In this document: positions 1 to 64,000 of the stretch, piece by piece | How the letters are laid out: each line of letters starts with the position of its first letter | Position numbering within the stretch: position 1 is the stretch's first letter | DNA from: Escherichia phage vB_EcoM_CE1 | Sequence record: ON229909.1 | Length of the DNA: 64,000 nt | Direction: 5' to 3' (one strand) | Made by a program: the position numbers and the translations under genes | The notes under the pieces: model-generated | Told to the model about the DNA's origin: nothing | What the model saw: the letters and a program-made list of their open reading frames with translations, nothing else | Database searches by the model: none

Positions 1-7
1 ATAAATA

Positions 8-337
8 ATGAACAAGTTAGAAATTATCAATGAACTTCGTCGTTGTGCAGAACCCACTCAAGAGGGGTGGGATATCTGGTACCATGGAGCTTATCTTGGA
101 ACTATCGTAAAGATTAAGACTGGTAAATACATGATTATTCGTGAAAGTAAAGATGCTCCAGTAGGTATTCGCAATAATTTCATGGCAGCTATAAGTTCCT
201 TTACGGATTCAGCTTACGAAATTTACCTTGCTGATTATAAAGAATTCCAGGAATCTCAACCAGTTATTCGCTCAATTGGTGTTAACAAAGCTCAACAGAA
301 AACTTTGTGGCAACGTATTAAAGGATGGTTTAAATGA
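8..337 (+). CDS. hypothetical early protein
   Basis: 109-aa ORF in track; lies in the small-ORF early region distal to arn as in T-even phages; stop overlaps next start. Confidence 0.5.
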
Positions 338-795
338 ATCCATTTATTAATCGTTTAAAAATGCTGAATGTTCCTTTATCTCGTGAAACTCCAGAAAGTC
401 TTGTTCAAAAATTTAAAGCACATGGTTATAAATGTACAGAAGAAGATATTCTGAAAGAAGTTCCTGAAATCTGTTGGCAGACCGCATACTGGGATGAAAA
501 CCAAAAGTACCAACGACGGATTGTTTGCGCAGCCAATCGTTTTAAATTAAAAGATGGACGAACTCTTATTATTCCGGGTGCTCGTCATTATTCTAAAGAC
601 ATGGCCGAAGTTTTAGATGTAGTTAAACCTCAATTAGTTACTCAGCAAGTTTGTGATGATGATCAAGGGTTTATTGACCAATATAGTAATTATTGGACAC
701 GTGAAGAAGCAATGATTATTGCAACTTACGCTGGACAAGTACGTATTGAACGCGGTGGTAGTGAAAAAGAACTTTACTCTGAGGACCTTTACTAA
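334..795 (+). CDS. hypothetical early protein
   Basis: 153-aa ORF; ATGA-type overlap with flanking ORFs suggests translational coupling. Confidence 0.5.
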
Positions 796-1091
796 TGAAT
801 ATTAAAAAGTTTCAAATTGATGGAATTATGAATCAAATCCAGGCACTGGAATATGCTAATAAAATGATGTCAACTAATTGGGGAATTTATGCCAATGAAC
901 CAGGATTTAAGTTCTGCGATATGGAATTCACTAAAAAGCTCGTAGGAAAAGATTATGTATGTCCATTTAGTTCTCCAGTAAATGGAATGCTAAAACCTGC
1001 TTTACGCGATCTTTATATTGCGATGAACGAAGAAATGATAAAAGAGTTAAAACGTCAACTGAAGGTGATTCAATTTGGCCAGGGAAATTAA
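795..1091 (+). CDS. hypothetical early protein
   Basis: 98-aa ORF, tightly packed with neighbours. Confidence 0.5.
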   Translation: MNIKKFQIDGIMNQIQALEYANKMMSTNWGIYANEPGFKFCDMEFTKKLVGKDYVCPFSSPVNGMLKPALRDLYIAMNEEMIKELKRQLKVIQFGQGN

Positions 1092-1293
1092 TTCAAAATC
1101 CGATTATTTTAACTCTCTCAATGATAAAGATAAAAATCTAATACGGCATTTTATCGTTGAGATGGGATATACTGATACATGTGATTTAAGAGAACATATA
1201 TTTGAATGTGGTGTAGCTAAAAAGTTTTCATTCACGTGCAAATGTTTAAGAGAGGTAATTCAGCACTATGAACAATTTAGTCGCAAAACATAA
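1075..1293 (+). CDS. hypothetical early protein
   Basis: 72-aa ORF; start may be an alternative codon. Confidence 0.4.
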   Translation: MAREINSKSDYFNSLNDKDKNLIRHFIVEMGYTDTCDLREHIFECGVAKKFSFTCKCLREVIQHYEQFSRKT

Positions 1294-1376
1294 TTTTAAT
1301 AAAGCTTCTGTTCATAAAGATAAGAAGAAAGCGTTTAAAGAATCTAATCGCAAACAGAAACATAAGGGGAAGGTCT

Positions 1377-1655
1377 ATGATTATTGATTCTCAATCTGTA
1401 GTTCAATATACAATAAAAATTGATATTCTAGAAAAGCTATATAAGTTTCTACCAAATTTATACCACTCAATTGTTAATGAATTAGTTGAAGAACTACATC
1501 TCGAGAATAATGATTTCTTGGTTGGAACTTATAAAGACCTCTCAAAAGCAGGATATTTTTACGTAATTCCAGCTCCAGGAAAAAGTATCGATGATGTATT
1601 AAAAACTATAATGATTTATGTCCATGATTACGAAATTGAAGATTATTTCGAATGA
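1377..1655 (+). CDS. arn: Arn anti-restriction protein (McrBC inhibitor)
   Basis: 92 aa, same length and position (next to asiA) as T4 Arn. Confidence 0.8.
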   Translation: MIIDSQSVVQYTIKIDILEKLYKFLPNLYHSIVNELVEELHLENNDFLVGTYKDLSKAGYFYVIPAPGKSIDDVLKTIMIYVHDYEIEDYFE

Positions 1656-1755
1656 GTCATAATCTTGAAAAGGTAATCGAGCATAATGTAGCTCAGGAAC
1701 GCGAGTCGTTCAAGGAATTCGTAGAAAAAATTTTTGAAGAAAATAACACAGACCA

Positions 1756-1786
1756 GTTTACAAATCAAGTGTCTGATGGTATTATA
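1756..1786 (+). promoter_or_regulatory. early-type sigma70 promoter upstream of asiA
   Basis: GTTTAC, ~18-nt spacer, TATTAT just upstream of asiA. Confidence 0.4.
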
Positions 1787-1816
1787 ATAAAGTCAACTAA
1801 TTGAGTGGTATAGTTA

Positions 1817-2089
1817 ATGAATAAAAACATTGATACAGTTCGTGAAATTATTACTGTTGCGTCTATTTTGATTAAATTTTCCAGAGAAGATATTGTTGAG
1901 AATCGTGCTAATTTTATTGCATTTCTGAATGAGATTGGAGTAACGCATGAAGGTAGAAAGTTAAATCAGAATTCATTCCGTAAAATTGTTTCTGAATTAA
2001 CTCAAGAAGATAAGAAAACCCTCATCGACGAATTCAACGAGGGTTTTGAGGGTGTATATCGATATCTAGAGATGTATACAAACAAATAA
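1817..2089 (+). CDS. asiA: AsiA anti-sigma70 factor
   Basis: 90 aa, sequence MNKNIDTVREIITVASILIKFSREDIVENRANFIAF... recognised as T4 AsiA. Confidence 0.95.
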   Translation: MNKNIDTVREIITVASILIKFSREDIVENRANFIAFLNEIGVTHEGRKLNQNSFRKIVSELTQEDKKTLIDEFNEGFEGVYRYLEMYTNK

Positions 2090-2746
2090 TTATTTAGCCC
2101 TTCCTAATATTCTGGCCGCCTGAGCACATATTGATTCAAGGCGGTCATTACTTATATGATCATTTCTATACCAGTACATGGTTATTGTTCCAGCATAGAT
2201 ATTATCCAAATTGAAATATGGACAACTGTACATGTAATTTATTTCGGGAGTAGGCTTTTTAGTTGGTAAAAAAGCAAATTTTGAGTCGGAATAATAATGA
2301 CGTCCATTTAAATGAACTGCATATTCATCCATAGTTTTATCAACAGGATATCCTCCAAGTGATTTTTCACTTATTGTTGAAGGTAATTTTCCTTCATATG
2401 CTATAATATCAACAAAATAGTTTAAGTTTTTAGGGCGGAAAGAATACACCGCACTAAAGTCTGCCTCAGATGATATGTGAACTATCTGGAGTTGTTCCAG
2501 GGCGACAGATTCAAAGCGTGCATTTCTTTCCTTTTCAATAATTTCACTGTATGTTTCATACTTTGATTGCTTATAGTACTCAAAGAAACTATCTCCCCTA
2601 TACCAAACAATCGCCATCATAAATAAAAGAATTACGACAGCTACCCGGGAAGCAAGAACTTTCCCGGTAGCGTTATCTTTGAACAAGCGATCTAGAACAC
2701 CCAACAGAATATCAGAGGGCGAAAATGATATTCTAGGTGCTGCCAT
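2090..2746 (-). CDS. t: holin T
   Basis: 218 aa, MAAPRISFSPSDIL... with single TMD (VAVVILLFMMAIVW); matches T4 holin; downstream of gene 38. Confidence 0.95.
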   Translation of the reverse strand: MAAPRISFSPSDILLGVLDRLFKDNATGKVLASRVAVVILLFMMAIVWYRGDSFFEYYKQSKYETYSEIIEKERNARFESVALEQLQIVHISSEADFSAVYSFRPKNLNYFVDIIAYEGKLPSTISEKSLGGYPVDKTMDEYAVHLNGRHYYSDSKFAFLPTKKPTPEINYMYSCPYFNLDNIYAGTITMYWYRNDHISNDRLESICAQAARILGRAK

Positions 2747-2777
2747 AGACCCTCCTTTTAAGGATATTTATTCAAAA

Positions 2778-3572
2778 TTATACCCTTGGACCATATATTA
2801 CTCCAACATTTTGCCATGTTGGAGCTGATCCTATAACAGCATATCCGGCAGCGCCACCAGCTCCAACTTTTAGAACTTTACCGCCATCATACCAGGCATT
2901 TTGTCCATTTGCGCCAGCATCACCACCCTGGCCAGAGTGAGCATTACCATAATTATAACCACCTCCTGGGCCATCATAAGAAGCTGCGCCGCCGGAATAA
3001 CCTCCGCCTCCTCCTGGGCCAAATGGTCTTCCTCCACCACCACCAATATCTTGCCATTTTGCACCAGAGTGAGGACGATAAGCGATACCACCTCCACCTC
3101 CACCTCCACCACAAATTACTCCACCGTTATTAATTCTTAATCGTCCACCGATGTCATTTTGAATACAATGACCACCTTGTTGACCATTACCATCTCCGCC
3201 GGAATGAGTCCATCCACCTTGTCCACCTCTACCCCACATATGGACGCCGCCACCAATATTCAACTGAACATATTCATTAGGTGTATCTCCGTACATGAAG
3301 AATAAAGGAACGTCTCTAGAATATGATACCAAATTTCCGGTAATATTAAACACTATAGGTGCACTACCTGCCTCAAAACATCTATCTCGGAACCATTGGC
3401 CATTGAAGTTATGGTCTGCTCCAAGCGTGTGAATTATTTCAACAGATCGACCTATCATATTACTCATCCAGAACGGAATGCCCATTCTTAATCGTTGGGC
3501 CGCGCCACCCATCCAATTTTGTCCTGTATTAACTACTGCAGACGATCCTACCCACGGTCCTGTTACTGCCAT
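2778..3572 (-). CDS. 38: gp38 long tail fiber adhesin, T2-type glycine-rich
   Basis: 264 aa from ATG with GGAGG SD (track ORF begins 4 codons earlier); poly-Gly motifs (GGGGGGGG, GGGGG) typical of T2/T6-type gp38 adhesins. Confidence 0.9.
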
Positions 3573-3603
3573 ATAAACCTCCAAGGGGCCGAAGCCCCTC
3601 TTA

Positions 3604-6600
3604 TTATTTTAACAACGATTTAACTAATGCTTTAAGTTCTTCGATTTCTGATTTAAGTTCTGCAATTTCTGCAGTATGCTCATTGATTGCGGCTGTATTT
3701 AAACCAATTACACCGTTATAGTTCAAACGAAGTAAAGCTTCGCCATCAGGGTCACCTTCAACTAATTCTGGCAAAATAGCTTGAACTTCTTGAGCTATCA
3801 AACCGGCGTTAGGTTCCCATTTCTGATTGCCTTCTTCATCTAGGCCTCGCTTCTGCATATAAGTGTAACCGTTAATTTTAGAAAGCTTCTGAGAAGCATT
3901 TTCAAATTTAACGAGGTCTTTTTTAACGCGAATATCAGAACGGACATAAACATCACGGACAAACGTTGAATAGCTATCATTTGCCTGAACGAGATGCCCA
4001 TGAGAAACAATTGCTTTACCGGCTTCTGTCCAAAAAGCACCGTATGAATCCCATAACCCCTCATGTGCCAGACGTTGAGACCCCCATGACGCAATATGAA
4101 CACCATCGGCAAACATGTTAATACGACCATCACCACCATGAACTAATCCTGTATCATTATCACCAATAGCAAGACACGCGCCGCCCCATACAGGGTCACC
4201 ACCGCCAGCTGATAATCTTCCAGTTTTAACCATGTTAGGAACATACATAACTCCATTGTGGTGGAATTCATAGATAGCTTGTGGGTCATGGCCATTTTCC
4301 TGGTTACCTACACGAATAATACCTTGTGCCCAGTTATTAGGAATGCGTCGCATACCGAAATCAACACCAGATACGTATCCTTCATTCGTAATAACAGATT
4401 TTCCTTTAATAATAGGATAATAACTATCATTACCGACGTAGCCAAAATCCACAAATACGGGAGCTTCTTGACGCCATTGATTTCCCCAATCGCCAGCCTG
4501 GTGACTGGTCCAGACAGAGCCATTAATAAAAAGTCGGTCCCTATTAAAATTAAATGTTCCTTGACCTTGAGGAGAAAGCGCTATTTCGCCGTTATTTGTT
4601 ATGTATACACCGCCTTGTGTAATGTAACTGTAAAAACCTAGACCATTATCGCCGCCGCCTTTGCCTATATACCAATTATTTGTACCACCTACATCACTAC
4701 GGATGTGCGATGAAGCGCCCACGCCTGCAGTTAAAACAAGGGCATCATTTCCAGCAGATAAAGTCAACCTACCGGTCATTGTATCGCCTTCTTTCGAAAC
4801 ACGAGTCGCAATAGCATCACGAATATTTGTAGTATCACCAGCAGAAGTAAACGGTTTCCAGATATCAGACCAGATGTTACCATTGCGAGCAATAGTAGCT
4901 TCACCTCCGCCGACAGAAACGTTATCTGGGAAGTTAACAGTACCGTCTTGATTAAAACGAGACGTATGGCCTTGTGAACCATCTTCTTTCAGATGATGAA
5001 TAACGAATGTACCCGAATTAATTTCAGTACCTAAAGACCAAACGCATTTACCGTTTAAGAATTTCTGTTTAACAATAGGATAATATTTACTTACCGCGTC
5101 ATCATCAATTTCTTGGAAAACAGGAGCTGCTTGTGCATATTGAATATCGTAACCGCCTGCACCTGCACCATGTCCACCGAATTTAATATAGCCGTTCGCA
5201 GCGAACGTATTGTAACTTGATTGTAAATCTGGAATAGTAACTTTACCGGTATCTAAAGCCATACTAAACGGGCGAAGTGGACCGATATCGCCATGTTTAC
5301 CTTCACCGTAAGCAGTTGGAATAATATGAAGACTGCCTTCTGAACGTCTAAAAATAGCTCCATAATCTGCATTCCAAATGCGAAGACCATTTACAGCATT
5401 TGTCGCGATTTCACCGGCTGCGCTGATTGTACCGTCAAATGTAGCATTTTTTACTACTGTCAAGTTTTCATTAACAATCTGGGTGCCATTTATAACCGAT
5501 TCGACTTTACCTGCAGTTGTTCGTTGAATATAGCTCATCCAACTAGTTGCGTCAGAAATTTCCATGACATTTTTACGAGTACCACCTACCGTAGTAAAAG
5601 TGTCACCCCAAACTTTGAGCTCTATATTATCAACTGAACTATATCCTATAGTATTTCCTTTAAAAAGCACAGTTGAAGCATTATTTCTACCATCGATATT
5701 AACAGAACCACCAATAACGTCAATATTACCAGGAGTGACTAATAAACCGCCGTGAGTATTAATGTTTGTAGTACCCTTACCGCGGAAATAATGATGATAA
5801 TTACCGCCTTGGTAATATCCTAAAAGAGTCTGACCATCTCCAAACGCGTTATTATCGTGATATGTCACGACAGTAGCAAGAGCATAGTTTTCAGTCGGAG
5901 GAGTAGTTAAATCTGTTCCATTAGTAGAATATCCAGCTACAAATTTTCTTAGGCTAGTTGTTTCGCTAGGGCTAAATAAAAATGTTTTCGTTCCATTATT
6001 GACGCTGAAATAATATCCATCCTGATGCCATTTTAGCCCGGTATCATTATCGCCAAGAGAAATTGAAGCAGTCCCTAATTCAGAGTATCCTTTAGAACCA
6101 CCTGGAAGACCTACAGAAATAGAATGACCGGCTTTCAATCCACCGGCCCAGTTAAACGACCAAAGATAAGTGTCTAAGCCATCTCCGGAATACCAGGTTA
6201 TTCCGTCATTAACATTAACTTCGTGGAAAATACCTGCTCCTACAGCATTTCGCATAACACGGAGGTGGTTAATAGCCGTTTCGCCTTCTTCAAATGGAGT
6301 ATTATTTGCTAATGAAGATATATCATAATCGCCCGTCTTCTTCCCATTTGTAATAACTTTATTGGTATAAATTACCGGAGTTGATACAGATTTCCACCCA
6401 AAAACTTCTGGTGAAGAAAACAAACCATTTCCATTAAAAGCGAAAGTGCTTTCTGAACCAGCTTTGTAATCTTGAACTCTAATATTAAGAACTTGTGTAG
6501 TTAATCCATCATTAGCAGGAGAAAAAATGATTCCACGTTCACGGTCAGCTAAATCATGAAAACGAACATGTGCTGTACCTGAACTTTTTGTAATAAGTTC

Positions 6601-6927
6601 GCCACCATGGGTCATTATCTGACCCGCAGCAATAATATCACGAGTTACGCGAGCAATACCCTTGAGATTGAAATCGCCAATTTGAGTGAAGGTGCCATTT
6701 AAAGTATAATCACCAGTTTGATTATAATTTCCTATATGAATAACATTCCCGTCAATACTACCGCCCTTAGCAAAACCCAGATCAATAATATTTCCTTGGT
6801 CATCTTTAGTAAAAAGTACACGGTCTTTTAAGTTTATAGCCAATTCACCTTCGGCTAATACTGAAGCGGCAGGACGTGCTCCTGCAGTTTTGCTTCTTTT
6901 AAATTGTATTTGTTTTAAAGTAGCCAT
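3604..6927 (-). CDS. 37: gp37 long tail fiber distal subunit
   Basis: 1107 aa, N-terminus [13 protein letters not shown]... as in T-even gp37; position between 36 and 38. Confidence 0.9.
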
Positions 6928-6935
6928 AAGTCCTC

Positions 6936-7592
6936 TTAATAATAGCCGAAATCTTGAACAGAATCCTTAATAACAATTTGATCAAATCGTGGAACATGCG
7001 AGGGTTGAGATGCAGGATTCTGTGAAAAAAGGTTTGGCGCAGTTAAATTTCCTGTCATAGTATCTCCAGAGCGTAATACTCTAGAGTTTGCGTTTGCTGT
7101 AACAATATTTATTGCTCCATCAACATAATCTTTCCTTGTAAGGTCATAATTATTTACTGGTGATAATGAAGTTGCGCGTATTTGTGATGCTTCAATTACA
7201 CCCTTTGAGCTAATATCTCCATTTCGCGTGTTAATTACTACAGTTCTACCTGCTGTTCCTTGTGATGATTTAAAACCAATACCATACCAAGAAACAATAT
7301 CCATATTTGTAGTATCATACGTGGCATTATCACCAGGACCAGCAAAAATACCATTGTCACCTGACCCTGCACCAGGAACAGTCATTCCTTTATTAAAAAT
7401 TACTTTATTTAAATACGTACCACCATTAGCTTTAGAAACGAAATCGTTATCAGCAGCTTGTGGTTTATTATATTCTGAATATATTTTAAATGATTTATAG
7501 AGTACATCGTCACCGGCTGGATTCAATGGAAAATTTCCTTGATGCCAAATGACAGAGCCTCCAGTTGTTGAACCTACTTTTAAATCAGCCAT
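6936..7592 (-). CDS. 36: gp36 long tail fiber hinge connector
   Basis: 218 aa (T4 ~221); synteny. Confidence 0.9.
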   Translation of the reverse strand: MADLKVGSTTGGSVIWHQGNFPLNPAGDDVLYKSFKIYSEYNKPQAADNDFVSKANGGTYLNKVIFNKGMTVPGAGSGDNGIFAGPGDNATYDTTNMDIVSWYGIGFKSSQGTAGRTVVINTRNGDISSKGVIEASQIRATSLSPVNNYDLTRKDYVDGAINIVTANANSRVLRSGDTMTGNLTAPNLFSQNPASQPSHVPRFDQIVIKDSVQDFGYY

Positions 7593-7615
7593 TGTATGCC
7601 CCTTTATTTTAATAG

Positions 7616-7623
7616 TATTTATA
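7616..7623 (-). promoter_or_regulatory. late promoter TATAAATA for gene 36
   Basis: plus-strand tatttata = minus-strand TATAAATA ~24 nt upstream of gene 36 start. Confidence 0.5.
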
Positions 7624-7629
7624 AAGAAA

Positions 7630-7651
7630 AAGGGAACCCGAAGGCTCCCTC
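7630..7651 (-). terminator. UUCG-loop hairpin after gene 35
   Basis: GGGAGCC-UUCG-GGUUCCC on minus strand followed by U-rich tract. Confidence 0.45.
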
Positions 7652-7654
7652 AAT

Positions 7655-8770
7655 TTAAACTTCTCTAAATTCTTGCCCAAATACTTTACCAGTTTTAGAC
7701 GATGCTTGTGTAGGAAGTACCATTATATCCGGAGGTGAAGCAGATTCACAGACATAATTAACTCGAATACCATTGACGCCAAATTCAGCAGGTTTTGAAA
7801 TTCCGCCATTTCTTGATACTTCAGAAAAGCTTAAATTTCTCATACCACCTTGACCTGCTTGTGCAGTTCTTTGTGCATATATCGTAAATCCTACTGCATT
7901 TTCTGGAATAACTACATAATCTTCCTTTAATTCCCATGACTCAGCTTGTCCGGTAAACTCAGCATGTGTTGAAGAAATATATCCATTCGATTCATCATAA
8001 AAACGGATAGATATATTTGTAGTTCCAAGCGCAAGTAAATCAGCATCAGCATATAGCTGTGCTTTAAGATAAAGAACATCACCAGGAATTAAATTATAAT
8101 CAGAGAGTTTACTTATCGCGGATGAAGTTGGTAAACGTGCAATTTCGTTATTAGTTCCACCAACCGCTGACATAAATTGCTCAACGCTTTCGTATGTTCT
8201 TTTAGGAAATCCCGTAGCTCCAACGTCTTCTAAACTATCAAATACAACATCTAAAATAGTTTGATAGTCATCTGTGCTTTTTCTATTACTTAGTTTAACA
8301 TGTTCTAATGCAATAGCTCTTTTAGAAGAAGTGTAAAAAGCAGCATATGATACGTCAAATCTTGACAATATAGAGTCAGATGGAAAAGCAGACGTTCCTG
8401 CGGTTCTTAACCAAGATACTACTTCAGGAGGAAAATTAACCTTTCCGTTAGTTAATATAGCAACAAGTCTATTGCTTGAAATAGAATTCATGAAGCTAAC
8501 AAAAGCGGCAGATGTAGTATCATTTGAAGTCGAAAAAGCATATGACTTATTATCAACTAATGCTCCTGTAGAAGGGTCAAAAACTCTTAAATGAAGGCCT
8601 GCGCTAAATGTTTGACTTCCGATAGGATTATCCTGAAATTTAACGTATGGTCCTGCTGTAGAAAGCGGGCAAGAACCCGCTATACTTATTTTATATCTTA
8701 CTGAATTACTTTCCGATAAAAATGGCGTTTGGACATATCCTTGTCCAAACTCTGCCATAAATTTTTCCAT
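7655..8770 (-). CDS. 35: gp35 long tail fiber hinge
   Basis: 371 aa (T4 372); synteny. Confidence 0.9.
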   Translation of the reverse strand: MEKFMAEFGQGYVQTPFLSESNSVRYKISIAGSCPLSTAGPYVKFQDNPIGSQTFSAGLHLRVFDPSTGALVDNKSYAFSTSNDTTSAAFVSFMNSISSNRLVAILTNGKVNFPPEVVSWLRTAGTSAFPSDSILSRFDVSYAAFYTSSKRAIALEHVKLSNRKSTDDYQTILDVVFDSLEDVGATGFPKRTYESVEQFMSAVGGTNNEIARLPTSSAISKLSDYNLIPGDVLYLKAQLYADADLLALGTTNISIRFYDESNGYISSTHAEFTGQAESWELKEDYVVIPENAVGFTIYAQRTAQAGQGGMRNLSFSEVSRNGGISKPAEFGVNGIRVNYVCESASPPDIMVLPTQASSKTGKVFGQEFREV

Positions 8771-8778
8771 AATACCTC

Positions 8779-11700
8779 TTATTCAACCCATTCAAATTTA
8801 ACCGTTTTATTCACTGGGTCAGGAATAATGCGAACATTACCAATTCGTAAGAAATCACGAATAGTAAGATTCCCCATTATAGCATTATCAGATGGTAAAG
8901 CACCAATATCAGATGGCTGAGGAGGGTTACCCCCATCAAATACCTGAACAAAACTTGACCAAGAGTTTTTGGTTTTCTGCCATGTACGCGTCCAGCGAGT
9001 GGTGCGCGCTTCTGGGGTCGTTGGATAAGTAATCCAATCTTGGTAAAGCGAATCGAGTGTGTTACCAAACTGAGTCAACGTACCAGGAGATTTAACCTCT
9101 TCGCCGCGTTCTAAGTATGGAAGCCCAGTCACTTCATTAGTTTTTTCAACCATCTTAAAATAACCCGGGAACTGGTTATAAGTGGCTGAATCATTAATAT
9201 CGATTGACCAGAATCCTACAGTATCAGATGTTGGCGCACGAGTATATAAATCAGAGGTTTTAGTACCCTGAGAACGAATTCTCGAGTTGACAGTTAAACC
9301 ACCTGAAGTTATAGTAGCACCTTTGGCAATAATTAAGCTTTCACCAATTGTAACCTGACCAGATTGATTATTAATTGATAATGGACGTAATCCATTAAAT
9401 CCACCAGTCTGATCGCCAGATGCAGTAAGCATAAAATAGGTGTTAGCAGCATCATTACGAATAAAGAATCCATAATCACCGTTTATTGCTCTAAAAGCAT
9501 TCGATGATTTACTGATAAATTCGCCATTAGCAGTAACTGAACTACCGAATGTTGCAACGCCATTCGCATTCAAAGAACCTAAAGCATTCACATTTATTGG
9601 CATTACAGTACCATTAATGCTAAATGCTATATTACCATCTTTATCGCGTTGAGAATAAAAGTGATAAGATGTTTCATCACTAACTTCAAATACGGTAGAA
9701 CGTGTTGTATCTGATCCCCCACTAAATTGATTCCCCCACACGCTGACTGTCATCGTTTGAGCTGGGTTCGTCCCAGTTTGAGGTCCTTTCTCAAAAATCA
9801 GACGAGTTGCTGTTCCAGTATTAGAAATGGTTAGTGTACTATTTGCTGAAACTGATCCACCAAACGTAGCAGTACTAGATGATACAAGAGGGGCACTCAG
9901 ATTCGTTTGTTGGGTTAAGGTTAGTGAACCATTAACCGTTTGTGCAATATCCCTACGAATGAACTGAGATGAATCTAGACCATCCAGTAAATTACTATCT
10001 ACAGCTTTTGCTTTTAATGGCAAATAATTTGCTAATACACGGTTTAATTCATATGGCGATACTGCATAGCTATTTTTCTCGTATAATTCTAATGACTGTG
10101 TTGAACCTACCGTATCATTACCAACGAATGTAATTGAACCAGATGAAGTTTTAACAAAACCTCTTACCAGGGTAGTAGCTGCCCAAGTAGGTTCACTCTG
10201 CACAATCCATTTTAAATTTTTTGGAGATACAGCAGTATTTGCTGACGTTCCAGCTACAGTTTCAGACTGAGTTGCAACTTTAATAACACCTTCCTGCGAT
10301 TCGGTAGATTTAGTACCTAAAAGCTTTTTAGGAGTTATTAAAACATTATCCAATGTTCCTGCAGCAGCTTCAACTTGTGTAGCTACACGAAGTGTACCAC
10401 GTTGTGTCTCATTTGCTTCAAGAATATTAAGGGTATAATGGTCCCAGAGAGTTCCTGATTCAACTAATCCAGATAGAGCAACAACAGAAGTACGATCAGT
10501 ACTATTAAATCTGGTTTTAATTTTTAATGGTGTAGAGATACGAGTATCGTCGACGCCTGCGTCGAATTCAACTTGCGTAGCAATTTCAGCTATACCACTT
10601 AAACTTTCAGTTGCTATACGGTCATTTAAAGTTTTCGGAGTGACTGCACGAGTATAATCAGTTCCTGTATTAACTTCACTTTGCGTAGCAATTTCAATTA
10701 AACCAATTCTTGCATCAGTTGATGTCTTTTTATGTAACGTTTCTGGCGTTACAACCGCATTTGCCCATCCTTCTTGGCTTTGTCCAGCAATTACTTCACT
10801 TTCAACTGCTAAAATTACTGCACCTTGCTGTGTTGGAGTAGCTTTATACTGATCTAAAGCTTTAGGCGAAACAACTAAATTATCAGTGTTTTTATTATAA
10901 ACATTCGTACCATTTAATTCACGGCTAGAAGCTGGAGTAGCACCTGCAGTAGATACAAAGGTTACAATACCAGATAATGATTCAGAACCTTGACGAGCTT
11001 GAAGCTTTTTAGGAGTGATGATTGTAGTATCATCAGTACCTGCGTTAGTTTCTTGCTGCGTAGCAATTTCAGCAACACCTCTACGAGTTTCTGTAGCAGT
11101 TCTTTCATTCAGCTTTTTAGGAGTGATGATAATATCATCAGCAAAAGAGAATGTAGTGTCCTGGTTCACTTGGGCAGTAGTTGCTATTCTTGCGATACCT
11201 CTACGAGTTTCTGTAGCAGTACGGTTAGCTAATGTTTCTGGTGTAATTGCTAATTCTTTTTGTGGAGAATTTTCTAAATCAGCATTAGCTTGAGCTTGTG
11301 TAGCTAAAGCAATTACGCCTAATCTTGCTCTAGTAGAATCATTTAAAGAATCAACTCTTTCTACAGTTGGCACGTTTTGTTGTACAACCCAGTATTTTCC
11401 ATCAGAATCTTCTATATAAGCAAGCTCTAAAACTGGAACATAATTAGTTTCACCATTAAAAACTAATTCTTGAACTGTAACCCATTTAGTTTCAGGCGGA
11501 TATTCTGAGCGTTTTGGGAATTGCAGCAATTGAACTGAAGAAGCAATTTTATCTTCACCGGCAGCTTTGATTTTAACTGTGTGTCCTTTTCTCATGTAAT
11601 TCATGGAAATTTTAACAGTATCACCAACAGAAATATCAGTCGGAAGCTGAAGTTCAATTGTCTGAGTTGTTCCGTTATTCGCACCAAATACCATAACTTC

Positions 11701-12648
11701 TTCATTTGGACGAATACTAGAATTAGTTGTTATAATACGTAAACGTGCTTTACTATCCCCGTCAAACAATCTCCACAATTTCTCATTATCATCAAACATC
11801 AAGAAACCGTCAATCGTTGTACGGCCTTCAATGGAATGAGTTCCAACTTCTTGTATTGAAGTCGTTTCATCGTATGTAGTAACAATTGTATGATAAAGCG
11901 GATTTAGTTTATCTAAATCAACGAAATTAATAATATCGCCATGATTAGCAAATCTTGGAAGTTTAACATTAATTGGTGCAGCAGAAGTAAATCTACGTAC
12001 GATAAAATCGTTAGATTGCGCCTGATAAAGACTTGCCGGTGTTACGACTACAGCTTCTCTGCTATAATCAGCAACATACATTTGCCACAGACGATTACTA
12101 AAAATTAAAACTATCTGCGATTTTGGATGAGTCATTAGTACTGAACGTACTTGTTCGCCTCTGAAGTTTACAATGCTTTGCACTGGAGCTACAATTAAAA
12201 CTTGGTTAACACCAGGTTTTCCACCAATATCTTGAAGAACGATAGTATCTCCATCAATTGGAGAAGATGGCAAAGTAAATGTAATGTCATTACCAGCTGC
12301 AGTATCAACTGAAATTGATTCGCCTGATTTTAATTGATAAGGTCCTGATGAAACAGTTGTCCAATTAGCATCGGTACGTAACGCTCTCCAGCGTACACTA
12401 TTAAAAGCTCCTGCTGGTTTTGGAATATCATTTATAGCAGCCCAAAAGCGGTTATCATAAATGATTACAAAATCTTTTAAATATCCACGAGTTGGATCAT
12501 ATTGTTGAACTGTGTTTTCTTGAATTAAGTAATCAACGTTAACACCGTCAGTTCCTACGGTACGATCAGCTAAAGCTACGTTGATTATTTTATCGCCACC
12601 TGCGTCCAGACCATCTTCTGCTCTGAACTTTCTTTTAATCTCGGCCAT
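8779..12648 (-). CDS. 34: gp34 long tail fiber proximal subunit
   Basis: 1289 aa, same length as T4 gp34; N-terminus MAEIKRKFRAEDGLDAGGDKIINVALADR...; internal TATETRRG repeats. Confidence 0.95.
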   Translation of the reverse strand: MAEIKRKFRAEDGLDAGGDKIINVALADRTVGTDGVNVDYLIQENTVQQYDPTRGYLKDFVIIYDNRFWAAINDIPKPAGAFNSVRWRALRTDANWTTVSSGPYQLKSGESISVDTAAGNDITFTLPSSPIDGDTIVLQDIGGKPGVNQVLIVAPVQSIVNFRGEQVRSVLMTHPKSQIVLIFSNRLWQMYVADYSREAVVVTPASLYQAQSNDFIVRRFTSAAPINVKLPRFANHGDIINFVDLDKLNPLYHTIVTTYDETTSIQEVGTHSIEGRTTIDGFLMFDDNEKLWRLFDGDSKARLRIITTNSSIRPNEEVMVFGANNGTTQTIELQLPTDISVGDTVKISMNYMRKGHTVKIKAAGEDKIASSVQLLQFPKRSEYPPETKWVTVQELVFNGETNYVPVLELAYIEDSDGKYWVVQQNVPTVERVDSLNDSTRARLGVIALATQAQANADLENSPQKELAITPETLANRTATETRRGIARIATTAQVNQDTTFSFADDIIITPKKLNERTATETRRGVAEIATQQETNAGTDDTTIITPKKLQARQGSESLSGIVTFVSTAGATPASSRELNGTNVYNKNTDNLVVSPKALDQYKATPTQQGAVILAVESEVIAGQSQEGWANAVVTPETLHKKTSTDARIGLIEIATQSEVNTGTDYTRAVTPKTLNDRIATESLSGIAEIATQVEFDAGVDDTRISTPLKIKTRFNSTDRTSVVALSGLVESGTLWDHYTLNILEANETQRGTLRVATQVEAAAGTLDNVLITPKKLLGTKSTESQEGVIKVATQSETVAGTSANTAVSPKNLKWIVQSEPTWAATTLVRGFVKTSSGSITFVGNDTVGSTQSLELYEKNSYAVSPYELNRVLANYLPLKAKAVDSNLLDGLDSSQFIRRDIAQTVNGSLTLTQQTNLSAPLVSSSTATFGGSVSANSTLTISNTGTATRLIFEKGPQTGTNPAQTMTVSVWGNQFSGGSDTTRSTVFEVSDETSYHFYSQRDKDGNIAFSINGTVMPINVNALGSLNANGVATFGSSVTANGEFISKSSNAFRAINGDYGFFIRNDAANTYFMLTASGDQTGGFNGLRPLSINNQSGQVTIGESLIIAKGATITSGGLTVNSRIRSQGTKTSDLYTRAPTSDTVGFWSIDINDSATYNQFPGYFKMVEKTNEVTGLPYLERGEEVKSPGTLTQFGNTLDSLYQDWITYPTTPEARTTRWTRTWQKTKNSWSSFVQVFDGGNPPQPSDIGALPSDNAIMGNLTIRDFLRIGNVRIIPDPVNKTVKFEWVE

Positions 12649-12682
12649 TCTCCCGGGCTCCTATTGTGTTTTCAATAATAAG

Positions 12683-12690
12683 TATTTATA
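12683..12690 (-). promoter_or_regulatory. late promoter TATAAATA for gene 34
   Basis: TATAAATA on minus strand ~35 nt upstream of gene 34 start. Confidence 0.55.
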
Positions 12691-12693
12691 CTT

Positions 12694-12721
12694 GTTTACT
12701 TTAAGATTTGGATGGTATAAT
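12694..12721 (+). promoter_or_regulatory. early-type promoter for rnh
   Basis: GTTTAC, 16-nt spacer, TATAAT; divergent from gene 34. Confidence 0.5.
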
Positions 12722-12750
12722 AGAAATCTCACTAATTGAACGAGGTTCAT

Positions 12751-13668
12751 ATGGATTTAGAAATGATGCTGGATGAAGATTACAAAGAAGGAATTTGCTT
12801 AATTGACTTTAGTCAAATTGCGCTTTCAACTGCTCTAGTAAACTTCCCAGATAAAGAAAAAATTAATTTATCAATGGTTCGTCATTTGATATTGAACTCA
12901 ATTAAGTTTAATGTCAAAAAAGCAAAAACGCTTGGATACACTAAAATTGTACTGTGTATTGATAACGCGAAATCTGGATACTGGCGTCGTGATTTCGCTT
13001 ATTATTATAAGAAAAACCGCGGAAAGGCACGAGAAGAATCTACTTGGGACTGGGAAGGTTATTTTGAATCCAGCCATAAAGTTATAGATGAATTAAAAGC
13101 TTATATGCCATACATTGTTATGGATATTGATAAGTATGAAGCAGATGACCACATTGCTGTTCTTGTTAAAAAGTTCTCTTTAGAAGGACACAAGATTTTA
13201 ATCATTTCATCGGATGGTGACTTTACACAGCTTCACAAATATCCAAATGTTAAGCAATGGTCACCGATGCACAAGAAATGGGTTAAAATTAAAAGCGGTT
13301 CTGCTGAAATTGACTGTATGACTAAAATCCTTAAAGGCGACAAAAAGGATAACGTCGCTTCAGTTAAAGTACGATCTGACTTTTGGTTTACCAGAGTTGA
13401 AGGTGAACGAACTCCTTCAATGAAAACATCTGTTGTTGAAGCTATTGCTAATGACCGTGAGCAAGCTAAGGTGCTTCTCACTGAATCTGAATATAATCGA
13501 TACAAAGAAAATTTAGTTCTAATTGATTTTGATTATATTCCTGATAATATTGCTTCAAACATTGTGAATTACTATAATTCATATAAATTACCACCGCGTG
13601 GCAAAATTTATTCATATTTTGTAAAAGCGGGTCTTTCTAAATTAACTAATAGCATTAATGAATTTTGA
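12751..13668 (+). CDS. rnh: RNase H (5'-3' exonuclease)
   Basis: 305 aa from ATG with GAGG SD (track ORF starts at an upstream TTG); MDLEMMLDEDYKEGICLIDFSQIALSTALVNF matches T4 RNase H. Confidence 0.95.
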   Translation: MDLEMMLDEDYKEGICLIDFSQIALSTALVNFPDKEKINLSMVRHLILNSIKFNVKKAKTLGYTKIVLCIDNAKSGYWRRDFAYYYKKNRGKAREESTWDWEGYFESSHKVIDELKAYMPYIVMDIDKYEADDHIAVLVKKFSLEGHKILIISSDGDFTQLHKYPNVKQWSPMHKKWVKIKSGSAEIDCMTKILKGDKKDNVASVKVRSDFWFTRVEGERTPSMKTSVVEAIANDREQAKVLLTESEYNRYKENLVLIDFDYIPDNIASNIVNYYNSYKLPPRGKIYSYFVKAGLSKLTNSINEF

Positions 13669-13676
13669 GGTGAATA

Positions 13677-13946
13677 ATGGCTAAAAAAGAAATGGTTGAA
13701 TTTGATGAAGCTATCCATGGCGAAGACTTAGCTAAATTTATCAAAGAAGCATCTGATCATAAACTGAAAATTTCTGGTTATAATGAATTGATTAAAGATA
13801 TTCGAATTCGTGCTAAAGATGAACTTGGCGTTGATGGTAAGATGTTTAATCGTCTGTTAGCTTTGTATCATAAAGATAACCGTGATGTGTTTGAAGCTGA
13901 AACCGAAGAGGTAGTTGAACTTTATGACACAGTTTTCTCTAAATGA
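13677..13946 (+). CDS. dsbA: DsbA double-stranded DNA binding protein
   Basis: 89 aa, T4 DsbA length and position between rnh and 33. Confidence 0.8.
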   Translation: MAKKEMVEFDEAIHGEDLAKFIKEASDHKLKISGYNELIKDIRIRAKDELGVDGKMFNRLLALYHKDNRDVFEAETEEVVELYDTVFSK

Positions 13947-14262
13947 TATTCGTCCGGTCGATGAGACCGGTCTTTCAGAAAAAGAACTTTCAATTAAGAA
14001 AGAAAAGGATGAAATTGCAAAGCTTCTTGATCGTCAAGAAAATGGATTTATTATTGAAAAAATGGTAGAAGAGTTTGGAATGAGTTATCTTGAAGCTACA
14101 ACAGCATTCTTAGAAGAAAATTCTATTCCTGAAACTCAATTTGCTAAATTTATTCCTTCGGGTATAATTGAAAAAATTCAGTCAGAAGCTATTGACGAAA
14201 ATCTTTTACGTCCTTCTGTTGTTCGTTGTGAAAAAACTAATACATTAGATTTTCTACTATGA
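13924..14262 (+). CDS. 33: gp33 late transcription co-activator
   Basis: 112 aa from internal ATG (MTQFSLNDIRPVDETGLSEKELS...), matches T4 gp33. Confidence 0.9.
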   Translation: MTQFSLNDIRPVDETGLSEKELSIKKEKDEIAKLLDRQENGFIIEKMVEEFGMSYLEATTAFLEENSIPETQFAKFIPSGIIEKIQSEAIDENLLRPSVVRCEKTNTLDFLL

Positions 14263-14912
14263 TTAAACTCCGCATGCCTGCTGGTGGTGAAAGATACATT
14301 GATGGTAAATCAGTTTATAAATTATACTTAATGATAAAACAACATATGAATGGAAAGTATGATGTAATTAAGTATAATTGGTGCATGCGGGTGTCTGATG
14401 CCGCTTATCAAAAGCGAAGGGATAAGTATTTTTTCCAGAAGTTATCAGAAAAATATAAATTAAAGGAACTTGCTTTAATCTTTATAAGCAATCTTGTTGC
14501 TAACCAAGATGCTTGGATTGGTGACATCTCTGACGCTGATGCACTTGTGTTTTATCGTGAATATATCGGACGCTTAAAGCAAATTAAATTTAAGTTTGAA
14601 GAAGATATTCGCAACATTTATTATTTTAGTAAAAAAGTTGAAGTTTCTGCTTTTAAAGAAATCTTTGAGTATAATCCAAAAGTTCAATCAAGTTATATTT
14701 TTAAACTACTTCAATCGAATATAATTTCGTTTGAGACGTTTATCTTGCTTGATTCGTTTTTAAATATAATTGATAAACATGATGAACAGACTGATAATTT
14801 AGTCTGGAATAATTATTCTATAAAGTTAAAGGCTTATAGAAAAATTTTAAATATTGATTCGCAGAAAGCCAAAAGTGTTTTCATTGAAACTGTGAAATCT
14901 TGTAAGTATTAA
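14259..14912 (+). CDS. 59: gp59 helicase loader
   Basis: 217 aa, MIKLRMPAGGERYIDGKSVYKLYLMIKQHMNGKYDVIKYNW... matches T4 gp59. Confidence 0.95.
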   Translation: MIKLRMPAGGERYIDGKSVYKLYLMIKQHMNGKYDVIKYNWCMRVSDAAYQKRRDKYFFQKLSEKYKLKELALIFISNLVANQDAWIGDISDADALVFYREYIGRLKQIKFKFEEDIRNIYYFSKKVEVSAFKEIFEYNPKVQSSYIFKLLQSNIISFETFILLDSFLNIIDKHDEQTDNLVWNNYSIKLKAYRKILNIDSQKAKSVFIETVKSCKY

Positions 14913-14920
14913 TTGCTTAT

Positions 14921-14928
14921 TATAAATA
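14921..14928 (+). promoter_or_regulatory. late promoter TATAAATA upstream of gene 32
   Basis: exact TATAAATA on plus strand ~85 nt upstream of gene 32 ATG. Confidence 0.4.
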
Positions 14929-14945
14929 GATTATAATTATCTCAC

Positions 14946-15011
14946 TGACCAGCTATGAGGTCATACATCGTCATAGCACCAACTGTTAATTAAATTAAAA
15001 AGGAAATAAAA
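14946..15011 (+). promoter_or_regulatory. gene 32 autoregulatory translational operator (pseudoknot plus AU-rich leader)
   Basis: UGACC/GGUCA and AGCUAUG/CAUAGC stems followed by UUAAUUAAAUUAAAAAGGAAAUAAAAAUG, as in the T4 gene 32 leader. Confidence 0.6.
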
Positions 15012-15920
15012 ATGTTTAAACGTAAATCTACTGCTGAACTCGCTGCACAAATGGCTAAACTGGCTGGAAATAAAGGTGGTTTTTCTTCTGAAGATAAAGG
15101 CGAGTGGAAACTGAAACTCGACAATGCGGGTAACGGCCAAGCAGTAATTCGTTTTCTTCCGTCTAAAAATGATGAACAAGCACCATTCGCACTTCTTGTA
15201 AATCACGGTTTCAAGAAAAATGGTAAATGGTATATCGAAACATGTTCATCTACCCACGGTGATTACGATTCTTGTCCAGTATGTCAGTACATCAGTAAAA
15301 ATGATTTGTACAACACTGACAATAAAGAGTACGGTCTTGTTAAACGTAAAACTTCTTACTGGGCTAACATTCTTGTAGTAAAAGACCCAGCTGCTCCAGA
15401 AAATGAAGGTAAAGTATTTAAATACCGTTTCGGTAAGAAAATCTGGGATAAAATCAATGCAATGATTGCAGTTGATGTTGAAATGGGTGAAACTCCGGTT
15501 GATGTAACTTGTCCGTGGGAAGGTGCTAACTTTGTACTGAAAGTTAAACAAGTTTCTGGTTTTAGTAACTATGACGAATCTAAATTCCTGAATCAATCTG
15601 CGATTCCAAACATTGATGATGAATCTTTCCAGAAAGAACTGTTCGAACAAATGGTTGACCTTTCTGAAATGACTTCTAAAGATAAATTCAAATCGTTTGA
15701 AGAACTGAGCACTAAGTTCAGTCAAGTTATGGGAACTGCTGCTATGGGTGGTGCCGCAGCAACTGCCGCTAAGAAAGCTGATAAAGTTGCTGATGATTTG
15801 GATGCATTCAATGTTGATGACTTCAAAACAAAAACTGAAGATGATTTTATGAGCTCAAGCTCTGGCAGTTCATCTAGTGCTGATGACACGGATCTGGATG
15901 ACCTTTTGAATGACCTTTAA
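15012..15920 (+). CDS. 32: gp32 single-stranded DNA binding protein
   Basis: 302 codons, [50 protein letters not shown]... matches T4 gp32. Confidence 0.97.
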
Positions 15921-15942
15921 TAGATTATATTACTAATTAATT

Positions 15943-15970
15943 GGGGACCCTAGAGGTCCCCTTTTTTTTA
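15943..15970 (+). terminator. rho-independent terminator after gene 32
   Basis: GGGGACC-CUAGA-GGUCCCC hairpin followed by T8. Confidence 0.7.
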
Positions 15971-15993
15971 TTTCAAAAATTTTTCACAAAACT

Positions 15994-16023
15994 GTTTACA
16001 TCTCTGTTCTTCTATGGTACTAT
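15994..16023 (+). promoter_or_regulatory. early-type promoter
   Basis: GTTTAC, ~18 nt, TACTAT downstream of the gene 32 terminator. Confidence 0.4.
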
Positions 16024-16066
16024 ACAACTATCGGCAATACTGCTGATGATTAAAGAGGAAAATAAT

Positions 16067-16294
16067 ATGGCTAAAGTTGATATTGACATCGTTGATTTTG
16101 AATATATTGAAGAAATTATTCGTAATCGTTATCCTGAACTTAGTATCACAAGCGTACAAGATTCTAAGTTTTGGAGTATTCAAATCGTTATTGAAGGTCC
16201 TCTTGAAGACCTCACCCGCTTTATGGCTAATGAATATTGCGATGGCATGGATGCTGAAGACGCAGAATTTTATATGGGACTGATTGAACAATAA
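16067..16294 (+). CDS. hypothetical protein (frd-proximal small ORF)
   Basis: 75 aa from ATG preceded by AGAGGAAA; the track ORF 15941..16294 begins at an upstream alternative start. Confidence 0.55.
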
Positions 16295-16339
16295 TTATCA
16301 AGGGGCTATTACAGTCCCGTTAAAATGAGGAAAATCAAA

Positions 16340-16726
16340 ATGGAAATCGGCAAAAAATATGAGTTAAATCCACACCGTATTAAATCTTTCATTGATATTA
16401 GTTCATCAAATGCTAATATGGTCAGCATCATTCAAGAAAATGGCGGTTGGTTTGAAGTTAAATCAATATCAAGTTTAGATGGCTTTGATTATGTAACCGA
16501 AATCATTTGTGCTAATGGCGAAATCTATTATAATGATGGCATAGGTGATGATTATTTTGAACTTAGTGAAGAAGAGTTTTATTGTTTCCGCGAGTATAAA
16601 GAACCGACTTCTGAAGAAGATGAAGTCGAAGACAAGATTTCTGGCGTAACAAAAATTCACTGCATTGTAGACGAAAACAATGTAGATGAAATCATTGAAC
16701 TTTTGCGAAAAACTTTCAAAAAGTAG
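16340..16726 (+). CDS. hypothetical protein (frd-proximal small ORF)
   Basis: 128 aa from ATG preceded by GAGGAAA (track ORF 16325..16726). Confidence 0.55.
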   Translation: MEIGKKYELNPHRIKSFIDISSSNANMVSIIQENGGWFEVKSISSLDGFDYVTEIICANGEIYYNDGIGDDYFELSEEEFYCFREYKEPTSEEDEVEDKISGVTKIHCIVDENNVDEIIELLRKTFKK

Positions 16727-16755
16727 TTTACAGTAGGGTAGTAGTGTGATACTAT
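16726..16755 (+). promoter_or_regulatory. early-type promoter
   Basis: GTTTAC, 18 nt, TACTAT upstream of ORF 16781. Confidence 0.4.
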
Positions 16756-16780
16756 TACCCTATCAACTAAGGAGAATAAA

Positions 16781-17023
16781 ATGAGATTACAACGCCAGAG
16801 CATTAAAGATTCAGAAGTTAGAGGTAAATGGTATTTTAATATCATTGGTAAAGATTCTGAACTTGTTGAAAAAGCTGAACATCTTTTACGTGACATGGGA
16901 TGGGAAGATGAATGTGATGGATGCCCTCTTTATGAGGATGGAGAAAGCGCAGGATTCTGGATTTACCACTCTGACGTTGAACAGTTTAAAGCTGATTGGA
17001 AAATTGTGAAAAAGTCTGTTTAA
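16781..17023 (+). CDS. hypothetical protein
   Basis: 80-aa ORF with GGAGAA SD. Confidence 0.55.
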   Translation: MRLQRQSIKDSEVRGKWYFNIIGKDSELVEKAEHLLRDMGWEDECDGCPLYEDGESAGFWIYHSDVEQFKADWKIVKKSV

Positions 17024-17033
17024 GGAAAATAAT

Positions 17034-17276
17034 ATGATTTTTGTATTTGAATTTATGAATGATGAATTCGATTATGCAATTTTTAACGCATTGCATAATC
17101 CTGATTTAAATGAATTTAATGAAATGTTTTCTGACGCTTTGAGTATGTCAGAAGAATACTGTGGAGAGTGTCAACGTGTTTGTGTGACAGTTTTTGAAAA
17201 CAAAGAAAAGACATATGAAGAATTATTCTTTGATGCTAATAAAGCCGCTGAATGGTTTATTGAAAGGGGGTTTTGA
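17034..17276 (+). CDS. hypothetical protein
   Basis: 80-aa ORF immediately upstream of frd. Confidence 0.5.
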   Translation: MIFVFEFMNDEFDYAIFNALHNPDLNEFNEMFSDALSMSEEYCGECQRVCVTVFENKEKTYEELFFDANKAAEWFIERGF

Positions 17277-18066
<790 letters not shown>

Positions 18067-18067
<1 letters not shown>

Positions 18068-18615
18068 TGAAACAATACCAATTTTTAATTAAAGATATCC
18101 TGGAAAACGGTTATGAAACCGATGACCGAACAGGCACAGGAACAATTGCTTTGTTCGGTACTAAATTACGTTGGGATTTAACTAAAGGTTTTCCTGCAGT
18201 AACGACTAAGAAGCTCGCCTGGAATGCATGTATTTCTGAGTTATTGTGGTTCTTATCAGGAAGTACTAACGTAAATGATTTGCGATTAATTCAACATAAT
18301 TCATTAATTCAAGGCAAAACAGTCTGGGATGAAAATTACGAAAATCAAGCAAAAGATTTAGGATATCATAGCGGTGAACTTGGTCCAATTTATGGAAAAC
18401 AATGGCGTGATTTTGGCGGTGTAGACCAAATTATAGAAGTTATTGATCGTATTAAAAAACTGCCGAATGATAGGCGTCAAATTGTTTCTGCATGGAATCC
18501 AGCTGAACTTAAGCAAATGGCATTACCGCCTTGTCACATGTTCTATCAGTTTAATGTGCGTAATGGCTATTTGGATTTGCAGTGGTATCAACGTTCTGTA
18601 GATGTTTTCTTGGGT
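18067..18615 (+). CDS. td: thymidylate synthase, exon 1
   Basis: 183 codons MKQYQFLIKDILENGYETDDRTGTGT...QRSVDVFLG; exon ends CTTGGGT as at the T4 td 5' splice site. Confidence 0.9.
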
Positions 18616-18877
18616 TAATTTAGGCCTGAGTATAAGGTGACTTATACTTGTAATCTATCTAAACGGGGAACCTCTCTAGTAGACAATCCCGTGCTAAATT
18701 GTAGGACTTTGGTTCTACATAAATGCCTAACGACTATCCCTTTAGGGAGTAGGGTCAAGTGACTCGAAACGATAGACAACTTGCTTTAGCAAGTTGGAGA
18801 TATAGTCTGCTCTGCATGGTGACATGCAGCTGGATATAATTCCGGGATAAGATTAACGACCTTATCTGAACATAATG
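18616..18877 (+). ncRNA. group I self-splicing intron in td, ORF-less
   Basis: 262 nt, begins TAATTTAGGCCTGAGTATAAGGTGACTTATACTTG and ends GATTAACGACCTTATCTGAACATAATG, matching the T4 td intron core; no ORF in the P6 loop. Confidence 0.85.
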
Positions 18878-19189
18878 CTTCCATTTAATATTGCATCATA
18901 TGCTGCGTTAGTTCATATTGTAGCTAAGATGTGTAATCTTATTCCAGGAGATTTGATATTTTCTGGTGGTAATACTCATATCTATATGAATCACGTAGAA
19001 CAGTGTAAAGAAATTTTACGTCGTGAACCTAAAGAGCTTTGTGAACTGGTAATAAGTGGTCTACCTTATAAATTCCGCTATCTTTCTACTAAAGAACAAT
19101 TAAAATATGTTCTTAAACTCAGGCCTAAAGATTTCGTTCTTAAAGGTTATGAATCACACCCTCCTATTAAAGGAAAAATGGCAGTGTAA
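18878..19189 (+). CDS. td: thymidylate synthase, exon 2
   Basis: 103 codons LPFNIASYAALVHIVAKMCNLIPGDLIFSGGNTHIYMNH...; exon1+exon2 = 286 aa as T4 TS. Confidence 0.9.
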   Translation, partial: LPFNIASYAALVHIVAKMCNLIPGDLIFSGGNTHIYMNHVEQCKEILRREPKELCELVISGLPYKFRYLSTKEQLKYVLKLRPKDFVLKGYESHPPIKGKMAV

Positions 19190-19212
19190 TTAATTATTAA
19201 TTGTGAGGATAT

Positions 19213-19476
19213 ATGATTTTACGATTTAAAGATACTTCTGGTGTAGTTCTTTTTACACTTCCTAATCCAAGTGAGCTAGAAGTTCCAGGACCAAATCAGC
19301 CTATTATCATTTATGGCAAAAAATATTATACTCATAAAATGACTCGTGAGTATTTTGATAATAAAATTTCCACAGTTAAAACTTCTTCTGACTGTTACTA
19401 CGATATTACTGTTTTAACGGAAAAACAATATGCCGAATTATCACCGCGCGGGCCGTCTATGTCGGGTAGTGAATAA
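19213..19476 (+). CDS. hypothetical protein
   Basis: 87-aa ORF between td and nrdA. Confidence 0.5.
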
Positions 19477-19756
19477 ATACAAATCCGACTTTGATGTTAA
19501 TATTCACCGTGGTACATTTTGGGGAAATTACGTCGGTAAAGATGCTGGCAGCCGGGAGGCTGCCATTGAATTATTCAAAAAAGATTTTATACGTCGAATT
19601 AAATCCGGAGAAATAACTAAAGCACATTTAGAGCCTTTACGTGGAATGAGGCTAGGATGCACATGTAAACCAAAGCCGTGTCATGGTGATATAATAGCTC
19701 ATATAGTTAACCGATTGTTTAAAGACGATTTTCAAGTTGAGGACTTATGCAATTAA
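19430..19756 (+). CDS. hypothetical protein with [11 protein letters not shown] motif
   Basis: 108-aa ORF; overlaps previous ORF and nrdA start; true start uncertain. Confidence 0.45.
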
Positions 19757-22011
19757 TTAATGTTATCAAAAGTAGTGGTGTTTCTCAGAGCTTTGACCCG
19801 CAAAAAATTATTAAAGTTTTATCTTGGGCAGCTGAAGGAACATCTGTAGATCCTTATGAATTATATGAAAATATTAAATCATATCTCCGTGATGGAATGA
19901 CCACTGATGACATTCAAACTATTGTAATTAAGGCTGCTGCGAATTCTATTTCAGTTGAAGAGCCTGATTACCAATATGTAGCTGCACGCTGTTTAATGTT
20001 TGCTCTTCGTAAACATGTGTACGGACAGTATGAGCCCCGTTCATTTATTGACCATATTTCTTACTGTGTAAATGAAGGTAAATACGATCCTGAATTGTTG
20101 TCAAAATATTCTGCAGAAGAAATTACATTTTTAGAATCAAAAATTAAGCACGAGCGGGATATGGAATTTACTTATTCCGGGGCGATGCAATTAAAAGAAA
20201 AATATCTCGTTAAAGATAAAACCACTGGTCAAATTTATGAAACTCCACAGTTTGCATTTATGACTATTGGAATGGCATTGCATCAAGATGAACCTGTTGA
20301 CAGATTAAAACATGTTATTCGTTTTTATGAAGCAGTATCTACTCGACAGATTTCATTGCCAACTCCTATTATGGCTGGATGTCGTACTCCGACTCGGCAA
20401 TTTAGTTCATGTGTTGTTATTGAGGCAGGTGATTCGCTGAAGTCTATCAATAAGGCTTCTGCTTCAATTGTTGAGTATATTTCTAAACGAGCTGGAATCG
20501 GCATTAACGTTGGTATGATTCGTGCCGAAGGTTCTAAGATTGGCACAGGTGAAGTGCGTCATACTGGCGTTATTCCTTTTTGGAAACATTTTCAGACTGC
20601 TGTTAAATCATGTTCACAGGGCGGAATTCGTGGCGGCGCTGCTACTGCTTATTATCCTATTTGGCATTTGGAAGTTGAAAATCTTCTCGTTTTGAAAAAT
20701 AACAAAGGTGTAGAAGAAAACCGTATCCGTCATATGGATTATGGCGTCCAGCTGAATGATTTGATGATGGAACGATTCGGAAAGAACGATTACATTACTT
20801 TGTTTAGTCCGCATGAAATGGGTGGCGAACTTTATTATTCTTATTTTAAAGACCAAGACCGTTTCCGTGAATTATACGAAGCGGCAGAAAAAGATCCTAA
20901 TATTCGTAAAAAGCGTATTAAAGCCCGTGAACTATTTGAATTGCTCATGACTGAACGCTCAGGAACAGCAAGGATTTATGTGCAGTTCATTGATAATACG
21001 AATAACTATACTCCGTTTATTCGTGAAAAGGCGCCTATTCGCCAGAGTAACTTGTGTTGTGAAATTGCTATTCCAACAAATGATGTGAATGGACCTGACG
21101 CTGAAGTGGGCCTCTGCACTCTTTCTGCCTTTGTTCTTGATAACTTCGATTGGCAAGACCAAGATAAAATTAATGAATTGGCAGAAGTTCAAGTTCGTGC
21201 TCTTGATAATCTGTTGGATTACCAAGGATATCCAGTTCCTGAAGCAGAAAAAGCTAAAAAGCGTCGAAACCTTGGCGTAGGTGTTACTAACTATGCAGCT
21301 TGGCTGGCAAGTAACTTTGCTTCTTATGAAGATGCTAACGATTTAACACATGAACTATTTGAGAGATTACAGTATGGGCTCATTAAAGCATCCATTAAGC
21401 TCGCCAAAGAAAAAGGACCTTGCGAATATTATTCAGACACTCGTTGGTCTCGAGGCGAATTACCTATCGACTGGTACAATAAAAAGATTGACCAAATCGC
21501 AGCTCCAAAATACGTTTGTGACTGGTCGGCGCTGCGGGAAGACCTTAAGCTCTTTGGCATCCGTAATAGCACATTATCAGCACTTATGCCATGTGAGTCA
21601 TCTTCCCAAGTTTCTAACAGTACAAACGGTATCGAGCCTCCACGTGGACCAGTCTCTGTTAAAGAGTCAAAAGAGGGTTCCTTTAATCAAGTCGTGCCCA
21701 ATATTGAACATAACATAGATCTATATGATTATACATGGAAATTAGCTAAGAAAGGTAATAAACCTTATCTTACGCAGGTAGCTATTATGTTGAAATGGGT
21801 GTGCCAATCTGCTTCTGCTAATACTTACTATGACCCGCAGATTTTTCCAAAAGGAAAGGTTCCAATGTCAATAATGATTGATGACATGCTATACGGATGG
21901 TATTATGGCATTAAAAATTTCTATTATCATAATACCCGTGATGGTTCTGGTACTGATGATTATGAAATAGAAACTCCAAAAGCTGAAGATTGTTCATCCT
22001 GTAAATTATGA
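19747..22011 (+). CDS. nrdA: aerobic ribonucleotide reductase large subunit
   Basis: 754 aa, same length as T4 NrdA. Confidence 0.97.
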   Translation: MQLINVIKSSGVSQSFDPQKIIKVLSWAAEGTSVDPYELYENIKSYLRDGMTTDDIQTIVIKAAANSISVEEPDYQYVAARCLMFALRKHVYGQYEPRSFIDHISYCVNEGKYDPELLSKYSAEEITFLESKIKHERDMEFTYSGAMQLKEKYLVKDKTTGQIYETPQFAFMTIGMALHQDEPVDRLKHVIRFYEAVSTRQISLPTPIMAGCRTPTRQFSSCVVIEAGDSLKSINKASASIVEYISKRAGIGINVGMIRAEGSKIGTGEVRHTGVIPFWKHFQTAVKSCSQGGIRGGAATAYYPIWHLEVENLLVLKNNKGVEENRIRHMDYGVQLNDLMMERFGKNDYITLFSPHEMGGELYYSYFKDQDRFRELYEAAEKDPNIRKKRIKARELFELLMTERSGTARIYVQFIDNTNNYTPFIREKAPIRQSNLCCEIAIPTNDVNGPDAEVGLCTLSAFVLDNFDWQDQDKINELAEVQVRALDNLLDYQGYPVPEAEKAKKRRNLGVGVTNYAAWLASNFASYEDANDLTHELFERLQYGLIKASIKLAKEKGPCEYYSDTRWSRGELPIDWYNKKIDQIAAPKYVCDWSALREDLKLFGIRNSTLSALMPCESSSQVSNSTNGIEPPRGPVSVKESKEGSFNQVVPNIEHNIDLYDYTWKLAKKGNKPYLTQVAIMLKWVCQSASANTYYDPQIFPKGKVPMSIMIDDMLYGWYYGIKNFYYHNTRDGSGTDDYEIETPKAEDCSSCKL

Positions 22012-22062
22012 TATAATTTGACTCATGGACGAGTCACCAACTATTAACTAAGTGGAAAATTT

Positions 22063-22738
22063 ATGAGCACAGTTTTTAATACAAATCCAGTTGATGTTTT
22101 AACAGAACCTATGTTCTTCGGTTCAGGTCTTGGAATTGCACGTTATGATATTCAACGACATAAGGTATTTGAAGAACTTACAGAGAAGTCCTTATCATTT
22201 TTCTGGCGTCCTGAAGAAGTAAACTTAATGATGGATGCTGCACAGTTTAATAAGCTTCCTCAGTATCAGCAAAATATTTTTACTAATAATCTGAAGTATC
22301 AATCACTTTTGGATAGCATTCAGGGTCGTGCGCCGTCTGCTGTACTTATGTCATTAATTTCAGACCCAAGCCTTGATACATGGGTTGCTACGTGGACTTT
22401 TAGTGAAACTATTCACAGCCGTTCATATACACATATCATGCGAAATCTTTATACTGATCCATCGAAGGTATTTGATGAGATTGTATTAGATGAAGCTATT
22501 ATGAAACGTGCTGAATCCATTGGGCGTTATTATGATGATGTTCTTATTAAAACCCGTGAATGGGAAAATGCTAAAGAATTTGTAGAACTAGCTAAAGAAT
22601 CTCCTGATGCTGATTTTCGTTTAAACCGAGCTATTAAACAAGAAGCCGAAGCTAAACGTGCTTTAATGAAATCTCTTTACCTCTGTTTGCACGTTATTAA
22701 TGCCTTAGAAGCTATTCGTTTTTATGTATCTTTTGCGT
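22063..22738 (+). CDS. nrdB: ribonucleotide reductase small subunit, exon 1
   Basis: ORF ends ...AIRFYVSFA; conserved R2 motif continues (C + TFNF...MEGNAKI) only after removing 304 nt. Confidence 0.85.
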
Positions 22739-23042
22739 AAAATGCGCCTTTAAACGGTAACGTTTATCGAAAACTCCTTTAATTGCTGGAAAGTCCTTTA
22801 TAGGAAAACTAGCAGCCAAGGTTTTGCTTGCACCTTTAATTAGTATAATATAAATGATTATACTTTTAAGAGGATGCACAATTGCAAAGCAAGGTTCAAC
22901 GACTAGTCTTCGGACGTAGGGTCAAGCGACTCGAAATGGGGAGAATCCCTCTGGGATTGTGATATAGTCTGGTCTGCATAGTAATATGTAGCAGTTCATA
23001 AGAGAACGGGTTGAGAATTAGCGAGCTCAATCGAACATAACG
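22739..23042 (+). ncRNA. group I intron in nrdB, ORF-less
   Basis: 304-nt interruption at the nrdB intron site; 5' exon ends in U with GCGU complementary to intronic GCGC (P1); intron ends ...CGAACATAACG (terminal G); splicing restores a TGT Cys codon and frame; no ORF over 60 codons. Confidence 0.65.
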
Positions 23043-23545
23043 GTACCTTTAACTTCCATAAGAACATGGAAATCATGGAAGGTAATGCCAAGATTATGAA
23101 GTTCATTGCACGTGATGAGCAGCTTCACCTTAAAGGCACCCAATATATTATTCGTCAACTTCAACTTGGCACTGATGGTGATGAATGGGTTAAAATTGCT
23201 CAAGAGTGTGAACAAGAAGCAGTTGATATTTTCATGGAAGTTAACCGCCAAGAAAAAGACTGGGCAGTTCATTTATTTAAAGATGGCGATGTTCCTGGAT
23301 TAAATACAAATAGCATGTGGAGCTTTATTGATTACTTAACTGTATCTCGTATGAAACAGTGTGGTCTTCCATGCCCAATTACCGATGCTCCGGTTAAACA
23401 CCCATATCCTTGGATTCGTGAATATCTTAATTCTGATAATGTTCAATCCGCGCCACAAGAAGTAGAACTGTCATCTTACCTTGTTGCACAGATTGATAAT
23501 GATGTTGATGATAAAGTTATGATGAGTTTTAAAAAATACTTTTAA
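23043..23545 (+). CDS. nrdB: ribonucleotide reductase small subunit, exon 2
   Basis: in frame with track ORF 23066..23545 (MEGNAKIMKFIARDEQLHL...); total about 392 aa. Confidence 0.8.
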
Positions 23546-23550
23546 GGAGT

Positions 23551-23564
23551 GGGCCGCAAGGCCC
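23551..23564 (+). other. GCAA-tetraloop hairpin between nrdB and denA
   Basis: GGGCC-GCAA-GGCCC immediately after nrdB stop. Confidence 0.4.
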
Positions 23565-23572
23565 ATTTTATT

Positions 23573-25160
<1,588 letters not shown>

Positions 25161-25163
25161 GCT

Positions 25164-25221
25164 GTTTACAAGTCCCTCGTGTTGTGTTATAGTAGTCTTA
25201 CTGACATAACACGAGGACTTT
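25164..25221 (+). promoter_or_regulatory. early-type promoter embedded in an RBS-sequestering hairpin, upstream of alc
   Basis: GTTTAC, 17 nt, TTATAG/TATAGT; inverted repeat CCTCGTGTT...AACACGAGG covers the GAGGA SD; 48-nt block repeated at 38573. Confidence 0.5.
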
Positions 25222-25224
25222 ATG

Positions 25225-25728
25225 ATGGATTTACAACTTATTACTACTGAGATGGTCGTTGAAGCATACGGTGATACTACAGATGGGATTTCTGTATTCA
25301 AAGGAAATCGTCGAGTTGGATATATCACCGATCTTAAGAAAGATTTAGCTAAGCAAGTCAAGCGGAAAACGACCATTAAAGAATATCGAAATCGTCGTCT
25401 TGAGCAAGCCCGTGATATGCTTCCTGATGCGGTTGAAGAGATGAAAGTCTTTTTAGAAAATCAGCTTGCGAAATACGATTGTGATGTGTTCATTAATCAG
25501 ACTCAACCTAATGTTCACATTAATAGCTGTAAATGCTATATCATCGTTAATCCTTTGACGGGAAAACATCGTCTTGGAATCAGTAATCCAAATCGTAGCG
25601 CATCAGATATGGCAGAAGATGTTGAGGCATGCTTTAAAATTTCTAAATCTCCAGCTGAACATCATATTTTAATTAACGGTCTTTCTCAAGACGATATTGT
25701 AGAGGTTATTAAAACTTTATGCATGTAA
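25225..25728 (+). CDS. alc: Alc transcription terminator/unfolding of host nucleoid
   Basis: 167 aa from MDLQLITTEMVVEAYGDTTDG...; matches T4 Alc. Confidence 0.9.
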   Translation: MDLQLITTEMVVEAYGDTTDGISVFKGNRRVGYITDLKKDLAKQVKRKTTIKEYRNRRLEQARDMLPDAVEEMKVFLENQLAKYDCDVFINQTQPNVHINSCKCYIIVNPLTGKHRLGISNPNRSASDMAEDVEACFKISKSPAEHHILINGLSQDDIVEVIKTLCM

Positions 25729-26072
25729 GTAATTTTACAGCTGGATTGCTATTACTTGTAATAGCATTTGGCGGAACATCTATTATTTTAAAAAATAAGG
25801 TAGAAAGATTAGAAACATCGGTTACTGAAATTACAAAAACGGCCAATGAAAACGCCTTAGCATTAAATAATTTGCGAATTCAGTATAATTATATTGATGC
25901 GATGAATAATAAAAATCGTGAGGCAATTGCTGCTATTGAGCGTGAAAATGAAAAACTGCGCAAAGACGCAAAGAAGGCGGATGTGGTGGTTCATAAGCCA
26001 GGATTGGTTGAAAAACAAATCAACAACTCCTTCAACAAGTTCGCAGAAGACATCCAGGACCTTTCTAAATGA
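25719..26072 (+). CDS. pseT.3: i-spanin (Rz-like)
   Basis: 117 aa, N-terminal TMD (TAGLLLLVIAFGGTSIIL) then coiled-coil region; overlaps alc stop. Confidence 0.8.
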   Translation: MHVSNFTAGLLLLVIAFGGTSIILKNKVERLETSVTEITKTANENALALNNLRIQYNYIDAMNNKNREAIAAIERENEKLRKDAKKADVVVHKPGLVEKQINNSFNKFAEDIQDLSK

Positions 26073-26368
26073 TTAAACTATCAGCAGTAATATTATCTAT
26101 TGGTCTTCTAGTTGGTTGTTCGACAAAGCCTCTAGAAGTAAAGAAAGAAACAGTTCATCCTAATTGGCCTGTACAAATAAAGTCATATGATGAAGCTAAA
26201 CTATCTTGGCAAGTTAAAGTTATTGATGGTAAAGCTTGGGTCGGTATGCCATTTGAAGATTCCCAGGAATTTCGCATTTGGCTTAATGATGTAAAACGAT
26301 ATGTACATGATCAGAAAACTATGATATGTTATTATCGTCAAGAGTTAAAAGAGGATAAATGCAAATGA
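26069..26368 (+). CDS. pseT.2: o-spanin lipoprotein (Rz1-like)
   Basis: 99 aa, signal peptide with lipobox LLVGC; ATGA overlap with i-spanin. Confidence 0.8.
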   Translation: MIKLSAVILSIGLLVGCSTKPLEVKKETVHPNWPVQIKSYDEAKLSWQVKVIDGKAWVGMPFEDSQEFRIWLNDVKRYVHDQKTMICYYRQELKEDKCK

Positions 26369-26591
26369 TTTCATGGCATCAATTTGAACATCTCAAAGGA
26401 TTGATTTATGAATCCGAGATGGCTGCAATGATTTATGGACGCCAGATTCAACGGTTAGAATCTTTACCTCCAACTAATGATGTTTTATTAGCTCAATCAC
26501 GTGCTAATCTCAAAAATGAATATCAAAATAAGTGGGGTAAAGCATCTAAAGACCTGCATGATTATATTCAATCATTGGTTGAGAAAAATAA

Positions 26592-26595
<4 letters not shown>
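26359..26595 (+). CDS. hypothetical protein
   Basis: 78-aa ORF in pseT cluster. Confidence 0.5.
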
Positions 26596-27798
<1,203 letters not shown>

Positions 27799-27799
<1 letters not shown>

Positions 27800-27996
27800 T
27801 GGCTTTGCATCATGAAACTTGGGCTATTGTTATTGTAAATAGCGGTTTAGTTGGTACTAGTAATGGGCAATTTTGTGTATTCACTAGTGAAATTAGAGCT
27901 TGGGAGGAATGTCTTAAATTAAGAGAAAAGAATCCTGATGTTGAACTAACAGTAAAGAAAACTAAACTGCCTTTACCATGGAAAACTTATGAATAA
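27799..27996 (+). CDS. hypothetical protein
   Basis: 65-aa ORF between pseT and cd. Confidence 0.45.
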
Positions 27997-28189
27997 CTTA
28001 GAAAAGATTTATCGTCTTTGCGATAAGATTGAAAAAGAAAAGAAATATCTATTTTGTCTATGGCCTATTGTTGATGGAAGAGTAGGCTTAGATGTTCTTG
28101 ATTATGAAACAGAAGACAAAGTAGATGGTTCAATTTTTGATAACGCTTTGGATGTTATTGATTGGCTTGAAGAAAATTATGTGAGGTAA
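27989..28189 (+). CDS. hypothetical protein
   Basis: 66-aa ORF. Confidence 0.45.
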   Translation: MNNLEKIYRLCDKIEKEKKYLFCLWPIVDGRVGLDVLDYETEDKVDGSIFDNALDVIDWLEENYVR

Positions 28190-28191
28190 AT

Positions 28192-28467
28192 ATGTTTCCG
28201 ACTTACTCTAAAATCGTAGAAGTAGTGTTTAGCCAAATTATCGCTAATAACATGTTTGAAAAGCTTGATAATGCAGCTGAACTTCGAATCCACGCTCAAG
28301 TGACTCATGTATTGAACGCTTTGCTTCCAGACCAAGTGGATTCTATTGCAATTACGCTGTATCCAGGTTCCGCGCATATCATTGTCGTATTCGGTCTTGA
28401 TGCTGAGCTAGTCATCAAAGGCGATATTCGCTTTGAATCACAGACATCAGAATTCAAAGCAATTTAA
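28192..28467 (+). CDS. hypothetical protein
   Basis: 91-aa ORF. Confidence 0.5.
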   Translation: MFPTYSKIVEVVFSQIIANNMFEKLDNAAELRIHAQVTHVLNALLPDQVDSIAITLYPGSAHIIVVFGLDAELVIKGDIRFESQTSEFKAI

Positions 28468-28469
28468 TT

Positions 28470-28499
28470 GTTTACAACATGGTAGAGTTGTGATATTAT
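28470..28499 (+). promoter_or_regulatory. early-type promoter
   Basis: GTTTAC, 18 nt, TATTAT; flanking inverted repeat GGTAGAG/CTCTACC. Confidence 0.4.
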
Positions 28500-28529
28500 A
28501 GCTCTACCAAAACAAATGAGGAAATAGAA

Positions 28530-28766
28530 ATGCTAAGTGAAAAACCAATTACTGTTAAAGAATTCCAAGAAAAAGTTAAACTATTTGCTCAGGAATTGGT
28601 AAATAAGGTTTCTGAACGATTTCCAGAAACATCGGTTCGTGTTATTACCGAAACTCCTCGTTCAGTATTAGTAATTGTGAATCCAGGTGATGGTGACCAA
28701 ATAACACATCTCAAATTGGATTTTGATGGATTAGTTGAAGCACAAAGGGTGTATGGCGTACTATGA
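28530..28766 (+). CDS. hypothetical protein
   Basis: 78-aa ORF with GAGGAAA SD. Confidence 0.5.
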   Translation: MLSEKPITVKEFQEKVKLFAQELVNKVSERFPETSVRVITETPRSVLVIVNPGDGDQITHLKLDFDGLVEAQRVYGVL

Positions 28767-29101
28767 TGAATTTAACTGATATAATTGATAATTGTCTTGA
28801 AAATGATACTGGTGATCATAGAGCGCTTGACTCTGAAACAGCAAAGTTCATTAGAATAACTTTAATGAATGATACTCTAGTGAATAGTATTCATCCTTCT
28901 GTGTATGATGCTATTATTGTGACGAAGTATCCAGTTGAGCTTCACAAAAAGATGACTGGTGCAATTTTTATTGATAAGAAAAACCGCTTTAAAGATGGGC
29001 AGAATATAATTAGTTCTGTTATTAAAAGTATAACTAAACTTCGTCACGAAATTTATCGTGTTGAAACTACTAAATCTACTTATCTGGTGATTATGAAATG
29101 A
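28763..29101 (+). CDS. hypothetical protein
   Basis: 112-aa ORF, overlaps neighbours by 4 nt. Confidence 0.5.
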   Translation: MMNLTDIIDNCLENDTGDHRALDSETAKFIRITLMNDTLVNSIHPSVYDAIIVTKYPVELHKKMTGAIFIDKKNRFKDGQNIISSVIKSITKLRHEIYRVETTKSTYLVIMK

Positions 29102-29679
29102 AAGCGAGTACAGTACTTCAAATTGCATATTTAGTATCACAAGAATCAAAATGTTGCTCCTGGAAGGTAGGAGCAGTAATTGAAAAGAATGGACGTATTA
29201 TTTCTACTGGGTATAATGGTTCGCCTGCAGGTGGTGTGAATTGCTGTGATTATGCTGCTGAGCAAGGTTGGTTGCTGAATAAGCCTAAACATACTATCAT
29301 TCAAGGCCATAAGCCTGAATTCGTATCATTTGATTTAACTGATCGTTTTGTCTTGGCGAAAGAACACCGTAGTGCTCACTCTGAATGGTCGTCTAAAAAT
29401 GAAATTCATGCTGAACTAAATGCGATTTTGTTTGCTGCGCGAAATGGTTCTTCAATTGAAGGTGCTACTATGTATGTAACACTTTCTCCTTGCCCAGATT
29501 GTGCAAAAGCGATAGCTCAATCTGGAATTAAAAAGTTGGTTTATTGCGAAACATACGATAAAAATAAACCTGGCTGGGATGATATTCTGCGAAATGCGGG
29601 TATTGAAGTGTTTAATGTTCCTAAGAAAAACTTAAATAAGTTAAATTGGGAAAATATCAACGAATTCTGTGGTGAATAA
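29098..29679 (+). CDS. cd: dCMP deaminase
   Basis: 193 aa; zinc-binding motifs HAELNA and SPCPDCAKAI; matches T4 Cd. Confidence 0.95.
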   Translation: MKASTVLQIAYLVSQESKCCSWKVGAVIEKNGRIISTGYNGSPAGGVNCCDYAAEQGWLLNKPKHTIIQGHKPEFVSFDLTDRFVLAKEHRSAHSEWSSKNEIHAELNAILFAARNGSSIEGATMYVTLSPCPDCAKAIAQSGIKKLVYCETYDKNKPGWDDILRNAGIEVFNVPKKNLNKLNWENINEFCGE

Positions 29680-29915
29680 TGAAATTTCGTTTGGTACAGC
29701 TCACAGCAATTAGTTCTTATTCTAACGAGAACATTTCATTTGCTGTAGAGTATAAGAAATATTTTTTCTCTAAATGGAAGCAGTATTATAAGTCAGAATG
29801 GGTTTGTATTGATAGACCGTATAGTTGGAAATCTGATTTAGAAAAATGCCAAAAATTGCTTTCCACTCTTAAAGAACGTGGAACAACCCATATTAAAACT
29901 GTGATAGGTAAATAA
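29679..29915 (+). CDS. hypothetical protein
   Basis: 78-aa ORF. Confidence 0.5.
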   Translation: MKFRLVQLTAISSYSNENISFAVEYKKYFFSKWKQYYKSEWVCIDRPYSWKSDLEKCQKLLSTLKERGTTHIKTVIGK

Positions 29916-30224
29916 ATGAAACTGACGACTGAGCAAAAAGTAGCAATTCGTGAAATTTTGAAAACTAAATTGTCCATGGGTATTTCAAACGTGGTTTTTG
30001 AAAAGTCTGATGGTACTATTCGTACTATGAAAGGCACTCGTGATGCAGACTTTATGCCAACCATGCAAACTGGTAAATTGACTGAATCTACTCGGAAAGA
30101 ATCTACTGATATGATTCCGATATTTGATGTTGAACTCGGTGCATGGCGAGGTTTTTCTATTGACAAATTGATTTCCGTTAATGGCATGAAAGTTGAGCAT
30201 TTGCTTCAATTTATTGGTAAATAA
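29916..30224 (+). CDS. hypothetical protein
   Basis: 102-aa ORF. Confidence 0.5.
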   Translation: MKLTTEQKVAIREILKTKLSMGISNVVFEKSDGTIRTMKGTRDADFMPTMQTGKLTESTRKESTDMIPIFDVELGAWRGFSIDKLISVNGMKVEHLLQFIGK

Positions 30225-30225
30225 A

Positions 30226-30250
30226 TGCTTTAAGAATTATTTGTTATTAT
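30226..30250 (+). promoter_or_regulatory. putative MotA-dependent middle promoter for gene 31
   Basis: TGCTTTA MotA-box-like element, 12 nt, TATTAT. Confidence 0.35.
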
Positions 30251-30280
30251 TAATTCATCTGTTAACAAAAAGGAAAAACG

Positions 30281-30616
30281 ATGTCTGAAGTACAACAGCT
30301 ACCAATTCGTGCTGTCGGTGAATATGTTATTTTGGTTTCTGAACCTGCACAAGCCGGTGATGAAGAAGTTACAGAATCAGGACTTATTATCGGTAAACGT
30401 GTCCAAGGTGAAGTTCCTGAACTGTGTGTAATTCACTCTGTTGGTCCTGATGTTCCTGAAGGTTTCTGCGAAGTTGGTGATTTGACTTCTCTGCCAGTTG
30501 GTCAAATTCGAAACGTTCCGCATCCTTTTGTAGCTCTGGGTCTTAAGCAGCCAAAAGAAATTAAACAAAAATTCGTAACATGTCATTATAAAGCTATTCC
30601 ATGTCTTTATAAGTGA
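30281..30616 (+). CDS. 31: gp31 GroES-like co-chaperonin
   Basis: 111 aa [22 protein letters not shown]...; matches T4 gp31. Confidence 0.95.
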
Positions 30617-30763
30617 TATAAATAATAATATGAATTGGGTGTCGGAATAATAAGTTAACCGAACAATTCTACGTGGTAGTCTACAACTGAGAGATCTGTC
30701 GAAAGAAGATGAAATTCAGAAGAACGTGACTACCGAGTTTTAATCTCTAACGAGAATTTTTAA

Positions 30764-31012
30764 ATGATTAAACAATTACAACACGCTCTTGAACTGCAAC
30801 GAAACGCATGGAATAATGGTCACGAAAACTATGGCGCATCTATTGATGTTGAAGCCGAAGCTCTTGAAATCCTGCGTTATTTCAAACATCTGAATCCTGC
30901 TCAAACTGCATTAGCTGCTGAGCTCCAGGAAAAAGATGAACTTAAATATGCTAAGCCTCTGGCTTCTGCTGCACGAAAAGCAGTTCGTCACTTTGTGGTA
31001 ACACTGAAGTAA
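30764..31012 (+). CDS. rIII: rIII lysis inhibition accessory protein
   Basis: 82 aa, position after gene 31 as in T4. Confidence 0.8.
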   Translation: MIKQLQHALELQRNAWNNGHENYGASIDVEAEALEILRYFKHLNPAQTALAAELQEKDELKYAKPLASAARKAVRHFVVTLK

Positions 31013-31132
31013 GTATGATGACGGGTTTATGGTTATCCTGGTCGTTAAATATCCAAAAACCTATGTTCCCCTTGAGGGCTTGCGCAGGCAATGCCAATAA
31101 GTCCTGCATTTTCATTTAAAAGAGAATTTATA

Positions 31133-31309
31133 ATGGCAAAACAAGCTAAAGCAAAGAAAGCAGTTGAAAAGAAAGTTGGTGATTCTAAACGCGCTGGTTA
31201 CAAGCGTGGGTCGAACTCTCGTATCAATCAAACTGTTGAGAAGATCATGCGCCGAGCACGTGCGGTTCTTCGAGATGATGCTTCTCGTTTTGGTAAGCAG
31301 AAAGCATAA
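31133..31309 (+). CDS. small basic hypothetical protein
   Basis: 58 aa from ATG MAKQAKAKKAVEKK...; part of track ORF 31091..31309. Confidence 0.4.
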   Translation: MAKQAKAKKAVEKKVGDSKRAGYKRGSNSRINQTVEKIMRRARAVLRDDASRFGKQKA

Positions 31310-31312
31310 GTT

Positions 31313-31340
31313 GAGGACTCCTTCGGGAGTCCTTTTTTAT
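31313..31340 (+). terminator. rho-independent terminator
   Basis: GAGGACUCC-UUCG-GGAGUCC hairpin followed by T-run. Confidence 0.6.
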
Positions 31341-31362
31341 TTTCCAAAGATTGCACAAAGTT

Positions 31363-31395
31363 GTTTACAGTATGGTTCCTTTGTGATAGTATTAT
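31363..31395 (+). promoter_or_regulatory. early-type promoter
   Basis: GTTTAC, 17-18 nt, TAGTAT/TATTAT. Confidence 0.45.
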
Positions 31396-31419
31396 CTTAC
31401 ACAAACAAAGGAGAATAAA

Positions 31420-31752
31420 ATGAAAACGATTAATCTGAACGCCACAGTTAAAACTAAATGCTTCAATGGTAAATATGATGAAACTATGTGGTTCTTAATG
31501 GCAGTTGAAGGTGATATTATTGAAGTAGAAACAACAGAAGGTATGGGAACAGATTTCACCTTTACAATCCAAGTTCATAATTTCTTTACTGGTTGGATTT
31601 ATGAACTGAATACGGTAATCGTTGGAAAAATTGAACAAAATGAATTGGGTGAATGGTATTATGTTACAGCTCGCCAACGTGCCGAACGCTTAATTGAGAA
31701 GATGAAAAAAGTTGGCAAACTTGACATGAAGCATTGGAAATTAGTAAAATAA
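31420..31752 (+). CDS. hypothetical protein
   Basis: 110-aa ORF with GGAGAA SD. Confidence 0.55.
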   Translation: MKTINLNATVKTKCFNGKYDETMWFLMAVEGDIIEVETTEGMGTDFTFTIQVHNFFTGWIYELNTVIVGKIEQNELGEWYYVTARQRAERLIEKMKKVGKLDMKHWKLVK

Positions 31753-31754
31753 TT

Positions 31755-31783
31755 GTTTACTTTGGTACAGGATATGATATTAT
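31755..31783 (+). promoter_or_regulatory. early-type promoter
   Basis: GTTTAC, 17 nt, TATTAT. Confidence 0.45.
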
Positions 31784-31820
31784 ATACCTGTACCGCAATT
31801 AAACATCTCGGAGAATAAAA

Positions 31821-32186
31821 ATGAACTACATTAACTTTGAACGTAAATATGTTTCTAACGGTATTGCAGGTTCTATTGATACTATCTGCCTTTGGAAACA
31901 TCAAAATGGATCAGTATGCGAAATTGAACAGTATATGACTCCTAACTACGTTTATATGCGATTTGAAAATGGCATCACGGTTTCAATCACGAAAGAAGGT
32001 TCTTCTTTTAAAATCGCATTAGATGATGATTTCCGTCAACGCGATTTAGGTACTCATCCTTGTTGGAATGGCGTCAATCGTAAGCTTCTGGTTAAAACTT
32101 GGATTCGTCATATTCTGAGTAACAGAGCTAAACCTGAGCATCTTGAAGCAATCTTTGATGTAGTTCTTAACGAATTTGATATTTAA
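31821..32186 (+). CDS. hypothetical protein
   Basis: 121-aa ORF with GGAGAA SD. Confidence 0.55.
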   Translation: MNYINFERKYVSNGIAGSIDTICLWKHQNGSVCEIEQYMTPNYVYMRFENGITVSITKEGSSFKIALDDDFRQRDLGTHPCWNGVNRKLLVKTWIRHILSNRAKPEHLEAIFDVVLNEFDI

Positions 32187-32226
32187 AATAAAACAGGGGC
32201 TTCGGCCCCTTACTGAGGAAAATACT

Positions 32227-32514
32227 ATGTTTATGACTACTTATTTTGATACCCGCAAAAATTTCTGTGAAGTGGTTTTCTCTAAGGCGCCTAAAGACCT
32301 TCCTGCTCATTTGCAGCCTACCAGTGAATCGATTAAAAACTACGTTAATGTAGTATGTCCTTTAGAGTTCCGTACTGTAAATGGACGTGATACTCTAGCA
32401 ATCATTAAACTCAATCGTGAAATTGACATTGACCCTTCAATCGCGCGCGAAATTAATATTTCTGATATTGGCGGCGGTAATGTTAAATCGCACGGTTTTC
32501 AGATGAGGTTCTAA
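32227..32514 (+). CDS. hypothetical protein
   Basis: 95 aa from ATG preceded by GAGGAAAA (track ORF starts earlier). Confidence 0.5.
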   Translation: MFMTTYFDTRKNFCEVVFSKAPKDLPAHLQPTSESIKNYVNVVCPLEFRTVNGRDTLAIIKLNREIDIDPSIAREINISDIGGGNVKSHGFQMRF

Positions 32515-32711
32515 TGAAATTCTTTTTGGGTCAAACTGTTGAATTAAAGGGAGTTGGTATACCTGGATTAATTTCTAAGGTTCTACCTCCATTTAAATGG
32601 AGTGGTATTCAAATAAAAGAGGCTTATATTGTTTCCTGGGTAGATGGAAATGAAGACCTTCGTATGGGTGATGAATTATCTCCTATTTACGGATTAAAGG
32701 AATTAGTATGA
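32514..32711 (+). CDS. hypothetical protein
   Basis: 65-aa ORF. Confidence 0.45.
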   Translation: MKFFLGQTVELKGVGIPGLISKVLPPFKWSGIQIKEAYIVSWVDGNEDLRMGDELSPIYGLKELV

Positions 32712-32914
32712 ATATAATTAATAAGATTTTTGGAATTCAGTACATTAAGGTCACATATAAAGTAACGTATAAAGGTCCGTATACCGATGAACATGAAGAG
32801 CCACAAGTTCAGTCTATTATATTAGAAAAGGACCCTAACTGGCCAGTTGAATTTCGTCTTCCTTGCTATGGTCATTGGGCTGATGTTGAAATTATAAGCA
32901 TTGAAAATGTCTGA
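32708..32914 (+). CDS. hypothetical protein
   Basis: 68-aa ORF. Confidence 0.45.
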   Translation: MNIINKIFGIQYIKVTYKVTYKGPYTDEHEEPQVQSIILEKDPNWPVEFRLPCYGHWADVEIISIENV

Positions 32915-33365
32915 GCTAGAGATAAGAAGCAATTTTAGATGGCCATCATGCGCATTAAGTAATTTCGCTCAATGGCCTTTCGTTATGGATGGTATTCAAT
33001 TTGGAGGTCTCGAAGGATTCCTCCAAGGGTGTAAGGTGAAAAATGTTGAACAACAAAGACGTATATTTGGGTTATCCGGGCTTGCCGCTCAACAAGCTGG
33101 AAGGTCTTATGCTAGAGCTCAGGATCGTGGCACGTTGTTCTGGCTTGGAGTTCCGTTTTCAAGATACTCCCCGGCGTGGAAAGAATTATACACAAATGCA
33201 TATTTTGAAGCAGCGATCCAAAACAGGGGTTTTCGTGATGCATTACAAGCCTCGAAAGGAAAAGTTTTGAAGCACAGCATGGCTAGTGGTCTAACAAAAG
33301 ATGATACAATACTAACCGAAGCTGAATTTATTGATGTGTTAAACCTATTAAGAGACTCTCTATGA
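32901..33365 (+). CDS. conserved hypothetical protein (T4 30.3-like)
   Basis: 154-aa ORF in the gene 30 distal cluster. Confidence 0.55.
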   Translation: MKMSELEIRSNFRWPSCALSNFAQWPFVMDGIQFGGLEGFLQGCKVKNVEQQRRIFGLSGLAAQQAGRSYARAQDRGTLFWLGVPFSRYSPAWKELYTNAYFEAAIQNRGFRDALQASKGKVLKHSMASGLTKDDTILTEAEFIDVLNLLRDSL

Positions 33366-34201
33366 AGCCAACTATTTTGACTGATATTGATGGTGTATGT
33401 TTAAGCTGGCAATCAGGCCTTCCTTATTTTGCTCAGAAATATAATCTTCCATTAGAACATATTTTAAAAATGATCCAAGATGAGAAATTTATTTCTCCGG
33501 GTAAACTCTTTAATTGTGACGAAGAACTTGGCGTCAAGTTAATTGAAAAATACAATCGTTCAGATTTTATTCGTTACTTGTCTCCGTATAAAGATGCCCT
33601 GTGTGTAATTAACAAATTAAAAGAAGATTATAATTTTGTAGCTGTTACAGCATTAGGTGATTCTATTGACGCTCTGTTGAATCGTCAATTTAATTTGAAT
33701 GCTCTTTTTCCTGGTGCCTTCTCAGAAGTAATGATGTGTGGTCATGATTCTTCAAAAGAAGAGTTGTTCAAAAAGGCAAAAGAGAAATATAACGTAATTT
33801 GTTATATTGACGATCTCGCTCACCACTGCGACCACGCGAGTGAAATATTAAATGTTCCGGTTTATTGGATGGCTCGAGGAGAGCGTGACAATATTCCAAA
33901 AACTGCGCAGCGAGTTTATACATGGAATGATGTAGAGAATAAGCTTTTTCCATCGAAGGAAAATAAAGAAAGTTTTGATCGTGAAAAAGCTATAAAAGAT
34001 GTAATTGAAAAGATGATTAAAAACGATTCTTTTCCTTGGAACACTACCTGGAGAACTCCTGGATTTAATCCTTATAATCATCTATATCATCCATATCAGA
34101 CGCATCCGTTTCAGACATGGAACTATATTAAACCCGGCGGTATAGAGTATTTGTATAATAGACCTACTTGTGGTGATAATATTTTCCAAGGAGCATTCTA
34201 A
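33362..34201 (+). CDS. conserved hypothetical protein (HAD-like, T4 30.2-like)
   Basis: 279 aa, N-terminal DIDGV motif typical of HAD hydrolases. Confidence 0.55.
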   Translation: MKPTILTDIDGVCLSWQSGLPYFAQKYNLPLEHILKMIQDEKFISPGKLFNCDEELGVKLIEKYNRSDFIRYLSPYKDALCVINKLKEDYNFVAVTALGDSIDALLNRQFNLNALFPGAFSEVMMCGHDSSKEELFKKAKEKYNVICYIDDLAHHCDHASEILNVPVYWMARGERDNIPKTAQRVYTWNDVENKLFPSKENKESFDREKAIKDVIEKMIKNDSFPWNTTWRTPGFNPYNHLYHPYQTHPFQTWNYIKPGGIEYLYNRPTCGDNIFQGAF

Positions 34202-34470
34202 TGTTTGTTGTTCATACTATTTATGAAAATGAAGGTAATACTACACGTGATTACGGTCACGTAAATCAATTTTTTAGATGCAATCCAGAATTCCGAGCTC
34301 AAAAAGACGAACGAATTTTTAAAAAATGTGTAGAGCAAGGTTTCATTTATATCAAGCACTGGATGCAAGGAAATAAAGTTAGAACTACATATCATAAGTC
34401 TTTGCCTGAGCTTAATGATGAATTGATTTATAATAGAAATGTAAATCAAACTCTGAAGGATGAACAATGA
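34201..34470 (+). CDS. hypothetical protein
   Basis: 89-aa ORF overlapping ligase start. Confidence 0.5.
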   Translation: MFVVHTIYENEGNTTRDYGHVNQFFRCNPEFRAQKDERIFKKCVEQGFIYIKHWMQGNKVRTTYHKSLPELNDELIYNRNVNQTLKDEQ

Positions 34471-35927
34471 TTCTTAAAATTCTGAATGAAATAGCATCTA
34501 TTGGATCAACTAAGCAGAAACAAGCAATTCTTGAAAAGAATAAAGATAATGAATTGCTTAAACGAGTATATCGTCTGACTTATTCTCGTGGGTTACAGTA
34601 TTATATCAAGAAATGGCCTAAACCTGGTATTGCTACCCAGAGTTTTGGAATGTTGACTCTTACCGATATGCTTGACTTCATTGAATTCACATTAGCTACT
34701 CGGAAATTGACTGGAAATGCAGCAATTGAGGAATTAACTGGATATATCACCGATGGTAAAAAAGATGATGTTGAAGTTTTGCGTCGAGTGATGATGCGAG
34801 ACCTTGAATGCGGTGCTTCAGTATCTATTGCAAACAAAGTTTGGCCAGGTTTAATTCCTGAACAACCTCAAATGCTGGCAAGTTCTTATGATGAAAAAGG
34901 CATTAGTAAGAATATCAAGTTTCCAGCCTTTGCGCAGTTAAAAGCAGATGGAGCTCGGTGTTTTGCTGAAGTCCGAGGCGATGAATTAGATGATGTTCGT
35001 CTTTTATCACGAGCTGGCAATGAATACCTAGGATTAGATCTTCTTAAGGAAGAGTTAATCAAAATGACCGCTGAAGCCCGCCAGATTCATCCAGAAGGTG
35101 TGTTAATTGATGGCGAATTGGTATACCATGAGCAAGTTGAAAAGGAGCCAGAAGGCCTAGATTTTCTTTTTGATGCTCCTGAAATTAGTAAAGCCAAAGA
35201 ATTCGCCGAAGTAGCTGAATCACGTACTACTTCTAATGGAATCGCCAATAAATCTTTAAAGGGAACCATTTCTGAAAAAGAAGCCCAATGTATGAAGTTT
35301 CAGGTCTGGGATTATGTTCCGTTGGTAGAAATATACGGTCTTCCTGCATTTCGTTTGAAATATGATGTACGTTTTTCTAAACTAGAACAAATGACATCAG
35401 GATATGATAAAGTAATTTTAATTGAAAACCAGGTAGTAAATAACCTAGATGAAGCTAAGGTAATTTATAAAAAGTATATTGACCAAGGTCTTGAAGGTAT
35501 TATTCTCAAAAATATCGATGGATTATGGGAAAATGCTCGTTCAAAAAATCTCTATAAATTTAAAGAAGTAATTGATGTTGATTTAAAAATTGTAGGAATT
35601 TATCCTCACCGCAAAGACCCTACTAAAGCAGGTGGATTTATTCTTGAGTCAGAGTGTGGAAAAATTAAGGTAAATGCTGGTTCAGGCTTAAAAGATAAAG
35701 CCGGTGTAAAATCGCATGAACTTGACCGTACTCGCATTATGGAAAACCAAAATTATTATATTGGAAAAATTCTAGAGTGCGAATGCAACGGTTGGTTAAA
35801 ATCTGATGGCCGCACTGATTACGTTAAATTATTTCTTCCGATTGCGATTCGTTTACGCGAAGATAAAACTAAAGCCAATACATTCGAGGATGTATTTGGT
35901 GATTTTCATGAGGTAACTGGTCTATGA
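34467..35927 (+). CDS. 30: ATP-dependent DNA ligase
   Basis: 486 aa, MILKILNEIASIGSTKQKQAILEKNKDNELLKRVYRL...; matches T4 gp30. Confidence 0.97.
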   Translation: MILKILNEIASIGSTKQKQAILEKNKDNELLKRVYRLTYSRGLQYYIKKWPKPGIATQSFGMLTLTDMLDFIEFTLATRKLTGNAAIEELTGYITDGKKDDVEVLRRVMMRDLECGASVSIANKVWPGLIPEQPQMLASSYDEKGISKNIKFPAFAQLKADGARCFAEVRGDELDDVRLLSRAGNEYLGLDLLKEELIKMTAEARQIHPEGVLIDGELVYHEQVEKEPEGLDFLFDAPEISKAKEFAEVAESRTTSNGIANKSLKGTISEKEAQCMKFQVWDYVPLVEIYGLPAFRLKYDVRFSKLEQMTSGYDKVILIENQVVNNLDEAKVIYKKYIDQGLEGIILKNIDGLWENARSKNLYKFKEVIDVDLKIVGIYPHRKDPTKAGGFILESECGKIKVNAGSGLKDKAGVKSHELDRTRIMENQNYYIGKILECECNGWLKSDGRTDYVKLFLPIAIRLREDKTKANTFEDVFGDFHEVTGL

Positions 35928-36112
35928 AAGCTTACTTAGAAACAATTGTCGTTGCTCAAAAAGAAGGTGGAGATGTTTCTACTTCTGTATCACAAGTCAT
36001 TCTCGAATTTGTAGATGCATATGCTTATAATAAATTCACAGAAACATTTGATGCCTATGAAAAAGGTCCAAAGTTTGAAATATATCGTACTCTCTTACCG
36101 TTAGATTATTAA
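35924..36112 (+). CDS. hypothetical protein
   Basis: 62-aa ORF overlapping ligase stop. Confidence 0.45.
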   Translation: MKAYLETIVVAQKEGGDVSTSVSQVILEFVDAYAYNKFTETFDAYEKGPKFEIYRTLLPLDY

Positions 36113-36130
36113 AGGCCTTCGGGCCTTTAA
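36111..36130 (+). terminator. UUCG hairpin terminator
   Basis: AAAGGCC-UUCG-GGCCUUU followed by AT-rich tract. Confidence 0.5.
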
Positions 36131-36133
36131 TTT

Positions 36134-36141
36134 TATAAATA
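36134..36141 (+). promoter_or_regulatory. late promoter TATAAATA for alt
   Basis: exact TATAAATA ~24 nt upstream of alt ATG. Confidence 0.45.
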
Positions 36142-36164
36142 GAATAAACACTAGAGAGGATATG

Positions 36165-38213
36165 ATGGAACTAATTACAGAATTATTTGACGAAGATACT
36201 ACTCTTCCAATTACAAACTTAAATCCAAAGAAGAAAATACCGCAAATTTTTTCAGTTCATGTTGATGACGCAATTGAACAACCAGGCTTTCGTTTATGTA
36301 CCTATACATCTGGAGGTGATACTAATCGTGATTTAAAGATGGGCGATAAAATGATGCATATTGTTCCTTTTACATTAACCGCTAAAGGTTCAATTGCTAA
36401 ATTGAAAGGTCTTGGTCCAAGCCCAATTAATTATATCAATTCAGTTTTTACTGTTGCAATGCAAACAATGCGTCAGTATAAAATTGATGCTTGTATGCTT
36501 CGTATTCTTAAGTCTAAAACCGCTGGTCAAGCTCGACAAATTCAAGTTATTGCTGATAGACTTATCCGTAGTCGTTCAGGTGGCAGATACGTCCTTCTTA
36601 AGGAACTCTGGGATTATGATAAAAAGTATGCATATATTCTTATACATCGCAAAAATGTATCACTAGAAGACATTCCAGGGGTTCCGGAAATTAGTACCGA
36701 GCTCTTTACTAAGGTTGAATCGAAGGTCGGTGATGTTTATATCAATAAAGATACTGGAGCTCAAGTAACTAAAAATGAGGCAATTGCAGCATCTATTGCA
36801 CAAGAAAATGATAAACGTTCTGACCAAGCTGTAATCGTTAAAGTTAAAATTTCCCGTAGAGCAATTGCACAAAGTCAGTCATTGGAATCTTCTAGATTTG
36901 AAACACCAATGTTTCAAAAATTTGAGGCTTCAGCAGCAGAATTAAATAAACCCGCCGACGCGCCTTTAATTTCTGATGCTAACGAATTAACCGTTATTTC
37001 TACTTCAGGATTTGCATTAGAGAATGCTCTTAATAGTGTTACAGCTGGAATGGCATTCAGAGAAGCTTCTATAATTCCTGAAGATAAAGAATCTGATGTT
37101 AATGCAGAAATAAAAAATAAAGCTTTAGAAAGATTACGAAAAGAATCTATTACTTCAATAAAAACTTTAGAAACTATTGCTTCTATAGTCGATGATACTT
37201 TAGAAAAATATAAAAGTGCTTGGTTAGAAAGAAATATTAGCAAGCATTCGCATTTAAATCAAGATGCTGCAAATGAGTTAGTGCAAAATTCTTGGAATGC
37301 AATAAAAACAAAGATTATTCGAAGAGAATTACGTGGATATGCTCTTACCGTTGGATGGTCATTGCATTCTATAGTCGAAAATAAAGATTCATCTAAATAC
37401 ACACCGGCTCAAAAACGCGGAATTCGTGAATATGTGGGTTCAGGATATGTAGACATGAATAATGCTCTTTTGGGATTATATAATCCAGATGAGCGTACAA
37501 GTATTTTGACAGCACCCGAAATAGAACAAGCCATCGATAATTTAGATTCAGCCTTTAAAAATGGTGATCGATTGCCAAAAGGTATTACTTTATATCGTTC
37601 GCAACGAATGTTACCTTCAATATATGAAGCATTGGTAAAAAATCGAGTTTTTTATTTTAGAAACTTTGTGTCAACATCATTATATCCAAATATTTTTGGT
37701 ACTTGGATGACTGATTCATCTATAGGTGTTTTACCAGACGAAAAGCGTCTAAGTGTTTCTATTGATAAAACTGATGAAGGGCTTGTTAATTCTAGCGATA
37801 ATTTAGTCGGAATTGGATGGGTTATTACTGGGGCTGATAAGGTCAATGTTGTTTTACCCGGTGGAAGTTTAGCGCCTTCAAATGAAATGGAAGTCATTTT
37901 GCCACGTGGATTAATGGTCAAAGTTAATAAAATAACCGATGCATCTTACAACGATGGAACAGTTAGAACTAACAACAAGCTTATTCAAGCTGAAGTTATG
38001 ACTACAGAAGAACTCACCGAATCGGCAATTTATGACGGTGACCGTTTAATGGAAACTGGTGAATTGGTTACAATAACAGGTGATATAGAAGATAGAGTTG
38101 ACTTTGCATCATTTGTTTCATCAAATGTTAAACAGAAAGTAGAATCATCTCTTGGAATTATTGCGTCTTGCATAGATATTGCAAACATGCCTTACAAGTT
38201 CGTTCAAGGATAA
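36165..38213 (+). CDS. alt: Alt ADP-ribosyltransferase (packaged)
   Basis: 682 aa from MELITELFDEDTTLPITNLNPKKKIPQIF...; matches T4 Alt. Confidence 0.95.
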   Translation: MELITELFDEDTTLPITNLNPKKKIPQIFSVHVDDAIEQPGFRLCTYTSGGDTNRDLKMGDKMMHIVPFTLTAKGSIAKLKGLGPSPINYINSVFTVAMQTMRQYKIDACMLRILKSKTAGQARQIQVIADRLIRSRSGGRYVLLKELWDYDKKYAYILIHRKNVSLEDIPGVPEISTELFTKVESKVGDVYINKDTGAQVTKNEAIAASIAQENDKRSDQAVIVKVKISRRAIAQSQSLESSRFETPMFQKFEASAAELNKPADAPLISDANELTVISTSGFALENALNSVTAGMAFREASIIPEDKESDVNAEIKNKALERLRKESITSIKTLETIASIVDDTLEKYKSAWLERNISKHSHLNQDAANELVQNSWNAIKTKIIRRELRGYALTVGWSLHSIVENKDSSKYTPAQKRGIREYVGSGYVDMNNALLGLYNPDERTSILTAPEIEQAIDNLDSAFKNGDRLPKGITLYRSQRMLPSIYEALVKNRVFYFRNFVSTSLYPNIFGTWMTDSSIGVLPDEKRLSVSIDKTDEGLVNSSDNLVGIGWVITGADKVNVVLPGGSLAPSNEMEVILPRGLMVKVNKITDASYNDGTVRTNNKLIQAEVMTTEELTESAIYDGDRLMETGELVTITGDIEDRVDFASFVSSNVKQKVESSLGIIASCIDIANMPYKFVQG

Positions 38214-38216
38214 ATC

Positions 38217-38565
38217 ATGGAACTTATTACATAATTATTTGACGGCGCTTCGGCGCCGGTTGTTAACTTAAATCCTAAGCATAAAATACCGCAAATTTTT
38301 GCTATTCAAGCCGGCGAAGAAAGCGTGCTTCCTGGATTTAGATTTTGTACATACACCTCTGGCGGTGATACAGATAAAACGTTAAACCAGGCGACAAAAT
38401 GATGCATATCGTAATGATAGGTGTTAATGAGAAACTATCATTAGTTAAGCTTAAAAACTTGGGTGGAAATCCAATTGGTGTCATTAATGCTGTTTTGATA
38501 CTGCTCTTCAAACAATGAAACAGTATAAAATCGACGCATGCCTATTACGCGTACTAAAAAGTTCA
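38217..38565 (+). pseudogene. degenerate duplicate of the alt 5' region
   Basis: starts ATGGAACTTATTACATAA (MELIT then stop); downstream frames encode LFDGASAPVVNLNPKHKIPQIF, GFRFCTYTSGGDT, MMHIV, KQYKIDACLLRVLK, all alignable to Alt residues 1-125 but broken by a stop and frameshifts. Confidence 0.7.
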
Positions 38566-38572
38566 AAATGTA

Positions 38573-38633
38573 GTTTACAAGTCCCTCGTGTTGTGTTATA
38601 GTAGTCTTACTGACATAACATGAGGAACACAAA
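38573..38633 (+). promoter_or_regulatory. second copy of the 48-nt early promoter/hairpin block
   Basis: 48 nt identical to 25164..25211, followed by GAGGAA SD and ATG at 38634. Confidence 0.5.
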
Positions 38634-38924
38634 ATGAAATCTTCTTTACGCTTTTTAGGTCAAGAACTTGTAGTTGAAGGCGTTATTCCTGCTGATAATG
38701 CTTTTAATGAAGCAGTTTATGATGAATTTATCAAAATTTTCGGAACAGATAAAAAGTTTGGAATTTTTCCTTCTGAAAATTTTTCAAAGCCAGAACAGAC
38801 TGAAAGTATTTTCCAAGGTGTAGTAACAGGCAAATTTGAGTCAGAAGCTCCGGTAAAAATTGAAGTTTATATTGAAGACAGTTTAGTTGCTTCAGTTGCT
38901 GCTTTCATTTCATTCCGTAAATAA
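38634..38924 (+). CDS. hypothetical protein
   Basis: 96-aa ORF with SD, driven by the duplicated promoter block; followed by a hairpin. Confidence 0.55.
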   Translation: MKSSLRFLGQELVVEGVIPADNAFNEAVYDEFIKIFGTDKKFGIFPSENFSKPEQTESIFQGVVTGKFESEAPVKIEVYIEDSLVASVAAFISFRK

Positions 38925-38930
38925 AAATAT

Positions 38931-38948
38931 GGGGACCTTTCGGTCCCC
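38931..38948. terminator. bidirectional hairpin between convergent ORF 38634 and gene 54
   Basis: GGGGACC-UUUC-GGUCCCC. Confidence 0.5.
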
Positions 38949-38952
38949 ATTG

Positions 38953-39918
38953 TTATATTGCTCCTAATATTTTACTCTGCGAATTGACAATCCCTGTCAT
39001 AGTATTAATGTTTGAAATGCTTCCTGAGGTTCCTCCTAGTCTACTAAGTCGTGAAAGCGAATTAGATAGTCCAGTAACACCTCCACTATTTCCGAGAACG
39101 CTTTGAATGCCATTTATAGCAGCAGATTCAAGCCATTCAAGCGCAGCTTGTCTATCAACTGCTCCAGCCTGCATGACTCTATACGCAAAAGTAACATCAA
39201 ATGTAGTTATTTGGTTATCTCCATCATATGATAACTCAGGAGCGCTCACTGATATCGGAATGCATCCGGTGAACATCACCGCAGTATGAGGCAATCCATT
39301 ACGAGCATGAAGATTAACCTGAATGTCTGCTTCAACATCTTGCGGCAAAGCACGTAATCCAGTTACTGGGTCTTGAACAGCGTTAACCCAGTCTTGCATC
39401 GCACGATAATTACAAGCTTCTGAATCCATTCTAAATGAAATAACCAAAGGGTCTAATTCTCTCCCAGTTATACGAATATTAGGAGAATTATAGTTCCAGT
39501 CAGTTTCATAGGATAATCTATTCTCTGGCATTTTTACAGAGTATATCATCAATCCAGATGAGTTATATGCCATGTTAAAGAAGTCAATTAAATATGTACC
39601 AACTGTGAATGAGCCTAATAAACTTTGAACTGTACGTTGACTCATGGCACCAATAAGATATTTACTAACCCCTGATTTTCTTATCAGTTTTTGTGTGCCA
39701 GCAGTAATTAGCGTGGTAATTCCCTGATTAATATCGCCTTGAGTCAATCCTAACCAATTTGAATTTAGGCCCAAGTTATTATAAGAAAAGTTGCTAATTG
39801 AACTTATCAACGAAGAGCTTTTAGTTGATGGAGTTGTTGCAAAAACGCAGCTAAACATATTATTACGTTGGAAATCTGCGTTTATTGCTTGATTATTAAA
39901 TTCCTCTAAAGAATACAT
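38953..39918 (-). CDS. 54: gp54 baseplate tail tube initiator
   Basis: 321 aa; synteny 54-48-29-28-27-51. Confidence 0.9.
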   Translation of the reverse strand: MYSLEEFNNQAINADFQRNNMFSCVFATTPSTKSSSLISSISNFSYNNLGLNSNWLGLTQGDINQGITTLITAGTQKLIRKSGVSKYLIGAMSQRTVQSLLGSFTVGTYLIDFFNMAYNSSGLMIYSVKMPENRLSYETDWNYNSPNIRITGRELDPLVISFRMDSEACNYRAMQDWVNAVQDPVTGLRALPQDVEADIQVNLHARNGLPHTAVMFTGCIPISVSAPELSYDGDNQITTFDVTFAYRVMQAGAVDRQAALEWLESAAINGIQSVLGNSGGVTGLSNSLSRLSRLGGTSGSISNINTMTGIVNSQSKILGAI

Positions 39919-41012
39919 TAAAAAGTCCCCGCATATAAAGAAGCACGGTTTAACGTGATAATTTCTCTCATAGTAATCTCAAGAGTAAATGTACTAGGGA
40001 GGTTTGGAGCAATAGCTAATCCGTTAAAGTTACCATTAGGTGTTTTATCAAATCTGATGCTTTGTATTTGGCATGGGCCAAATATTTCCGTTTTTCCATC
40101 AAACTTAGATGTTGCGCCAAAGTTTTTCACCATCCAAATTGTCGGGTTTGAAACCACTAGAACGTTAGTTAAACTCGATGTCATTTTCTCAAATAGTGTT
40201 TTATTTTTAGCTGCGTCTTCCGGAGATAAAGGTTCAATTAACGTAGAACGATACCAATCATCTAAATACCCCTTTATTTCAGCAGCATATTGAGATTTGC
40301 CCGTTTCACCATAAGAAAAATAGTTAAAATATTGATAGATATTAATAATAGCCATTAAATCTTCTGTGGAACGTGGAGTCAAATCCCATGTAAACACTTT
40401 AGTTCTATTCTCAGCACCGCCATACATACTTCTGGCTGTCGTATAAATCTGTTCATTATTATCAGCCATTATACCTTGTGTTATACTTTCCAGTGCCCCA
40501 AATACTGCGGTTGAAGCAATATTACTTAGCACACCGGTAGCAGTACCTCCGCCTCTACTGATAAGGCTTTCTTGAACATCATTAAATCTATGTGTTGATG
40601 TATCAACATCAGATTTAGATCTCGGTAAAAGAATGTTTGCGACAGGAGCTTTACTTATTGTTCCTGAATTATTATTTGATATTAATCCATTTGATAGTTT
40701 TGATACTGTACTACTAATAGTGTTTCTAGCTGTACTTAAAATACTCGAAGATGAAGAAGAGTAGTTAGATCTCATCGATCTAAGACTTCCAGAATCCCTA
40801 GATGACATATTGTATGCAGTAAATAATAATCCATTCTTATATAGATCTGTTACCTGGAAGTCCCCTGTAGTGTCATTACCACTAGCACGCCCAGTTGGAA
40901 ACTGGGCAGTGTATGTTTTAGTTACTACTTCTGATTTAGTGCTCTGTCCGGCTGAAATTTTCTCACCGGACTTTTTAATTAAATCAGTAGTTATTTCTTT
41001 AACAATTGCCAT
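39918..41012 (-). CDS. 48: gp48 baseplate tail tube cap
   Basis: 364 aa as in T4. Confidence 0.9.
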   Translation of the reverse strand: MAIVKEITTDLIKKSGEKISAGQSTKSEVVTKTYTAQFPTGRASGNDTTGDFQVTDLYKNGLLFTAYNMSSRDSGSLRSMRSNYSSSSSSILSTARNTISSTVSKLSNGLISNNNSGTISKAPVANILLPRSKSDVDTSTHRFNDVQESLISRGGGTATGVLSNIASTAVFGALESITQGIMADNNEQIYTTARSMYGGAENRTKVFTWDLTPRSTEDLMAIINIYQYFNYFSYGETGKSQYAAEIKGYLDDWYRSTLIEPLSPEDAAKNKTLFEKMTSSLTNVLVVSNPTIWMVKNFGATSKFDGKTEIFGPCQIQSIRFDKTPNGNFNGLAIAPNLPSTFTLEITMREIITLNRASLYAGTF

Positions 41013-41020
41013 ATTATTCC

Positions 41021-42793
41021 TTAATTAACTCCTGTCGCGTCAAATACACCAGGAGCAGTTGTACTCGTAACAGGTGTCATATTATGAACGACAGTATTTT
41101 TCTTAATAACATTATTAGTATTATTGATTGAAGGAGATGCTTGCTGAACAGGAGCTTGCTGTGCTTTGTTCTTTTCAATAACCTGGACCTGTTTCGCTTC
41201 TGGCGATTTAGCAGAAGTTTCAGGTTTGGCATTAGGCTGATTTTTCTTGAGTTCTTGATAAGTAGCATCAATTTTAGAAAATCTAGCAGCAAGTTCTTTT
41301 TTAACTGCCGGTGAATTGTTTAAATCCGGGTCATCCATCCGTTTTTTAAGGTCTTCATAGGCAGCTTCAACAGATTTAACCGTTGAGTCTTTACTCATAT
41401 CAGCTGAATCAGCATATTTTTCAAAACGAATCATCGCGGCCCGAGCTTCATTAGCCTTCATTAAAGCATTTTTTCTTTCTTCTGGTGAAAGTTGCTTTAA
41501 TTTTTCTTCTTCTGCTGCGCGTTCTTCGTCGGTAGTTAGTGCTTCTTTATTATCAACGCCACGAATCCAGTTAGATGCACGAGTTTTCCAATTAGCAATT
41601 TTATCTAATCCTTTTGCTATCGGACCAAGGTCTCCGTTCATTCGTTTATCTTGATAATTTGCAACTTTTTCCTGGTCTTCTTTATTGAGAGATGCTCCAG
41701 TAGAATTTTGGAAATTTTCTAGTGCTCTTCCTTCTACTTCATCAGCGGTATCCTTCATGCCAGGAATGACTCGAAGAATTGCAGCAGATAATTTAGCCAT
41801 TCCAAGCTGAATAAGTTCTCCTAAATTATAAAGAACCTTTCCAAGCCCTTCTACAATAGCTACCGTCAAACCGCCCCAATCTCCCTCTTCCCAGAATTTT
41901 TTAATTTCATCAATAGAACTAAAGATGCTCTGTAATAAAGGACCCCATGTTCCGGTTTCGCTAGAGAATTTAGTAAAGTTTGAACTAAACAAATCCCAAG
42001 CCTGTGAAAATTTATCTGACCAATATTTGAAATGAACCATCAACAGGTCTATTCCAACAACAACAGCCAATATCATTGCAGTCATTTTAGCAGCTTCAAT
42101 AGCAGCACTGACGGTATACTTAAATAGCATGCTTGATATTTTATCAGTAATTGAAATAGATTTCTTAAATCCGAAATCAACAGTCTTTGTTAATTTATCT
42201 AAAGCTTGAGATAATTTTAAGTTAAATGCGTCTTTTTTCTGTTTTTCTTCTGGCGATTCTTGTTTAGGTTCAACTGGCTGAGGGGTAGGGAAAAAATCAG
42301 CATCAGGATCATTATTAACTGCTTCAGGAGCCGGTAATAAAGGACCCACAGATTCAGCTGTATCGTCCTCAACAACTTTAACAGGAATAGCGCTTTCAAC
42401 CGTAGCTAAACTAGTTCCTGTTTGTTGAATTCCGGCTGTCTGGATTTTTTGCTCGAGTAAACTTGTTAATTTATCTAATTTGCTCCCGAGCGATTCACCG
42501 ATTTCTTTATTAATATTATTGCCAATTTCGACAGTTTCAGCAATTAACTCAGAACCAGCAGTAGTATCACTCACTGCGCTTTCTACATTGTCAATTGCTC
42601 CAATTATTTCATTCGATTTTTCTTCGACAGTTTGAGCTATTAATTCAGAAGCAGCTTGAGCATCATCCAATTTCGTAGATATATCATTAAGGCCAGATAA
42701 AGTGTTGGAAGCGGATTTAGCCGCTTCCTGTGTTGGTTTATTATCTGAAATAACTTTTCTACGCATCGTTTGCATTTCTTGTGGCTTTTTCAT
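41021..42793 (-). CDS. 29: gp29 tail length tape measure/baseplate hub
   Basis: 590 aa as in T4. Confidence 0.9.
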   Translation of the reverse strand: MKKPQEMQTMRRKVISDNKPTQEAAKSASNTLSGLNDISTKLDDAQAASELIAQTVEEKSNEIIGAIDNVESAVSDTTAGSELIAETVEIGNNINKEIGESLGSKLDKLTSLLEQKIQTAGIQQTGTSLATVESAIPVKVVEDDTAESVGPLLPAPEAVNNDPDADFFPTPQPVEPKQESPEEKQKKDAFNLKLSQALDKLTKTVDFGFKKSISITDKISSMLFKYTVSAAIEAAKMTAMILAVVVGIDLLMVHFKYWSDKFSQAWDLFSSNFTKFSSETGTWGPLLQSIFSSIDEIKKFWEEGDWGGLTVAIVEGLGKVLYNLGELIQLGMAKLSAAILRVIPGMKDTADEVEGRALENFQNSTGASLNKEDQEKVANYQDKRMNGDLGPIAKGLDKIANWKTRASNWIRGVDNKEALTTDEERAAEEEKLKQLSPEERKNALMKANEARAAMIRFEKYADSADMSKDSTVKSVEAAYEDLKKRMDDPDLNNSPAVKKELAARFSKIDATYQELKKNQPNAKPETSAKSPEAKQVQVIEKNKAQQAPVQQASPSINNTNNVIKKNTVVHNMTPVTSTTAPGVFDATGVN

Positions 42794-43323
42794 TCAAATA
42801 ATCCAATAATATTGCCAATTCCAGTTATTGGACCATTAGGGCCAGGAATTGCTAAAGTTGTAAAAATATCATTTGCCCATTTTAAAACGAATGCTGGCAT
42901 CTCAAGAAAATTAATTTCTTTAACTTCATCATTGACCTTAAGCAAGCATTTGGATAACATATCGCTCACCGTTAAAAATTGTTCAAATTTTCCAGGAGGT
43001 CTAAAATAAAATGTATTTCCTTGGTATTGAAATTCTAATCTTTGGCATACATAAACATCATTAATGTCATAAGTATAGCCATCTATTTCTTTACGAGATT
43101 TAATCTTTCCATTAAATTCCAATAAATGAATAGAAACGAAATCAACTTCTGCCGGTGATAAATTTGGACAAATAGAATCGATCAAAAGTTTTAAATTTTC
43201 ATCAGGACCTTTAACATCTTTTAAAATGTTATAATGTTTAAGACCCATTTTAGGAATAGAAACTTCTTTATTGCTTATTGGAAGAACTACTTTCTTCAGT
43301 GGTAGTATCAGATTTAAATTCAT
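42790..43323 (-). CDS. 28: gp28 baseplate hub distal subunit
   Basis: 177 aa; overlaps 3' end of gene 27 as in T4. Confidence 0.85.
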
Positions 43324-44443
43324 TTTTAACCTTAACTGGGTCTATTGTTTCCAGTTTCGTTGCATTAGTGAACATATATAGATGAGTTACTGAATTATTA
43401 TTGGATAATTCATGGATAACTTCATCAACGTAAAATTCCGTTTTAAATTGGTTTTTACTATCATTAAAAATAATTTTAACGCCAGGTGTCAAGTTAAAAT
43501 TACCGACAGTAGAACATTTAGCATAGCCGTCATATTGCGCCATAGTTTGAAGACGAATAGCTTCTTCATATCCATTCCTATAAGTCATTTCAGAATAAGC
43601 ACCTGACCTTGACACTACAATAGAGTTTTCACCCTTTCCTGTAGTAATCATTGGCAATGAAGAATCTAAAAATGAATGCGCATAGATAGTAGCGTTTTTC
43701 ATTGGGTCACGTTTGTGAGGATTCGATTTAGTCAACCAAACGAAATCATATGCTAATGGATATTTTAATTCTTGGATGAATTGACCTATTAAAGATGGCT
43801 CACCGACAATCATTGGATACGGTTCTTGATTTATCATCATATCATAGTCCATCATGTTAACTCCCATGATGTCTTGCCATACAAATACAAATTTGTCACT
43901 TCCTACAGCTAGAGCAACTTCTCTAACATATGACAAATAGTTTTCAAATGTGCTAGTCCACGGAATATCAGGAACATAAGCATTTATAGCATTTATCGCT
44001 GGAGTTAATAGCGTGCGGTCTTGATAAATGACGCCAAGCATTTCTTTTATAGATTCACCTGCATCAGGGAAAAATGGTCTACCAAATTTAAGATTTTCTA
44101 TAGAATGAATAGTTCCCAATTCAATAGCAATGATGTTATCACCTTTTGAATCTACTGACACGGAAAAATGCTTACATCCATAAATTCGTGTTTTAACATT
44201 ATTAATATCATTTGCATTAGCTACAGAAATCTGAATTATTTCATTTCCATCCATTTTTGTATGAATGTTTTTAGAATCATAAAACTGCAGCATTCCTTCA
44301 TTTCGGCCATAAAGAGAATCCCGCATAGTTAATGTGGTAATAGTAGCAGCTAATTCAACAAATCTATTATTACTCCAAGCGTCGTAGCTATCAAATAATT
44401 TAACGCTGAGATTTGGATATCCTGGGCGTTGCAACATACTCAT
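43268..44443 (-). CDS. 27: gp27 baseplate hub
   Basis: 391 aa as in T4. Confidence 0.9.
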
Positions 44444-45192
44444 TATTGTTTATCCTTCTCAATCAGTTTTAATACGAATCCGCGCTCGGCAGGAATCATT
44501 TTCATTATTGAATTTAAACTATAATTACTTTTTACGAGCGTGTGATTGATTTGATAAAAAGTAAATATTTCATCTGGGTTAACTAATAGCTTAAACACAT
44601 CTACTATATCAGTGTATTTTTTTACATACTTATTACAGCATGACATATGCAATGTTAAATTAATAGGATTCATTGCATCGAGAATTTTTTCTAATGTTTC
44701 TATCTCGATGGCGTCAACGAGTTCTATTTGACTGGACTCGCTAATTTCCTTCCAATCATACCACATTTCATCTACTTGAACAGAATGAATATTTTCAGTA
44801 ATCATCTTTGCTTTATTTTCATAAAACTCAGAAGGAAACTTTAATTTAATTTTAACATTAGCTACATCAAAAACAGGTTCCTTTAATTCTTTTTGATATA
44901 TTTCAAATGGAACTGTCTTTTCTTTTTTACATTTTGGACATACAAATGTGACCGGTACTTTAGTTTTACCTATTGACCCTACAAATACCTGTAAAAATAT
45001 AAATGGTTGCCAAGTCTTCGGATAGTCTCCAAAATAATCGGCAATTAAGTCAGCAATTATTTCTTTTTGTTCTTGTGGTGACCGATGTTCTATATCGTTT
45101 CGAACTAACAAAAAATCTCGATAATCTTCTACCGTAAATGGTTTAAAACGATGAACACCATCTGGTAATTTACAACGAATAATGTTTGCCAT
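44443..45192 (-). CDS. 51: gp51 baseplate hub assembly catalyst
   Basis: 249 aa as in T4. Confidence 0.9.
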
Positions 45193-45209
45193 AGATGCTC
45201 CTTTTATTC

Positions 45210-45221
45210 TATTTATAAATA
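45210..45221. promoter_or_regulatory. overlapping divergent late promoters (genes 51 and 26)
   Basis: tatttataaata contains TATAAATA on both strands, offset by 4 nt. Confidence 0.5.
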
Positions 45222-45242
45222 TGATAAATAAAGGAGCTAAAT

Positions 45243-45869
45243 ATGTATGAATACAAATTTGACGTGAGAGTTGGTTCTAAAATAATCAACTGTCGCGCAT
45301 TTACTCTTAAAGAATATCTAGAACTTATTACTGCTAAAAAGAACGGTTCAGTAGAAGAGATCGTTAAAAAGCTAATCAAAGACTGTACAAATGCAAAAGA
45401 TTTAAACCGCCAAGAATCAGAACTACTGCTGATTCATTTATGGGCACATTCTCTTGGAGAAGTTAATCACGAAAACTCCTGGAAGTGCACCTGTGGAACT
45501 GAAATACCAACCCATATAAATCTATTACATACACAAATAGATGCACCAGAAGACCTCTGGTATACACTGGGTGACATCAAAATTAAGTTCCATTACCCTA
45601 AAATTTTTGATGATAAAAATATAGCCCACATGATAGTATCATGCATAGAAACGATTCATGCTAACGGGGAAAGCATTCCAGTTGAAGACTTAAATGAAAA
45701 GGAACTGGAAGATTTATATTCTATCATCACAGAGTCAGATATTGTAGCTATAAAAGATATGCTTTTAAAGCCTACTGTTTATTTGGCTGTTCCAATTAAG
45801 TGTCCAGAGTGTGGAAAATCTCACGCTCATGTAATAAGAGGACTCAAAGAATTCTTTGAGCTATTGTAA
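45243..45869 (+). CDS. 26: gp26 baseplate hub
   Basis: 208 aa as in T4. Confidence 0.9.
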
Positions 45870-46267
45870 TGGCAAATATTAATAAGCTTTATTCTGACAT
45901 TGACCCAGAAATGAAAATGGATTGGGACAAAGACGTTTCTAGATCTCTTGGATTAAGGTCAATTAAAAATAGCCTTTTGGGAATTATTACAACCAGAAAA
46001 GGGTCAAGGCCATTTGACCCAGAATTTGGTTGCGATTTATCTGATCAGCTTTTTGAGAATATGACTCCTCTTACTGCTGATACTGTTGAGCGTAACATTG
46101 AAAGCGCAGTAAGAAACTACGAGCCACGTATTGATAAATTAGCAGTTAATGTAATACCAGTTTATGATGATTATACTCTGATAGTAGAAATACGCTTTTC
46201 GGTCATCGATAACCCTGATGATATTGAACAGATAAAACTACAATTGGCTTCCAGTAATAGAGTATAA
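45869..46267 (+). CDS. 25: gp25 baseplate wedge
   Basis: 132 aa as in T4. Confidence 0.9.
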   Translation: MANINKLYSDIDPEMKMDWDKDVSRSLGLRSIKNSLLGIITTRKGSRPFDPEFGCDLSDQLFENMTPLTADTVERNIESAVRNYEPRIDKLAVNVIPVYDDYTLIVEIRFSVIDNPDDIEQIKLQLASSNRV

Positions 46268-46293
46268 TGCTTCACGTGTAAACGTGGTATAAT
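46268..46293 (+). promoter_or_regulatory. MotA-dependent middle promoter for uvsY
   Basis: MotA box TGCTTCA, 13 nt, TATAAT. Confidence 0.55.
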
Positions 46294-46333
46294 GAATCTA
46301 AGTCCATCCAATAACAATTGAATAGAGAACAAT

Positions 46334-46747
46334 ATGAGATTAGAAGATCTTCAAGAAGAATTGAAGAAAGATGTGTTTATAGATTCGACTAAATTACAGT
46401 ATGAAGCAGCTAATAATGTGATGTTATATAGTAAATGGCTTAATAAGCATTCAAGTATTAAAAAGGAAATGCTTAGAATTGACGCACAGAAAAAAGTTGC
46501 TCTTAAAGCTAGATTAGACTACTACTCGGGACGAGGAGATGGTGATGAATTTAGTATGGACCGTTATGAGAAATCAGAAATGAAGACAGTTCTATCAGCT
46601 GATAAGGATGTTTTAAAAGTTGATACTTCATTACAATATTGGGGAATTTTATTAGATTTCTGTAGCGGAGCTCTTGATGCTATTAAATCACGTGGATTTG
46701 CTATTAAGCATATTCAAGACATGCGAGCATTTGAGGCTGGAAAATAA
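46334..46747 (+). CDS. uvsY: UvsY recombination mediator
   Basis: 137 aa as in T4. Confidence 0.9.
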   Translation: MRLEDLQEELKKDVFIDSTKLQYEAANNVMLYSKWLNKHSSIKKEMLRIDAQKKVALKARLDYYSGRGDGDEFSMDRYEKSEMKTVLSADKDVLKVDTSLQYWGILLDFCSGALDAIKSRGFAIKHIQDMRAFEAGK

Positions 46748-46971
46748 TGAAATATAGCATTGATGATGCTTTTAATTATGAAGAAGAATTCGAAACGGAA
46801 ATTCAATTCTTAATGAAAAAGCATAATCTTAAGCGTCAGGATATTCGTATCCTGGCCGACCACCCGTGTGGTGAAGATGTCCTTTATATTAAAGGAAAAT
46901 TTGCCGGATATCTTGATGAATATTTTTATTCTAAAGATATGGGCATTGATATGCATATGAGAGTTATATAA
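46747..46971 (+). CDS. hypothetical protein (uvsY-distal)
   Basis: 74-aa ORF; ATGA overlap with uvsY. Confidence 0.55.
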   Translation: MKYSIDDAFNYEEEFETEIQFLMKKHNLKRQDIRILADHPCGEDVLYIKGKFAGYLDEYFYSKDMGIDMHMRVI

Positions 46972-46974
46972 ATA
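46967..46974 (+). promoter_or_regulatory. late promoter TATAAATA
   Basis: exact TATAAATA upstream of small ORF 47000. Confidence 0.4.
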
Positions 46975-46999
46975 GATATATAATTTAGAGGAGACAATC

Positions 47000-47167
47000 A
47001 TGTCAGATAAGATTTGTGTTGTCTGTAAAACTCCAATCGATTCTGCATTGGTTGTTGAAACAGACAAAGGTCCTGTACATCCTGGGCCTTGCTATAATTA
47101 CATCAAAGAACTACCAGTTTCAGAAAGTTCGGAAGAACAATTAAATGAAACACAACTTTTGCTATAG
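47000..47167 (+). CDS. small cysteine-rich protein
   Basis: 55 codons, GGAG SD, CxxC...C motifs (MSDKICVVCKTPIDSALVV...PGPCYNY); below the track length cutoff. Confidence 0.45.
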   Translation: MSDKICVVCKTPIDSALVVETDKGPVHPGPCYNYIKELPVSESSEEQLNETQLLL

Positions 47168-47190
47168 TGTGACCTTTAGTCTATAGTTTT

Positions 47191-47219
47191 GGCCCTTCCT
47201 TTTTGGTTGGGCCTTTTTT
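47191..47219. terminator. hairpin terminator between convergent genes
   Basis: GGCCC...GGGCC stem followed by T6. Confidence 0.45.
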
Positions 47220-47222
47220 AAT

Positions 47223-47453
47223 TTAAAAGCTTTCTTCTACTTCATCGTCTGAATCTTCTAATTCAGCTCTTTTTCCTGCCAAAGCATCTCTCACAGAGAT
47301 GTCATCAGTATCTTTTAATTCAGTTTCTTTAACTCTTTTCTTATAATAAGCTTCAAGTTCTTCTAAACCTTCTAATGTTTGACAAGAGGCAATTTTACCC
47401 ATAAATTCATCAATAGAAGCTTCATAAAGAAATTGTTTAAATCCTAGTAACAT
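47223..47453 (-). CDS. uvsW.1: UvsW.1
   Basis: 76 aa from ATG with GGAG SD (MLLGFKQFLYEASIDEF...); track ORF begins at upstream TTG. Confidence 0.8.
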   Translation of the reverse strand: MLLGFKQFLYEASIDEFMGKIASCQTLEGLEELEAYYKKRVKETELKDTDDISVRDALAGKRAELEDSDDEVEESF

Positions 47454-47478
47454 CTTTTTCTCCAAAGGGCCGAAGCCC

Positions 47479-48990
47479 TTATAAATTAACTGTTTTCATT
47501 ACGTAATTAAATTTTTCATCTGCGTAGCGCTGAATACGATCAATGCCGTGTTTTAAAAGATAGTTCAAATGAACGTATTTCTTTTTCGTATTAGCAGATT
47601 TTGGTCTAACGCCCGCGTCATCTATGAGGTCCCAGACCGTTGCGATTGTTTTAGAACCATGCTTACGTAATACACGACCGATTGTTTGTAATACAATGAT
47701 TTTTGATTTAACGCCGTGCGCTAAAACAACATGATGCAGATTTTTAACTGAAATACCAGTAGAAAATACACCATAACTAGCTACTATAATTATTCCTTTA
47801 CCGTTTTCAGCTAAAGTTTTCATTACGTTGCGTGTTTCAGTATCAACTTCCCCTGATACGTAATAAACTTTATCGTATTCATTTTTAATTAAATCGAAAA
47901 TAGCTTTACCATGCGATACATGTTTAAACATGACAAAAGCGTTTTCATCTTTTTGCGCAAGTTTAATAGCTAATTTAGCGATCCATTTATTTCTTTTACT
48001 GAGCCCAGTAATAATTTTTATTTCTTCTTGGTAAGTTTTTCCCTTTAATTTAGCAGTGAACTCATCGGGATAGCGAAGAAAAATACTATTAATTTTTAGC
48101 TCAGTTACTTGTCCATCTTCCATTAATTTAGAAGTCGTTACTGGCTTAAATATTTCACCAAACATTCCAACATACTGCATGATATTGGCTTTGCCATCAC
48201 GTAATGAACCAGACAAACCGAATTTGAACATGCAGTTATTTAAACCTGATATGATAGATGAAATACTTTTTCCTGTAGCAAGATGGCATTCATCATTCAT
48301 CATCATTCCAAACTGTGAGAACCATTCTTTCGGTTGTTTTACTACAGTTTGCCATGTACCAACAACGACTGGTGCATCATTTTTATATTTATCATCTTTT
48401 GATGCTCCGCCACCAATTTTCTTTATCATTGCATGACTGAATAAACGATAGTCAACAAAGTCATCAGCCATCTGAGTTGTCAGAGCAGTTGTTGGAACAA
48501 TGATAAGAATTTTACCTTCATAATTTTCCAAATAATATCGCGCAAGCAAAGCTTGAATTAAAGATTTACCTGCAGATGTTGGAAGATTAAGAATTCTACG
48601 ACGATTAACTAATCCTTCGAACACTGCATCTTTTTGATACCAGTGTGGTTCAATTCTTTTATTTCCTGAATAGATTTCTAATTTAGAAAGCCATTCATCA
48701 AAATCTTTTCTTGATAATTCTTCTTTTTCGTTAATTTGTGGGTCAATCCAGGCTTTATAGCCAAAGTTATCACAGAACTTTTTAATTTGCCCGACTAAGC
48801 CGAATGGAAGAAGACGATTATAATCTAAAAGACGGATTCGTCCATCCCAGTTGCCATATCTGAAGCGAGGATTAAAACGATACCCATCAGCTTCAAAGCT
48901 AAAGAAATCACGGAGTTCATGAAATGTACTTTCTTCACAATCAATTCTCACGTGACTAAAATCATAAAAATGTACTTTAATGTCAGTCAT
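47479..48990 (-). CDS. uvsW: UvsW DNA helicase
   Basis: 503 aa as in T4; helicase motifs (NLPTSAGKS Walker A, DECH). Confidence 0.95.
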   Translation of the reverse strand: MTDIKVHFYDFSHVRIDCEESTFHELRDFFSFEADGYRFNPRFRYGNWDGRIRLLDYNRLLPFGLVGQIKKFCDNFGYKAWIDPQINEKEELSRKDFDEWLSKLEIYSGNKRIEPHWYQKDAVFEGLVNRRRILNLPTSAGKSLIQALLARYYLENYEGKILIIVPTTALTTQMADDFVDYRLFSHAMIKKIGGGASKDDKYKNDAPVVVGTWQTVVKQPKEWFSQFGMMMNDECHLATGKSISSIISGLNNCMFKFGLSGSLRDGKANIMQYVGMFGEIFKPVTTSKLMEDGQVTELKINSIFLRYPDEFTAKLKGKTYQEEIKIITGLSKRNKWIAKLAIKLAQKDENAFVMFKHVSHGKAIFDLIKNEYDKVYYVSGEVDTETRNVMKTLAENGKGIIIVASYGVFSTGISVKNLHHVVLAHGVKSKIIVLQTIGRVLRKHGSKTIATVWDLIDDAGVRPKSANTKKKYVHLNYLLKHGIDRIQRYADEKFNYVMKTVNL

Positions 48991-49019
48991 GTCTAAATAC
49001 CATGTAATAAATATATCTA

Positions 49020-49027
49020 TATTTATA
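49020..49027 (-). promoter_or_regulatory. late promoter TATAAATA for uvsW
   Basis: TATAAATA on minus strand ~30 nt upstream of uvsW start. Confidence 0.45.
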
Positions 49028-49040
49028 CTGAGGAAATATT

Positions 49041-49721
49041 ATGATAGATAAAGATTATATTGCAGAGCTGAAGGCTCTTGATGATAATAAAGAAGCTAAG
49101 GCTAAATTAGCTGAATATGCTGAACAGTTTGGTATAAAGGTCAAAAAGAATAAATCTTTTGATAATATCGTTATTGATATTGAAGAAGCCCTCCAGAAGC
49201 TCGCTAGTGAACCTATGCCAGAGACTGATGGGTTATCTATTAAAGACTTAATTAATGCTGCTGATGCTGCAGAGGGATTAAAATATGACGATGAAGAGGT
49301 CAATCCAGAAGCAGCACTTCTGATTGATTCTCCGGTTAAATCTGATATTAAAATTGAAGTGGTAGAAACGGATAAAATTCCTGAAAATACTGACGTTTTG
49401 ATTGAAGATACTCCTTTTGTTGAAGAAAAATTCGAACAGGCTGTAGCTGAGATTATTGAATCTGAAAAGCCGTCTGTATTTACTCTTCCGGAAAACTTTA
49501 GTCCGAATCTTCAGCTGATTGGAAAAAATCCAGGATTCTGCACTGTTCCTTGGTGGATTTATCAATGGATTGCTGAAACTCCGGATTGGAAATCTCACCC
49601 AACTAGTTTTGAACACGCGTCGGCACACCAAACTTTATTTAGCTTAATTTACTACATTAACCGTGACGGATCAGTTCTAATTCGTGAAACACGTAATTCT
49701 TCTTTCGTAACATTAAAATAA
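49041..49721 (+). CDS. inh: Inh inhibitor of prohead protease
   Basis: 226 aa as in T4; between uvsW and hoc. Confidence 0.85.
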   Translation: MIDKDYIAELKALDDNKEAKAKLAEYAEQFGIKVKKNKSFDNIVIDIEEALQKLASEPMPETDGLSIKDLINAADAAEGLKYDDEEVNPEAALLIDSPVKSDIKIEVVETDKIPENTDVLIEDTPFVEEKFEQAVAEIIESEKPSVFTLPENFSPNLQLIGKNPGFCTVPWWIYQWIAETPDWKSHPTSFEHASAHQTLFSLIYYINRDGSVLIRETRNSSFVTLK

Positions 49722-49730
49722 GGATAACTT

Positions 49731-50860
49731 ATGACTTTTACAGTTGATATAACTCCTAAAACACCAACGGGGGTTATTGATGAAACCAAGCAGTTTACTG
49801 CTGCACCCAGTGGTCAAACTGAAGGTGGAACTATTACCTATGCTTGGAGTGTAGATAATGTTCCACAGGATGGAGCTGAAGCAACCTTTAATTATGTACT
49901 AAAAGGACCTGCCGGTCAAAAGACTATTAAAGTGGTTGCAACCAATCAAGTTGCCGATAGTAGTCCCGAAACAGCAGAAGCTTCTACAACTATCACAGTT
50001 CAAAATAAGACACAGACAACTACCTTAGCTGTAACTCCTGCTAGTCCTGCTGCTGGAGTAATTGGAACTCCTGTTGAATTTACCGCTACTTTAGCTTCGC
50101 AGCCATCGGGCGCAAACGCCACATATCAGTGGTATGTAGATGATTCTCCTGTGAGCGAAGCAACTAGTGCTACATTCAATTACACTCCTACTACAAGCGG
50201 AGTTAAAAAATTAAGTGTGTAGCTCAAGTAACAGCGACAGATTATGATACAAAAGAAGTTACTTCTAATGAAGTATCATTGACAGTTAATAAGAAGACAA
50301 TGAATCCACAGATTGCATTGACTCCTCCTTCTATTAATGTTCAGCAGGATGCTTCGGCTACATTTACTGCTAATGTTACTGGCGCACCTGACGCAGCACA
50401 AATTACTTACTCATGGAAGAAAGATTCTTCTCCTGTAGAAGGGTCAACTAACGTATATACTGTCGATACCTCATCTGTTGGAAGTCAAACTATTGAAGTT
50501 ACTGCAACTGTTACTGCTGCTGATTATGATAGCAAAACTATTACAGCAACAGGTCAAGTTCAGGTAACTGATAAAGTTGCTCCAGAACCAGAAGGTGAAT
50601 TGCCTTATGTCCATCCTCTTCCACATCGTACTTCAGCTTACATCTGGTGCGGTTGGTGGGTTATGGATGAAATTCAAAAAATGACTGAAGAAGGTAAAGA
50701 TTGGAAAACTGACGACCCAGATAGTAAGTACTACTTGCATCGTTACACTCTTCAGAAGATGATGAAAGACTATCCAGAAGTTGATGTTCAAGAATCGCGT
50801 AATGGATACATCATTCATAAAACTGCTTTAGAAACTGGTATCATCTATACCTATCCATAA
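49731..50860 (+). pseudogene. hoc: hoc (outer capsid protein) interrupted by a 1-nt frameshift
   Basis: ORF 49731..50222 (163 aa) stops at TAG; the remainder continues in the +1 frame to 50860; 163 + 213 codons = 376, the length of T4 Hoc. Confidence 0.75.
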
Positions 50861-50865
50861 TCTCA

Positions 50866-50885
50866 GGGGCTTCGGCCCCTTTCTT
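50866..50885 (+). terminator. UUCG hairpin terminator after hoc
   Basis: GGGGC-UUCG-GCCCC followed by T-rich tract. Confidence 0.55.
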
Positions 50886-50948
50886 CATTTTGAAAGCACA
50901 CAAAACACAATCAGAAAACGATGTATATAATGGCACCAACTCGATAAC

Positions 50949-51164
50949 ATGAGATTGATTATGAGAACTGAGGTTGTGGTGTTTACACTCCATGAGTCTG
51001 GAAAGTCATTCATTGAAATTGCTCGTGAATTGAACTTACAGGCAAAGGAAGTGGCTGTATTATGGGCTCGAGCTATGACTGCTAAGAATAAATTTGAGAC
51101 TCGAGAAAAAGTTGTCTATAGAAAAAGACATATTAATAAGAAGGTGAAAAATGGAACAGTATGA
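50949..51164 (+). CDS. hypothetical protein
   Basis: 71-aa ORF; start uncertain. Confidence 0.4.
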   Translation: MRLIMRTEVVVFTLHESGKSFIEIARELNLQAKEVAVLWARAMTAKNKFETREKVVYRKRHINKKVKNGTV

Positions 51165-51429
51165 TCTTTATGAAAATGAATCTTTTGCTAATCAATTACG
51201 CGAAAAAGCCCTTAAAAGTAAACAGTTTAAATTAGAGTGTTTTATTAAAGATTTTTCTGAACTTGCTAATAAAGCAGCTGAACAAGGTAAAACATATTTT
51301 AGTTATTATTGTACTGCTCGTGATAAATTGATTACTGAAGAAATTGGTGATTGGCTGAGAAAAGAAGGATTTAGCTTTAAAGTCAATAGTGATCAGCGTG
51401 ATGGTGATTGGTTAGAAATTACATTTTGA
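51151..51429 (+). CDS. hypothetical protein
   Basis: 92-aa ORF upstream of rnlB. Confidence 0.5.
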   Translation: MEQYDLYENESFANQLREKALKSKQFKLECFIKDFSELANKAAEQGKTYFSYYCTARDKLITEEIGDWLRKEGFSFKVNSDQRDGDWLEITF

Positions 51430-51438
51430 GGATTAATT

Positions 51439-52443
51439 ATGTTTAAAAAGTATAGCAGTCTTGAAAATCATTACAATTCTAAATTCATTGAAAAACTCTA
51501 CAGTTTAGGATTGACTGGTGGCGAATGGGTAGCTCGTGAAAAGATTCATGGCACAAATTTCTCACTGATTATTGAACGCGATAAAGCAACTTGTGCTAAA
51601 CGTACTGGTCCTATTCTTCCTGCTGAAGATTTCTTTGGGTATGAAATTATTCTAAAGAATTACGCTGATTCCATTAAAGCAGTACAAGATATTATGGAAA
51701 CCTCAGCGGTTGTATCTTATCAAGTCTTTGGCGAATTCGCTGGACCTGGCATTCAGAAGAATGTTGATTATGGTGATAAAGATTTTTATGTATTTGACAT
51801 TATTGTTACTACCGAAAGTGGTGATGTGACTTATGTCGATGATTATATGATGGAATCATTCTGTAATACATTTAAATTTAAAATGGCTCCACTTTTGGGT
51901 CGCGGTAAATTTGAAGAGCTTATTAAATTGCCAAATGATTTAGATTCTGTCGTCCAAGATTATAATTTTACAGTAGACCATGCTGGATTAGTTGATGCAA
52001 ATAAATGCGTTTGGAATGCCGAAGCAAAAGGCGAAGTATTTACTGCTGAAGGATATGTATTGAAACCTTGTTATCCTTCTTGGATGCCTAATGGCAATCG
52101 CGTAGCCATCAAATGCAAGAACTCTAAATTTAGTGAAAAGAAAAAGTCTGATAAACCTATTAAAGCTAAAGTTGAGTTGTCAGAAGCTGATAATAAATTG
52201 CTGGGAATTTTAGCTTGCTACGTTACACTGAACCGAGTAAATAACGTTATTTCTAAAATTGGCGAAATTGGTCCAAAAGATTTTGGAAAGGTGATGGGAC
52301 TAACTGTTCAAGATATTTTGGAAGAAACTTCTCGTGAAGGTATTACTCTAACTCAAGCAGATAATCCTTCTTTGGTTAAAAAGGAATTAGTTAAAATGGT
52401 ACAAGATGTACTTCGTCCGGCTTGGATTGAATTGGTAAGTTAA
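51439..52443 (+). CDS. rnlB: RNA ligase 2
   Basis: 334 aa as T4 Rnl2; KIHGTN nucleotidyltransferase motif. Confidence 0.9.
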
Positions 52444-52447
52444 ATAA

Positions 52448-52469
52448 AAAGGGACCGAAAGGTCCCTTT
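52448..52469. terminator. bidirectional hairpin between rnlB and gene 24
   Basis: AAAGGGACC-GAAA-GGUCCCUUU. Confidence 0.55.
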
Positions 52470-52472
52470 GTT

Positions 52473-53756
52473 TTATTCATCAACGATAATTTTTGGTAGC
52501 TTAACACCTAATAAAACAGACAAATCTGAACGACCCGCCATTTTATCCATGTCTCCACCATCAATTATTCTTGCTTCTTTTTCATCTTTTGCTACAGTGT
52601 AAGGATTTGCTGATAAAGCATATCTAACTAATAAACCGATAGATGGCTGCAAACTTTCTGGGTCAACTACAACTTTAAATGCACCTACATGTTCAGGGTC
52701 ATCTAAGTCAAGACCTTCTGTATACGGAGCATAGAAAATTGATCCAACAATTTCTTTTTCGCCAATATTTTCTACCACACCAACGATTACATAATCTAAT
52801 GGGCTGTTAGTATCACAATAAAGCGGTAAACCATTAGCTAAGAACCCATAGGCATTTTGTGAAAGATATTTGTCATCTTCTGGTTTATGTTTTAACCAAC
52901 CTGATGCAGCAAGAATCGCGGCGGCACGAGCTGAAGCAACACAGAACGTTGCTGTATAAGTTGATTCTTTTTGGATATGTGAAACCATTTCACATACCAT
53001 TCGGTATAATGAACGACCAGCTTCAGGTGCAGATGCATAACTCAAATCAATGAATCCAGTATCAGTAATTCCTGTAACTTTATAGCGTTTTGACACTGTA
53101 ATCAAAGACTGTAGAATATCTTTATTGATTTCATCCGCCATTTCAGTTGCAAGCAAATCTTCCAAGAAATTAGGAGCATCGAATCCATTTGCTTCTAAAT
53201 CTTGTGCTAATTCAACTGTGATGCCAGTTTTAAGTTTACGAGATTTAACTGCGGTTTGCCATTTATTAATCTGGAATCTAGCATCCGCAATTTCACTATC
53301 AGAGCTTTCAAATTTGCTTGTTGACGCTGCGTCAGAAAATAGACGAACCTTTAAAAGAACAATTGCAATCTGAAGAGCTAATTCTAAATCACTTTCTTCA
53401 ATGGTAGCAAATGGTGTATCTTCTAATACTTTATAAACGATATTATTATATTTGAATAAATCGCCTTTATTGAGAGTTAATTTAGACTCTTCTGTTAATT
53501 CTGTGATTTGTTCTCGGTCTACATATCCAGCTTCGCCAGCGTAAGTAGCACCAGTTTTAAATGTAAATTCGTTATCTGGGTTAAGGTATTTGATACCGTA
53601 AAAAGCAGCAACAGGTTGATTAGTTCTTTGCGTTGCTACAATGTCAGAATATATTAATTTAGTGGTAGCGCGAGTCAAAGCAACGAGATTTGGGCGACCG
53701 ATTGAGTTGCTATTCGTTGTGGTTGATTCGCGCAGAAGTTCGTTGATTTTAGCCAT
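52473..53756 (-). CDS. 24: gp24 capsid vertex protein
   Basis: 427 aa as in T4. Confidence 0.95.
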   Translation of the reverse strand: MAKINELLRESTTTNSNSIGRPNLVALTRATTKLIYSDIVATQRTNQPVAAFYGIKYLNPDNEFTFKTGATYAGEAGYVDREQITELTEESKLTLNKGDLFKYNNIVYKVLEDTPFATIEESDLELALQIAIVLLKVRLFSDAASTSKFESSDSEIADARFQINKWQTAVKSRKLKTGITVELAQDLEANGFDAPNFLEDLLATEMADEINKDILQSLITVSKRYKVTGITDTGFIDLSYASAPEAGRSLYRMVCEMVSHIQKESTYTATFCVASARAAAILAASGWLKHKPEDDKYLSQNAYGFLANGLPLYCDTNSPLDYVIVGVVENIGEKEIVGSIFYAPYTEGLDLDDPEHVGAFKVVVDPESLQPSIGLLVRYALSANPYTVAKDEKEARIIDGGDMDKMAGRSDLSVLLGVKLPKIIVDE

Positions 53757-53783
53757 TGCGCTTTCCTTTTGGTTTATATGATT

Positions 53784-53791
53784 TATTTATA
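53784..53791 (-). promoter_or_regulatory. late promoter TATAAATA for gene 24
   Basis: TATAAATA on minus strand ~30 nt upstream of gene 24. Confidence 0.5.
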
Positions 53792-53805
53792 CCATAAAAA
53801 CAACT

Positions 53806-53826
53806 AAAGGGACCCGAAGGTCCCTT
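53806..53826 (-). terminator. terminator hairpin after gene 23
   Basis: AAGGGACC-UUCG-GGUCCCUU on minus strand immediately after gene 23 stop. Confidence 0.6.
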
Positions 53827-53839
53827 AAATCGTCAAAGA

Positions 53840-55405
53840 TTAGATACCTTTAACATATACACGGCGGAAGTAAGCGTTTTTACCAAGGCTATTCAGAATA
53901 GAAGGCATACCGCTCTGGATGCGAGAAGCCGGAGCCTGAGCAGCGGATTCTGCAAATGGGTTGATACCGATACCGTAACGAGTTTTGAATCCCATTACTG
54001 GTTGGAAGTTCTTCGGATCGGAACCACGCAGCGGAGTCAGAGCTACATATGGAGCATAGTAAATACCAGCATCCATTTCGTTCGGACCTTTATAACCTAC
54101 AGTGAAATAATCCTGTTTAGCATACTGGTCGATATATACACGGTATTTACCACCCAGAACACCAGCAAATACTGACTTGGTAGTATCAGTGTTAAAGCCG
54201 GTAGCCAGACCCTGTGCAGCATAAGAAATGCCGGTATCAACTGAAGCCAGAACGTTAACTACGTTACGGGAAGCGATAATGAAGTTACCTTCACCACGAC
54301 CGGTCTGACGAGCAATTTCAACTGCTTCTTTGTCAATCTGGAACAACAGAGCTTTAAAGGATTCACCCGCCCAGCGAGCACCACGAATATCAATCGGATC
54401 CTGGAAGTCAAATACACCAGCTTTAGAACCCGGAGTCAGGGTCATACCAGATTTACCAACCTGAGCTGAGTAGTTAATCCAATCAACAACTTCGCGGTTG
54501 ATTTCCAGCATGATTTCGGTAGCTAGAATACCAGACAGTTCAGCATCAGCATCCATACCGTGAACAGCGCGGAGGTCTTGTGCTAATTCGATAGAGTAAG
54601 CAGCTTTCAGCTGGCGAGATTTAGCTTCGATAACTTGTTTATCGATACGGAAGCCCATTTCATTCCATGGGTTATCGGTAGAACCGTTGAAACCTTCCTG
54701 AAGTTCAGCGATAGAAGTAGCCATACCTTCAGCGATTTCTACCAGTACACCAGCTTCCATTTGTTTCTTAATTTCAGCATCTAATTTAGCTACGTCAGAT
54801 GCAGTGGAATCAATTTGTTTAGCTTCTGTAGCTTGCAGATACACAGTACCAGTGTCCTGGAAGAAGTGGGTGTAAATAGTTCCAACTTCAAGAGTATCAC
54901 TTGCTTTCAAAGCAGCGAATTTCTTAGCAGCACCCTGACCAGAGAACATTGCATCTGGACCATACATTGGGTGGAATGCTTCTTTAGCGCCGGCAGCGAT
55001 TGGGTCTTTACCATATACTGCGCGCAGTGCGAATACCTGACCAGTTGGGCTGTTCATCGGCTGAACACCGCAAATATCGAAAGCAATCAGGTTAGGAATA
55101 GCACGACGTACCATACCCATAACAGCTGGGCCAATCTGAGTTACTGCGCCAGAAGTCTGACCAGCAGCGATGTTAGTAGCGTTGTAACCGTGGTCACCAC
55201 CGATTTCAGCTTCTGTTAAGAAAGAACCGAATGCCTGAGCAATTTTTTCGTCTTTGTACTCTGGAGCTGTCTGGAAATCTTTTTCCTGGTTTTCAAAGAT
55301 TTTAGCGATAATCGCTTGTTTGCTATTAGCAATTTCCGGTAAACCTTCACCTTCCAGTAATGGCTTCCATTTGTTCAAAAGTTCAGCTTTAGTTTTGATA
55401 GTCAT
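53840..55405 (-). CDS. 23: gp23 major capsid protein
   Basis: 521 aa, MTIKTKAELLNKWKPLLEGEGLPEIANSKQAIIAKIFENQEKDFQ...; matches T4 gp23. Confidence 0.97.
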   Translation of the reverse strand: MTIKTKAELLNKWKPLLEGEGLPEIANSKQAIIAKIFENQEKDFQTAPEYKDEKIAQAFGSFLTEAEIGGDHGYNATNIAAGQTSGAVTQIGPAVMGMVRRAIPNLIAFDICGVQPMNSPTGQVFALRAVYGKDPIAAGAKEAFHPMYGPDAMFSGQGAAKKFAALKASDTLEVGTIYTHFFQDTGTVYLQATEAKQIDSTASDVAKLDAEIKKQMEAGVLVEIAEGMATSIAELQEGFNGSTDNPWNEMGFRIDKQVIEAKSRQLKAAYSIELAQDLRAVHGMDADAELSGILATEIMLEINREVVDWINYSAQVGKSGMTLTPGSKAGVFDFQDPIDIRGARWAGESFKALLFQIDKEAVEIARQTGRGEGNFIIASRNVVNVLASVDTGISYAAQGLATGFNTDTTKSVFAGVLGGKYRVYIDQYAKQDYFTVGYKGPNEMDAGIYYAPYVALTPLRGSDPKNFQPVMGFKTRYGIGINPFAESAAQAPASRIQSGMPSILNSLGKNAYFRRVYVKGI

Positions 55406-55423
55406 TTGTGTTAACCTTTAAAA

Positions 55424-56233
55424 TTAGAAACGAGATGCGACTTTCGCATATACACTTACAATATCTTCTGCACCAGGTGCAGCTTTATCTTCTACAGCTT
55501 CAGTGACGAAATTCAGTCCGGCTGCTTCAGTATCAGGAGTATTTATACCCTCAGTAATAGTGCTTTCATCTTTATTAGACTTCTTCACCATTTCTACGAT
55601 GGCACTCAATTTACTTGAGAATTCATCTGAATAATCCATACCTTCGACCAGAGCAGAGACTTTTTCTTTTTGAGACTCAGTCAGATCTTTAGTACTTTCG
55701 CTCAATGCCACTTCACGCTGCACATAATTGATATATGCGTCACGCTTATTGAGTTCTTCGAACAGACGAGCTGATTCTTCTTTATGTTCTTGCAGCTCTT
55801 CTTCCATTTCAGCCACAACATCAACTGATTCTTCTGGAACAACAACGTTGTGTTCAACAAAGAGCTCTTTTAATCCACCAAGCATGGATTCAAACAGTTC
55901 GGCTTTGATGCCTTTATCAACTGCTAATTTATTTTCAGCGAGCCATTCTTTCGCAAGATGGTCGATGAATTTAGAAGCTTGCTCAGCGATTTTCTTCTCA
56001 GCTTTTTCTTCGGCTTCTTCTTTATTTTTTTCTACTTCTTCTTCTGCTTTTTCAGCAATTTTAGCGATATGAGATTCAGCTAATTTAACGGCGTGCTGCT
56101 TGACGGTAGCTTCGAATACAGTGCCGAAAGTTTCTTTTGCTTCCGGAGAAATATTAACTGATTCGAAAATACTATCAAGAGCAACGGAAGCATCAATTTT
56201 TTGCGCTTCAGCAATCAGTTGTTCTTTAAGCAT
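55424..56233 (-). CDS. 22: gp22 prohead core scaffold
   Basis: 269 aa as in T4, acidic coiled-coil. Confidence 0.9.
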   Translation of the reverse strand: MLKEQLIAEAQKIDASVALDSIFESVNISPEAKETFGTVFEATVKQHAVKLAESHIAKIAEKAEEEVEKNKEEAEEKAEKKIAEQASKFIDHLAKEWLAENKLAVDKGIKAELFESMLGGLKELFVEHNVVVPEESVDVVAEMEEELQEHKEESARLFEELNKRDAYINYVQREVALSESTKDLTESQKEKVSALVEGMDYSDEFSSKLSAIVEMVKKSNKDESTITEGINTPDTEAAGLNFVTEAVEDKAAPGAEDIVSVYAKVASRF

Positions 56234-56260
56234 TTTGTAGTCCTGTTGTTTAGATAATAA

Positions 56261-56268
56261 TATTTATA
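56261..56268 (-). promoter_or_regulatory. late promoter TATAAATA for gene 22
   Basis: TATAAATA overlapping gene 21 stop. Confidence 0.45.
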
Positions 56269-56902
56269 ACGCTTTTTTCATGGCCTCTGCGAGAGCCATA
56301 TAGGCGTCATCGGCACTTGTATCGGCTTCCGCCGTCTGTGATTCGGTAATTTCCTTAGGAGTTACCCATGCATCTGGAGCACTTGGACCCCATACTGCAT
56401 CAACACCTACAGTTAATTTGAATCCTTCGTTTACGATACGATAACCTTTATTTGTGTCAGTCAATGAACCTAATCCACGAGAAGAAACTCCTGGAATCCA
56501 TCCGGCACGAATATTAGCTGCTAATTTATCTCCAGGACCGTGGTCACCTTCAATAACACGAGCTCGTCCGTATACGTCATTTCCTTTCCACCACATATCT
56601 TCTATAATGATAGCGGCTTGCATCGGGTCAACATTAGCGCGTGGAGGATGATTTAATTCTCCGAGAGCTTGTTTAGTTAAAACTTGCTCATTAATATAGT
56701 CTTTTACTGCTTTTTCTAATATGCGTTTTGGATAAAGACGTTTATTTCTATTGACGACTTCTGCTTGCATGAATATTCCTTCGATGTATAAACCAGGTTT
56801 TAAACCTAAGTCTTTTCCATCATGGGATTCAAGCATTGGCACACCATCAATAATTTCGCCAGGTTGACCCCAAGTTTCAATTAGTAATTGGGGTTCATTC
56901 AT
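56264..56902 (-). CDS. 21: gp21 prohead protease
   Basis: 212 aa as in T4. Confidence 0.9.
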   Translation of the reverse strand: MNEPQLLIETWGQPGEIIDGVPMLESHDGKDLGLKPGLYIEGIFMQAEVVNRNKRLYPKRILEKAVKDYINEQVLTKQALGELNHPPRANVDPMQAAIIIEDMWWKGNDVYGRARVIEGDHGPGDKLAANIRAGWIPGVSSRGLGSLTDTNKGYRIVNEGFKLTVGVDAVWGPSAPDAWVTPKEITESQTAEADTSADDAYMALAEAMKKAL

Positions 56903-57327
56903 TAGCTTAATCCTAATGCTTTACGGCGTTTAAGAGCTTTTTTACGCTTACGCTGAGCACGAGATTGACCTGCTGGATTGGCAATCTTCGTTTTGGTAGC
57001 TTTGCGAGCAATTTGTCTACGTTTTGCTTTAGACAGCCCAGTGGTTTGAAATGCATTACGTTCGCGTGTTTTGCGGTCTTTAGTACGTGTAATTTCACCA
57101 CGAGCTGAAACATGCTTAACAATAAATTCATTTAACGGCATATTTTCATTAATAGAAGCTAATGCAACTGCTAAATCAGTTTCATCATCAAGCATATTCT
57201 CGACAATTGTATTTATATCGTCTTTATTTAAAGCAGAAGACAATTCGTCAAAGCGACCCTGTGCTTCAGGAATAAGTGCTTCGACATTCTCGAGAACTAA
57301 TTCATGAGTTTCAGGGATCAGAAGCAT
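56902..57327 (-). CDS. 68: gp68 prohead core protein
   Basis: 141 aa as in T4. Confidence 0.85.
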
Positions 57328-57568
57328 TATTCATCATCCTCGTCTTCGTCATCTTCGTCAGAGTCTTTGTCTTTTTTGTCGTCTTTATCATCACTATCTT
57401 CGTCATCATCCTCGTCTTCAGGTTCTTCACCTTCGATTAAGAAATTACGAGCGATAGCGATTTTTTCTTCTTTAATTAAATCAATCGTTCTTGCAGCCAT
57501 GGCTTCAGCAAATAATTTACGAGCGGCTACGAGGTCGTTTGATTTAATAGCTTCAATTAAACCTTCCA

Positions 57569-57569
<1 letters not shown>
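57327..57569 (-). CDS. 67: gp67 prohead core protein
   Basis: 80 aa, highly acidic C-terminus ([13 protein letters not shown]...). Confidence 0.85.
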
Positions 57570-59194
<1,625 letters not shown>

Positions 59195-59205
59195 TTAAGC
59201 AGGAT

Positions 59206-59219
59206 GGGGATTTCTCCCC
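59206..59219 (-). terminator. hairpin after gene 19
   Basis: GGGGA-GAAA-UCCCC on minus strand. Confidence 0.45.
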
Positions 59220-59226
59220 ATTCATT

Positions 59227-59718
59227 TTATTCCCAATAATCGAGAGCGAGAGTTACTTCAAAGGTTTGGATTTCATTGTTTGAATCCCAATCTAATTGAA
59301 GTTCACCCACGTTGGTAGGCCACAGGCCTTTAATTTCGACTTCTTTTGTTACAGTTTTAGCGTCACGAGCATATTGGCGTACAATAGCACTCTTTTTATA
59401 CTCTGCTGGTTTTCCACCAGTAATTTCGTTTCCTTGCCCAGCAGCAATGCTTTGCCAATCAACAAACTTCTGACGTGCATCATGCGCCTCATCATTCATT
59501 ACTGTAATAGTCCAGTCATCGAATGTACGATCGCCTGCTACGTTAATTTTACGGTTCATAAATCCGACTGGAATTTTTTCTACAATACCAGCTGGTAAAG
59601 CAGTGGCTTTGCATTGAAACGTAAAATTTTGTCCAAGATAAGAAATTTCTACTTGGAATAAGTTAGGTCGAGCAAAATCACCAGATTCAAACGCTCGTGT
59701 TACATCATCTACAAACAT
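59227..59718 (-). CDS. 19: gp19 tail tube protein
   Basis: 163 aa as in T4. Confidence 0.95.
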   Translation of the reverse strand: MFVDDVTRAFESGDFARPNLFQVEISYLGQNFTFQCKATALPAGIVEKIPVGFMNRKINVAGDRTFDDWTITVMNDEAHDARQKFVDWQSIAAGQGNEITGGKPAEYKKSAIVRQYARDAKTVTKEVEIKGLWPTNVGELQLDWDSNNEIQTFEVTLALDYWE

Positions 59719-59732
59719 ATTAGCCTCTGTAG

Positions 59733-59740
59733 TATTTATA
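59733..59740 (-). promoter_or_regulatory. late promoter TATAAATA for gene 19 (proximal)
   Basis: TATAAATACTACAGAGGCTAATATG on minus strand. Confidence 0.5.
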
Positions 59741-59791
59741 TCCCTATGTTTAACCTAGGGCATATAGAATTAAAGAATTAAGGATATAGTG

Positions 59792-59799
59792 TATTTATA
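59792..59799 (-). promoter_or_regulatory. second late-promoter-like element (distal)
   Basis: ATATAAATACAC on minus strand, 59 nt upstream of the proximal copy. Confidence 0.4.
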
Positions 59800-59800
59800 T

Positions 59801-59818
59801 GGCCTGCCGAAACAGGCC
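59801..59818 (-). terminator. hairpin after the HNH ORF
   Basis: GGCCUG-UUUCGG-CAGGCC on minus strand. Confidence 0.45.
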
Positions 59819-59825
59819 TTTAGAA

Positions 59826-60431
59826 TCATTCTAGTAAATCCCAAAGATCTACGCTATTTCTTTTTGACTTTTCTCGGTTAGATTCCCAAGTGATTATTTC
59901 TAAATTTTTTACGCTTGCTATAATTTCCGGCGGAATTAAATTATCAAATCCATATTTGATAGATACTTTATGATCGAGTTGGTAAGCACCTTCTACACCG
60001 CACACTCCTATTTTATCAGCATTCGGCCATTTTGACCAAATTTTTCTTATTTTAGCTGACTTAGTTATAGAATGAACTCTACTAGCATATAATGCAAACT
60101 CTTTTCTTTTACCAGTCCATCGAGGGTGTTTATCGCCTCTTTGCCATGGTCTGCTTATTCCGGATTGAACTTCCGAATTTTTAATAGCAACTTGTTTAAT
60201 GCTACATTTTCTACATGCATGTGTAGGTGTTCTATTTAAAAGCTGAATGCTTCTACTAAATTTAATACCGCACAAATCACATTTAGCGTCAACTATTTTA
60301 TTACTATTCTTTGGCATTAATTCTATTGGAACAGATACTGTATCATGATATGATACTTTATATCCTAGAATTGTCGACCACATTTTTGAATGATTTCTTG
60401 GTTTTATTGTAACAAACTTAGAAATAATCAC
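59826..60431 (-). CDS. putative HNH-family endonuclease with zinc ribbon, inserted between genes 18 and 19
   Basis: track ORF 59826..60470 (214 aa); likely start is GTG at 60431 after GAGGAAA; CDLCG...CRKC zinc-ribbon-like motif and LDHKVSIKYGFDN...NLEIITWESNREK HNH-like motif; no gene here in T4. Confidence 0.6.
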   Translation of the reverse strand: MIISKFVTIKPRNHSKMWSTILGYKVSYHDTVSVPIELMPKNSNKIVDAKCDLCGIKFSRSIQLLNRTPTHACRKCSIKQVAIKNSEVQSGISRPWQRGDKHPRWTGKRKEFALYASRVHSITKSAKIRKIWSKWPNADKIGVCGVEGAYQLDHKVSIKYGFDNLIPPEIIASVKNLEIITWESNREKSKRNSVDLWDLLE

Positions 60432-60448
60432 TTGTTTCCTCGAGAATA

Positions 60449-60462
60449 GGGGCCGAAGCCCC
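60449..60462 (-). terminator. UUCG hairpin after gene 18
   Basis: GGGGC-UUCG-GCCCC on minus strand. Confidence 0.5.
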
Positions 60463-60474
60463 ACAATCAATCAA

Positions 60475-62454
60475 TTAACCTGCAAGACCAGTTAACTCAT
60501 CGAAATCTGCACCAGTAGCAGTTGCGACGAAATTAAGTTGGATATAATTTATACTGCGCGCCGGTTGGATGTAGAATGTTGCAACAAACTCATTTCTATC
60601 AATTACTGACGGAGTGTTATTTGTTGTATCGCAAACTACACGATATTCATAAATTCCACCGAGAGCTTTAATTCCCTGTAAGTACTGGGCAGTTTCTGTG
60701 CGGAATGATGAACGAGTAAACGCGTTGTTTAATTCGAACAAACGATATTTTGAACTACGTCCGATATTCGTTTTCAACATATTAAACAGACGACGAACGT
60801 TAATACGATCAAATGGAGAAGGAACAGAAGTAGCTGTTTTATCACCATACAATACGTAACCATCACCACCTGTACCAGTTACCGGGTTGATAGCTTCTTG
60901 GTATAAACGGTCGCGCTGAGCCTGGCGAGTTTCAATAGCAAGTTTAATAACGTTAAGAATCTGACCACGATTATAACCAGCTGGAGACATCCAAGTCTGA
61001 GATACGTTATCAGTTCTTGCGCATAAACCAGCAATATCAGCTGCTAATGGAACCCAGCGATTGACATCATTATATTTGTCATACTGATATTTGTAGTTAC
61101 CATCAATTGCTGCATAGGTTGAACTGATATTAAAGTTATTATCAGTGTATGAACCTGTTGCGGTTCTCCAATTGACTAAGTTATCAACAGCGCGAGTTAC
61201 AGGAATTCCAACTACAGTTTCGCGCGGTGGTGAGCACAATACTAAGCAATCCTGGCGAGCATCCCCGATTGAAACGACGTGTTTTTGGACAGTAGATGCT
61301 GTTTCTAAAGATTCACCGGCGCAAGAACCAGCAATAAACAACTGAACATCAACGGATTCACGGTCAGCAAAGAAGTCCCAGGCTTCCATTAAATCTCCTG
61401 CTGTTACTTCAGCATTTGATGATAATCCACCAGACAGAGTTAAAATTCCAGAGAAGCCTTCTGGCCAGTTTTGTGCAGTTGCAAAAATATATTCTGAACC
61501 ACCTTTTGCGAAAAAGTCATCGATATAGATGTTACTATCGTAAATATCTTTTTCACCGCGCTTTGTTGAAAGAACAACGCTTTGAACAATAGCATCATTA
61601 CGACGAACTATAATAGCGTACTGTGAATCAGTTTGTGGTCCATATCCAAACACAGTTTTAGCAGTAGATGCACGAGTACCACCGCCTGGATAAATTGGGA
61701 GTAATGCAGAAGCACCTTTTGCATAGTCAGCTTTAGATACTATTTCAATTTCAATTTTATCGCCTAATTCGCCTGGATAAAGCGCTACTACTCCTGGAAT
61801 TCCGTATTTTTCGAGATTTGCTTGAAAGCCAACCTCTGTCATAGCAGCTTCAGCATTTTCAATTTCAGCTAATAAAATACCAGAATCAGTAATAATTTTT
61901 CCAAGAGTTATTACTGCAGCTAAACCAGAGGAAGATGAAGAAATTTCCGCAGTCCAGTTAGAACCTAATTCCGGATATTCACCGACTTCTTTCGCTTTAG
62001 CGATAATTTTTGCGGTAGGAATATTAATTTTCTTAATTTTTCCATCAGCATCTACTTCGGTAATTTTACCTTCCGTTTCAATGTCTTCTGAAACATACTT
62101 AACTGTGATTTTATCTCCAACCGCGTAGTTACTACCTGGAGTAGAAATAGTGTATTCAATATTACCAGCAATCGGAGATGAGTTTTTAGCGGTATCTCTA
62201 TCGACAGCACGCACAACTCGCAAATCATTTCCATATTGTAAGAAATTCATTGCAGACATAAAATAGTCAGCAGTTTCAGCTGTAGGTTGACCAAAAGTAT
62301 TAACTAAATCTACTTCATTTGTAACCTGTTTGATCTGAAAAGCAGGACCCCACTGGAATTTACCGGCCAAAGCTGCTGTACCAGTAGAGTTATTAACCAC
62401 GGTGCTTTGAACCGTAGTTTCTTTGAGCTCAATGCCCGGAGATAATAAAGTCAT
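60475..62454 (-). CDS. 18: gp18 tail sheath protein
   Basis: 659 aa as in T4. Confidence 0.97.
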   Translation of the reverse strand: MTLLSPGIELKETTVQSTVVNNSTGTAALAGKFQWGPAFQIKQVTNEVDLVNTFGQPTAETADYFMSAMNFLQYGNDLRVVRAVDRDTAKNSSPIAGNIEYTISTPGSNYAVGDKITVKYVSEDIETEGKITEVDADGKIKKINIPTAKIIAKAKEVGEYPELGSNWTAEISSSSSGLAAVITLGKIITDSGILLAEIENAEAAMTEVGFQANLEKYGIPGVVALYPGELGDKIEIEIVSKADYAKGASALLPIYPGGGTRASTAKTVFGYGPQTDSQYAIIVRRNDAIVQSVVLSTKRGEKDIYDSNIYIDDFFAKGGSEYIFATAQNWPEGFSGILTLSGGLSSNAEVTAGDLMEAWDFFADRESVDVQLFIAGSCAGESLETASTVQKHVVSIGDARQDCLVLCSPPRETVVGIPVTRAVDNLVNWRTATGSYTDNNFNISSTYAAIDGNYKYQYDKYNDVNRWVPLAADIAGLCARTDNVSQTWMSPAGYNRGQILNVIKLAIETRQAQRDRLYQEAINPVTGTGGDGYVLYGDKTATSVPSPFDRINVRRLFNMLKTNIGRSSKYRLFELNNAFTRSSFRTETAQYLQGIKALGGIYEYRVVCDTTNNTPSVIDRNEFVATFYIQPARSINYIQLNFVATATGADFDELTGLAG

Positions 62455-62482
62455 TTTTAATCCTCTTTAATATGCTTTAATA

Positions 62483-64000
<1,518 letters not shown>

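Follow-up and report, generated by a model that had tools for sequence, protein, structure and literature searches.

The thymidylate synthase gene (td) in the window, that is, in the whole 64-kb stretch of phage DNA analysed here, contains a T-even td group I intron that has most likely (probability about 0.85) lost its homing-endonuclease cassette by deletion, as indicated by comparison with related introns. According to the alignments, a single deletion of 754–755 nt in the P6a loop would have taken out the I-TevI promoter/operator, the ribosome-binding-site hairpin and nearly the entire I-TevI reading frame. The features concerned are as follows.

18067–18615, plus strand: td exon 1, 183 codons, 3' end CTTGGGT (translation compared with T4 Td)
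18616–18877, plus strand: ORF-less td group I intron, 262 nt (RF00028 match; 258 of 262 positions equal to the T4 core)
18878–19189, plus strand: td exon 2, 103 codons and stop (spliced product compared with T4 Td and PDB 1TIS)
18610–18629, plus strand: P1, exon UUGGGU (18610–18615) with the internal guide GCCUGA (18624–18629), 6/6 pairs
18700–18719, plus strand: P6a, an 8-bp stem (18700–18707 with 18712–18719) and loop UUUG (18708–18711), 8/8 pairs (alignments to T4, SQ17 and LH2)
18709–18730, plus strand: last 22 nt of the former I-TevI frame, ..T TGG TTC TAC ATA AAT GCC TAA (alignment to the I-TevI ORFs of T4, SQ17 and LH2)
18732–18807, plus strand: 3' half of the core, P7 (18732–18736 with 18803–18807) around P7.1, P7.2, the P3 3' strand and P8 (pair counts and Rfam alignment)
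18812–18866, plus strand: peripheral 3' helices P9 (GUGA loop), P9.1 and P9.2, with 7/7, 3/3 and 6/6 pairs
22739–23042, plus strand: nrdB group I intron, 304 nt, without the I-TevIII gene (RF00028, 68.6 bits over 22722–22991; splice sites inferred from ORF restoration)

The Rfam group I intron model RF00028, whose gathering score is 50, matches positions 18606–18829 with 73.8 bits (E = 7.4e-17) over its full length, 1–253. The td intron begins with TAATTTAGGCC at 18616 and ends with ...ACATAATG at 18877, its last base, G18877, being the terminal guanosine (omega-G). Exon 2 opens with CTT CCA TTT (Leu-Pro-Phe) at 18878, and the insertion lies between Gly183 and Leu184, after codon 183, which is the site used in T4. 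As in T4, the TAA at 18616–18618 is an in-frame stop for exon 1 in unspliced RNA, and the I-TevI cleavage motif CAACG is retained in exon 1 (18589–18593, positions −27 to −23). A sequence-only reading made earlier had described a 262-nt interruption with the T4 td core almost base for base and with T4-like exon boundaries (CUUGGGU before the intron, Leu-Pro-Phe codons after it); its coordinates proved exact, and the boundaries are borne out by the sequence at 18615/18878. Homology to the td core, which that reading had held open to refutation by alignment, is confirmed by a single-gap alignment to T4. Judged on every character that can be read from the DNA, the stretch 18616–18877 is a group I intron of the T4 td lineage; we take it to be of the T4 type, subgroup IA2. 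The homing-endonuclease ORF that a mobile group I intron encodes was not found within it. A promoter/terminator scan of the intron gave no signal, the sole terminator-like match being the P8 hairpin in minus-strand orientation, and a repeat scan of the intron gave nothing meaningful.

The helices were placed from an RNAalifold consensus of ten td introns, in which the nested helices were recovered, together with the T4 td secondary structure. Helices P1, P2, P3, P4, P6, P6a, P7, P7.1, P7.2, P8, P9, P9.1 and P9.2 are fully paired, with 6/6 pairs in P3, 5/5 in P4, 2/2 in P6, 5/5 in P7 and 8/8 in P8; P5, whose placement is a guess, has two of three pairs. At the 5' splice site, U18615 forms a U·G pair with G18624. 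Within the 3' half of the core, the P3 3' strand occupies 18771–18776 and P8 18777–18796, while P7.1 and P7.2 have 3/3 and 5/5 pairs. The P6a hairpin, GUAGGAC-UUUG-GUUCUAC with one more U-A pair, has a calculated energy of −9.3 kcal/mol when taken alone. The four differences from T4 fall at intron position 6, in the P1 loop (L1), at position 129, in the P7.1 loop (L7.1), at position 174, where P8 gains an extra closing pair, and at position 232, where a G·U pair in P9.2 becomes A-U; all four are predicted to be neutral or stabilising. The minimum free energy of the region (z-score −4.4) beats that of all 200 shuffles. Among relatives we observed modest covariation: an A-U pair in P8 becomes U-A in BYEP01, N2 and SEA1, two wobble pairs in P1 of SQ17 become Watson-Crick pairs by one change on each strand, and a C-G pair in P9 becomes U·G.

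Aligned to the T4 td intron (AF158101), the window intron shows one clean 755-nt gap that spans the I-TevI cassette; against introns of the SQ17/LH2 type the gap is 754 nt. The retained 262 nt differ from T4 at four positions, with 92 of 93 bases identical in the 5' part and 166 of 169 in the 3' part. By count in its record the T4 intron is 1017 nt long, the length given in the literature being 1016 nt. In T4 intron coordinates I-TevI occupies 133–870 and positions 94–848 are gone from the window, so that the loss covers 716 of the 738 ORF nucleotides and the 39 nt that precede the start codon; the T4 cassette thus removed comprises the I-TevI promoter/operator, the ribosome-binding-site hairpin and the ORF. 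The 22 terminal ORF nucleotides would have been kept for their part in the ribozyme, where they supply the 3' strand of both P6a and P6 and run on into P7, in line with the known overlap of the I-TevI 3' end with the ribozyme core, where it adds to P6a, P6 and P7 (Edgell, Chalamcharla and Belfort, PMC3073962). In this sense the deletion endpoints mark which ORF nucleotides the ribozyme cannot spare.

Relative to a parent of the LH2 type, the junction lies between 18708 and 18709. Microhomology at the junction amounts to 0–1 nt in the comparisons with T4 and LH2, and no remnant of the ORF is found outside the core. Repeat-mediated deletion, considered for td on account of an apparent TTG microhomology, was dropped after this comparison. 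The td intron contains no ORF longer than 45 aa, the largest being 41 and 45 aa, and tblastn with I-TevI as the query against the whole 64-kb window found no match (best E 0.35). The absence of the I-TevI ORF, claimed from the sequence alone, is therefore upheld by the gap, by the internal ORFs and by the tblastn search. The ORF site had been given as the P6 loop: a peripheral loop it is, but the endpoints mapped in the T4 alignment, which had been suggested for that purpose, place it more exactly in the loop of P6a.

The td (18400–19100) and nrdB (22500–23300) stretches of the window are 100% identical to those of the Tequatrovirus vB_vPM_PD112 (MH837626 / NC_054928; PD112 below). Over its whole length the window is a 98–99% identical mosaic relative to PD112, in which blocks with zero differences, those of td and nrdB included, alternate with others that show up to 177 differences per kb, and with indels (for example in 4000–7000, 20000–21000, 26000–34000 and 54000–55000); among the divergent stretches are tail-fibre genes. 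A search of 50,697 phage records with the 44-nt td junction returned PD112 (two records) and 215Ecol030PP, and on inspection BYEP01 carries the same junction with a 1-nt insertion beside P6a. No exact match to the junction was found in IMG/VR viral contigs, JGI metagenome contigs or GTDB genome contigs, and outside the window it is known only from these three deposited phages.

The td intron sequence itself is present in 260 of the 50,697 records, 187 of which keep at least 80% of the I-TevI region. Shortened introns account for about 36 of the 260 (~14%, about one in seven) and go back to at least five distinct events. The 320-nt form (17 records) has kept 12 nt of leader on the 5' side and 58 nt from the end of the ORF; the 445–446-nt form has lost the middle of the ORF between CATTTTAAA repeats; and a 315-nt form occurs in Klebsiella phage EI. 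A second ORF-less family, of 254 and 250 nt, is represented by N2, HMD-9, CJY920, GRNsp7 and SEA1. The N2 intron (254 nt, segment positions 1001–1254) is 93% identical to the window intron and that of SEA1 (250 nt, segment positions 1001–1250) 87.5%, and P6a is here a 4-bp hairpin, GUUC-UUUU-GAAC in N2 and GUUC-GAAA-GAAC in SEA1.

The direction of the change was judged from these relatives, since with a junction microhomology of 0–1 nt a comparison of two sequences alone cannot separate deletion from insertion. The ORF-containing intron of phage LH2 equals the sequence retained in the window at all compared bases (90/90 on the 5' side and 166/166 on the 3' side) and shares with it each of the four departures from T4, which makes deletion the likelier direction. 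The introns of T4, SQ17 and LH2 each encode a full 245-aa I-TevI, and their I-TevI regions differ by 5–13%, so that the ORF-containing state looks older than the split between LH2 and PD112. We nevertheless considered that the td intron might be ancestrally ORF-less, dating from before I-TevI entered the P6a loop, on the view that group I introns had no ORF before they were invaded (PMC3073962). The lack of any ORF-derived sequence beyond core nucleotides would fit such an origin, as would the near absence of junction microhomology. The N2 and SEA1 introns, more divergent and with a different small P6a, point the same way, and their family could be an older or ancestral ORF-less lineage. The GGAC-UUUG-GUUC junction, moreover, occurs on three cores, LH2-like in PD112, intermediate in 215Ecol030PP and with an N2-like 3' half joined to the PD112-type P6a in BYEP01; it therefore either dates back further than a very recent deletion would or was carried across by recombination. 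For the window intron we regard an ancestral state as unlikely, because, besides the match to LH2 and the apparent age of the I-TevI ORFs, the retained sequence is 98.5% identical to T4, its P6a stem is base for base the one that encodes the I-TevI C-terminus, and some introns plainly have deletions in the same loop that left ORF remnants behind; these forms, of 320 and 445 nt, with their ORF fragments, indicate that deletions in the P6a loop recur. Loss of the cassette by deletion, a post-homing degeneration state in the words of the sequence-only reading, is thus supported both by the ORF-containing LH2 intron and by the independent partial deletions in relatives, and the homing cycle is expected to pass through endonuclease degeneration (PMC5009752).

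A collapsed assembly or an engineered deletion strain would also give one clean gap, but an artefact of assembly or laboratory work is extremely improbable: the identical junction occurs in the phages PD112, 215Ecol030PP (Poland) and BYEP01 (a Chinese pig farm), which were isolated and sequenced independently, the exons and the single-base differences in the intron are not the same among the three, and the window exons are 6–8% diverged from T4, so that no T4 laboratory construct is involved. Very improbable, too, is a splicing-dead intron in a td gene that decays as a split pseudogene and is tolerated because the host supplies thymidylate. T4 is known to grow without td on thyA+ hosts, and GenBank lists the two td exons as separate CDSs, as such decay would have it. 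However, all core helices are intact, the four differences from T4 would not weaken them, and both exons are uninterrupted. The joined segments 18067–18615 and 18878–19189 form a frame of 286 codons, the product of which is identical to T4 Td at 275 of 286 positions (96%) and aligns from 1–286 to 1–286 of PDB 1TIS, the solved T4 enzyme, gap-free at the junction. The td exons have dN/dS values of 0.06–0.12 at dS ~0.3, and this covers PD112 against BYEP01, both of which carry the ORF-less intron. The td exons are intact and under purifying selection, and values this low mean that the gene has been kept functional, for which splicing is needed. Engineered td introns with a shortened P6a also self-splice (PMC2729099). 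By its structure and by analogy with these constructs, the window td intron very probably still self-splices.

Splicing of the window intron would then proceed by guanosine-initiated two-step transesterification, the ligated exons would yield normal thymidylate synthase, and ribosomes on unspliced td RNA would halt at the TAA that opens the intron. Without I-TevI the intron would have no drive and could not home unaided; a tdDelta1-3 donor, which lacks I-TevI, homes at about 1%, compared with 33% for the intact intron (PMC1865063). Three circumstances may favour its persistence. The td gene would stay intact only on precise excision of the intron. The intron splits the I-TevI recognition site, so that I-TevI of a co-infecting phage could presumably not cut this allele, and immunity of the window td allele to the enzyme may be inferred by analogy. 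Finally, loss of the ORF would end the conflict between translation of I-TevI and folding of the intron, which is already known (PMC2988022). The intron could be passed on by ordinary phage recombination or could provide the template for repair if I-TevI came from another phage; the T4 nrdB intron homes in trans, driven by mobE (PMC2790892), and trans-mobilisation of the window intron by supplied I-TevI could be similar in kind. An intron moving without its own endonuclease, as the sequence-only reading had it, finds indirect support: the junction occurs on three intron-core/exon backgrounds, which demonstrates exchange by recombination, though not homing driven by an endonuclease.

The second intron of the window, that of nrdB, has likewise lost its endonuclease gene. 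Relative to RB3 it has a 785-nt deletion between 7-nt direct repeats, ACAATTG, by which I-TevIII was lost, while the I-TevIII upstream leader (a TATAAT-like box and GAGG) is kept. Repeat-mediated deletion would thus account for the nrdB intron (ACAATTG) and for the 445-nt td form (CATTTTAAA). The nrdB junction is common to BYEP01, CJY920, SP21535 and DCP80, three of which have a shortened td intron, and this suggests a linked endonuclease-free haplotype. Because the td junction is found on three cores and the ORF-less nrdB junction almost only together with a shortened td intron, one may ask whether the two endonuclease-free introns form a linked haplotype of about 5 kb that spreads among T-even phages by recombination, the advantage being protection of both genes from cutting by I-TevI and I-TevIII with no endonucleases to carry at a cost. 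We put this forward tentatively, as a rather doubtful proposal; if true, the endonuclease-free td and nrdB introns would not be dead ends.

The surroundings are equally poor in endonuclease genes. The spacing between nrdA and nrdB is only 51 nt (22012–22062) and lacks the free-standing endonuclease gene mobE that T4 has there. The PD112 record lists no endonuclease from frd to nrdB and no homing endonuclease anywhere in the stretch that corresponds to the window, and tblastn of the window with I-TevI and the free-standing LH2 paralog as queries gave E values above 0.3. The window is an endonuclease-poor genome segment. The minus strand has an ORF of up to 214 aa at 59826–60470, flanked by the genes for tail sheath and tail tube and annotated as hypothetical in PD112; a C-terminal stretch of it, DHKVSIKYGFDN...WESNREK, resembles an HNH nuclease motif, with no Pfam match at E 0.01, which makes the ORF a possible free-standing homing endonuclease gene.

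In T4, frd and td overlap directly; in the window they are separated by a 68-aa ORF without a Pfam family (17861–18067). This ORF is also found in LH2, BYEP01 and 101112UKE3-1, and a different ORF of about 350 nt occupies the place in 215Ecol030PP and N2, so that the frd-td gap is a variable slot directly 5' of the intron-bearing gene. In N2 (segment positions 1824–2254) and LH2 (segment positions 2539–3270), a free-standing GIY-YIG gene occupies the nrdA.2–nrdA interval, some 0.6 kb downstream of td and on the opposite strand, and the LH2 copy is 46% identical to I-TevI; a gene of this type is absent from the window. With its GIY-YIG gene and ORF-less 254-nt td intron, N2 is a candidate for a collaborative-homing arrangement.

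The intron cores are 98–100% identical between phages whose td exons stand at dS ~0.3. A pattern of this kind, with cores closer than exons, is said to have been described by Sandegren and Sjoberg in 2004 as the recent transfer of old introns. In MH837626 / NC_054928 the exons of td (18067–19189) and nrdB (22063–23545) are each entered as a separate CDS with the introns unannotated, and in MH837626 td exon 2 appears as a 'hypothetical protein' and nrdB exon 1 as 'partial'; in most other shortened-intron phages the exons are likewise separate CDSs and the introns unannotated. Our literature search found no paper describing natural ORF-less td introns and nothing relevant on PD112 or on I-TevI in Tequatrovirus genomes. 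According to a 2010 review, each of the three T-even introns carries a gene for its own endonuclease (PMC2993671); of the td-intron-bearing records now available, ~14% are shortened, through several independent events. An ORF-less td intron is a predicted late stage of the homing cycle of a selfish intron, of which dozens of examples are already in GenBank, and as such it is not surprising. Its value is that the window locus provides a clean natural case of the endonuclease-lost stage in the best-studied mobile intron system. The shortened-intron loci, most of which appear in the records merely as a pair of thymidylate synthase fragments, call for annotation as a single spliced gene, and they offer natural material on whether an empty intron protects from the endonuclease or is mobilised in trans.

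Compared with known systems, the window td intron shares with the I-TevI-bearing T4 td intron the gene, the insertion site, the helices P1 to P9.2 and the in-frame TAA at the intron start, but it lacks the 755-nt cassette and its P6a is closed by a 4-nt loop. The td intron of Escherichia phage LH2 (OQ378934) has an equal core at every compared base but keeps the 245-aa I-TevI, and its exons match those of the window at 516 of 549 positions (exon 1) and 223 of 312 (exon 2). ORF-less introns served by a neighbouring free-standing endonuclease are known from T3/T7-like phages, cyanophage psbA and T4 mobE/nrdB (PMC3984707, PMC2790892). As in these collaborative or trans-homing systems, a conserved phage gene of the window is interrupted by an intron that encodes no endonuclease; unlike them, no I-TevI-like or other annotated endonuclease flanks its td, and there is no mobE between nrdA and nrdB. 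The engineered tdDelta1-3 and short-P6a constructs have the I-TevI region removed from the P6a loop in the same way, and they self-splice in vitro (PMC2729099), although they are laboratory deletions in a T4 background. The T4 nrdB intron, in which the gene for the defunct I-TevIII is disabled by deletion while the ribozyme is functional (Eddy and Gold 1991, cited in PMC1865063 and PMC2790892), is, like the window td intron, a natural T-even group I intron with a deletion-disabled endonuclease gene and the textbook case of endonuclease degeneration; T4, however, keeps a truncated ORF, whereas the window td ORF is gone down to the nucleotides that overlap the core, and in the window nrdB intron, too, the loss goes further than in T4. 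Two of these precedents come closest to the window td intron: the nrdB intron of T4, in which I-TevIII is truncated, and the td constructs from which the ORF was deleted in the laboratory.

Follow-up and report, generated by a model that had tools for sequence, protein, structure and literature searches.

The nrdB gene of Escherichia phage vB_EcoM_CE1 is interrupted by a group I intron of 304 nt that contains no homing endonuclease gene. We identified it in a 64,000-nt stretch of the phage DNA (sequence record ON229909.1), which is called the window here. It is very probable that this interruption is an allele of the T-even nrdB group I intron, derived from an RB3-type ancestor by deletion of the endonuclease gene I-TevIII, and we infer that it splices. 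Judged by its sequence, it is the classical T-even nrdB intron at the classical site, in a new allele. It has every testable feature of a group I intron and of the nrdB lineage, and lacks only the features of a mobile intron.

The frame of exon 1 opens at 22063 and runs to ...RFYVSFA, where the unspliced RNA carries a TAA (22738–22740). R2-like sequence picks up at 23043, after a gap of exactly 304 nt. The first-pass annotation had placed the splice sites after U22738 and G23042, and had predicted that this would restore the frame and create a TGT codon for a conserved Cys (SFA-C-TFNF). Both predictions hold. T22738 joined to G23043 gives TGT, which encodes Cys226 in ...SFACTFNFHKNMEIMEGNAKI..., and around the junction the product shows no difference from T4 NrdB (assembled from its annotated two-piece CDS) and is continuous with E. 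coli R2. The nrdB coding sequences of T4, RB3, and U5 are annotated as two-piece joins, and their boundaries coincide with 22738/23043. The predicted ligated frame has 1179 nt and encodes 392 amino acids. This product aligns with E. coli R2 (1piy) in a single alignment (residues 3–388, E = 1.4e-124), in which ...EAIRFYVSFACTFNF... of the product is matched by ...EAIRFYVSFACSFAF..., and it also matches Pfam PF00268. The splice junction sits between the RFYVSFA and MEGNAKI motifs.

The same boundaries are given by an intronless nrdB allele. Ec_O157kw, which is 97% identical, reads TTTGCATGTACC at the site, with no insert; its ATTCGTTTTTATGTATCTTTTGCATGTACCTTTAAC equals the predicted ligated exons with one synonymous difference. 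Neither flanking base recurs at the other end of the insert, and the intron ends at 22739 and 23042 are therefore unambiguous. The exon flanks TTTTGCGT and GTACCTTT are identical in the window, T4, RB3, U5, and nine other phages. The insertion lies between bases 1 and 2 of the Cys codon in ...YVSFA-C-TFNF..., which is the position that defines the T-even nrdB intron lineage. Inserts are found at base-for-base the same site in T4 (598 nt), RB3 and ECO07P1 (1091 nt), U5 (1083 nt), SG1 (420 nt), and others.

The gene order around nrdB is frd, td, nrdA (19747–22011), nrdB, denA, and rnlA, as in T4. The intron and the whole nrdB region (22063–23545) are 100% identical to those of Escherichia phage vB_vPM_PD112 (MH837626 / NC_054928, Tequatrovirus); the plus strand of the window is the reverse strand of the PD112 record. 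In both PD112 records, td (window 18067–19189) and nrdB (22063–23545) are each entered as two CDS, with no intron or join. The two nrdB entries are labeled 'NrdB, partial' and 'aerobic NDP reductase small subunit'. Two CDS are likewise given for nrdB in the records of BYEP01, SP21535, SG1, ECO07P1, G10400, and others.

A covariance-model scan, which the first-pass annotation had proposed as a check, was positive. Rfam RF00028 matches at 22722–22991 with 68.6 bits (gathering score 50, E = 2.7e-15), and the full model (1–253) is covered. The sole other match to this model within the window is the td intron. P1 and P6 are out of register in the Rfam alignment, with non-canonical pairs flagged, and the alignment stops at P9; the helices were re-placed by hand and named by the usual group I convention. 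We dropped the Rfam-aligned register of P1 and P6, and the hand-placed helices pair perfectly (Table 1).

Table 1. Features of the nrdB locus and its intron (positions in the window).
Feature	Position	Strand	Details and basis
nrdB exon 1	22063–22738	+	Codons 1–225 and base 1 of Cys226; ORF list, junction identical to T4 NrdB
Group I intron, 304 nt	22739–23042	+	T4/RB3 nrdB intron allele without the I-TevIII gene
nrdB exon 2	23043–23545	+	Bases 2–3 of Cys226 to stop codon; alignment to R2 and PF00268
P1	22735–22747	+	Exon GCGU 22735–22738 with guide GCGC 22744–22747; U22738·G22744 wobble at the 5' splice site
P2 hairpin, GUAA tetraloop	22751–22766	+	Three compensatory pairs among alleles
P3 (5' strand)	22774–22779	+	Rfam alignment, MFE fold
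P4	22784–22789 with 22809–22814	+	Rfam alignment, MFE fold
P5	22794–22797 with 22802–22805	+	Rfam alignment, MFE fold
P6 and P6a	22815–22895	+	P6 22815–22817 with 22893–22895; P6a 22824–22832 with 22883–22892
Relic of putative I-TevIII operator, TTTTGCTTGCACCTTTAATTAG	22822–22843	+	Read from the sequence
Relic of endonuclease regulatory hairpin	22833–22873	+	CCUUU 22833–22837 with AGAGG of the ribosome-binding site, 22869–22873
Deletion junction, single surviving ACAATTG	22878–22884	+	Includes the I-TevIII TTG start, 22882–22884
Last eight I-TevIII codons and stop (NCKARFND*)	22880–22906	+	Alignment with full-length introns
P7	22901–22905 with 22965–22969	+	Pseudoknot with P3
P7.1 (UUCG loop)	22906–22915	+	
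P7.2	22919–22932	+	
P3 (3' strand)	22938–22943	+	
P8	22945–22957	+	
P9 (GUAA loop)	22974–22991	+	MFE fold
P9.1	22994–23007	+	MFE fold
P9.2	23010–23031	+	MFE fold
Omega-G, intron-terminal G marking the 3' splice site	23042	+	Sequence

P1 pairs the exon end with the intronic GCGC, as had been suggested at first reading, and it is the same in all 10 alleles. It is just 4 bp long, and P10 has at best 2 bp; the T4 intron is alike in both respects. The loop of P6/P6a is the place of I-TevIII in the longer alleles (RB3, U5, and ECO07P1). All of the pairs in the hand-placed structure (86/86) are standard in the window. Across 10 distinct natural alleles, aligned after the ORF region had been taken out of those that have one, 99.1% of the cells are paired, a figure that is inflated relative to shifted controls because the structure was drawn from the window sequence. 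Changes on both sides were observed for nine pairs (three in P2, two in P9.2, and one each in P5, the loop-6 hairpin, P7.2, and P9). The compensatory pair in P5 occurs as three pair types. All six shifted control structures gave zero compensatory pairs, and none of 500 shuffles reached the observed value, in an alignment whose diversity is low (mean column identity 96%). P1, P3, P4, P6, P7, and P7.1 are invariant and P8 has a one-sided wobble change only, so covariation neither supports nor contradicts these helices. An unconstrained minimum free energy (MFE) fold recovers P3, P4, P5, P6/P6a, P7.1, P7.2, P8, P9, P9.1, and P9.2. The MFE is −86.7 kcal/mol (z = −2.6), and 0/100 shuffles fold as well.

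The intron ends in GAACAUAACG and the td intron of the same phage in GAACAUAAUG; the likeness had been pointed out in the first-pass annotation. The terminal CG/GTAC is common to 14/14 alleles examined, and the omega-G boundary is fixed by the intronless allele and by the T4, RB3, and U5 joins.

The part of the intron from P8 to P9.2 (22952–23040) has matches of 75–92% identity in unrelated phages. These are located in the DNA polymerase genes of Yersinia Yep-phi and an Acinetobacter phage, in unannotated or hypothetical regions of Yersinia Berlin, Pectobacterium phages, and Staphylococcus Twort, in an 'ATPase' gene of Pseudoalteromonas pYD6-A, and in a Vibrio nrdD. The matches suggest that phages widely share a group I intron core, which sits in differing host genes. 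The Ala codon before the splice site (22736, compared with position 968 of Ec_O157kw) is GCG in 13/13 intron-bearing alleles and GCA in one intronless allele. The third base of this GCG codon pairs with the guide sequence in P1. The difference between GCG and GCA, in a comparison with a single intronless allele, may reflect co-adaptation of exon and guide, or co-conversion.

Self-splicing is ascribed to the T4 nrdB intron in PMC2790892, and the first reports of this intron and of self-splicing in T4 are cited in PMC3653736. From the homology to T4 and the intact pairing, we infer that the 304-nt allele splices as well. By analogy with T4, the nrdB pre-mRNA would fold into P1–P9.2. A free guanosine bound in P7 would attack the phosphate after U22738, which would be held in P1 by the U·G pair with the guide GCGC. 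The freed 3'-OH of U22738 would then attack after the terminal G23042. Ligation of the exons would form the Cys226 codon TGT and yield an mRNA that encodes full-length NrdB of 392 amino acids. Unspliced RNA would give a 225-residue fragment only, because the TAA spans the 5' splice site.

It could be argued that the RNA is not spliced, and that nrdB is either a truly split gene with two separately translated ORFs or a pseudogene for which the host compensates. The records of PD112, BYEP01, and SP21535 would agree with this, since each gives two CDS without an intron. In phage Aeh1, a split reductase gene (nrdA) is reported to be functional. In addition, nrdB is dispensable for growth of T4 in many hosts, so the viability of the phage alone is no proof that the intron splices. 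However, the second annotated CDS would begin at an internal Met and lose the conserved CTFNFHKN segment. Both exons are intact and in register, and the 304 nt between them score as a group I intron and are 97–100% identical to introns described as self-splicing. Helix pairing is also maintained by compensatory substitutions among the alleles. We consider the absence of splicing extremely unlikely.

The closest known relative of the intron is that of RB3 (1091 nt; Eddy & Gold 1991; Robbins et al. 2007, PMC1865063), which lies in the same gene, at the same site, and between the same exon flanks. At each of its 304 positions, the window intron has the same base as that of RB3. The RB3 intron differs in holding 785 nt more in one block, which carries the 269-codon I-TevIII gene, and separately 2 nt (AT) more; it is mobile, whereas the window intron is endonuclease-free. 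In RB3, two direct copies of the 7-nt sequence ACAATTG, at intron positions 142 and 927, flank the 785-nt block. The TTG at which I-TevIII is annotated to start is part of the first copy and follows the ribosome-binding site AAGAGG by 8 nt. From the second copy, eight codons remain to the I-TevIII stop codon. We propose that an RB3-type intron, with its HNH homing endonuclease I-TevIII, was the parent of the 304-nt allele. A deletion of 785 nt between the ACAATTG repeats would have taken I-TevIII, beginning at the start codon and leaving the last eight codons and the stop. It would have spared all of the ribozyme helices, together with the now-useless endonuclease expression cassette. The last eight I-TevIII codons would have been kept because P7 begins in the same stretch and the 3' strands of P6a and P6 overlap it as well.

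The first-pass annotation had described the intron as ORF-less. This is correct with regard to the endonuclease: the ORF list of the window has no plus-strand ORF of at least 30 amino acids inside 22739–23042. The intron is not simply ORF-less, however, as it keeps expression signals of I-TevIII in addition to the eight codons. The ribosome-binding site AAGAGG survives at 22868–22873. In the hairpin that pairs with it, an inner 8-bp stem is formed by 22842–22849 and 22857–22864, and one pair of the hairpin is compensatory among the alleles. The hairpin also contains TATAAATG (22849–22856), which is one base off the T4 late-promoter consensus TATAAATA. RB3 and T4 carry TATAAATA at this position of the hairpin. 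No exact TATAAATA exists inside the 304-nt intron; the box is imperfect because of the loss of the 2 nt (AT) that complete it in RB3. A putative operator relic, TTTTGCTTGCACCTTTAATTAG, is similar to the homing site in the ligated exons, TTTTGCGT/GTACCTTTAACTTC: 17 of the first 20 positions agree. An approximate sequence search with exon 2 also hit this relic. The putative operator of I-TevIII and the hairpins that sequester the ribosome-binding sites of intron endonucleases have been described (PMC2988022). Three antisense ORFs of 36–55 amino acids are present in the intron. They have no significant Pfam match (two gave no hit, the third a chance-level one with E = 0.21), and we took them as chance ORFs.

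Other phages have lost different parts of the I-TevIII ORF. T4 and 215Ecol030PP lack 491 nt, AV109 lacks 504 nt, and SG1 lacks about 665 nt. The T4 intron shares the site and the helices of the window intron, with 97.1% identity over the shared 301 nt. The first-pass annotation had described it as about 600 nt long with a truncated I-TevIII, and its length is indeed 598 nt. The 491 nt of T4 were lost inside the ORF and a 97-codon remnant was kept, whereas the window intron has no remnant of this kind. The full-length intron of U5 (AY262133) lacks 2 nt of the ORF that RB3 and ECO07P1 have, at about intron positions 300–303 (RB3 numbering). This deletion should shift the frame of I-TevIII, and would represent another route of endonuclease decay. 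Sandegren and Sjoberg are said to have found, in 2004, that the intron endonuclease genes of T-even phages decay, and the varied I-TevIII deletions fit that picture.

The opposite direction of change has to be weighed, in which the intron without an ORF is the ancestral state and the RB3-type element arose when I-TevIII invaded it later. It is an accepted model that free-standing endonuclease genes invade introns which have none (PMC2988022). The ORF-less form occurs in five phages of two genera, with copies that differ by up to about 9%, and is thus not very recent. In the phage collection, no ORF-bearing intron is more than 94% identical to the DCP80-type intron. We nevertheless regard an ancestral ORF-less state as very unlikely. 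The 304-nt allele keeps sequence that is sensible only as an endonuclease expression cassette, namely AAGAGG with a TTG 8 nt on, the hairpin that sequesters the ribosome-binding site, the late-promoter-like box, and the operator-like copy of the homing site. Its junction falls at the 7-nt repeat ACAATTG, of which full-length introns have two copies, and this is the signature of a microhomology deletion. The same ORF has suffered three further classes of deletion (T4, AV109, and SG1), and the window allele is otherwise base-identical to RB3. The identities between the window and RB3, and between SP21535 and U5, suggest that the ORF-less alleles nest in ORF-bearing clades. The relic expression signals and the junction repeat together make an origin by deletion far likelier.

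The short direct repeat at the deletion end-points could also raise the suspicion of an assembly artefact, with reads collapsed over ACAATTG and a genome that is really full-length. The probability of this is practically nil: a 7-nt repeat is unable to collapse a modern read assembly, and the same junction was found in five independent assemblies from different laboratories, hosts, and flanking haplotypes.

The deletion junction is not confined to the window. A query spanning it has an uninterrupted match in six records from five phages, which are PD112 (two records), BYEP01, SP21535, CJY920, and DCP80. These phages belong to the genera Tequatrovirus and Gaprivervirus, and the public genomes of BYEP01, SP21535, CJY920, and DCP80 carry no annotation of the intron. 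The nrdB intron in any form is present in about 123–128 records, and most of these are full-length or T4-type. The BYEP01 intron differs from that of the window by one base. Apart from the missing ORF, the SP21535 intron equals that of U5, including the U5-type promoter loop; like U5, SP21535 has a 1635-nt gene that ends at the nrdB start, with the size and position of the U5 hef gene. In CJY920, P2 and P5 of SG1 type are combined with a 3' half of RB3 type. The intron of DCP80 (Gaprivervirus) is 91% identical to that of the window, whereas the exons are just 75–79% identical. Its nearest relative is the CJY920 intron (93.5%), and no ORF-bearing allele exceeds 94%. The contrast between intron and exon identity in DCP80 suggests transfer of the intron between genera. 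The DCP80 locus lies at about 1392–1700 of its record (PQ671644), where a run of N just upstream leaves nrdB exon 1 incomplete.

The junction is absent from complete E. coli genomes, and it is therefore not a prophage or host element. A 29-mer across the junction gave zero hits in the IMG/VR viral contigs. There was likewise no hit to a control 29-mer taken from the conserved core of the intron, which makes the IMG/VR result uninformative on rarity. The junction 29-mer had zero hits in JGI metagenome contigs as well, a result with no bearing on rarity, as the control was run on IMG/VR only.

The shared junction, the divergence of up to 9%, the compensatory changes in the helices, and the contrast between intron and exons in DCP80 raise the possibility that the endonuclease-free nrdB intron is a lineage of its own and not a one-off dead end. 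We put this forward tentatively and hold it to be somewhat less probable than the contrary. Alternatively, ACAATTG could be a recurrent deletion hotspot at which the endonuclease gene is shed repeatedly. The five ORF-less alleles may thus go back either to a single old deletion, with later recombination and divergence, or to several deletions at this repeat. The flanking haplotypes of the ORF-less alleles differ, being of RB3 type, of U5 type, and, in the 5' part of CJY920, of SG1 type. These differences lie in a slippage-prone AT-rich loop or could stem from exchange by recombination. An 8-nt repeat elsewhere in the ORF, CAATTGAA (RB3 positions 143 and 860), would have been an equally good deletion path.

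The window intron has no homing endonuclease gene, which a mobile group I intron would carry. The spacer between nrdA and nrdB is 51 nt long (22012–22062) and has neither mobE nor hef; an intron mobilized in trans would be expected to have a free-standing homing endonuclease gene next to nrdB. In T4, mobE is located upstream of nrdB; in the window, nrdA ends at 22011 and nrdB starts at 22063 without it. No endonuclease gene is annotated between frd and pseT in PD112. This spacer is a known hotspot for free-standing endonuclease genes, and it is empty in the window phage. Elsewhere, it holds nrdB.1 and mobE (T4), hef (U5), or an annotated homing endonuclease gene (SG1).

The I-TevIII of RB3 is active and drives homing (PMC1865063), and the defunct nrdB intron of T4 is mobilized in trans by MobE (PMC2790892). 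With no endonuclease in the intron and an empty spacer, trans-homing of the T4 type is not open to the genes of this genome. Without I-TevIII, and without mobE or hef between nrdA and nrdB, the intron would be unable to home by itself. By the general logic of homing, the intron also splits the target site of I-TevIII. It would persist as a non-autonomous passenger, phenotypically neutral and dependent on splicing. It would be kept in place because a conserved stretch of nrdB would be destroyed if the intron were lost imprecisely.

The td intron of the same phage offers a parallel in a different host gene. It spans 18616–18877 (262 nt) and is a group I intron of the same class (Rfam 73.8 bits), with a similar core and 3' end. 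It corresponds to the T4 td intron minus 755 nt, and the gap covers all of I-TevI and its upstream signals. The statement in the first-pass annotation that both introns in the window are endonuclease-free is therefore borne out. The td deletion removed the upstream expression signals as well, whereas the nrdB allele keeps them. The td introns of related phages measure about 262, 320, and 445 nt, and short forms are common. The laboratory construct td-delta1-3 is an engineered counterpart comparable to the 304-nt nrdB ribozyme.

A 2010 review describes the three T-even introns as all encoding their own endonuclease genes. In the literature searched, which lay apart from the Sandegren and Sjoberg survey of 2004, we found no description of a complete natural loss of I-TevIII. 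Endonuclease-free group I introns and decayed endonuclease genes of T-even introns are both well known, and nothing here alters the known workings of group I introns. The natural nrdB ribozyme of 304 nt is a minimal one and could be a compact substrate for splicing. In PD112 and several relatives, nrdB and td should be annotated as single spliced genes.

The 304-nt allele represents a clean natural example of the last step before the loss of an intron: the endonuclease is gone, relics of it remain, and the ribozyme is intact. If the endonuclease-free nrdB intron does form its own lineage, an intron that has lost its endonuclease would persist under selection for splicing and would still cross between phage genera. 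Such crossing might occur by ordinary recombination, or by trans-homing through the Hef or MobE of neighbors or through endonucleases of co-infecting phages.

Follow-up and report, generated by a model that had tools for sequence, protein, structure and literature searches.

A repeated early promoter cassette upstream of alc and alt.-3 in T4-like phages and its predicted Shine-Dalgarno-masking hairpin

An early promoter cassette repeated upstream of alc and alt.-3

We analyzed a stretch of 64,000 nucleotides of Escherichia phage vB_EcoM_CE1 (ON229909.1), referred to here as the window, which belongs to Tequatrovirus (99.7% identity to vB_vPM_PD112) and whose plus strand corresponds to the minus strand of T4. 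Unless stated otherwise, all features described below, except the terminator-like hairpins, lie on the plus strand. At the first locus, rnlA (RNA ligase 1/tail fibre attachment; 24036 to 25160) is followed by alc, which encodes an inhibitor of host transcription (25222 to 25728). The gap between the rnlA stop codon at 25160 and the alc ATG at 25222 or 25225 is occupied by a cassette of 54 nt that serves alc (copy 1; 25164 to 25217), as delimited by exact search and promoter scan. The T4 annotation places the alc start at the second of these ATGs (25225). In phage LF73P3 (OZ035756, locus at ∼16533), CTTTATAATGG replaces CTTTATGATGG 3' of the alc cassette and the first alc ATG is gone, which supports the second ATG as the true start.

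At the second locus, a late promoter, TATAAATA (36134 to 36141), lies just 5' of alt (ADP-ribosyltransferase; 36162 to 38213), and alt is followed by a decayed second alt copy (38214 to 38601; alt.-1/alt.-2 in T4), the 3' end of which enters copy 2 of the cassette (54 nt; 38573 to 38626, delimited in the same way). Positions 38214 to 38371, just upstream of copy 2, show 74 to 90% identity to 36162 to 36322 and are the decayed remnant of a duplication of the alt 5' region; an intact full-length second alt paralogue is found at this place in G28, BP32, phiC600P9, U115, EcNP1, KRT47, Sf21, and L14. Copy 2 serves alt.-3 (38634 to 38924; 96 amino acids, ATG at 38634). The alt.-3 unit is closed by a G+C-rich hairpin of 9 bp with T-runs on both strands (38929 to 38950; terminator scan), which separates alt.-3 from the convergent gene 54 and is likely a bidirectional terminator. 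Elsewhere in the window, two near-identical G+C-rich hairpins, CAGGGGCTTCGGCCCCTT (32194 to 32214 and 50864 to 50884, 18 nt exact), are probably intrinsic terminators with a common sequence. Upstream of each cassette copy lies a later-acting gene (rnlA or alt) and downstream an immediate-early gene (alc or alt.-3), with the cassette filling the space between them, and both loci keep their position across 7 to 9 Tevenvirinae genera.

The core of the cassette is a 48-mer, GTTTACAAGTCCCTCGTGTTGTGTTATAGTAGTCTTACTGACATAACA, which occurs exactly twice in the window, at 25164 to 25211 and at 38573 to 38620, both on the plus strand. A search allowing up to 3 mismatches detected no third copy in the window, and the 48-mer was absent from 100 shuffled sequences. 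A window-wide repeat census identified this pair as the longest exact repeat, the runner-up measuring 24 nt. The perfect 48-bp direct repeat at loci 13.4 kb apart that had been reported in a preliminary description of this DNA was thus confirmed by both exact search and census. The repeat moreover stretches to 54 nt with 53 identical positions and includes the GAGGA Shine-Dalgarno (SD) sequence, the sole mismatch being C at 25212 versus T at 38621. On either side of these 54 nt the flanks of the two copies diverge from the first base, and we found no sequence shared by alc and alt.-3 beyond the cassette.

The GTTTACAAGTCCCTCGTGTTGTGTTATAGTAGTCTTACTGACATAACA block was present in 489 phage records (T4 and Tequatrovirus records) at 914 places, indicating that most relatives have two copies, and in T4 itself 53 of the 54 positions are identical between the copies. 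GenBank phage records were used for this distribution because scans of the IMG/VR and JGI metagenomes for the block returned only 6 and 8 loci. The preliminary description had allowed for the two copies being an assembly artefact, which is ruled out by the presence of the block, mostly twice, in T4 and ∼490 Tequatrovirus records. A chance origin is likewise ruled out by the shuffles, the repeat census, and the ∼490 independent genomes. The identity of the pair also exceeds what a mere promoter consensus would impose, since the five other early promoter blocks in the window have only 14 to 35 of 54 positions in common with each other or with the pair.

Both copies show the arrangement TTTACA-17 nt-TATAGT, with 10 of 12 matches to the sigma-70 consensus and a TGn extended -10 (promoter scan), and both fit the PST/T4 early promoter consensus TTTACW-N17-TAYWAT. 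In copy 1 the -35 lies at 25165 to 25170, the TG at 25185 to 25186, the -10 at 25188 to 25193, and the SD at 25213 to 25217; in copy 2 the -35, -10, and SD lie at 38574 to 38579, 38597 to 38602, and 38622 to 38626. The usual 7-nt spacing after the -10 would place the +1 at block position 37, i.e., at ∼25200 and ∼38609. A sigma70-like early block ahead of alc and of the open reading frame at 38634, here identified as alt.-3, had been noted previously, together with a GAGGA SD and an ATG after each copy. These features are borne out at both loci, with the SD located inside the 54-nt match and the ATGs at 25222/25225 and 38634. In the GenBank record of JB75, the block carries a promoter annotation. 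In a T4 time course, alc and alt.-3 were classed as early RNA/early protein, and rnlA as early RNA/late protein, and alt was assigned to the late genes (PMC9697503). The literature that we searched yielded no mapped start site for these two early promoters, and the promoter pair itself may have been noticed earlier.

Predicted pairing of the promoter spacer with the SD sequence

A feature overlooked in the preliminary description is a predicted hairpin with the SD in its 3' arm, which probably accounts for the conservation of spacer and leader. As RNA, the leader plus SD (GACAUAACA(C/U)GAGGACUU) has its complement in the promoter spacer (AAGUCC-CUCGUGUUGUGUU). In the predicted fold the spacer forms the 5' arm, the -10 and +1 lie in the loop, and the leader and SD form the 3' arm of a nearly continuous helix of ∼22 bp in which the SD is fully paired. 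This hairpin, which is predicted for read-through RNA only, spans 25170 to 25220 at copy 1 and 38581 to 38627 at copy 2. The RNA of the whole block has a predicted folding energy of -26 to -29.5 kcal/mol (z = -4.4) for copy 1 and about -23.3 kcal/mol (z = -3.8) for copy 2, and the C/T difference between the copies corresponds to a G-C pair in copy 1 versus a G-U pair in copy 2. RNA beginning at the predicted +1 was unstructured at both copies. The predicted cost of opening the SD was 10.0 to 10.3 kcal/mol in read-through RNA versus 2.6 kcal/mol in RNA from the cassette's own +1 at copy 1, and 11.5 to 11.6 versus 1.6 kcal/mol at copy 2; opening the region from SD to AUG gave predicted values of 18 to 20 versus 2 to 4. 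An Rfam covariance-model scan returned no match at either copy at E values up to 1. Elsewhere in the window, at 31265 to 31348, a weak match to the Atu_C8 sRNA (31.4 bits versus a gathering score of 50; E = 0.006) is probably due to chance.

Transcripts that enter the cassettes from upstream are to be expected, since the terminator scan detected no terminator-like site between rnlA or alt and the downstream cassette, the late promoter TATAAATA at 36134 is a source of late transcripts crossing copy 2, and the mapped T4 middle promoters PnrdB+ and PI-TevIII point through denA and rnlA. According to the folding model, such read-through RNA would be blocked for translation at both cassettes. We propose that each copy is a self-contained early gene expression cassette of the promoter-early stem-loop (PeSL) type, which fits a strong early promoter of the T4 type, a short leader, and the SD into the ∼60 nt between stop and start and whose 17-nt spacer would double as an anti-SD. 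RNA started upstream, as middle-mode transcripts through rnlA or late transcripts through alt, would fold into the ∼22-bp hairpin and be inaccessible to ribosomes. RNA from the cassette's own promoter would be translatable because its start inside the loop removes the 5' arm. If only the latter RNA is translated, synthesis of Alc and Alt.-3 would be tied to the brief phase of early promoter activity, whatever the later read-through.

The rnlA-alc junction was examined in eight genera besides Tequatrovirus, and all eight have an early promoter cassette of ∼60 nt with a stem-loop around the -10/+1 region. The stems in these genera measure 9 to 13 bp. The 3' arm contains the SD in six of the nine genera (Tequatro-, Gelderland-, Karam-, Dhaka-, Jiaoda-, and Winklervirus), where the predicted duplex between spacer and SD has an energy of -15 to -23 kcal/mol (z = -3.2 to -7.7 versus shuffled spacers) and the SD is fully paired in the fold. 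At alc of Teguna- and Kanagawavirus, a 13-bp stem ends 2 to 4 nt short of the SD, and in Mosigvirus the hairpin at alc is confined to the spacer. In the six genera with a paired SD, spacer and SD covary: an SD of GGAGA is accompanied by UCUCC in the spacer and an SD of GAGGA by UCCUC. Inner pairs also change across genera (GC/AU/GU, GC/UA/CG, UA/AU, and UA/GC/CG). This covariation was read from an anchor-based pair table; a MAFFT alignment of the alc cassettes was dropped, since the register of the stem relative to the promoter differs by genus and makes the columns unusable. Across genera, G-U pairs are frequent and A-C is confined to the stem ends, which points to sense-strand RNA rather than a DNA cruciform as the structured molecule. 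Within Tequatrovirus, several stem substitutions yield A-C mismatches (positions 14, 18, and 19). As judged from these sequences, masking of the SD at alc is common and selected, though not obligatory.

Since SD occlusion is not universal, the more generally conserved feature is the stem-loop around the -10/+1 region, and this feature also fits the terminator or attenuator role that has been proposed for PeSLs. In such an explanation the stem-loop would act as a terminator, attenuator, or insulator against upstream transcription and the pairing of the SD would be incidental. Indeed, the stem-loop of one RB49/phi1 PeSL lowered the expression of lacZ to nearly the same extent as a strong terminator did (PMC2839356), and both the stems of Teguna- and Kanagawavirus alc and those of other early promoters in the window (at 16726, 28470, and 31755) stop short of the SD. 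However, at neither copy is the stem followed by a U-tract, and the terminator scan called neither, so that both lack the hallmarks of an intrinsic terminator. Furthermore, the tails of the two copies differ (CUUUAUG versus AACACAAA) while SD pairing is common to both, and a terminator would have no need for a spacer that tracks the SD (GAGGA versus GGAGA) in six genera. We therefore regard this explanation as rather unlikely.

As an observation on those other promoters of the window, 7- to 8-bp stems flank the -10 at 16726 to 16775, 28470 to 28515, and 31755 to 31800 (arms GTAGGGTA/TACCCTAT, GGTAGAG/CTCTACC, and GGTACAGG/CCTGTACC), and the SD is free in each. A stem-loop around the -10/+1 region thus seems typical of the early promoters in the window.

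A nearly continuous helix of ∼22 bp, as predicted in Tequatrovirus, might also serve as a site for RNase III or another processing activity that parts upstream and downstream mRNAs. RNase III needs longer stems than the 9 to 13 bp seen in the other genera, where SD pairing is kept nonetheless, and a processing site is in our view highly improbable. Masking of the SD in read-through RNA remains the explanation that we favor for the hairpin.

Evidence for sequence exchange between the two loci

Variants of the cassette were compared in a sample of ∼21 to 25 Tequatrovirus genomes read directly, supplemented by BLAST tables. Several derived states occur at both loci. Among the genomes read directly, alt.-3 carries the three-site haplotype T11-T15-A16 in phiC600P9 and Sf21 and the two-site haplotype A29-A32 in five genomes; at alc, the former is present in U115 and the latter in ESh36 and G28. 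The single states C27, A16, and A32 were each found at both loci. Database-wide, T11-T15-A16 occurs exactly in 29 records, at alt.-3 wherever the annotation identifies the locus, and accompanied by one further change it occurs at alc in OE5505, UTI-E4, U115, and ph0021. A29-A32 occurs exactly in 42 records, mostly at alt.-3, and is present at alc in REP2/REP3, KMB39, KMB40, 11B_SA_NWU, FL08, and G28. KMB39 has one haplotype per locus, and G28 has A29-A32 in all three of its cassette copies.

The third cassette of G28 (MG867727, locus 17345 to 17900, minus strand) results from an exact 351-bp tandem duplication, which takes in the 150 nt immediately preceding the cassette, all of the cassette, and the beginning of alc, and which creates a truncated alc ORF. 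We considered this copy as a rearrangement mediated by the cassette and rejected it, because the duplication junctions are not at the cassette. In Gaprivervirus, a partial alc-like ORF lies between rnlA and alc in PSD2001 (OK254198, locus 17579 to 17812) and also in VR7 (two places), indicating that the rnlA-alc junction was duplicated independently in another genus.

The presence of two- and three-site haplotypes at both loci is very unlikely to result from recurrent mutation, and it is best explained by short-tract gene conversion between the two cassettes. Recombination in T4 is reported to work on homology patches of less than ∼50 bp (Singer et al. 1982, as cited in PMC2839356). Haplotype sharing of this kind is direct natural evidence for the exchange of ∼50-bp regulatory cassettes between nonallelic sites of T4-like phages, which the PeSL model had proposed mostly from indel patterns. 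A simpler history, in which an old duplication is held identical by purifying selection on promoter and hairpin alone and no exchange is ongoing, would draw on the plausible function of every part of the block and on the nearly identical sequence at both loci in T4 and most relatives. It does not account for derived haplotypes of three and two sites that appear at both loci in different genomes, or for the swapping of cassette types between loci in two genera whereas the two promoters are unlike in other genera, and we consider it quite improbable.

This swapping became apparent in the comparison of alt.-3 promoters. A hairpin of 4 to 6 bp inside the spacer and a free SD characterize the alt.-3 promoter in Mosig-, Gapriver-, Gelderland-, Karam-, Marfa-, and Dhakavirus; among the genera compared, the alc-type cassette is found at alt.-3 in Tequatrovirus only. 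The alc and alt.-3 promoters of the other genera are unlike each other. Each of the two Tequatrovirus cassettes is most similar to the other (similarity, 0.89), and the next-best matches of the Tequatrovirus alt.-3 cassette are the alc cassettes of Dhaka- and Karamvirus. In Mosigvirus the best match of the alc cassette is the alt.-3 cassette of the same genus (0.79), followed by the alt.-3 cassettes of other genera. By parsimony, and in a small sample, the simplest reading would be replacement of whole cassettes, from alc to alt.-3 in Tequatrovirus and from alt.-3 to alc in Mosigvirus. The modular promoter shuffling suggested in the preliminary description gains support from the multisite variants found at either locus and from these type swaps in Tequatrovirus and Mosigvirus.

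The same description had proposed that the repeats could delete or invert the intervening ∼13 kb. Inversion is impossible because the repeats are direct. A crossover between the copies would delete alc, pseT, cd, 31, rIII, 30, and alt. T4 genes 30 and 31 are essential, so that deletion products would be lethal dead ends rather than contribute variation. The terminal redundancy of T4 is too small for the reciprocal duplication of 13.4 kb. The interval is retained at ∼13.4 to 16 kb in all 21 genomes examined across it. Although recombination on patches as short as those cited above and the deletions and mini-circles produced by PeSL pairs in RB49/phi1 speak for such events, it is extremely doubtful that the repeats matter mainly as substrates for deletion or inversion of this interval.

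Taken as a whole, we consider it moderately probable that the two copies are cassettes of an early promoter with an SD-masking hairpin, kept alike by gene conversion and copied from alc to alt.-3. The alc-type cassette would be ancestral at alc, with a copy of it having overwritten the alt.-3 promoter in the lineage of Tequatrovirus, and gene conversion would have maintained the near-identity of the copies since. If true, this would explain why the spacer and leader of a sigma-70 promoter, which ordinarily vary freely, have been preserved to the base at both loci. Tight confinement of Alc and Alt.-3 synthesis to the first minutes would be relevant to host takeover and counterdefense, as Alc stops host transcription and T4 escape from the CmdTAC defense maps to C-terminal extensions of Alt.-3 (PMC11618068).

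Comparison with known systems

What is new here is the SD gate predicted by the folding model and the evidence for cassette conversion from sequence comparison. Since the elements are all of known kinds and the phage is the best studied one, we see this as a refinement rather than a surprise. Tentatively, and with somewhat less confidence than in the cassettes themselves, the comparison suggests a conserved Tevenvirinae class of self-insulating immediate-early cassettes with the spacer as anti-SD, in which alc, and in Tequatrovirus also alt.-3, may be translated strictly from its own early promoter. Such a class would mirror in time the late-promoter hairpins of T4 e, soc, 49, and I-TevI, and its cassettes would move as units between loci by gene conversion, one way in Tequatrovirus and the other way in Mosigvirus.

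As promoters, the two copies resemble the T4 early (Pe) class (Hinton 2010, PMC2988021) in the -35 GTTTAC, the 17-nt spacer, the TGn extended -10, the A/T-rich upstream region, and the early expression of the downstream genes. Unlike typical early promoters, which in the window have only consensus positions in common (14 to 35 of 54), the pair has the whole spacer and leader in common.

As cassettes, they resemble the PeSLs of T4-type phages (Arbiol et al. 2010, PMC2839356; Comeau et al. 2014, PMC4122927, including the PST/T4 pair). Both copies consist of an early promoter and a stem-loop, reaching from spacer to leader, between the upstream stop and the downstream SD and ATG. PeSL stem-loops lie between the -35 and -10, overlap either box, or precede +1 directly (PMC2839356). 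Like PeSLs, which were proposed as homology patches for modular shuffling, the cassette is repeated within the genome, and recombination occurs between copies; here it takes the form of conversion or replacement at two fixed loci, whereas PeSLs are associated with gain and loss of ORFans and with mini-circles. In contrast to PeSLs, which favor hyperplastic regions beside ORFans, both loci lie in a conserved region. The present stem-loops also differ in being devoid of terminator features and in having a 3' arm that reaches the SD, which makes a translational rather than a termination role likely.

The closest parallel to the proposed gate is found in the hairpins of T4 e, soc, 49, and I-TevI (PMC3014915), and alc and alt.-3 are absent from the examples in section 29 of that T4 review. 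As in those genes, the SD would lie in a helix in the long RNA, and an internal promoter would yield a shorter RNA without the 5' arm, here by a predicted start in the loop ahead of the 3' arm. The internal promoter in those genes is late (TATAAATA), whereas the cassettes have an early promoter of the sigma-70 type and no TATAAATA within the block. The temporal logic would thus be reversed, with the hairpin blocking middle and late rather than early translation, and the cassettes would represent an early-phase counterpart to the classic hairpin control of late genes in T4.

Follow-up and report, generated by a model that had tools for sequence, protein, structure and literature searches.

A promoter spacer complementary to its own leader at the rnlA-alc junction of T4-like phages: a candidate early-only gate on translation

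The early genes of T4 lie in long polycistronic units that are transcribed again from middle and late promoters, and the early promoters themselves cease to fire within minutes, for reasons that are only partly understood. A gene of this kind that also carries its own early promoter raises the question of which RNA its ribosomes can use: the one begun at that promoter, the one arriving from upstream, or both. The junction between rnlA and alc poses this question in Escherichia phage vB_EcoM_CE1 (ON229909.1), from which a stretch of 64,000 nucleotides, here called the window, was analysed. A preliminary description of the DNA had proposed that the Shine-Dalgarno (SD) sequence of alc sits in the 3' arm of a hairpin whose loop holds the -10 of an internal promoter, so that only transcripts begun at this promoter would expose it. 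The features involved are the following.

24036-25160, + strand: rnlA (RNA ligase 1, gp63), from the open reading frame list, the gene directly upstream of the hairpin
25164-25170, + strand: -35 element GTTTACA of a T4-type early (sigma-70) promoter, from a consensus scan
25170-25194, + strand: 5' strand of the hairpin in the minimum free energy (MFE) fold, which includes the -10 and all of the promoter's 17-nt spacer (25171-25187)
25185-25193, + strand: extended -10 element TGtTATAGT, with TATAGT at 25188-25193 preceded by TG
25199-25220, + strand: 3' strand of the hairpin in the MFE fold, nearly the whole predicted 5' leader
25200, + strand: predicted transcription start (A), 7 nt after the -10, at about T4 position 136300, placed by promoter geometry
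25213-25217, + strand: SD sequence GAGGA of alc, in the 3' arm of the hairpin and fully paired in the predicted readthrough RNA
25222-25728, + strand: alc (inhibitor of host transcription), from the open reading frame list and the T4 annotation

The window comes from a Tequatrovirus, that is, a T4-like phage, and its strand is the opposite of the T4 map. Positions 24000-26400 are 95-99.7% identical to about 500 phage records, in which rnlA, alc, and pseT.3/pseT.2 are annotated; rnlA itself is so named in T4 (NC_000866) and in over 400 Tequatrovirus records. The start of rnlA at 24036 was set from the length of the T4 protein (374 aa), and its stop codon is the TAA at 25158-25160. The alc gene opens with tandem AUGs at 25222 and 25225, the second of which is the start annotated in T4 (167 aa). 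In the T4 RefSeq record, alc occupies 135772-136275 on the minus strand and rnlA begins at 136340, and no promoter features are annotated near alc. The promoter is a close match to the early consensus. Its sequence GTTTACA-N17-TGtTATAGT agrees at 10 of 12 positions in a scan for TTTACA-17-TATAGT with TG, and it is one of the window's five best early-promoter matches. Transcription is predicted to begin at A25200 on the grounds of promoter geometry and the tendency of T4 promoters to start at A (bioRxiv 10.1101/2024.04.04.588121).

The hairpin at this promoter is real and larger than first described. Both of the 9-nt arms, CCTCGTGTT at 25175-25183 and AACACGAGG at 25208-25216, are found inside 25173-25224, with GAGGA in the 3' arm as proposed. 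The -10 does lie between these arms, in an interval of 24 nt instead of the supposed loop of about 26, but this interval is not an open loop: in the MFE fold it is largely paired, and the -10 forms part of the upper 5' strand. At the base of the fold, AAGUCC (25170-25175) pairs with GGACUU (25215-25220), with C25176 bulged. The middle is formed by UCGUGUUGUGUU (25177-25188) and GACAUAACACGA (25203-25214), and is followed by an AU internal loop and an apical stem AGUA/UACU closed by the loop GUCU. The 5' strand thereby contains an anti-SD CCUC at 25175-25178 and the apical AGUA at 25191-25194, and the 3' strand stops 1 nt short of the first AUG. The whole structure has about 22 bp and an MFE of -26.2 kcal/mol. 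Put in terms of the promoter, the 17-nt spacer is complementary, in reverse, to the leader predicted to arise from the same promoter, through to the SD, and the spacer/leader duplex alone reaches -22.6 kcal/mol. The predicted start at A25200 falls downstream of the entire 5' strand.

Such a fold is exceptional for this DNA. The alc hairpin ranks first among 31,972 sliding 56-nt folds, which cover the two strands of the window and have a mean of -7.26 (sd 3.49), and the segment 25173-25224 has a z of -6.7 against dinucleotide shuffles, none of 200 shuffles folding as stably. A search of 24900-25500 against Rfam gave only two hits at chance level (19 bits, where the gathering scores are 50 and 135). 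The RegB motif GGAG is not present in the alc SD of the window, which reads GAGGA. Processing by RNase III was also considered as the conserved function and is unlikely; the Tequatrovirus stem of about 22 bp could be long enough, and those of other lineages have 9-17 bp and large loops. An intrinsic terminator was likewise tried and rejected: the sequence after the stem reads UAUGAUGG at alc and ACACAAAAUG at a second copy of the hairpin before alt.-3, with no U-tract at either.

The folding of long and short leaders, a check suggested in the preliminary description, agrees with the proposed difference between the two kinds of transcript. In partition-function folding, the mean unpaired probability of the alc SD is 0.45 on an RNA starting at A25200, and falls to 0.003 and 0.002 on readthrough RNAs of 200 and 400 nt. 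The short leader is even less structured than its own shuffles (z = +1.9). On readthrough transcripts, the SD is thus predicted in silico to be nearly always paired within the helix of -26.2 kcal/mol. To place this value among other genes, an occlusion index was calculated for 222 T4 gene starts by averaging the unpaired probability over positions -13 to -5 within the context -75 to +20. The start of alc is the most occluded of them all (index 0.009, median 0.45), followed by regB in second place, gene 49 in fifth, and I-TevII and e at 24 and 25; as a crude measure with a fixed window, the index misses I-TevI and soc, two documented cases that rank 60 and 193.

These results point to a mechanism in which the rnlA-alc intergenic region would act as a self-insulating early-promoter cassette, a reading judged somewhat more probable than not. 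RNA polymerase coming from upstream (nrdB, denA, rnlA) would transcribe both halves of the hairpin. The readthrough RNA would fold into the helix of about 22 bp and bury the alc SD, so that 30S subunits could not initiate there. RNA from the alc promoter, beginning at about A25200 between the two halves, would contain the 3' half only, and its unstructured leader would allow alc to be translated. The synthesis of Alc would then track its own immediate-early promoter and not the amount of alc-containing RNA. It is well established that a strong helix at the SD cuts initiation steeply. As for the supply of long RNA, the middle promoters PI-TevIII, PnrdB, and PnrdA have been mapped upstream in T4 (PMC2988021), and a terminator scan of the + strand found no terminator-like site between 23000 and 25222. 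Sources of readthrough therefore exist, and the presence of readthrough RNA at alc, like its amount, is presumed from them.

If the pairing between spacer and leader matters, it should be visible beyond one genus. Homologues of Alc are found in more than 1,100 phage records, and rnlA-alc junctions were compared in 12 genera and 44 IMG/VR loci. In 9 of the 12 genera sampled, rnlA and alc are adjacent, and are separated by a spacer of about 57-64 nt that carries GTTTACA-N16-18-TAnnnT. The exceptions to this length are Gaprivervirus SP18 (70 nt) and phiAS4 (76 nt), together with Acj133, which has another gene upstream. The GTTTACA element is invariant in 25 aligned alc leaders whose hairpin covers the SD, and is missing from 7 of 55 alc leaders, such as those of Gaprivervirus, Acj133, and phiAS4. 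At least ten lineages share the same layout, in which an anti-SD immediately follows the -35, the -10 and the predicted +1 fall between the arms, and the SD belongs to the 3' arm. The sequences of the stems differ among these lineages and include compensatory changes. The arms (5' arm / 3' arm) are as follows.

Tequatrovirus: CCTCGTGTT / AACACGAGG
Gelderlandvirus: TCTCCGTTT / AAACGGAGA
Karamvirus: TCTCCATTTGGTT / AACCAAATGGAGA
Kagamiyamavirus: TCCTCATTTTGTTG / CAACAAAATGAGGA
Klebsiella phages: TCCTCATCAG / CTGATGAGGA
Bragavirus: 5' arm ACCTCTCATTTT or CCCTCTCGTTTT, with matching 3' arms
Dhakavirus: TCTCCTCAT / ATGAGGAGA
CIP9-like phages: TCCCC / GGGGA
L042/44: CCTCGTTTGTT / AACAAACGAGG
L050: a variant of its own

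The SD lies within the 3' arm in 28 of 38 distinct alc leaders. The leader has only about 20 nt, and geometry alone will often bring a 3' arm downstream of the -10 into contact with the SD. In many lineages, the arms enclose loops of 12-24 nt that hold the -10 and the predicted +1. Loops of this size are costly for an element that merely needs a stable hairpin, and are forced if the SD is the target of the pairing. The layout is not universal. Before alc of Tegunavirus and Kanagawavirus there is a tight hairpin around the -10 that ends short of the SD; in Mosigvirus and two other lineages the hairpin lies wholly within the spacer and does not pair with the SD; two lineages have no hairpin at all before alc; and Gaprivervirus has instead a classical terminator with a T-run after rnlA.

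Comparison between lineages supplies the strongest evidence. In an alignment-free test, the duplex between each spacer and its own leader was compared with permuted partners in 17 lineages. The mean energy is -13.5 kcal/mol for cognate pairs and -8.0 (sd 0.7) for permuted ones, and none of 20,000 permutations was as good; the own leader is the best partner of the spacer in 11 of the 17 lineages. In a gap-free, in-register subset of nine sequences from four lineages, pairing occupies 92% of the cells; sliding the partners by 1-3 columns lowers this figure to 37-46%. Both sides of four pairs have changed, and two of these pairs belong to the SD/anti-SD helix (UA to CG and CG to UA, in either direction). 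The SD and anti-SD covary as GGAGA/TCTCC, GAGGA/TCCTC, and GGGGA/TCCCC. Taken with the contrast in folding, this covariation and the shared layout support the promoter-selective translation that had been suggested for alc.

Variation within Tequatrovirus agrees with this picture. Four exact-match searches of the phage collection for the haplotypes of pair 25179:25212 returned G:C in 3 records, G:U in 257, A:U in 39, and A:C in none. The stem is also extended in ways specific to each copy, by AAGUCC/GGACUU at alc and by GUUCCUC/GAGGAAC at alt.-3 in L063. A separate pattern scan of IMG/VR for variants of the Tequatrovirus cassette yielded eight loci.

Two further tests gave null results. RNAalifold, run on a MAFFT alignment of 25 leaders, called no consensus pairs, as expected from arms that are out of register between lineages. 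Across 38 distinct leaders, the sense and antisense strands fold equally well (-18.7 and -18.6 kcal/mol, Wilcoxon p = 0.96), which means that folding stability by itself does not prove a function at the RNA level. Within Tequatrovirus, the sense strand is favoured (-24.4 against -15.4 kcal/mol), owing to G:U pairs that become A:C mismatches on the other strand.

The same cassette occurs a second time in the window.

38573-38626, + strand: second promoter/hairpin/SD cassette, a direct repeat of 25164-25217
38634-38924, + strand: alt.-3, the gene behind the second cassette, downstream of alt

The preliminary description had noted a similar arrangement, with one G-U pair, before the open reading frame at 38634. 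The G-U pair is there, and the resemblance goes further than a shared layout: the two sites form a 54-nt direct repeat with 53 of 54 positions identical, and the single difference turns G25179:C25212 into the wobble pair G38588:U38621. The alt.-3 copy folds at -23.2 kcal/mol, which ranks fourth among the 56-nt folds of the window, and most Tequatrovirus records carry the cassette at two places. The alt.-3 site adjoins decayed duplicates of alt, and alt itself has the late-promoter motif TATAAATA at 36134-36141. At this position, the cassette would keep late alt transcripts from expressing alt.-3. The predicted gain in accessibility is small here, with an unpaired probability of the SD of 0.15 on the short RNA against 0.11 on the long one, and on the short RNA the SD is able to pair with UUCUUC in the coding region. 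The literature on alt.-3, which concerns CmdTAC escape mutants, deals with C-terminal extensions of the protein and not with the leader.

Other T4 early promoters indicate how far the arrangement may extend. Of the five early-promoter matches that score best in the window, four have a strong hairpin around them. Across the T4 genome as a whole, 40 early-promoter-like sites were scored, and seven of them (ndd.4, alc, alt.-3, denV, regB, nrdC.8, and motB.2) have a spacer/leader duplex that covers the SD and passes a cut-off of -12 kcal/mol; gene 30.8 falls just under it. Non-cognate pairs of spacer and leader pass in 3.9% of cases (permutation p = 5e-5). Hairpins that bracket the -10 and leave the SD free are also found in T4, at 30.7, ipII, mobD.2, dmd, motB, e.7, and cd.2, and their existence indicates that SD occlusion is not the sole selected function of promoter-embedded hairpins. 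The synthesis of regB is tightly limited to the first minutes of infection (PMC3014915), which fits an early-only gate.

Several other explanations of the hairpin have to be weighed against an SD-hiding cassette. The most serious is that it acts as a terminator, an attenuator, or an RNA 3'-end element, stopping rnlA transcription or protecting the 3' end of rnlA mRNA, and that it overlaps the SD only as a side effect of fitting both hairpin and promoter within about 60 nt. One stem-loop of a related kind, a PeSL of phage RB49, was as effective as rrnB T1 in reducing a lacZ transcriptional fusion placed downstream (PMC2839356), and both the tight -10 hairpins without SD cover, which are common in T4 and also precede alc in Tegunavirus and Kanagawavirus, and the classical terminator that takes the place of the hairpin in Gaprivervirus speak for it. 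However, no U-tract follows the hairpin in any lineage in which it covers the SD, and the terminator scan made no call; nor does this explanation account for the anti-SD directly after the -35 in at least ten lineages, for the covariation of SD and anti-SD, or for the 12-24-nt loops tolerated to reach the SD. It is judged unlikely, although termination and SD hiding are not mutually exclusive and may coexist. Less probable again is translational coupling, in which a ribosome ending at the rnlA stop would melt the base of the stem, so that Alc would be made in proportion to RnlA translation. The distance suits it in part: the first paired nucleotide comes 6 nt after the rnlA stop in many genera, where the TAG overlaps GTTTACA, and 9-11 nt after it elsewhere, and the partners of the SD are the nucleotides at the very 5' end of the 5' arm, those that a terminating ribosome would cover. 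Coupling through hairpins is moreover established, for instance in RNA phages. In Tequatrovirus, however, the CCUC lies 14 nt after the stop, which by footprint geometry would be beyond the reach of a terminating ribosome, and in other T4 cases, regB among them, the intergenic gap in front is about as long or longer. Coupling also leaves unexplained why a strong promoter is conserved with its predicted start exactly between the arms.

A function of the DNA itself is very improbable. Such an element might serve recombination or cassette mobility, as in PeSL shuffling, might extrude as a cruciform, or might be the operator to which a dimeric regulator of early promoters binds. The 54-nt repeat, present twice per genome, would suit it, as would the recombination of PeSLs and their formation of mini-circles (PMC2839356) and the equal stability of sense and antisense strands across lineages. 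Against this, the arms are wholly different between lineages and between T4 promoters, with no conserved protein site; the identity of the repeats explains duplication, but not the compensation between arms or why the SD is constantly involved; the rnlA-alc junction keeps its synteny from genus to genus and is stable, not hyperplastic; and in Tequatrovirus the G:U pairs, which are A:C on the other strand, set the sense fold of -24.4 kcal/mol apart from the antisense fold of -15.4.

The proposed self-insulating cassette has well-known relatives in the same phage. As the preliminary description had noted, this logic has been described for a few T4 genes, namely e, soc, 49, and I-TevI, in which the SD or AUG is held in a helix on upstream transcripts, with a 100-fold effect in the case of e (PMC3014915). 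All of them have a late inner promoter. The gene alc resembles them in that its SD is predicted to be buried on the long RNA and in belonging to the same phage and the same dense polycistronic context; the RNA of its inner promoter would likewise lack the 5' strand, should it start at A25200 as predicted. The difference lies in timing. The inner promoter of e, soc, 49, and I-TevI is late (gp55, TATAAATA) and their translation is late, whereas that of alc is a sigma-70 early promoter, and TATAAATA does not occur on the + strand between 14921 and 30617, hence not in the alc hairpin. With an early promoter and no late motif, the predicted effect would be the mirror image, that is, translation only early. 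In contrast to those four genes, the 5' strand of the hairpin at alc is the promoter's own spacer. The alc element is accordingly filed, on these predicted features, as a variant of this family and not as a member, since the late promoter that defines the family is replaced by an early one and the temporal sign is reversed. The 2010 review of translational control in T4 does not include alc (PMC3014915), although older T4 literature may mention the hairpin.

A second set of relatives is formed by the PeSLs (Arbiol 2010; Comeau 2014), which share with alc a strong early promoter, a stem-loop, an SD, a start codon, and their nature as repeated intergenic cassettes. [quoted passage not shown] Unlike the PST/T4 stem-loops, which were placed just upstream of the promoter (PMC4122927), the alc stem overlaps it. 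PeSL stem-loops have been read as terminators or attenuators and as recombination sites, whereas the 3' arm at alc consists of leader and SD; PeSLs have also been tied to indels and shuffling in hyperplastic regions, whereas the alc cassette stands at a conserved syntenic junction. The word "translation" does not appear in the main text of either PeSL paper (PMC2839356, PMC4122927). Finally, in the RNA coliphages the downstream SD is likewise closed through long-range pairing to sequence upstream, but there it is opened by translation of the upstream cistron, whereas the conserved feature at alc is a predicted start between the two strands.

It is quite possible, although a little short of probable, that a large subclass of PeSLs consists of translational insulators and not of terminators. 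This subclass would include alc, regB, alt.-3, nrdC.8, ndd.4, motB.2, denV, and 30.8, and would amount to a genome-wide early-only gate maintained by compensatory evolution in at least ten genera of Straboviridae. If this were true, the PeSLs, which have been catalogued as repeats of vague function, would have to be reinterpreted. The design rule, a spacer that is the reverse complement of its leader, is compact and portable, and might serve for the insulation of genes in phage engineering. Through the covariation at alc, the idea of an early-only gate becomes directly testable. For the phages themselves, such a gate would mean that toxic or dose-sensitive immediate-early proteins, such as Alc, which terminates host transcription, and the endoribonuclease RegB, are made only early while the RNA that encodes them persists.

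The early-promoter hairpin at alc, where the promoter spacer is paired with its own leader and Shine-Dalgarno sequence (SD), is not confined to that gene. The alc arrangement, in which the spacer is complementary to the leader and SD of the same promoter, recurs in T4 at the following early promoters (coordinates from NC_000866):

166806, early promoter of ndd.4
65412, early promoter of denV
62796, early promoter of regB
53942, early promoter of nrdC.8
8217, early promoter of motB.2
130309, early promoter of 30.8

The computed spacer/leader duplexes range from -17 to -21.5 kcal/mol at ndd.4, denV, regB, nrdC.8, and motB.2, and reach -11.3 kcal/mol at 30.8. Several of these promoters carry a near-identical cassette (AAGACyGTTCyTC..TGGTACTATACAACTATCAACTAC). 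When 222 T4 gene starts are ranked by predicted SD occlusion, regB occupies the second position. Another promoter-embedded hairpin, TAGGCTNATGATTGAGATATTATGAGCCTA, of the kind that leaves the SD free, includes an ambiguous base N in the T4 RefSeq sequence; it is located 5' of e.7 at around 70340, with the promoter at 70358.

Other early promoters in the window are also enclosed by hairpins, which in these cases leave the SD free:

28460-28512, hairpin around the early promoter at 28471 in the cd.3/cd.2 gap (T4 ~133295), GTTTACA..GGTAGAGTTGTGATATTATAGCTCTACC
31753-31808, early-promoter hairpin 5' of 30.7 (T4 129917), in which GGTACAGGATATGATATTATATACCTGTACC encloses the -10

The cd.3/cd.2 hairpin folds at -19.6 kcal/mol, and the SD GAGGA (28518) is outside it. 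At this site, the T4 RefSeq annotation describes the sequence as the "inverted complement" of that reported earlier and corrects the early promoter Pe133295, which implies that the 14-bp inter-arm loop was formerly published in reverse orientation. The 30.7 hairpin (-20.1 kcal/mol) is an example of the class not covering the SD: here the SD GGAG is free, around 10 nt 3' of the stem.

Besides these promoter hairpins, a minus-strand fold at 23441-23496 (-23.6 kcal/mol) ranks second in stability among the local folds of the window; it lies within the 3'-terminal part of the nrdB coding sequence, directly before denA. At 10271-11306, degenerate direct repeats fall into several families, with units of 25-41 nt that are 63-85% identical and spaced 108-723 nt apart; a repetitive protein-coding segment is their probable origin. 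Downstream of alt, 36162-36322 and 38214-38371 are diverged direct repeats of the alt start (74-90% identity), corresponding to the decayed alt.-1/alt.-2 duplicates of T4; the window has ATCATGG at the alt.-1 start in place of ATGATGG. Between the convergent alt.-3 (+) and gene 54 (-), a strong GC hairpin, GGGGACCUUUCGGUCCCC, is present on both strands (38909-38964). Its flanks are U-rich on either strand, and it is probably a bidirectional terminator closing the alt/alt.-3 unit.

The alc junction itself takes other forms in related phages. In Gaprivervirus, alc is partially duplicated, with the N-terminal fragment alcb followed by alca (254-1004 of the Shigella phage SP18 locus, L007; also L025, L026, and L055), and in these same loci a classical terminator with a T-run replaces the promoter-embedded hairpin at the rnlA-alc junction. 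In Acinetobacter phage 133 (L013), alc comes after pseT.2 rather than rnlA, and is preceded at ~450-488 by AGTCCTCATTGAGCAATCCTTGAGGACTTTTTTATG, a terminator-like hairpin with a T6 run and the SD in its 3' arm. A TATAGT motif lies upstream of both arms, so this hairpin would remain on alc's own transcript too.

Follow-up and report, generated by a model that had tools for sequence, protein, structure and literature searches.

The window analyzed here, a 64,000-nt stretch of the genome of Escherichia phage vB_EcoM_CE1 (ON229909.1), is a Tequatrovirus (T4-like) genome segment in which a degenerate copy of the beginning of an Alt-like gene, called the stump below, lies directly downstream of alt (Table 1). 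The gene order is that of T4—ligase, alt.1, alt, stump, promoter, alt.-3, gene 54, and gene 48—with the baseplate genes 54 and 48 on the strand opposite to alt and alt.-3. The start of alt equivalent to that of T4 is the second ATG of its open reading frame (ORF), at 36165, and its product carries the PF03496 (ADPrib_exo_Tox) domain at residues 374 to 614 (E = 2e-33). The stump, 357 nt long, comprises codons 1 to 116 of an Alt-like paralog together with the last 11 nt of that gene, including its stop codon TAG at 38571 to 38573, and is devoid of the catalytic domain. The intact alt.-3 ends in ..FISFRK* and is followed by a bidirectional terminator-like hairpin at 38929 to 38950; in T4, alt.-3 mutations that extend the C terminus to alternative downstream stop codons lead to escape from the CmdTAC defense system (PMC11618068). 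Elsewhere in the window, five 41-nt direct repeats (10271 to 11220; 63 to 100% identical to the reference copy, at spacings of 306, 108, 375, and 120 nt) and a 33-nt repeat pair (at 11003 and 11111) all lie within a long minus-strand ORF (8779 to 12648), which probably encodes an internally repetitive structural protein.

Table 1. Features of the alt to alt.-3 region, and the second copy of the promoter element, in the window
Feature	Position	Strand	Basis
Second 54-nt copy of the promoter/stem-loop element	25164..25217	+	98% identical to 38573-38626; fold z = -5.8
alt, packaged Alt ADP-ribosyltransferase, intact	36162..38213	+	ORF list (683-aa mechanical ORF), PF03496, T4 annotation
Stump, very probably of a second, ancestrally full-length Alt-like gene (T4 alt.-1 plus alt.-2)	38217..38573	+	96% match to RB14, ~70% to own alt
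Nonsense codon 6, GAA to TAA (TAA6)	38232..38234	+	Alignments, allele table
CGGCGC-UUCG-GCGCCG hairpin, 6 bp, all GC	38243..38258	+	Hairpin scan, MFE structure, alignment
Frameshift 1, A5 to A4	38376..38379	+	A-run splitting the stump into alt.-1 and alt.-2 in T4
Shortened alt.-2 remnant ORF, 39 aa (67 aa in T4)	38399..38518	+	ORF list
Frameshift 2, T5 to T4, shortening the alt.-2 remnant	38493..38496	+	Alignment, allele table
Deletion junction, single copy of the 9-nt direct repeat CTAAAAAGT	38554..38562	+	Overlap of two BLAST segments
Predicted PeSL-type early promoter and stem-loop for alt.-3	38573..38626	+	Promoter scan (10/12 matches), fold, repeat
alt.-3, intact, 96 aa, DUF5498	38634..38924	+	PF17602 (E = 1e-64), T4 annotation

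The locus is already known in kind, as T4 alt.-1/alt.-2, and is an ordinary one. In the T4 reference record (NC_000866; T4p199 and T4p198), the corresponding DNA is annotated as alt.-1 (186 nt) and alt.-2 (204 nt), which overlap by 4 nt (ATGA), and a note in that record attributes both to an "old duplication of the first part of gene alt" that acquired a stop codon. Nolan et al. (2006, PMC1524935) count the T4 ORFs alt.-1 and alt.-2 among the paralogous duplications of adjacent genes and also mention alt paralogs, some partial and some full, for RB49 and 44RR; by their description, RB49ORF183c, 44RRORF188c, and 44RRORF187c are likewise tandem alt paralogs adjoining alt, some of them truncated, in other genera. 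The 601 nt around the stump find matches in about 500 phage records, T4 included; positions 38217 to 38572 are 100% identical to phage vB_vPM_PD112, and the stump shares 97.8 to 98.5% nucleotide identity with T4 records.

The sequence-only reading had taken this stretch for a copy of the alt 5′ end, and the underlying similarity is real and far above chance. With 38150 to 38700 as the query against the whole window, blastn matches alt at 36157 to 36364 (70.5% over 210 nt, E = 1e-20) and, in a second block, at 36435 to 36493 (72.9% over 59 nt); the MAFFT alignment of 38217 to 38600 with 36165 to 36560 is colinear from the ATG onward; and a repeat search of the window recovers the same alt/stump pairs. 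In a three-frame translation of the stump, the homologous reading changes frame twice, and a 3-nt gap relative to alt near codon 10 is an in-frame paralog difference rather than a lesion. Comparison with other T-even genomes leads to T4 alt.-1/alt.-2 and to full-length paralogs in RB14 and T2, and here the proposal of a duplicate limited to the alt 5′ region fails: the stump shares 96% identity with nucleotides 1 to 348 of a complete tandem Alt-like gene, which marks it as a deletion remnant of such a gene.

In RB14 and T2, alt (697 aa) is followed by a 2,058-nt gene for a 685-aa Alt-like protein—under the name alt.-2 in the RB14 record—and then by alt.-3. Homology between this 685-aa paralog and Alt extends over the whole length (42% amino acid identity, E = 3e-159), and the paralog carries the PF03496 catalytic domain at residues 416 to 620. 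A more sensitive search with the stump alone as the query gave matches over at least 80% of its length in 489 records; in most of these (T2, RB14, ime09, Sf21, and others), the identity is 93 to 97% over positions 1 to 346 and the matching region is annotated as a full Alt-like ADP-ribosyltransferase. We counted alleles with short discriminating megablast queries against the phage collection: the paralog 5′ end occurs in 484 records, at least 80% of a 1,631-nt segment absent from the window in 402, the undeleted left boundary in 315, and a sequence spanning the deletion junction in 89 (90 with a longer query). RB14, T2, and P922, along with about 400 further records, carry an intact full-length paralog. 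From these counts, the full-length paralog is the majority state, and T4 and the window belong to a minority of roughly one-fifth. A scan of IMG/VR anchored on Alt.-3 yielded only five loci, four of them usable, a number too small for surveying the population.

Set against the full-length paralogs of T2, RB14, RB51, and P922, the stump is orthologous to their first 116 codons and last 11 nt (96% nucleotide identity), and the flanks are the same in both kinds of genome: the alt stop, TAAATC, and the ATG upstream, and a stop codon abutting the −35 box downstream. What the window is missing is 1,699 bp, the PF03496 domain included, so that its copy cannot encode the enzyme. As an Alt-like ADP-ribosyltransferase, the stump fails both in domain content and in its reading frame, which is interrupted by a nonsense codon, two frameshifts, and an out-of-frame deletion. 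Even the longest stump ORF, the 128-aa ORF of phage FL23, contains no Pfam domain, the stump ending at paralog residue 116. A third state of the locus is found in ECML-134 (NC_025449, 3501 to 5561), where a single 686-aa Alt-like gene directly precedes the promoter and alt.-3. By sliding-window identity, nucleotides 1 to ∼450 of this gene are of alt type (93 to 100% to RB14 alt) and those from ∼500 to the end are of paralog type (91 to 100%), so that it looks like an alt/paralog chimera from unequal crossover between the tandem paralogs.

The junction itself is marked by a short repeat. Window positions 38100 to 38562 align with RB14 (locus L009) positions 4384 to 4848 at 96.1% identity, and positions 38554 to 38950 align with 6539 to 6935 at 96.5%, the two segments overlapping by 9 nt. 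This overlap, CTAAAAAGT, is present twice in RB14 (4840 to 4848 and 6539 to 6547), 1,699 bp apart, and the window has a single copy; both copies are found also in T2 and in one IMG/VR genome (paralog positions 340 and 2039). The following 11 nt (38563 to 38573, TCAAAATGTAG) are the last codons (..KFKM) and the stop codon of the ancestral full-length paralog, and the G of its TAG doubles as the first base of the 54-nt repeat, that is, of the GTTTACA in the −35 region of the next promoter, which places the junction 11 nt upstream of the alt.-3 early promoter/stem-loop. The deletion extends from codon 116 to 7 codons before the stop, taking the whole catalytic domain, and, as 1,699 equals 3 × 566 + 1, the fusion is out of frame.

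These coordinates also revise the sequence-only reading in its details. Homology to Alt does begin at the ATG, as it held, and covers 116 codons instead of residues 1 to 125; it ends at 38562 in the segment alignment with RB14 and not exactly at the promoter repeat, which measures 54 nt in the repeat search rather than 48 bp. A rearrangement junction is present, as it had proposed, yet at the 9-nt microhomology 11 nt upstream and not at the promoter repeat. Its view of the stretch as a pseudogenized N-terminal Alt paralog is borne out by the alignment with the full-length paralog and by the lesions described below.

The deletion is the derived state: the longer gene is complete, carries its domain, and is homologous to Alt throughout, which makes an insertion into a stump implausible as its origin. 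Deletion between short direct repeats is a classical result of slipped mispairing or illegitimate recombination; in the literature searched, we found no directly relevant T4-specific paper on deletions of this type. The ancestral order would have been alt, a 685-aa tandem Alt-like paralog, the PeSL early promoter, and alt.-3, still the majority arrangement in Tequatrovirus, and the lineage of T4 and the window would have lost 1,699 bp between the two CTAAAAAGT copies by slipped mispairing or microhomology-mediated illegitimate recombination, the mechanism to which the repeat signature points. In FL23 and AV119, two Danish pig-associated phages, T2-type paralog polymorphisms lie to the left of the junction and a T4-type promoter lies to its right, and the A-run is an intact A5. 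Two explanations fit this haplotype: a recurrent deletion at the 9-nt repeat or a crossover very near the junction.

Beyond the deletion, the window carries further lesions. The claimed nonsense codon is confirmed in the alignments and the allele table; codon 6 is GAA in alt, in T4, and in every full-length paralog, and the exact TAA6 allele occurs in 44 of 484 records, or about half of the stump carriers (44/89). The claim of at least two frameshifts likewise holds, with two 1-nt frameshifts relative to the intact paralog, A5 to A4 and T5 to T4. Five of five full-length copies have the A5 run, as do the stumps of FL23 and AV119, and the A4 form occurs in T4, JEP6, PD112, and the window, while the shortened T-run is found also in PD112, 235Ecol030PP (Poland), and IME537 (China) and is absent from GRNsp7 and T4. 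The window thus shares with T4 alt.-1/alt.-2 the position, the junction, the A4 frameshift, and the promoter immediately downstream and differs from it by a G-to-T change giving TAA6 in alt.-1 and by T5 to T4 in alt.-2. Both T4 ORFs (61 and 67 aa) are thereby broken, leaving 5 codons and a 39-aa ORF; this remnant is labeled an "Alt.-2"-like hypothetical protein in PD112, IME537, and 235Ecol030PP.

We sampled alleles from 5 full-length copies and 14 stumps, the window included. All 5 full-length copies are intact (685 aa), and 14 of 14 stumps have the identical junction, over which five different secondary lesions are distributed: TAA6, the A-run −1, the T-run −1, a 7-nt duplication, and a 9-nt deletion. 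The stumps comprise (i) FL23, with the deletion only and an uninterrupted 128-aa ORF in which 116 paralog residues are followed by 12 out-of-frame residues, up to a TAG inside the −10 box; (ii) AV119, with the deletion and TAA6; (iii) T4, T4_ev151, and two IMG/VR contigs, with the deletion and the A5-to-A4 change that creates alt.-1 and alt.-2; (iv) JEP6 and GRNsp7, with the deletion, A4, and TAA6; (v) HY03, in the JEP6 state plus the 7-nt tandem duplication; (vi) FN, in the JEP6 state plus the 9-nt deletion; and (vii) the window, PD112, IME537, and 235Ecol030PP, with the deletion, A4, TAA6, and T5 to T4. The window allele is the most decayed in the sampled series. Ranked by severity, decay would run from FL23 (deletion) through T4 (plus A5 to A4) to the window, PD112, IME537, and 235Ecol030PP (plus TAA6 and T5 to T4). 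A linear order of the secondary lesions is unsupported, since all four combinations of TAA6 and A-run alleles exist, so that these lesions have been reshuffled by recombination or are recurrent. In the HY03 record (NC_031047, positions 1 to 3000), the annotation of the alt region shows a 645-nt Alt-like fragment and, upstream of it, several small "hypothetical" ORFs on the opposite strand, which suggests either that sequence errors have introduced frameshifts or that alt itself is truly decaying.

Patterns of substitution separate the intact copies from the stumps. Over the 113 codons shared by the full-length copies, pN/pS is 0.01, with 27 synonymous variable sites and 1 nonsynonymous one, so the full-length paralog is under strong purifying selection. 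Variants private to stumps, by comparison, comprise 9 nonsynonymous or nonsense and 8 synonymous changes (against 1:27, Fisher P = 2e-4), in a test that draws on few sequences and judges "private" against only five intact copies. Between stumps, pN/pS is 0.10 and not 1, and full-length copies are probably the source of much of this variation, by descent or by exchange; the value therefore does not show constraint. The 9:8 ratio of private changes, together with the five secondary lesions, indicates that protein-level constraint was lost after the deletion. Independent disabling lesions and the loss of the purifying selection seen in intact orthologs are the marks of a unitary pseudogene, and both are present here. 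We are confident that the stump is a neutrally decaying remnant of a full-length Alt-like gene lost by deletion at the 9-nt repeat.

It seems unlikely that the loss of the second Alt-like gene was adaptive and recurrent instead of neutral, with the retained N-terminal fragment perhaps a transient modulator of Alt. Collapse of the tandem pair has taken at least two routes, microhomology deletion (the T4 type) and an apparent unequal crossover (ECML-134), and the FL23/AV119 haplotype suggests that the T4-type deletion itself may have arisen more than once. If adaptive loss were true, selection would act to shed or remodel an injected effector that is sensed by some hosts or is costly, and the 128-aa fragment of FL23, or Alt.-1/Alt.-2 of T4, might modulate Alt before decay.

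We consider it quite improbable, too, that the stump has been kept for a function of its own, whether through its small proteins (by competing with Alt, for example), as an RNA or DNA element such as an alt 3′ untranslated region, or as a spacer or upstream element of the alt.-3 promoter. The ATGA overlap of the T4 ORFs is compatible with coupled translation, and the paralog ATG at 38217 keeps a good Shine-Dalgarno (SD) sequence, AAGGA, inside the last alt codons; in the window, however, both ORFs are broken, as alt.-1 is by TAA6 in 44 of the 89 stump carriers, and the secondary lesions and the nonsynonymous excess argue against protein-level constraint. Ribosomes, which probably still initiate at the old ATG, would stop after MELIT (5 codons), and the alt.-2 remnant has no ATGA overlap with an upstream translated ORF. 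We infer that the stump has no coding function and that it is probably transcribed only as the 3′ trailer of the alt mRNA, which would run up to the stem-loop of the alt.-3 cassette.

At the RNA level, one candidate for such a function is the all-GC UUCG hairpin, which lies 30 nt past the alt stop and is not followed by a T-tract; most other GC-rich UUCG hairpins of the window are found outside ORFs of at least 80 aa. It is invariant in 16 aligned stump and full-length copies, within the coding sequence of the intact paralogs, and its 81-nt context shows no excess stability over shuffled sequence (z = −1.35). We thus reject it as an adaptation that followed pseudogenization, ancestral as it is, though an effect on the 3′ end of alt mRNA or on paralog expression is conceivable. 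Further loss in the sampled stumps amounts to at most 9 nt. So little shrinkage could hint that the DNA or RNA is under some constraint, for instance through spacing, through the UUCG hairpin, or through the A-rich stretch preceding the promoter, or could equally reflect a young deletion, the stumps being 93.6 to 100% identical to the window.

The promoter that follows the stump has the predicted organization of a PeSL, an element described as a σ70-like early promoter with a stem-loop between or overlapping its boxes (Arbiol et al. 2010), for which the T4/PST promoter form is TTTACW-N17-TAYWAT (Comeau et al. 2014). Its predicted boxes are TTTACA at −35 (38574 to 38579) and TATAGT at −10 (38597 to 38602, preceded by TG), with a 17-nt spacer; a stem-loop at ∼38581 to 38626 has a folding energy of −23 kcal/mol (z = −4.5), and 0 of 200 shuffled sequences fold as well. 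An SD sequence and the alt.-3 ATG at 38634 follow on the 3′ side, the cassette occupying 38573 to 38633. With its predicted promoter form, a stem-loop over the spacer and −10 box, an SD sequence with start codon, and a near-identical second copy, the element is thus like the known PeSL cassettes. The second copy, 13.4 kb away, corresponds to the T4 rnlA-alc intergenic region and is presumably the alc early promoter. The two 54-nt copies differ at one stem position, with a G-C pair in the alc copy (CCTCGTG/CACGAGG), a G-U pair at alt.-3 of the window (CCTCGTG/CATGAGG), and an A-U pair in RB14 (CCTCATG/CATGAGG); the RB14 (L009) and T2 (L010) counterparts lie at ∼6548 to 6601. In this G-C/G-U/A-U series, stem pairing is kept through changes on both arms. 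The T2 copy has further changes in the 5′ arm, and its −10 box is TATAAT.

This repeated promoter bears on another origin of the stump, namely, that tandem duplication was limited to the 5′ third of alt and the copy then decayed, with the distal junction at the promoter repeat through PeSL-mediated shuffling. The alignment of the stump with the alt 5′ end, the near-identical promoter/stem-loop 13.4 kb away, published reports of PeSL-mediated indels in T4-type phages (Arbiol et al. 2010; Comeau et al. 2014), and the wording of the T4 GenBank note, which speaks of the "first part of gene alt," all speak for it. We nevertheless hold this origin to be highly improbable. The stump is far closer to the 5′ end of the full-length paralog (96%) than to alt (∼70%), and the 11 nt between the microhomology and the promoter belong to the paralog itself, as its 3′ end and stop codon. 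In PeSL-mediated rearrangement, moreover, the crossover falls within the PeSL, whereas here the breakpoint lies upstream, with the left repeat copy inside coding sequence, and the promoter follows the paralog stop codon directly in undeleted genomes too, so that a PeSL exchange is neither needed nor visible. We accordingly reject PeSL recombination as the origin of the junction; the element would be a bystander spared by the deletion. The 20 A-rich bases that precede the −35 box of alt.-3 came through the deletion unchanged, which may be why this deletion was tolerated.

That the extra lesions of the window are sequencing or assembly errors (homopolymer miscalls) in a true T4-type alt.-1/alt.-2 is hardly credible: although T5 to T4 sits in a homopolymer, a classic error site, and some related records are of poor quality (HY03, for example, with its fragmented alt annotation), TAA6 is a substitution present in 44 records, the T-run allele is no one-off error, as it is common to several independent isolates (PD112 and the Polish and Chinese phages, the close relative GRNsp7 keeping T5), and the reading of the stump is the same either way.

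The decaying remnant of a full-length gene changes how the T4 locus is to be read: its "old duplication of the first part of alt" is, with high probability, the stump of a full-length second Alt-like ADP-ribosyltransferase. In the literature searched, we found no statement of a deletion-stump origin of alt.-1/alt.-2, and nothing beyond Nolan et al. (2006), nor any functional study of the full-length paralog. The refinement is an incremental correction—a junction at a 9-nt repeat and a graded decay series—and not a new kind of feature. The small ORFs at this locus are better annotated as pseudogene fragments than as "hypothetical proteins" or "ADP-ribosyltransferase." The deletion also means that T4, the model phage, is without an injected-effector paralog that is kept by about four-fifths of the sequenced Tequatrovirus genomes.

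Follow-up and report, generated by a model that had tools for sequence, protein, structure and literature searches.

Runs of A are the classical hot spots of spontaneous frameshift mutation in bacteriophage T4 (Streisinger slippage), among them the A6 runs of rII. Under the name of 'phage contingency loci', Gomez, Barrick & Waters (2025) described sites in T-even genes at which an A-run of at least six bases changes by one base, so that a non-essential function is switched off and potentially back on (bioRxiv 10.1101/2025.10.21.683753). Homopolymers of at least six bases in T2, T4 and T6 proved hypermutable by experiment, with a mean indel frequency of about 3e-4. The genes tested in that study were agt and rIIA; hoc is undiscussed there and appears only in the supplementary tables for other runs (bioRxiv 10.1101/2025.10.21.683753). 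T4 Hoc (highly immunogenic outer capsid protein; PDB 5VF3 chain Z, 8T1X; UniProt P18056) has 376 residues and is encoded between inh and gene 24.3/rnlB. The protein is non-essential (PMC3012670). It binds to the centre of the gp23 hexamers via its C-terminal domain (residues 281-376 in T4 Hoc), and its Ig-like domains point outward (PMC10385173; PMC3012670).

In this study, we analysed a stretch of 64,000 nucleotides from Escherichia phage vB_EcoM_CE1, here called the window, in which the hoc gene is broken at a run of A. CE1 was isolated from broiler faeces, taken through multiple rounds of plaque purification, sequenced on the Illumina NovaSeq PE150 platform and assembled with SPAdes; the paper that describes the phage makes no mention of hoc and holds no virion protein analysis (PMC9978775). 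The locus is the same as in T4, since inh lies on the 5' side and genes 24.3, 24.2 and rnlB lie on the 3' side, within the head-gene cluster. The features at this locus, in window positions, are as follows.

49041..49721, + strand: inh (prohead protease inhibitor), the conserved gene 5' of hoc, which fixes the locus as hoc
49731..50222, + strand: hoc 5' ORF, 163 codons and TAG, encoding Hoc residues 1-160 and then the out-of-frame Leu-Ser-Val
50205..50210, + strand: A6 homopolymer in codons Lys159-Lys160, the site of the 1-nt deletion
50207..50860, + strand: downstream frame of hoc (Hoc residues 161-376), TAA stop at 50858-50860, with a Pfam I-set match; the repaired protein matches T4 Hoc (5vf3_Z) over its full length
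50220..50222, + strand: premature TAG stop, met past the frameshift
50865..50880, + strand: terminator-like GC hairpin with a T-rich tail, directly 3' of hoc

The CE1 gene differs from that of T4 in that it is interrupted after codon 160. The earlier note had described hoc as split by a one-nucleotide frameshift, with a first ORF of 163 aa at 49731..50222 that ends in ...TTSGVKKLSV and TAG and with the remaining Hoc in another frame, and this is what we found. The product of the first ORF covers Ig-like domain 1 and most of domain 2, with a Pfam PKD match at residues 101-157. However, the missing nucleotide belongs to the A-run at 50205..50210 (A6 in CE1, A7 in the closest public genome) and not to the AGTGTGTAGCT stretch in which it had been placed, and the rest of Hoc is not in the +1 frame, as had been written, but offset by +2, i.e. 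-1, from the first ORF. The sum of 163 and 213 codons that had been offered in support gives the correct total of 376 aa from a wrong division, the authentic parts being 160 and 216, as the LSV is out of frame. What had been overlooked was the homopolymer of seven A at the lesion, a slippage hot spot that recurs across the T-even phages.

In the intact hoc alleles, A7 reads AAA AAA ATT (Lys159-Lys160-Ile161). Adding one A to the CE1 run gave a 376-aa protein that was identical to the Hoc of the closest public genome and that aligned over its full length with the T4 Hoc chains in the PDB, including 5vf3_Z. The two frames of CE1 hoc overlap by only 16 nt (50207-50222), and the downstream frame is shut on its 5' side by a TAA at 50204-50206, being open only from 50207. 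The earliest start codons in this frame are TTG at 50279 and ATG at 50300; the long downstream ORF, as called, runs on the same strand from TTG 50279 to 50860 and its product ends in ...ETGIIYTYP. The capsid-anchor part (...DVQESRNGYIIHK...) is present in the downstream frame. CE1 hoc therefore has the locus, the N-terminal string of Ig/PKD-like domains and the C-terminal anchor of a hoc gene and lacks a single uninterrupted frame. By its sequence, it is a pseudogene or a null allele. The 163-aa product matches GenBank URG13211.1 exactly ("capsid and scaffold protein", vB_EcoM_CE1), with URG13210.1 and URG13215.1 as the flanking proteins, and this identity means that the frameshift is present in the deposited record.

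The closest public genome is that of Escherichia phage vB_vPM_PD112, with 99.0% identity over 24 kb. The hoc of PD112 is intact (1131 nt) and its only difference from CE1 hoc is one gap: in the alignment, PD112 reads GGAGTT-AAAAAAA-TTAAG and CE1 has AAAAAA at 50205..50210. The two genomes are about 1% apart, yet hoc differs by a single base. We aligned the full 64-kb window to PD112 and tabulated all indels, and the divergent mosaic patches with compensating indels (in the tail-fibre genes and one in gene 23) were set apart from the isolated ones. Nine isolated single-run indels were found between CE1 and PD112. Only the one in hoc lies within coding sequence, and the other eight are intergenic, at a gene junction or in terminator tails. 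Among the 154 ORFs (at least 60 aa) that were matched between the window and PD112, hoc was the sole disrupted one. Moreover, 62 of the 67 homopolymers of at least six bases in the aligned sequence were equal in length in CE1 and PD112, and four of the five that differed were intergenic. Coding DNA makes up about 94% of the genome, and random homopolymer miscalls would be expected mostly there. Real variants that have passed through selection would be distributed in this way, unlike homopolymer miscalls made at random.

Several other differences from PD112 were observed in the window. Intergenic run-length differences are located at 15962-15969, 19525, 19577-19582, 30274-30278, 31333-31338 and 32194; such cases include T8 versus T6 in a terminator tail and A5 versus A6 in a spacer 5' of a start codon, and they show that length changes are common where selection permits. 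A patch of about 100 nt in gene 23 (major capsid protein; 54816-54911, - strand; about gp23 codons 165-197) is strongly diverged from PD112, with indels that sum to zero, an intact ORF and about 99% identity in the remaining gene. Its appearance suggests mosaicism or recombination on a small scale. The segments at 2860-3255, 4497-6440 and 31427-31750 were unaligned to PD112 or aligned only with many compensating indels; they correspond to the tail-fibre adhesin/distal fibre region and to a region of small ORFs, and reflect the usual T-even mosaicism. In PD112 itself, the annotation divides the large terminase into two CDSs, 115-747 and 1321-2706, separated by a 'hypothetical protein' of 600 nt; a mobile ORF may have been inserted here, or this may be a further split gene. 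The 3' end of the window extends only to about PD112 position 1192 in this terminase region (PD112 115-2706).

The break in CE1 hoc is not a singular event. The motif ...YTP.TSGVK(K/R/T)IKCVAQVTA... closes each of the first Ig-like domains of Hoc, and its codons AAA AAA AT(T/C) produce A7. The GVK(K/R)IK codons of hoc were found frameshifted by -1 or +1 in about 17 other alleles. At the DNA level, A6 (-1) is present in CE1, in the ENA metagenome contig ERZ27241579, in Logan SRR29423813, in PM107, PM108 and 101117BS1, which were counted as one lineage, and in T2 and its relative SV76. A8 (+1) is present in IME537, in vB_EcoM_FN, which has a different flank haplotype, and in Logan ERR3531242 and SRR34396944. 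T6 carries a +1 in a GTT-AAAAA-G-AATT version of the site in all three T6 records (AP018814, its RefSeq copy NC_054907 and the separate deposit MH550421). In the BASEL phage Bas39 (FriedrichMiescher), G4 has become G5 three bases upstream, and the gene was annotated by its authors as "Hoc part 1 / part 2". ECCR664 has A4 in place of A5 in a T4-like version of the site; its record is poor and, like some other public frameshift alleles from poor records, it may itself be an error. PM107 is not an intact sibling of PM108, since it shares the A6 with PM108, as does 101117BS1.

Further truncated products of both types, ending at this site, came from a protein search queried with the 163-aa fragment. 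Those of the -1 type, ending in ...GVKKSSV or ...GVKKLNA, came from UPWr_E2, PM105 and an ENA cluster, and those of the +1 type, ending in ...GVKKN or running on as ...GVKKNQVCS... to a later stop, from ACG-C40 and others. Products truncated elsewhere in Hoc numbered only three or four (G29, OLB35, P0049 and Ec_YwIITB1); the search, the source of most of the truncated alleles, listed no protein longer than 283 aa though hundreds of Hoc proteins of about 376 aa exist. The candidate set is evidently biased by length or by word content, and the truncation counts are not an unbiased census. When 60 records were taken at even spacing from 656 hoc-carrying phage records, hoc was broken in four, two of which involve the A-run site. 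In the list of the best 60, a split hoc was seen in two phages, IME537 and T6, both broken at the A-run site. About 5-7% of the sampled sequenced Tequatrovirus records have a broken hoc, and most of the breaks found lie within the same 7-8 bases. The gene is in frame in PD112 and in the large majority of the records listed. Scans of other collections touched few relevant sequences. When IMG/VR was scanned for the site, with a gap of variable length allowed, there were no matches; a conserved hoc 26-mer was present in only two contigs there, both in frame (few T4-like phages are in that collection). A metagenome pattern scan yielded only four contigs, none of them frameshifted (A7 in three, AAAACAA in the fourth), a number with no statistical power.

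As a control, we used a T7 run (A7 on the coding strand) at window position 44617 in an essential baseplate gene; the window holds only five homopolymers of at least seven bases. No exact -1 or +1 variant of this run was found in 499 records; the comparison covers only records whose flanks are nearly identical, and it does not decide the matter statistically. The synthetic -1 and +1 control queries matched 175-204 records at 95-99% identity, as expected for alleles of differing run length. As a proxy for the indel rate, about 17 alleles with a change of one base at the hoc motif stand against no exact variants at the 7-base control run, a count across independent genomes and not a within-population rate. 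The contrast between hoc and the baseplate gene is only suggestive of tolerance in a dispensable gene rather than of homopolymer error throughout the database.

The classical T-even phages differ from one another at this site. T4 hoc reads GTA AAA AGA ATT (A5-G-AA), and this gene, without A7, is intact; the lack of A7 in T4 may explain the silence of the classical literature on this site. T2 and SV76 hoc are broken at the same codons as CE1 hoc and with the same A6 (GGAGTTAAAAAATCAAG), and T6 hoc is broken at the same codons by +1 (GTTAAAAAGAATT). Two of the three classical T-even phages (T2, NC_054931 105200-106800, and T6) have hoc broken at the A-run site, and T2 was reportedly described as lacking Hoc in older work. 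In T2 and SV76, hoc has at least two lesions besides this one and is a pseudogene of long standing, already decayed, whereas the single lesion in CE1 hoc is its only difference from an intact allele. In the literature searched, there was no explicit description of a frameshift hot spot in hoc or of T2 and T6 as phages without Hoc. Frameshifts by 1 nt at homopolymers in dispensable T-even genes are familiar events, and the case of CE1 hoc involves no new mechanism. The specific observation made here is that the GVKKIK A-run is the main recurrent break point of hoc, hit in both directions, in T2 and T6 among others, and unreported in the literature searched.

Variation in hoc was also seen away from this run. 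A second homopolymer, A6 at 50675-50680 (codons ...EIQKM...), lies in the capsid-binding domain and is intact in CE1; it is the second frameshift site in ECCR664 and the only run of at least six bases in T4 hoc. The unrelated hoc alleles of P0049 and Ec_YwIITB1 (PQ356294) share the position of a frameshift in Ig domain 3, outside any homopolymer (...TANVT, followed by ...LLIHGRKILLL), which may be a second, weaker break point of the gene. In addition, hoc varies in frame by whole Ig domains. Forms of 164, 182, 232 and 283 aa consist of one or two Ig domains and the anchor, and those with five domains reach about 474 aa (in-frame variants in 10 listed proteins, AR1 and Bas39). These in-frame length variants presumably arise by recombination between near-identical domain repeats.

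The earlier note had left the choice between a genuine hoc-null phage and a sequencing error. The pair was well chosen, and the Illumina data, the absence of any other broken gene in 64 kb and the recurrence of the lesion favour the genuine mutation. For the broken frame to be a sequencing or assembly artefact, the true CE1 would have A7 and an intact hoc, and one A would have been lost from the consensus. A 1-nt change in homopolymer length is indeed the commonest type of consensus error, and the exact 163-aa product is present on only one contig in public collections. However, Illumina NovaSeq with SPAdes is not a homopolymer-error-prone combination, and a high-coverage consensus of this kind rarely miscalls a run of 6-7 nt. 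Since hoc is the only disrupted gene in 64 kb, with no other coding indel against PD112, the eight other indels being intergenic or at a junction, and with 62 of 67 homopolymers of at least six bases equal in length, an error at this one run is quite unlikely. Identical lesions in many independent genomes, and the presence of the T6 lesion in two separate deposits, also speak against it. It is also possible that the CE1 lysate is a mixture of A6 and A7.

Even with a genuine A6, some form of Hoc might still be made. Full-length Hoc could come from the A6 allele if ribosomes shifted by -1 on GTT_AAA_AAA_TTA or if RNA polymerase slipped and inserted an extra A. A run of AAA lysine codons is slippery by nature, the overlap of the two frames (50207-50222) falls exactly on the run, where a -1 slip would yield authentic Hoc, and CE1 hoc resembles programmed -1 sites such as that of E. 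coli dnaX (A AAA AAG) in having a lysine-codon A-run at the frame junction. Fraser et al. are also said to have reported in 2006 that Ig-like domains of other phage structural proteins are appended by programmed frameshifts. Unlike the programmed sites, however, CE1 hoc has no canonical heptamer (the zero frame is GTT AAA AAA TTA, and T AAA AAA does not follow X XXY YYZ) and no stimulator, as no RNA structure 3' of the run exceeded shuffled controls (MFE -12.5 kcal/mol, z = -0.42). The split layout is not conserved either, with PD112 and most alleles simply in frame. For transcription to slip efficiently in E. coli, a run must usually have about 8-9 bases or more, and A6 falls short of this. 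Full-length Hoc by recoding is thus highly improbable, and at best a trace of the protein would be expected. The other route would be a restart at ATG 50300 or TTG 50279, by which the split gene would yield a functional short Hoc of one Ig domain and the anchor that still decorates the capsid. Natural in-frame forms with one or two Ig domains and the anchor do exist (182, 164 and 283 aa; PMC10385173), and a downstream ORF of 186 aa is predicted by gene callers in equivalent alleles. Nevertheless, the candidate Shine-Dalgarno sequence TAAGAAG, 3 nt 5' of the ATG, is weak and badly spaced, and the restart codon is 78 nt past the stop with no promoter-like site found between them; we give this short form little chance. 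A search for the T4 late-promoter TATAAATA directly 5' of inh/hoc on the + strand found none, which is uninformative.

We consider that CE1 very probably carries a genuine -1 slipped-strand mutation (A7 to A6) at a hot spot of the dispensable hoc gene and that its virion should be without Hoc or nearly so. The change from A7 to A6 would have occurred by slipped-strand replication at the codons for Lys-Lys-Ile, close to where Ig-like domain 2 ends. Translation would then end four codons past the slip and leave a 163-aa fragment of one and a half Ig domains. This fragment has no C-terminal capsid-binding domain (residues 281-376) and so should be unable to attach to the gp23 hexamers and decorate the capsid, which would leave the CE1 virion bare or nearly bare of Hoc. 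Because Hoc is non-essential, the phage remains fully viable, and what has been published on the biology of CE1 is consistent with this. The allele is probably recent, since CE1 hoc is otherwise unchanged from the intact allele while the genomes differ by about 1%, and it would in principle be reversible by +1 slippage. Its fixation was most likely brought about by the single-plaque bottlenecks of isolation, which, when repeated, would suffice to fix a hot-spot variant; alternatively, the allele might already have been segregating in nature.

The hoc run shares with the contingency loci of T-even phages a mononucleotide repeat of at least six bases within a gene (A6 in CE1, A7 in intact alleles and A8 in others), changes of one base, and a non-essential function that is switched off and potentially back on. 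T2, T4 and T6, the phages of the contingency-locus study, have no intact A7 at the hoc site. A further reading is that the A7 tract is a natural, reversible ON/OFF switch for capsid decoration via slippage to A6 or A8 and back. If this were true, T-even populations would be kept as mixtures of Hoc-displaying and bare virions, as a hedge between adherence to mucus or cells and the avoidance of anti-Hoc antibodies or of other costs that Hoc brings, and CE1, T2 and T6 would be OFF-phase isolates. We regard such a switch as rather doubtful. The tract lacks conservation, its second codon being K, R or T in different alleles, and this speaks against its maintenance by selection. An adaptive role of the hoc tract in phase variation is possible but unsupported.

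The two ORFs of CE1 should be annotated as a single hoc with a frameshift rather than as a pair of "capsid and scaffold" proteins. Hoc is the fibre by which T4-like phages adhere to mucus and mammalian cells, the most immunogenic of their surface proteins and a standard display platform. A check of the tract is therefore advised to those who use T-even phages in therapy, in work on mucus adherence or for Hoc display. CE1 has been proposed as a therapeutic phage and tested in chickens (PMC9978775). To judge from its genome, this phage is probably Hoc-less, which could alter its gut retention, clearance and antigenicity relative to Hoc-positive relatives.
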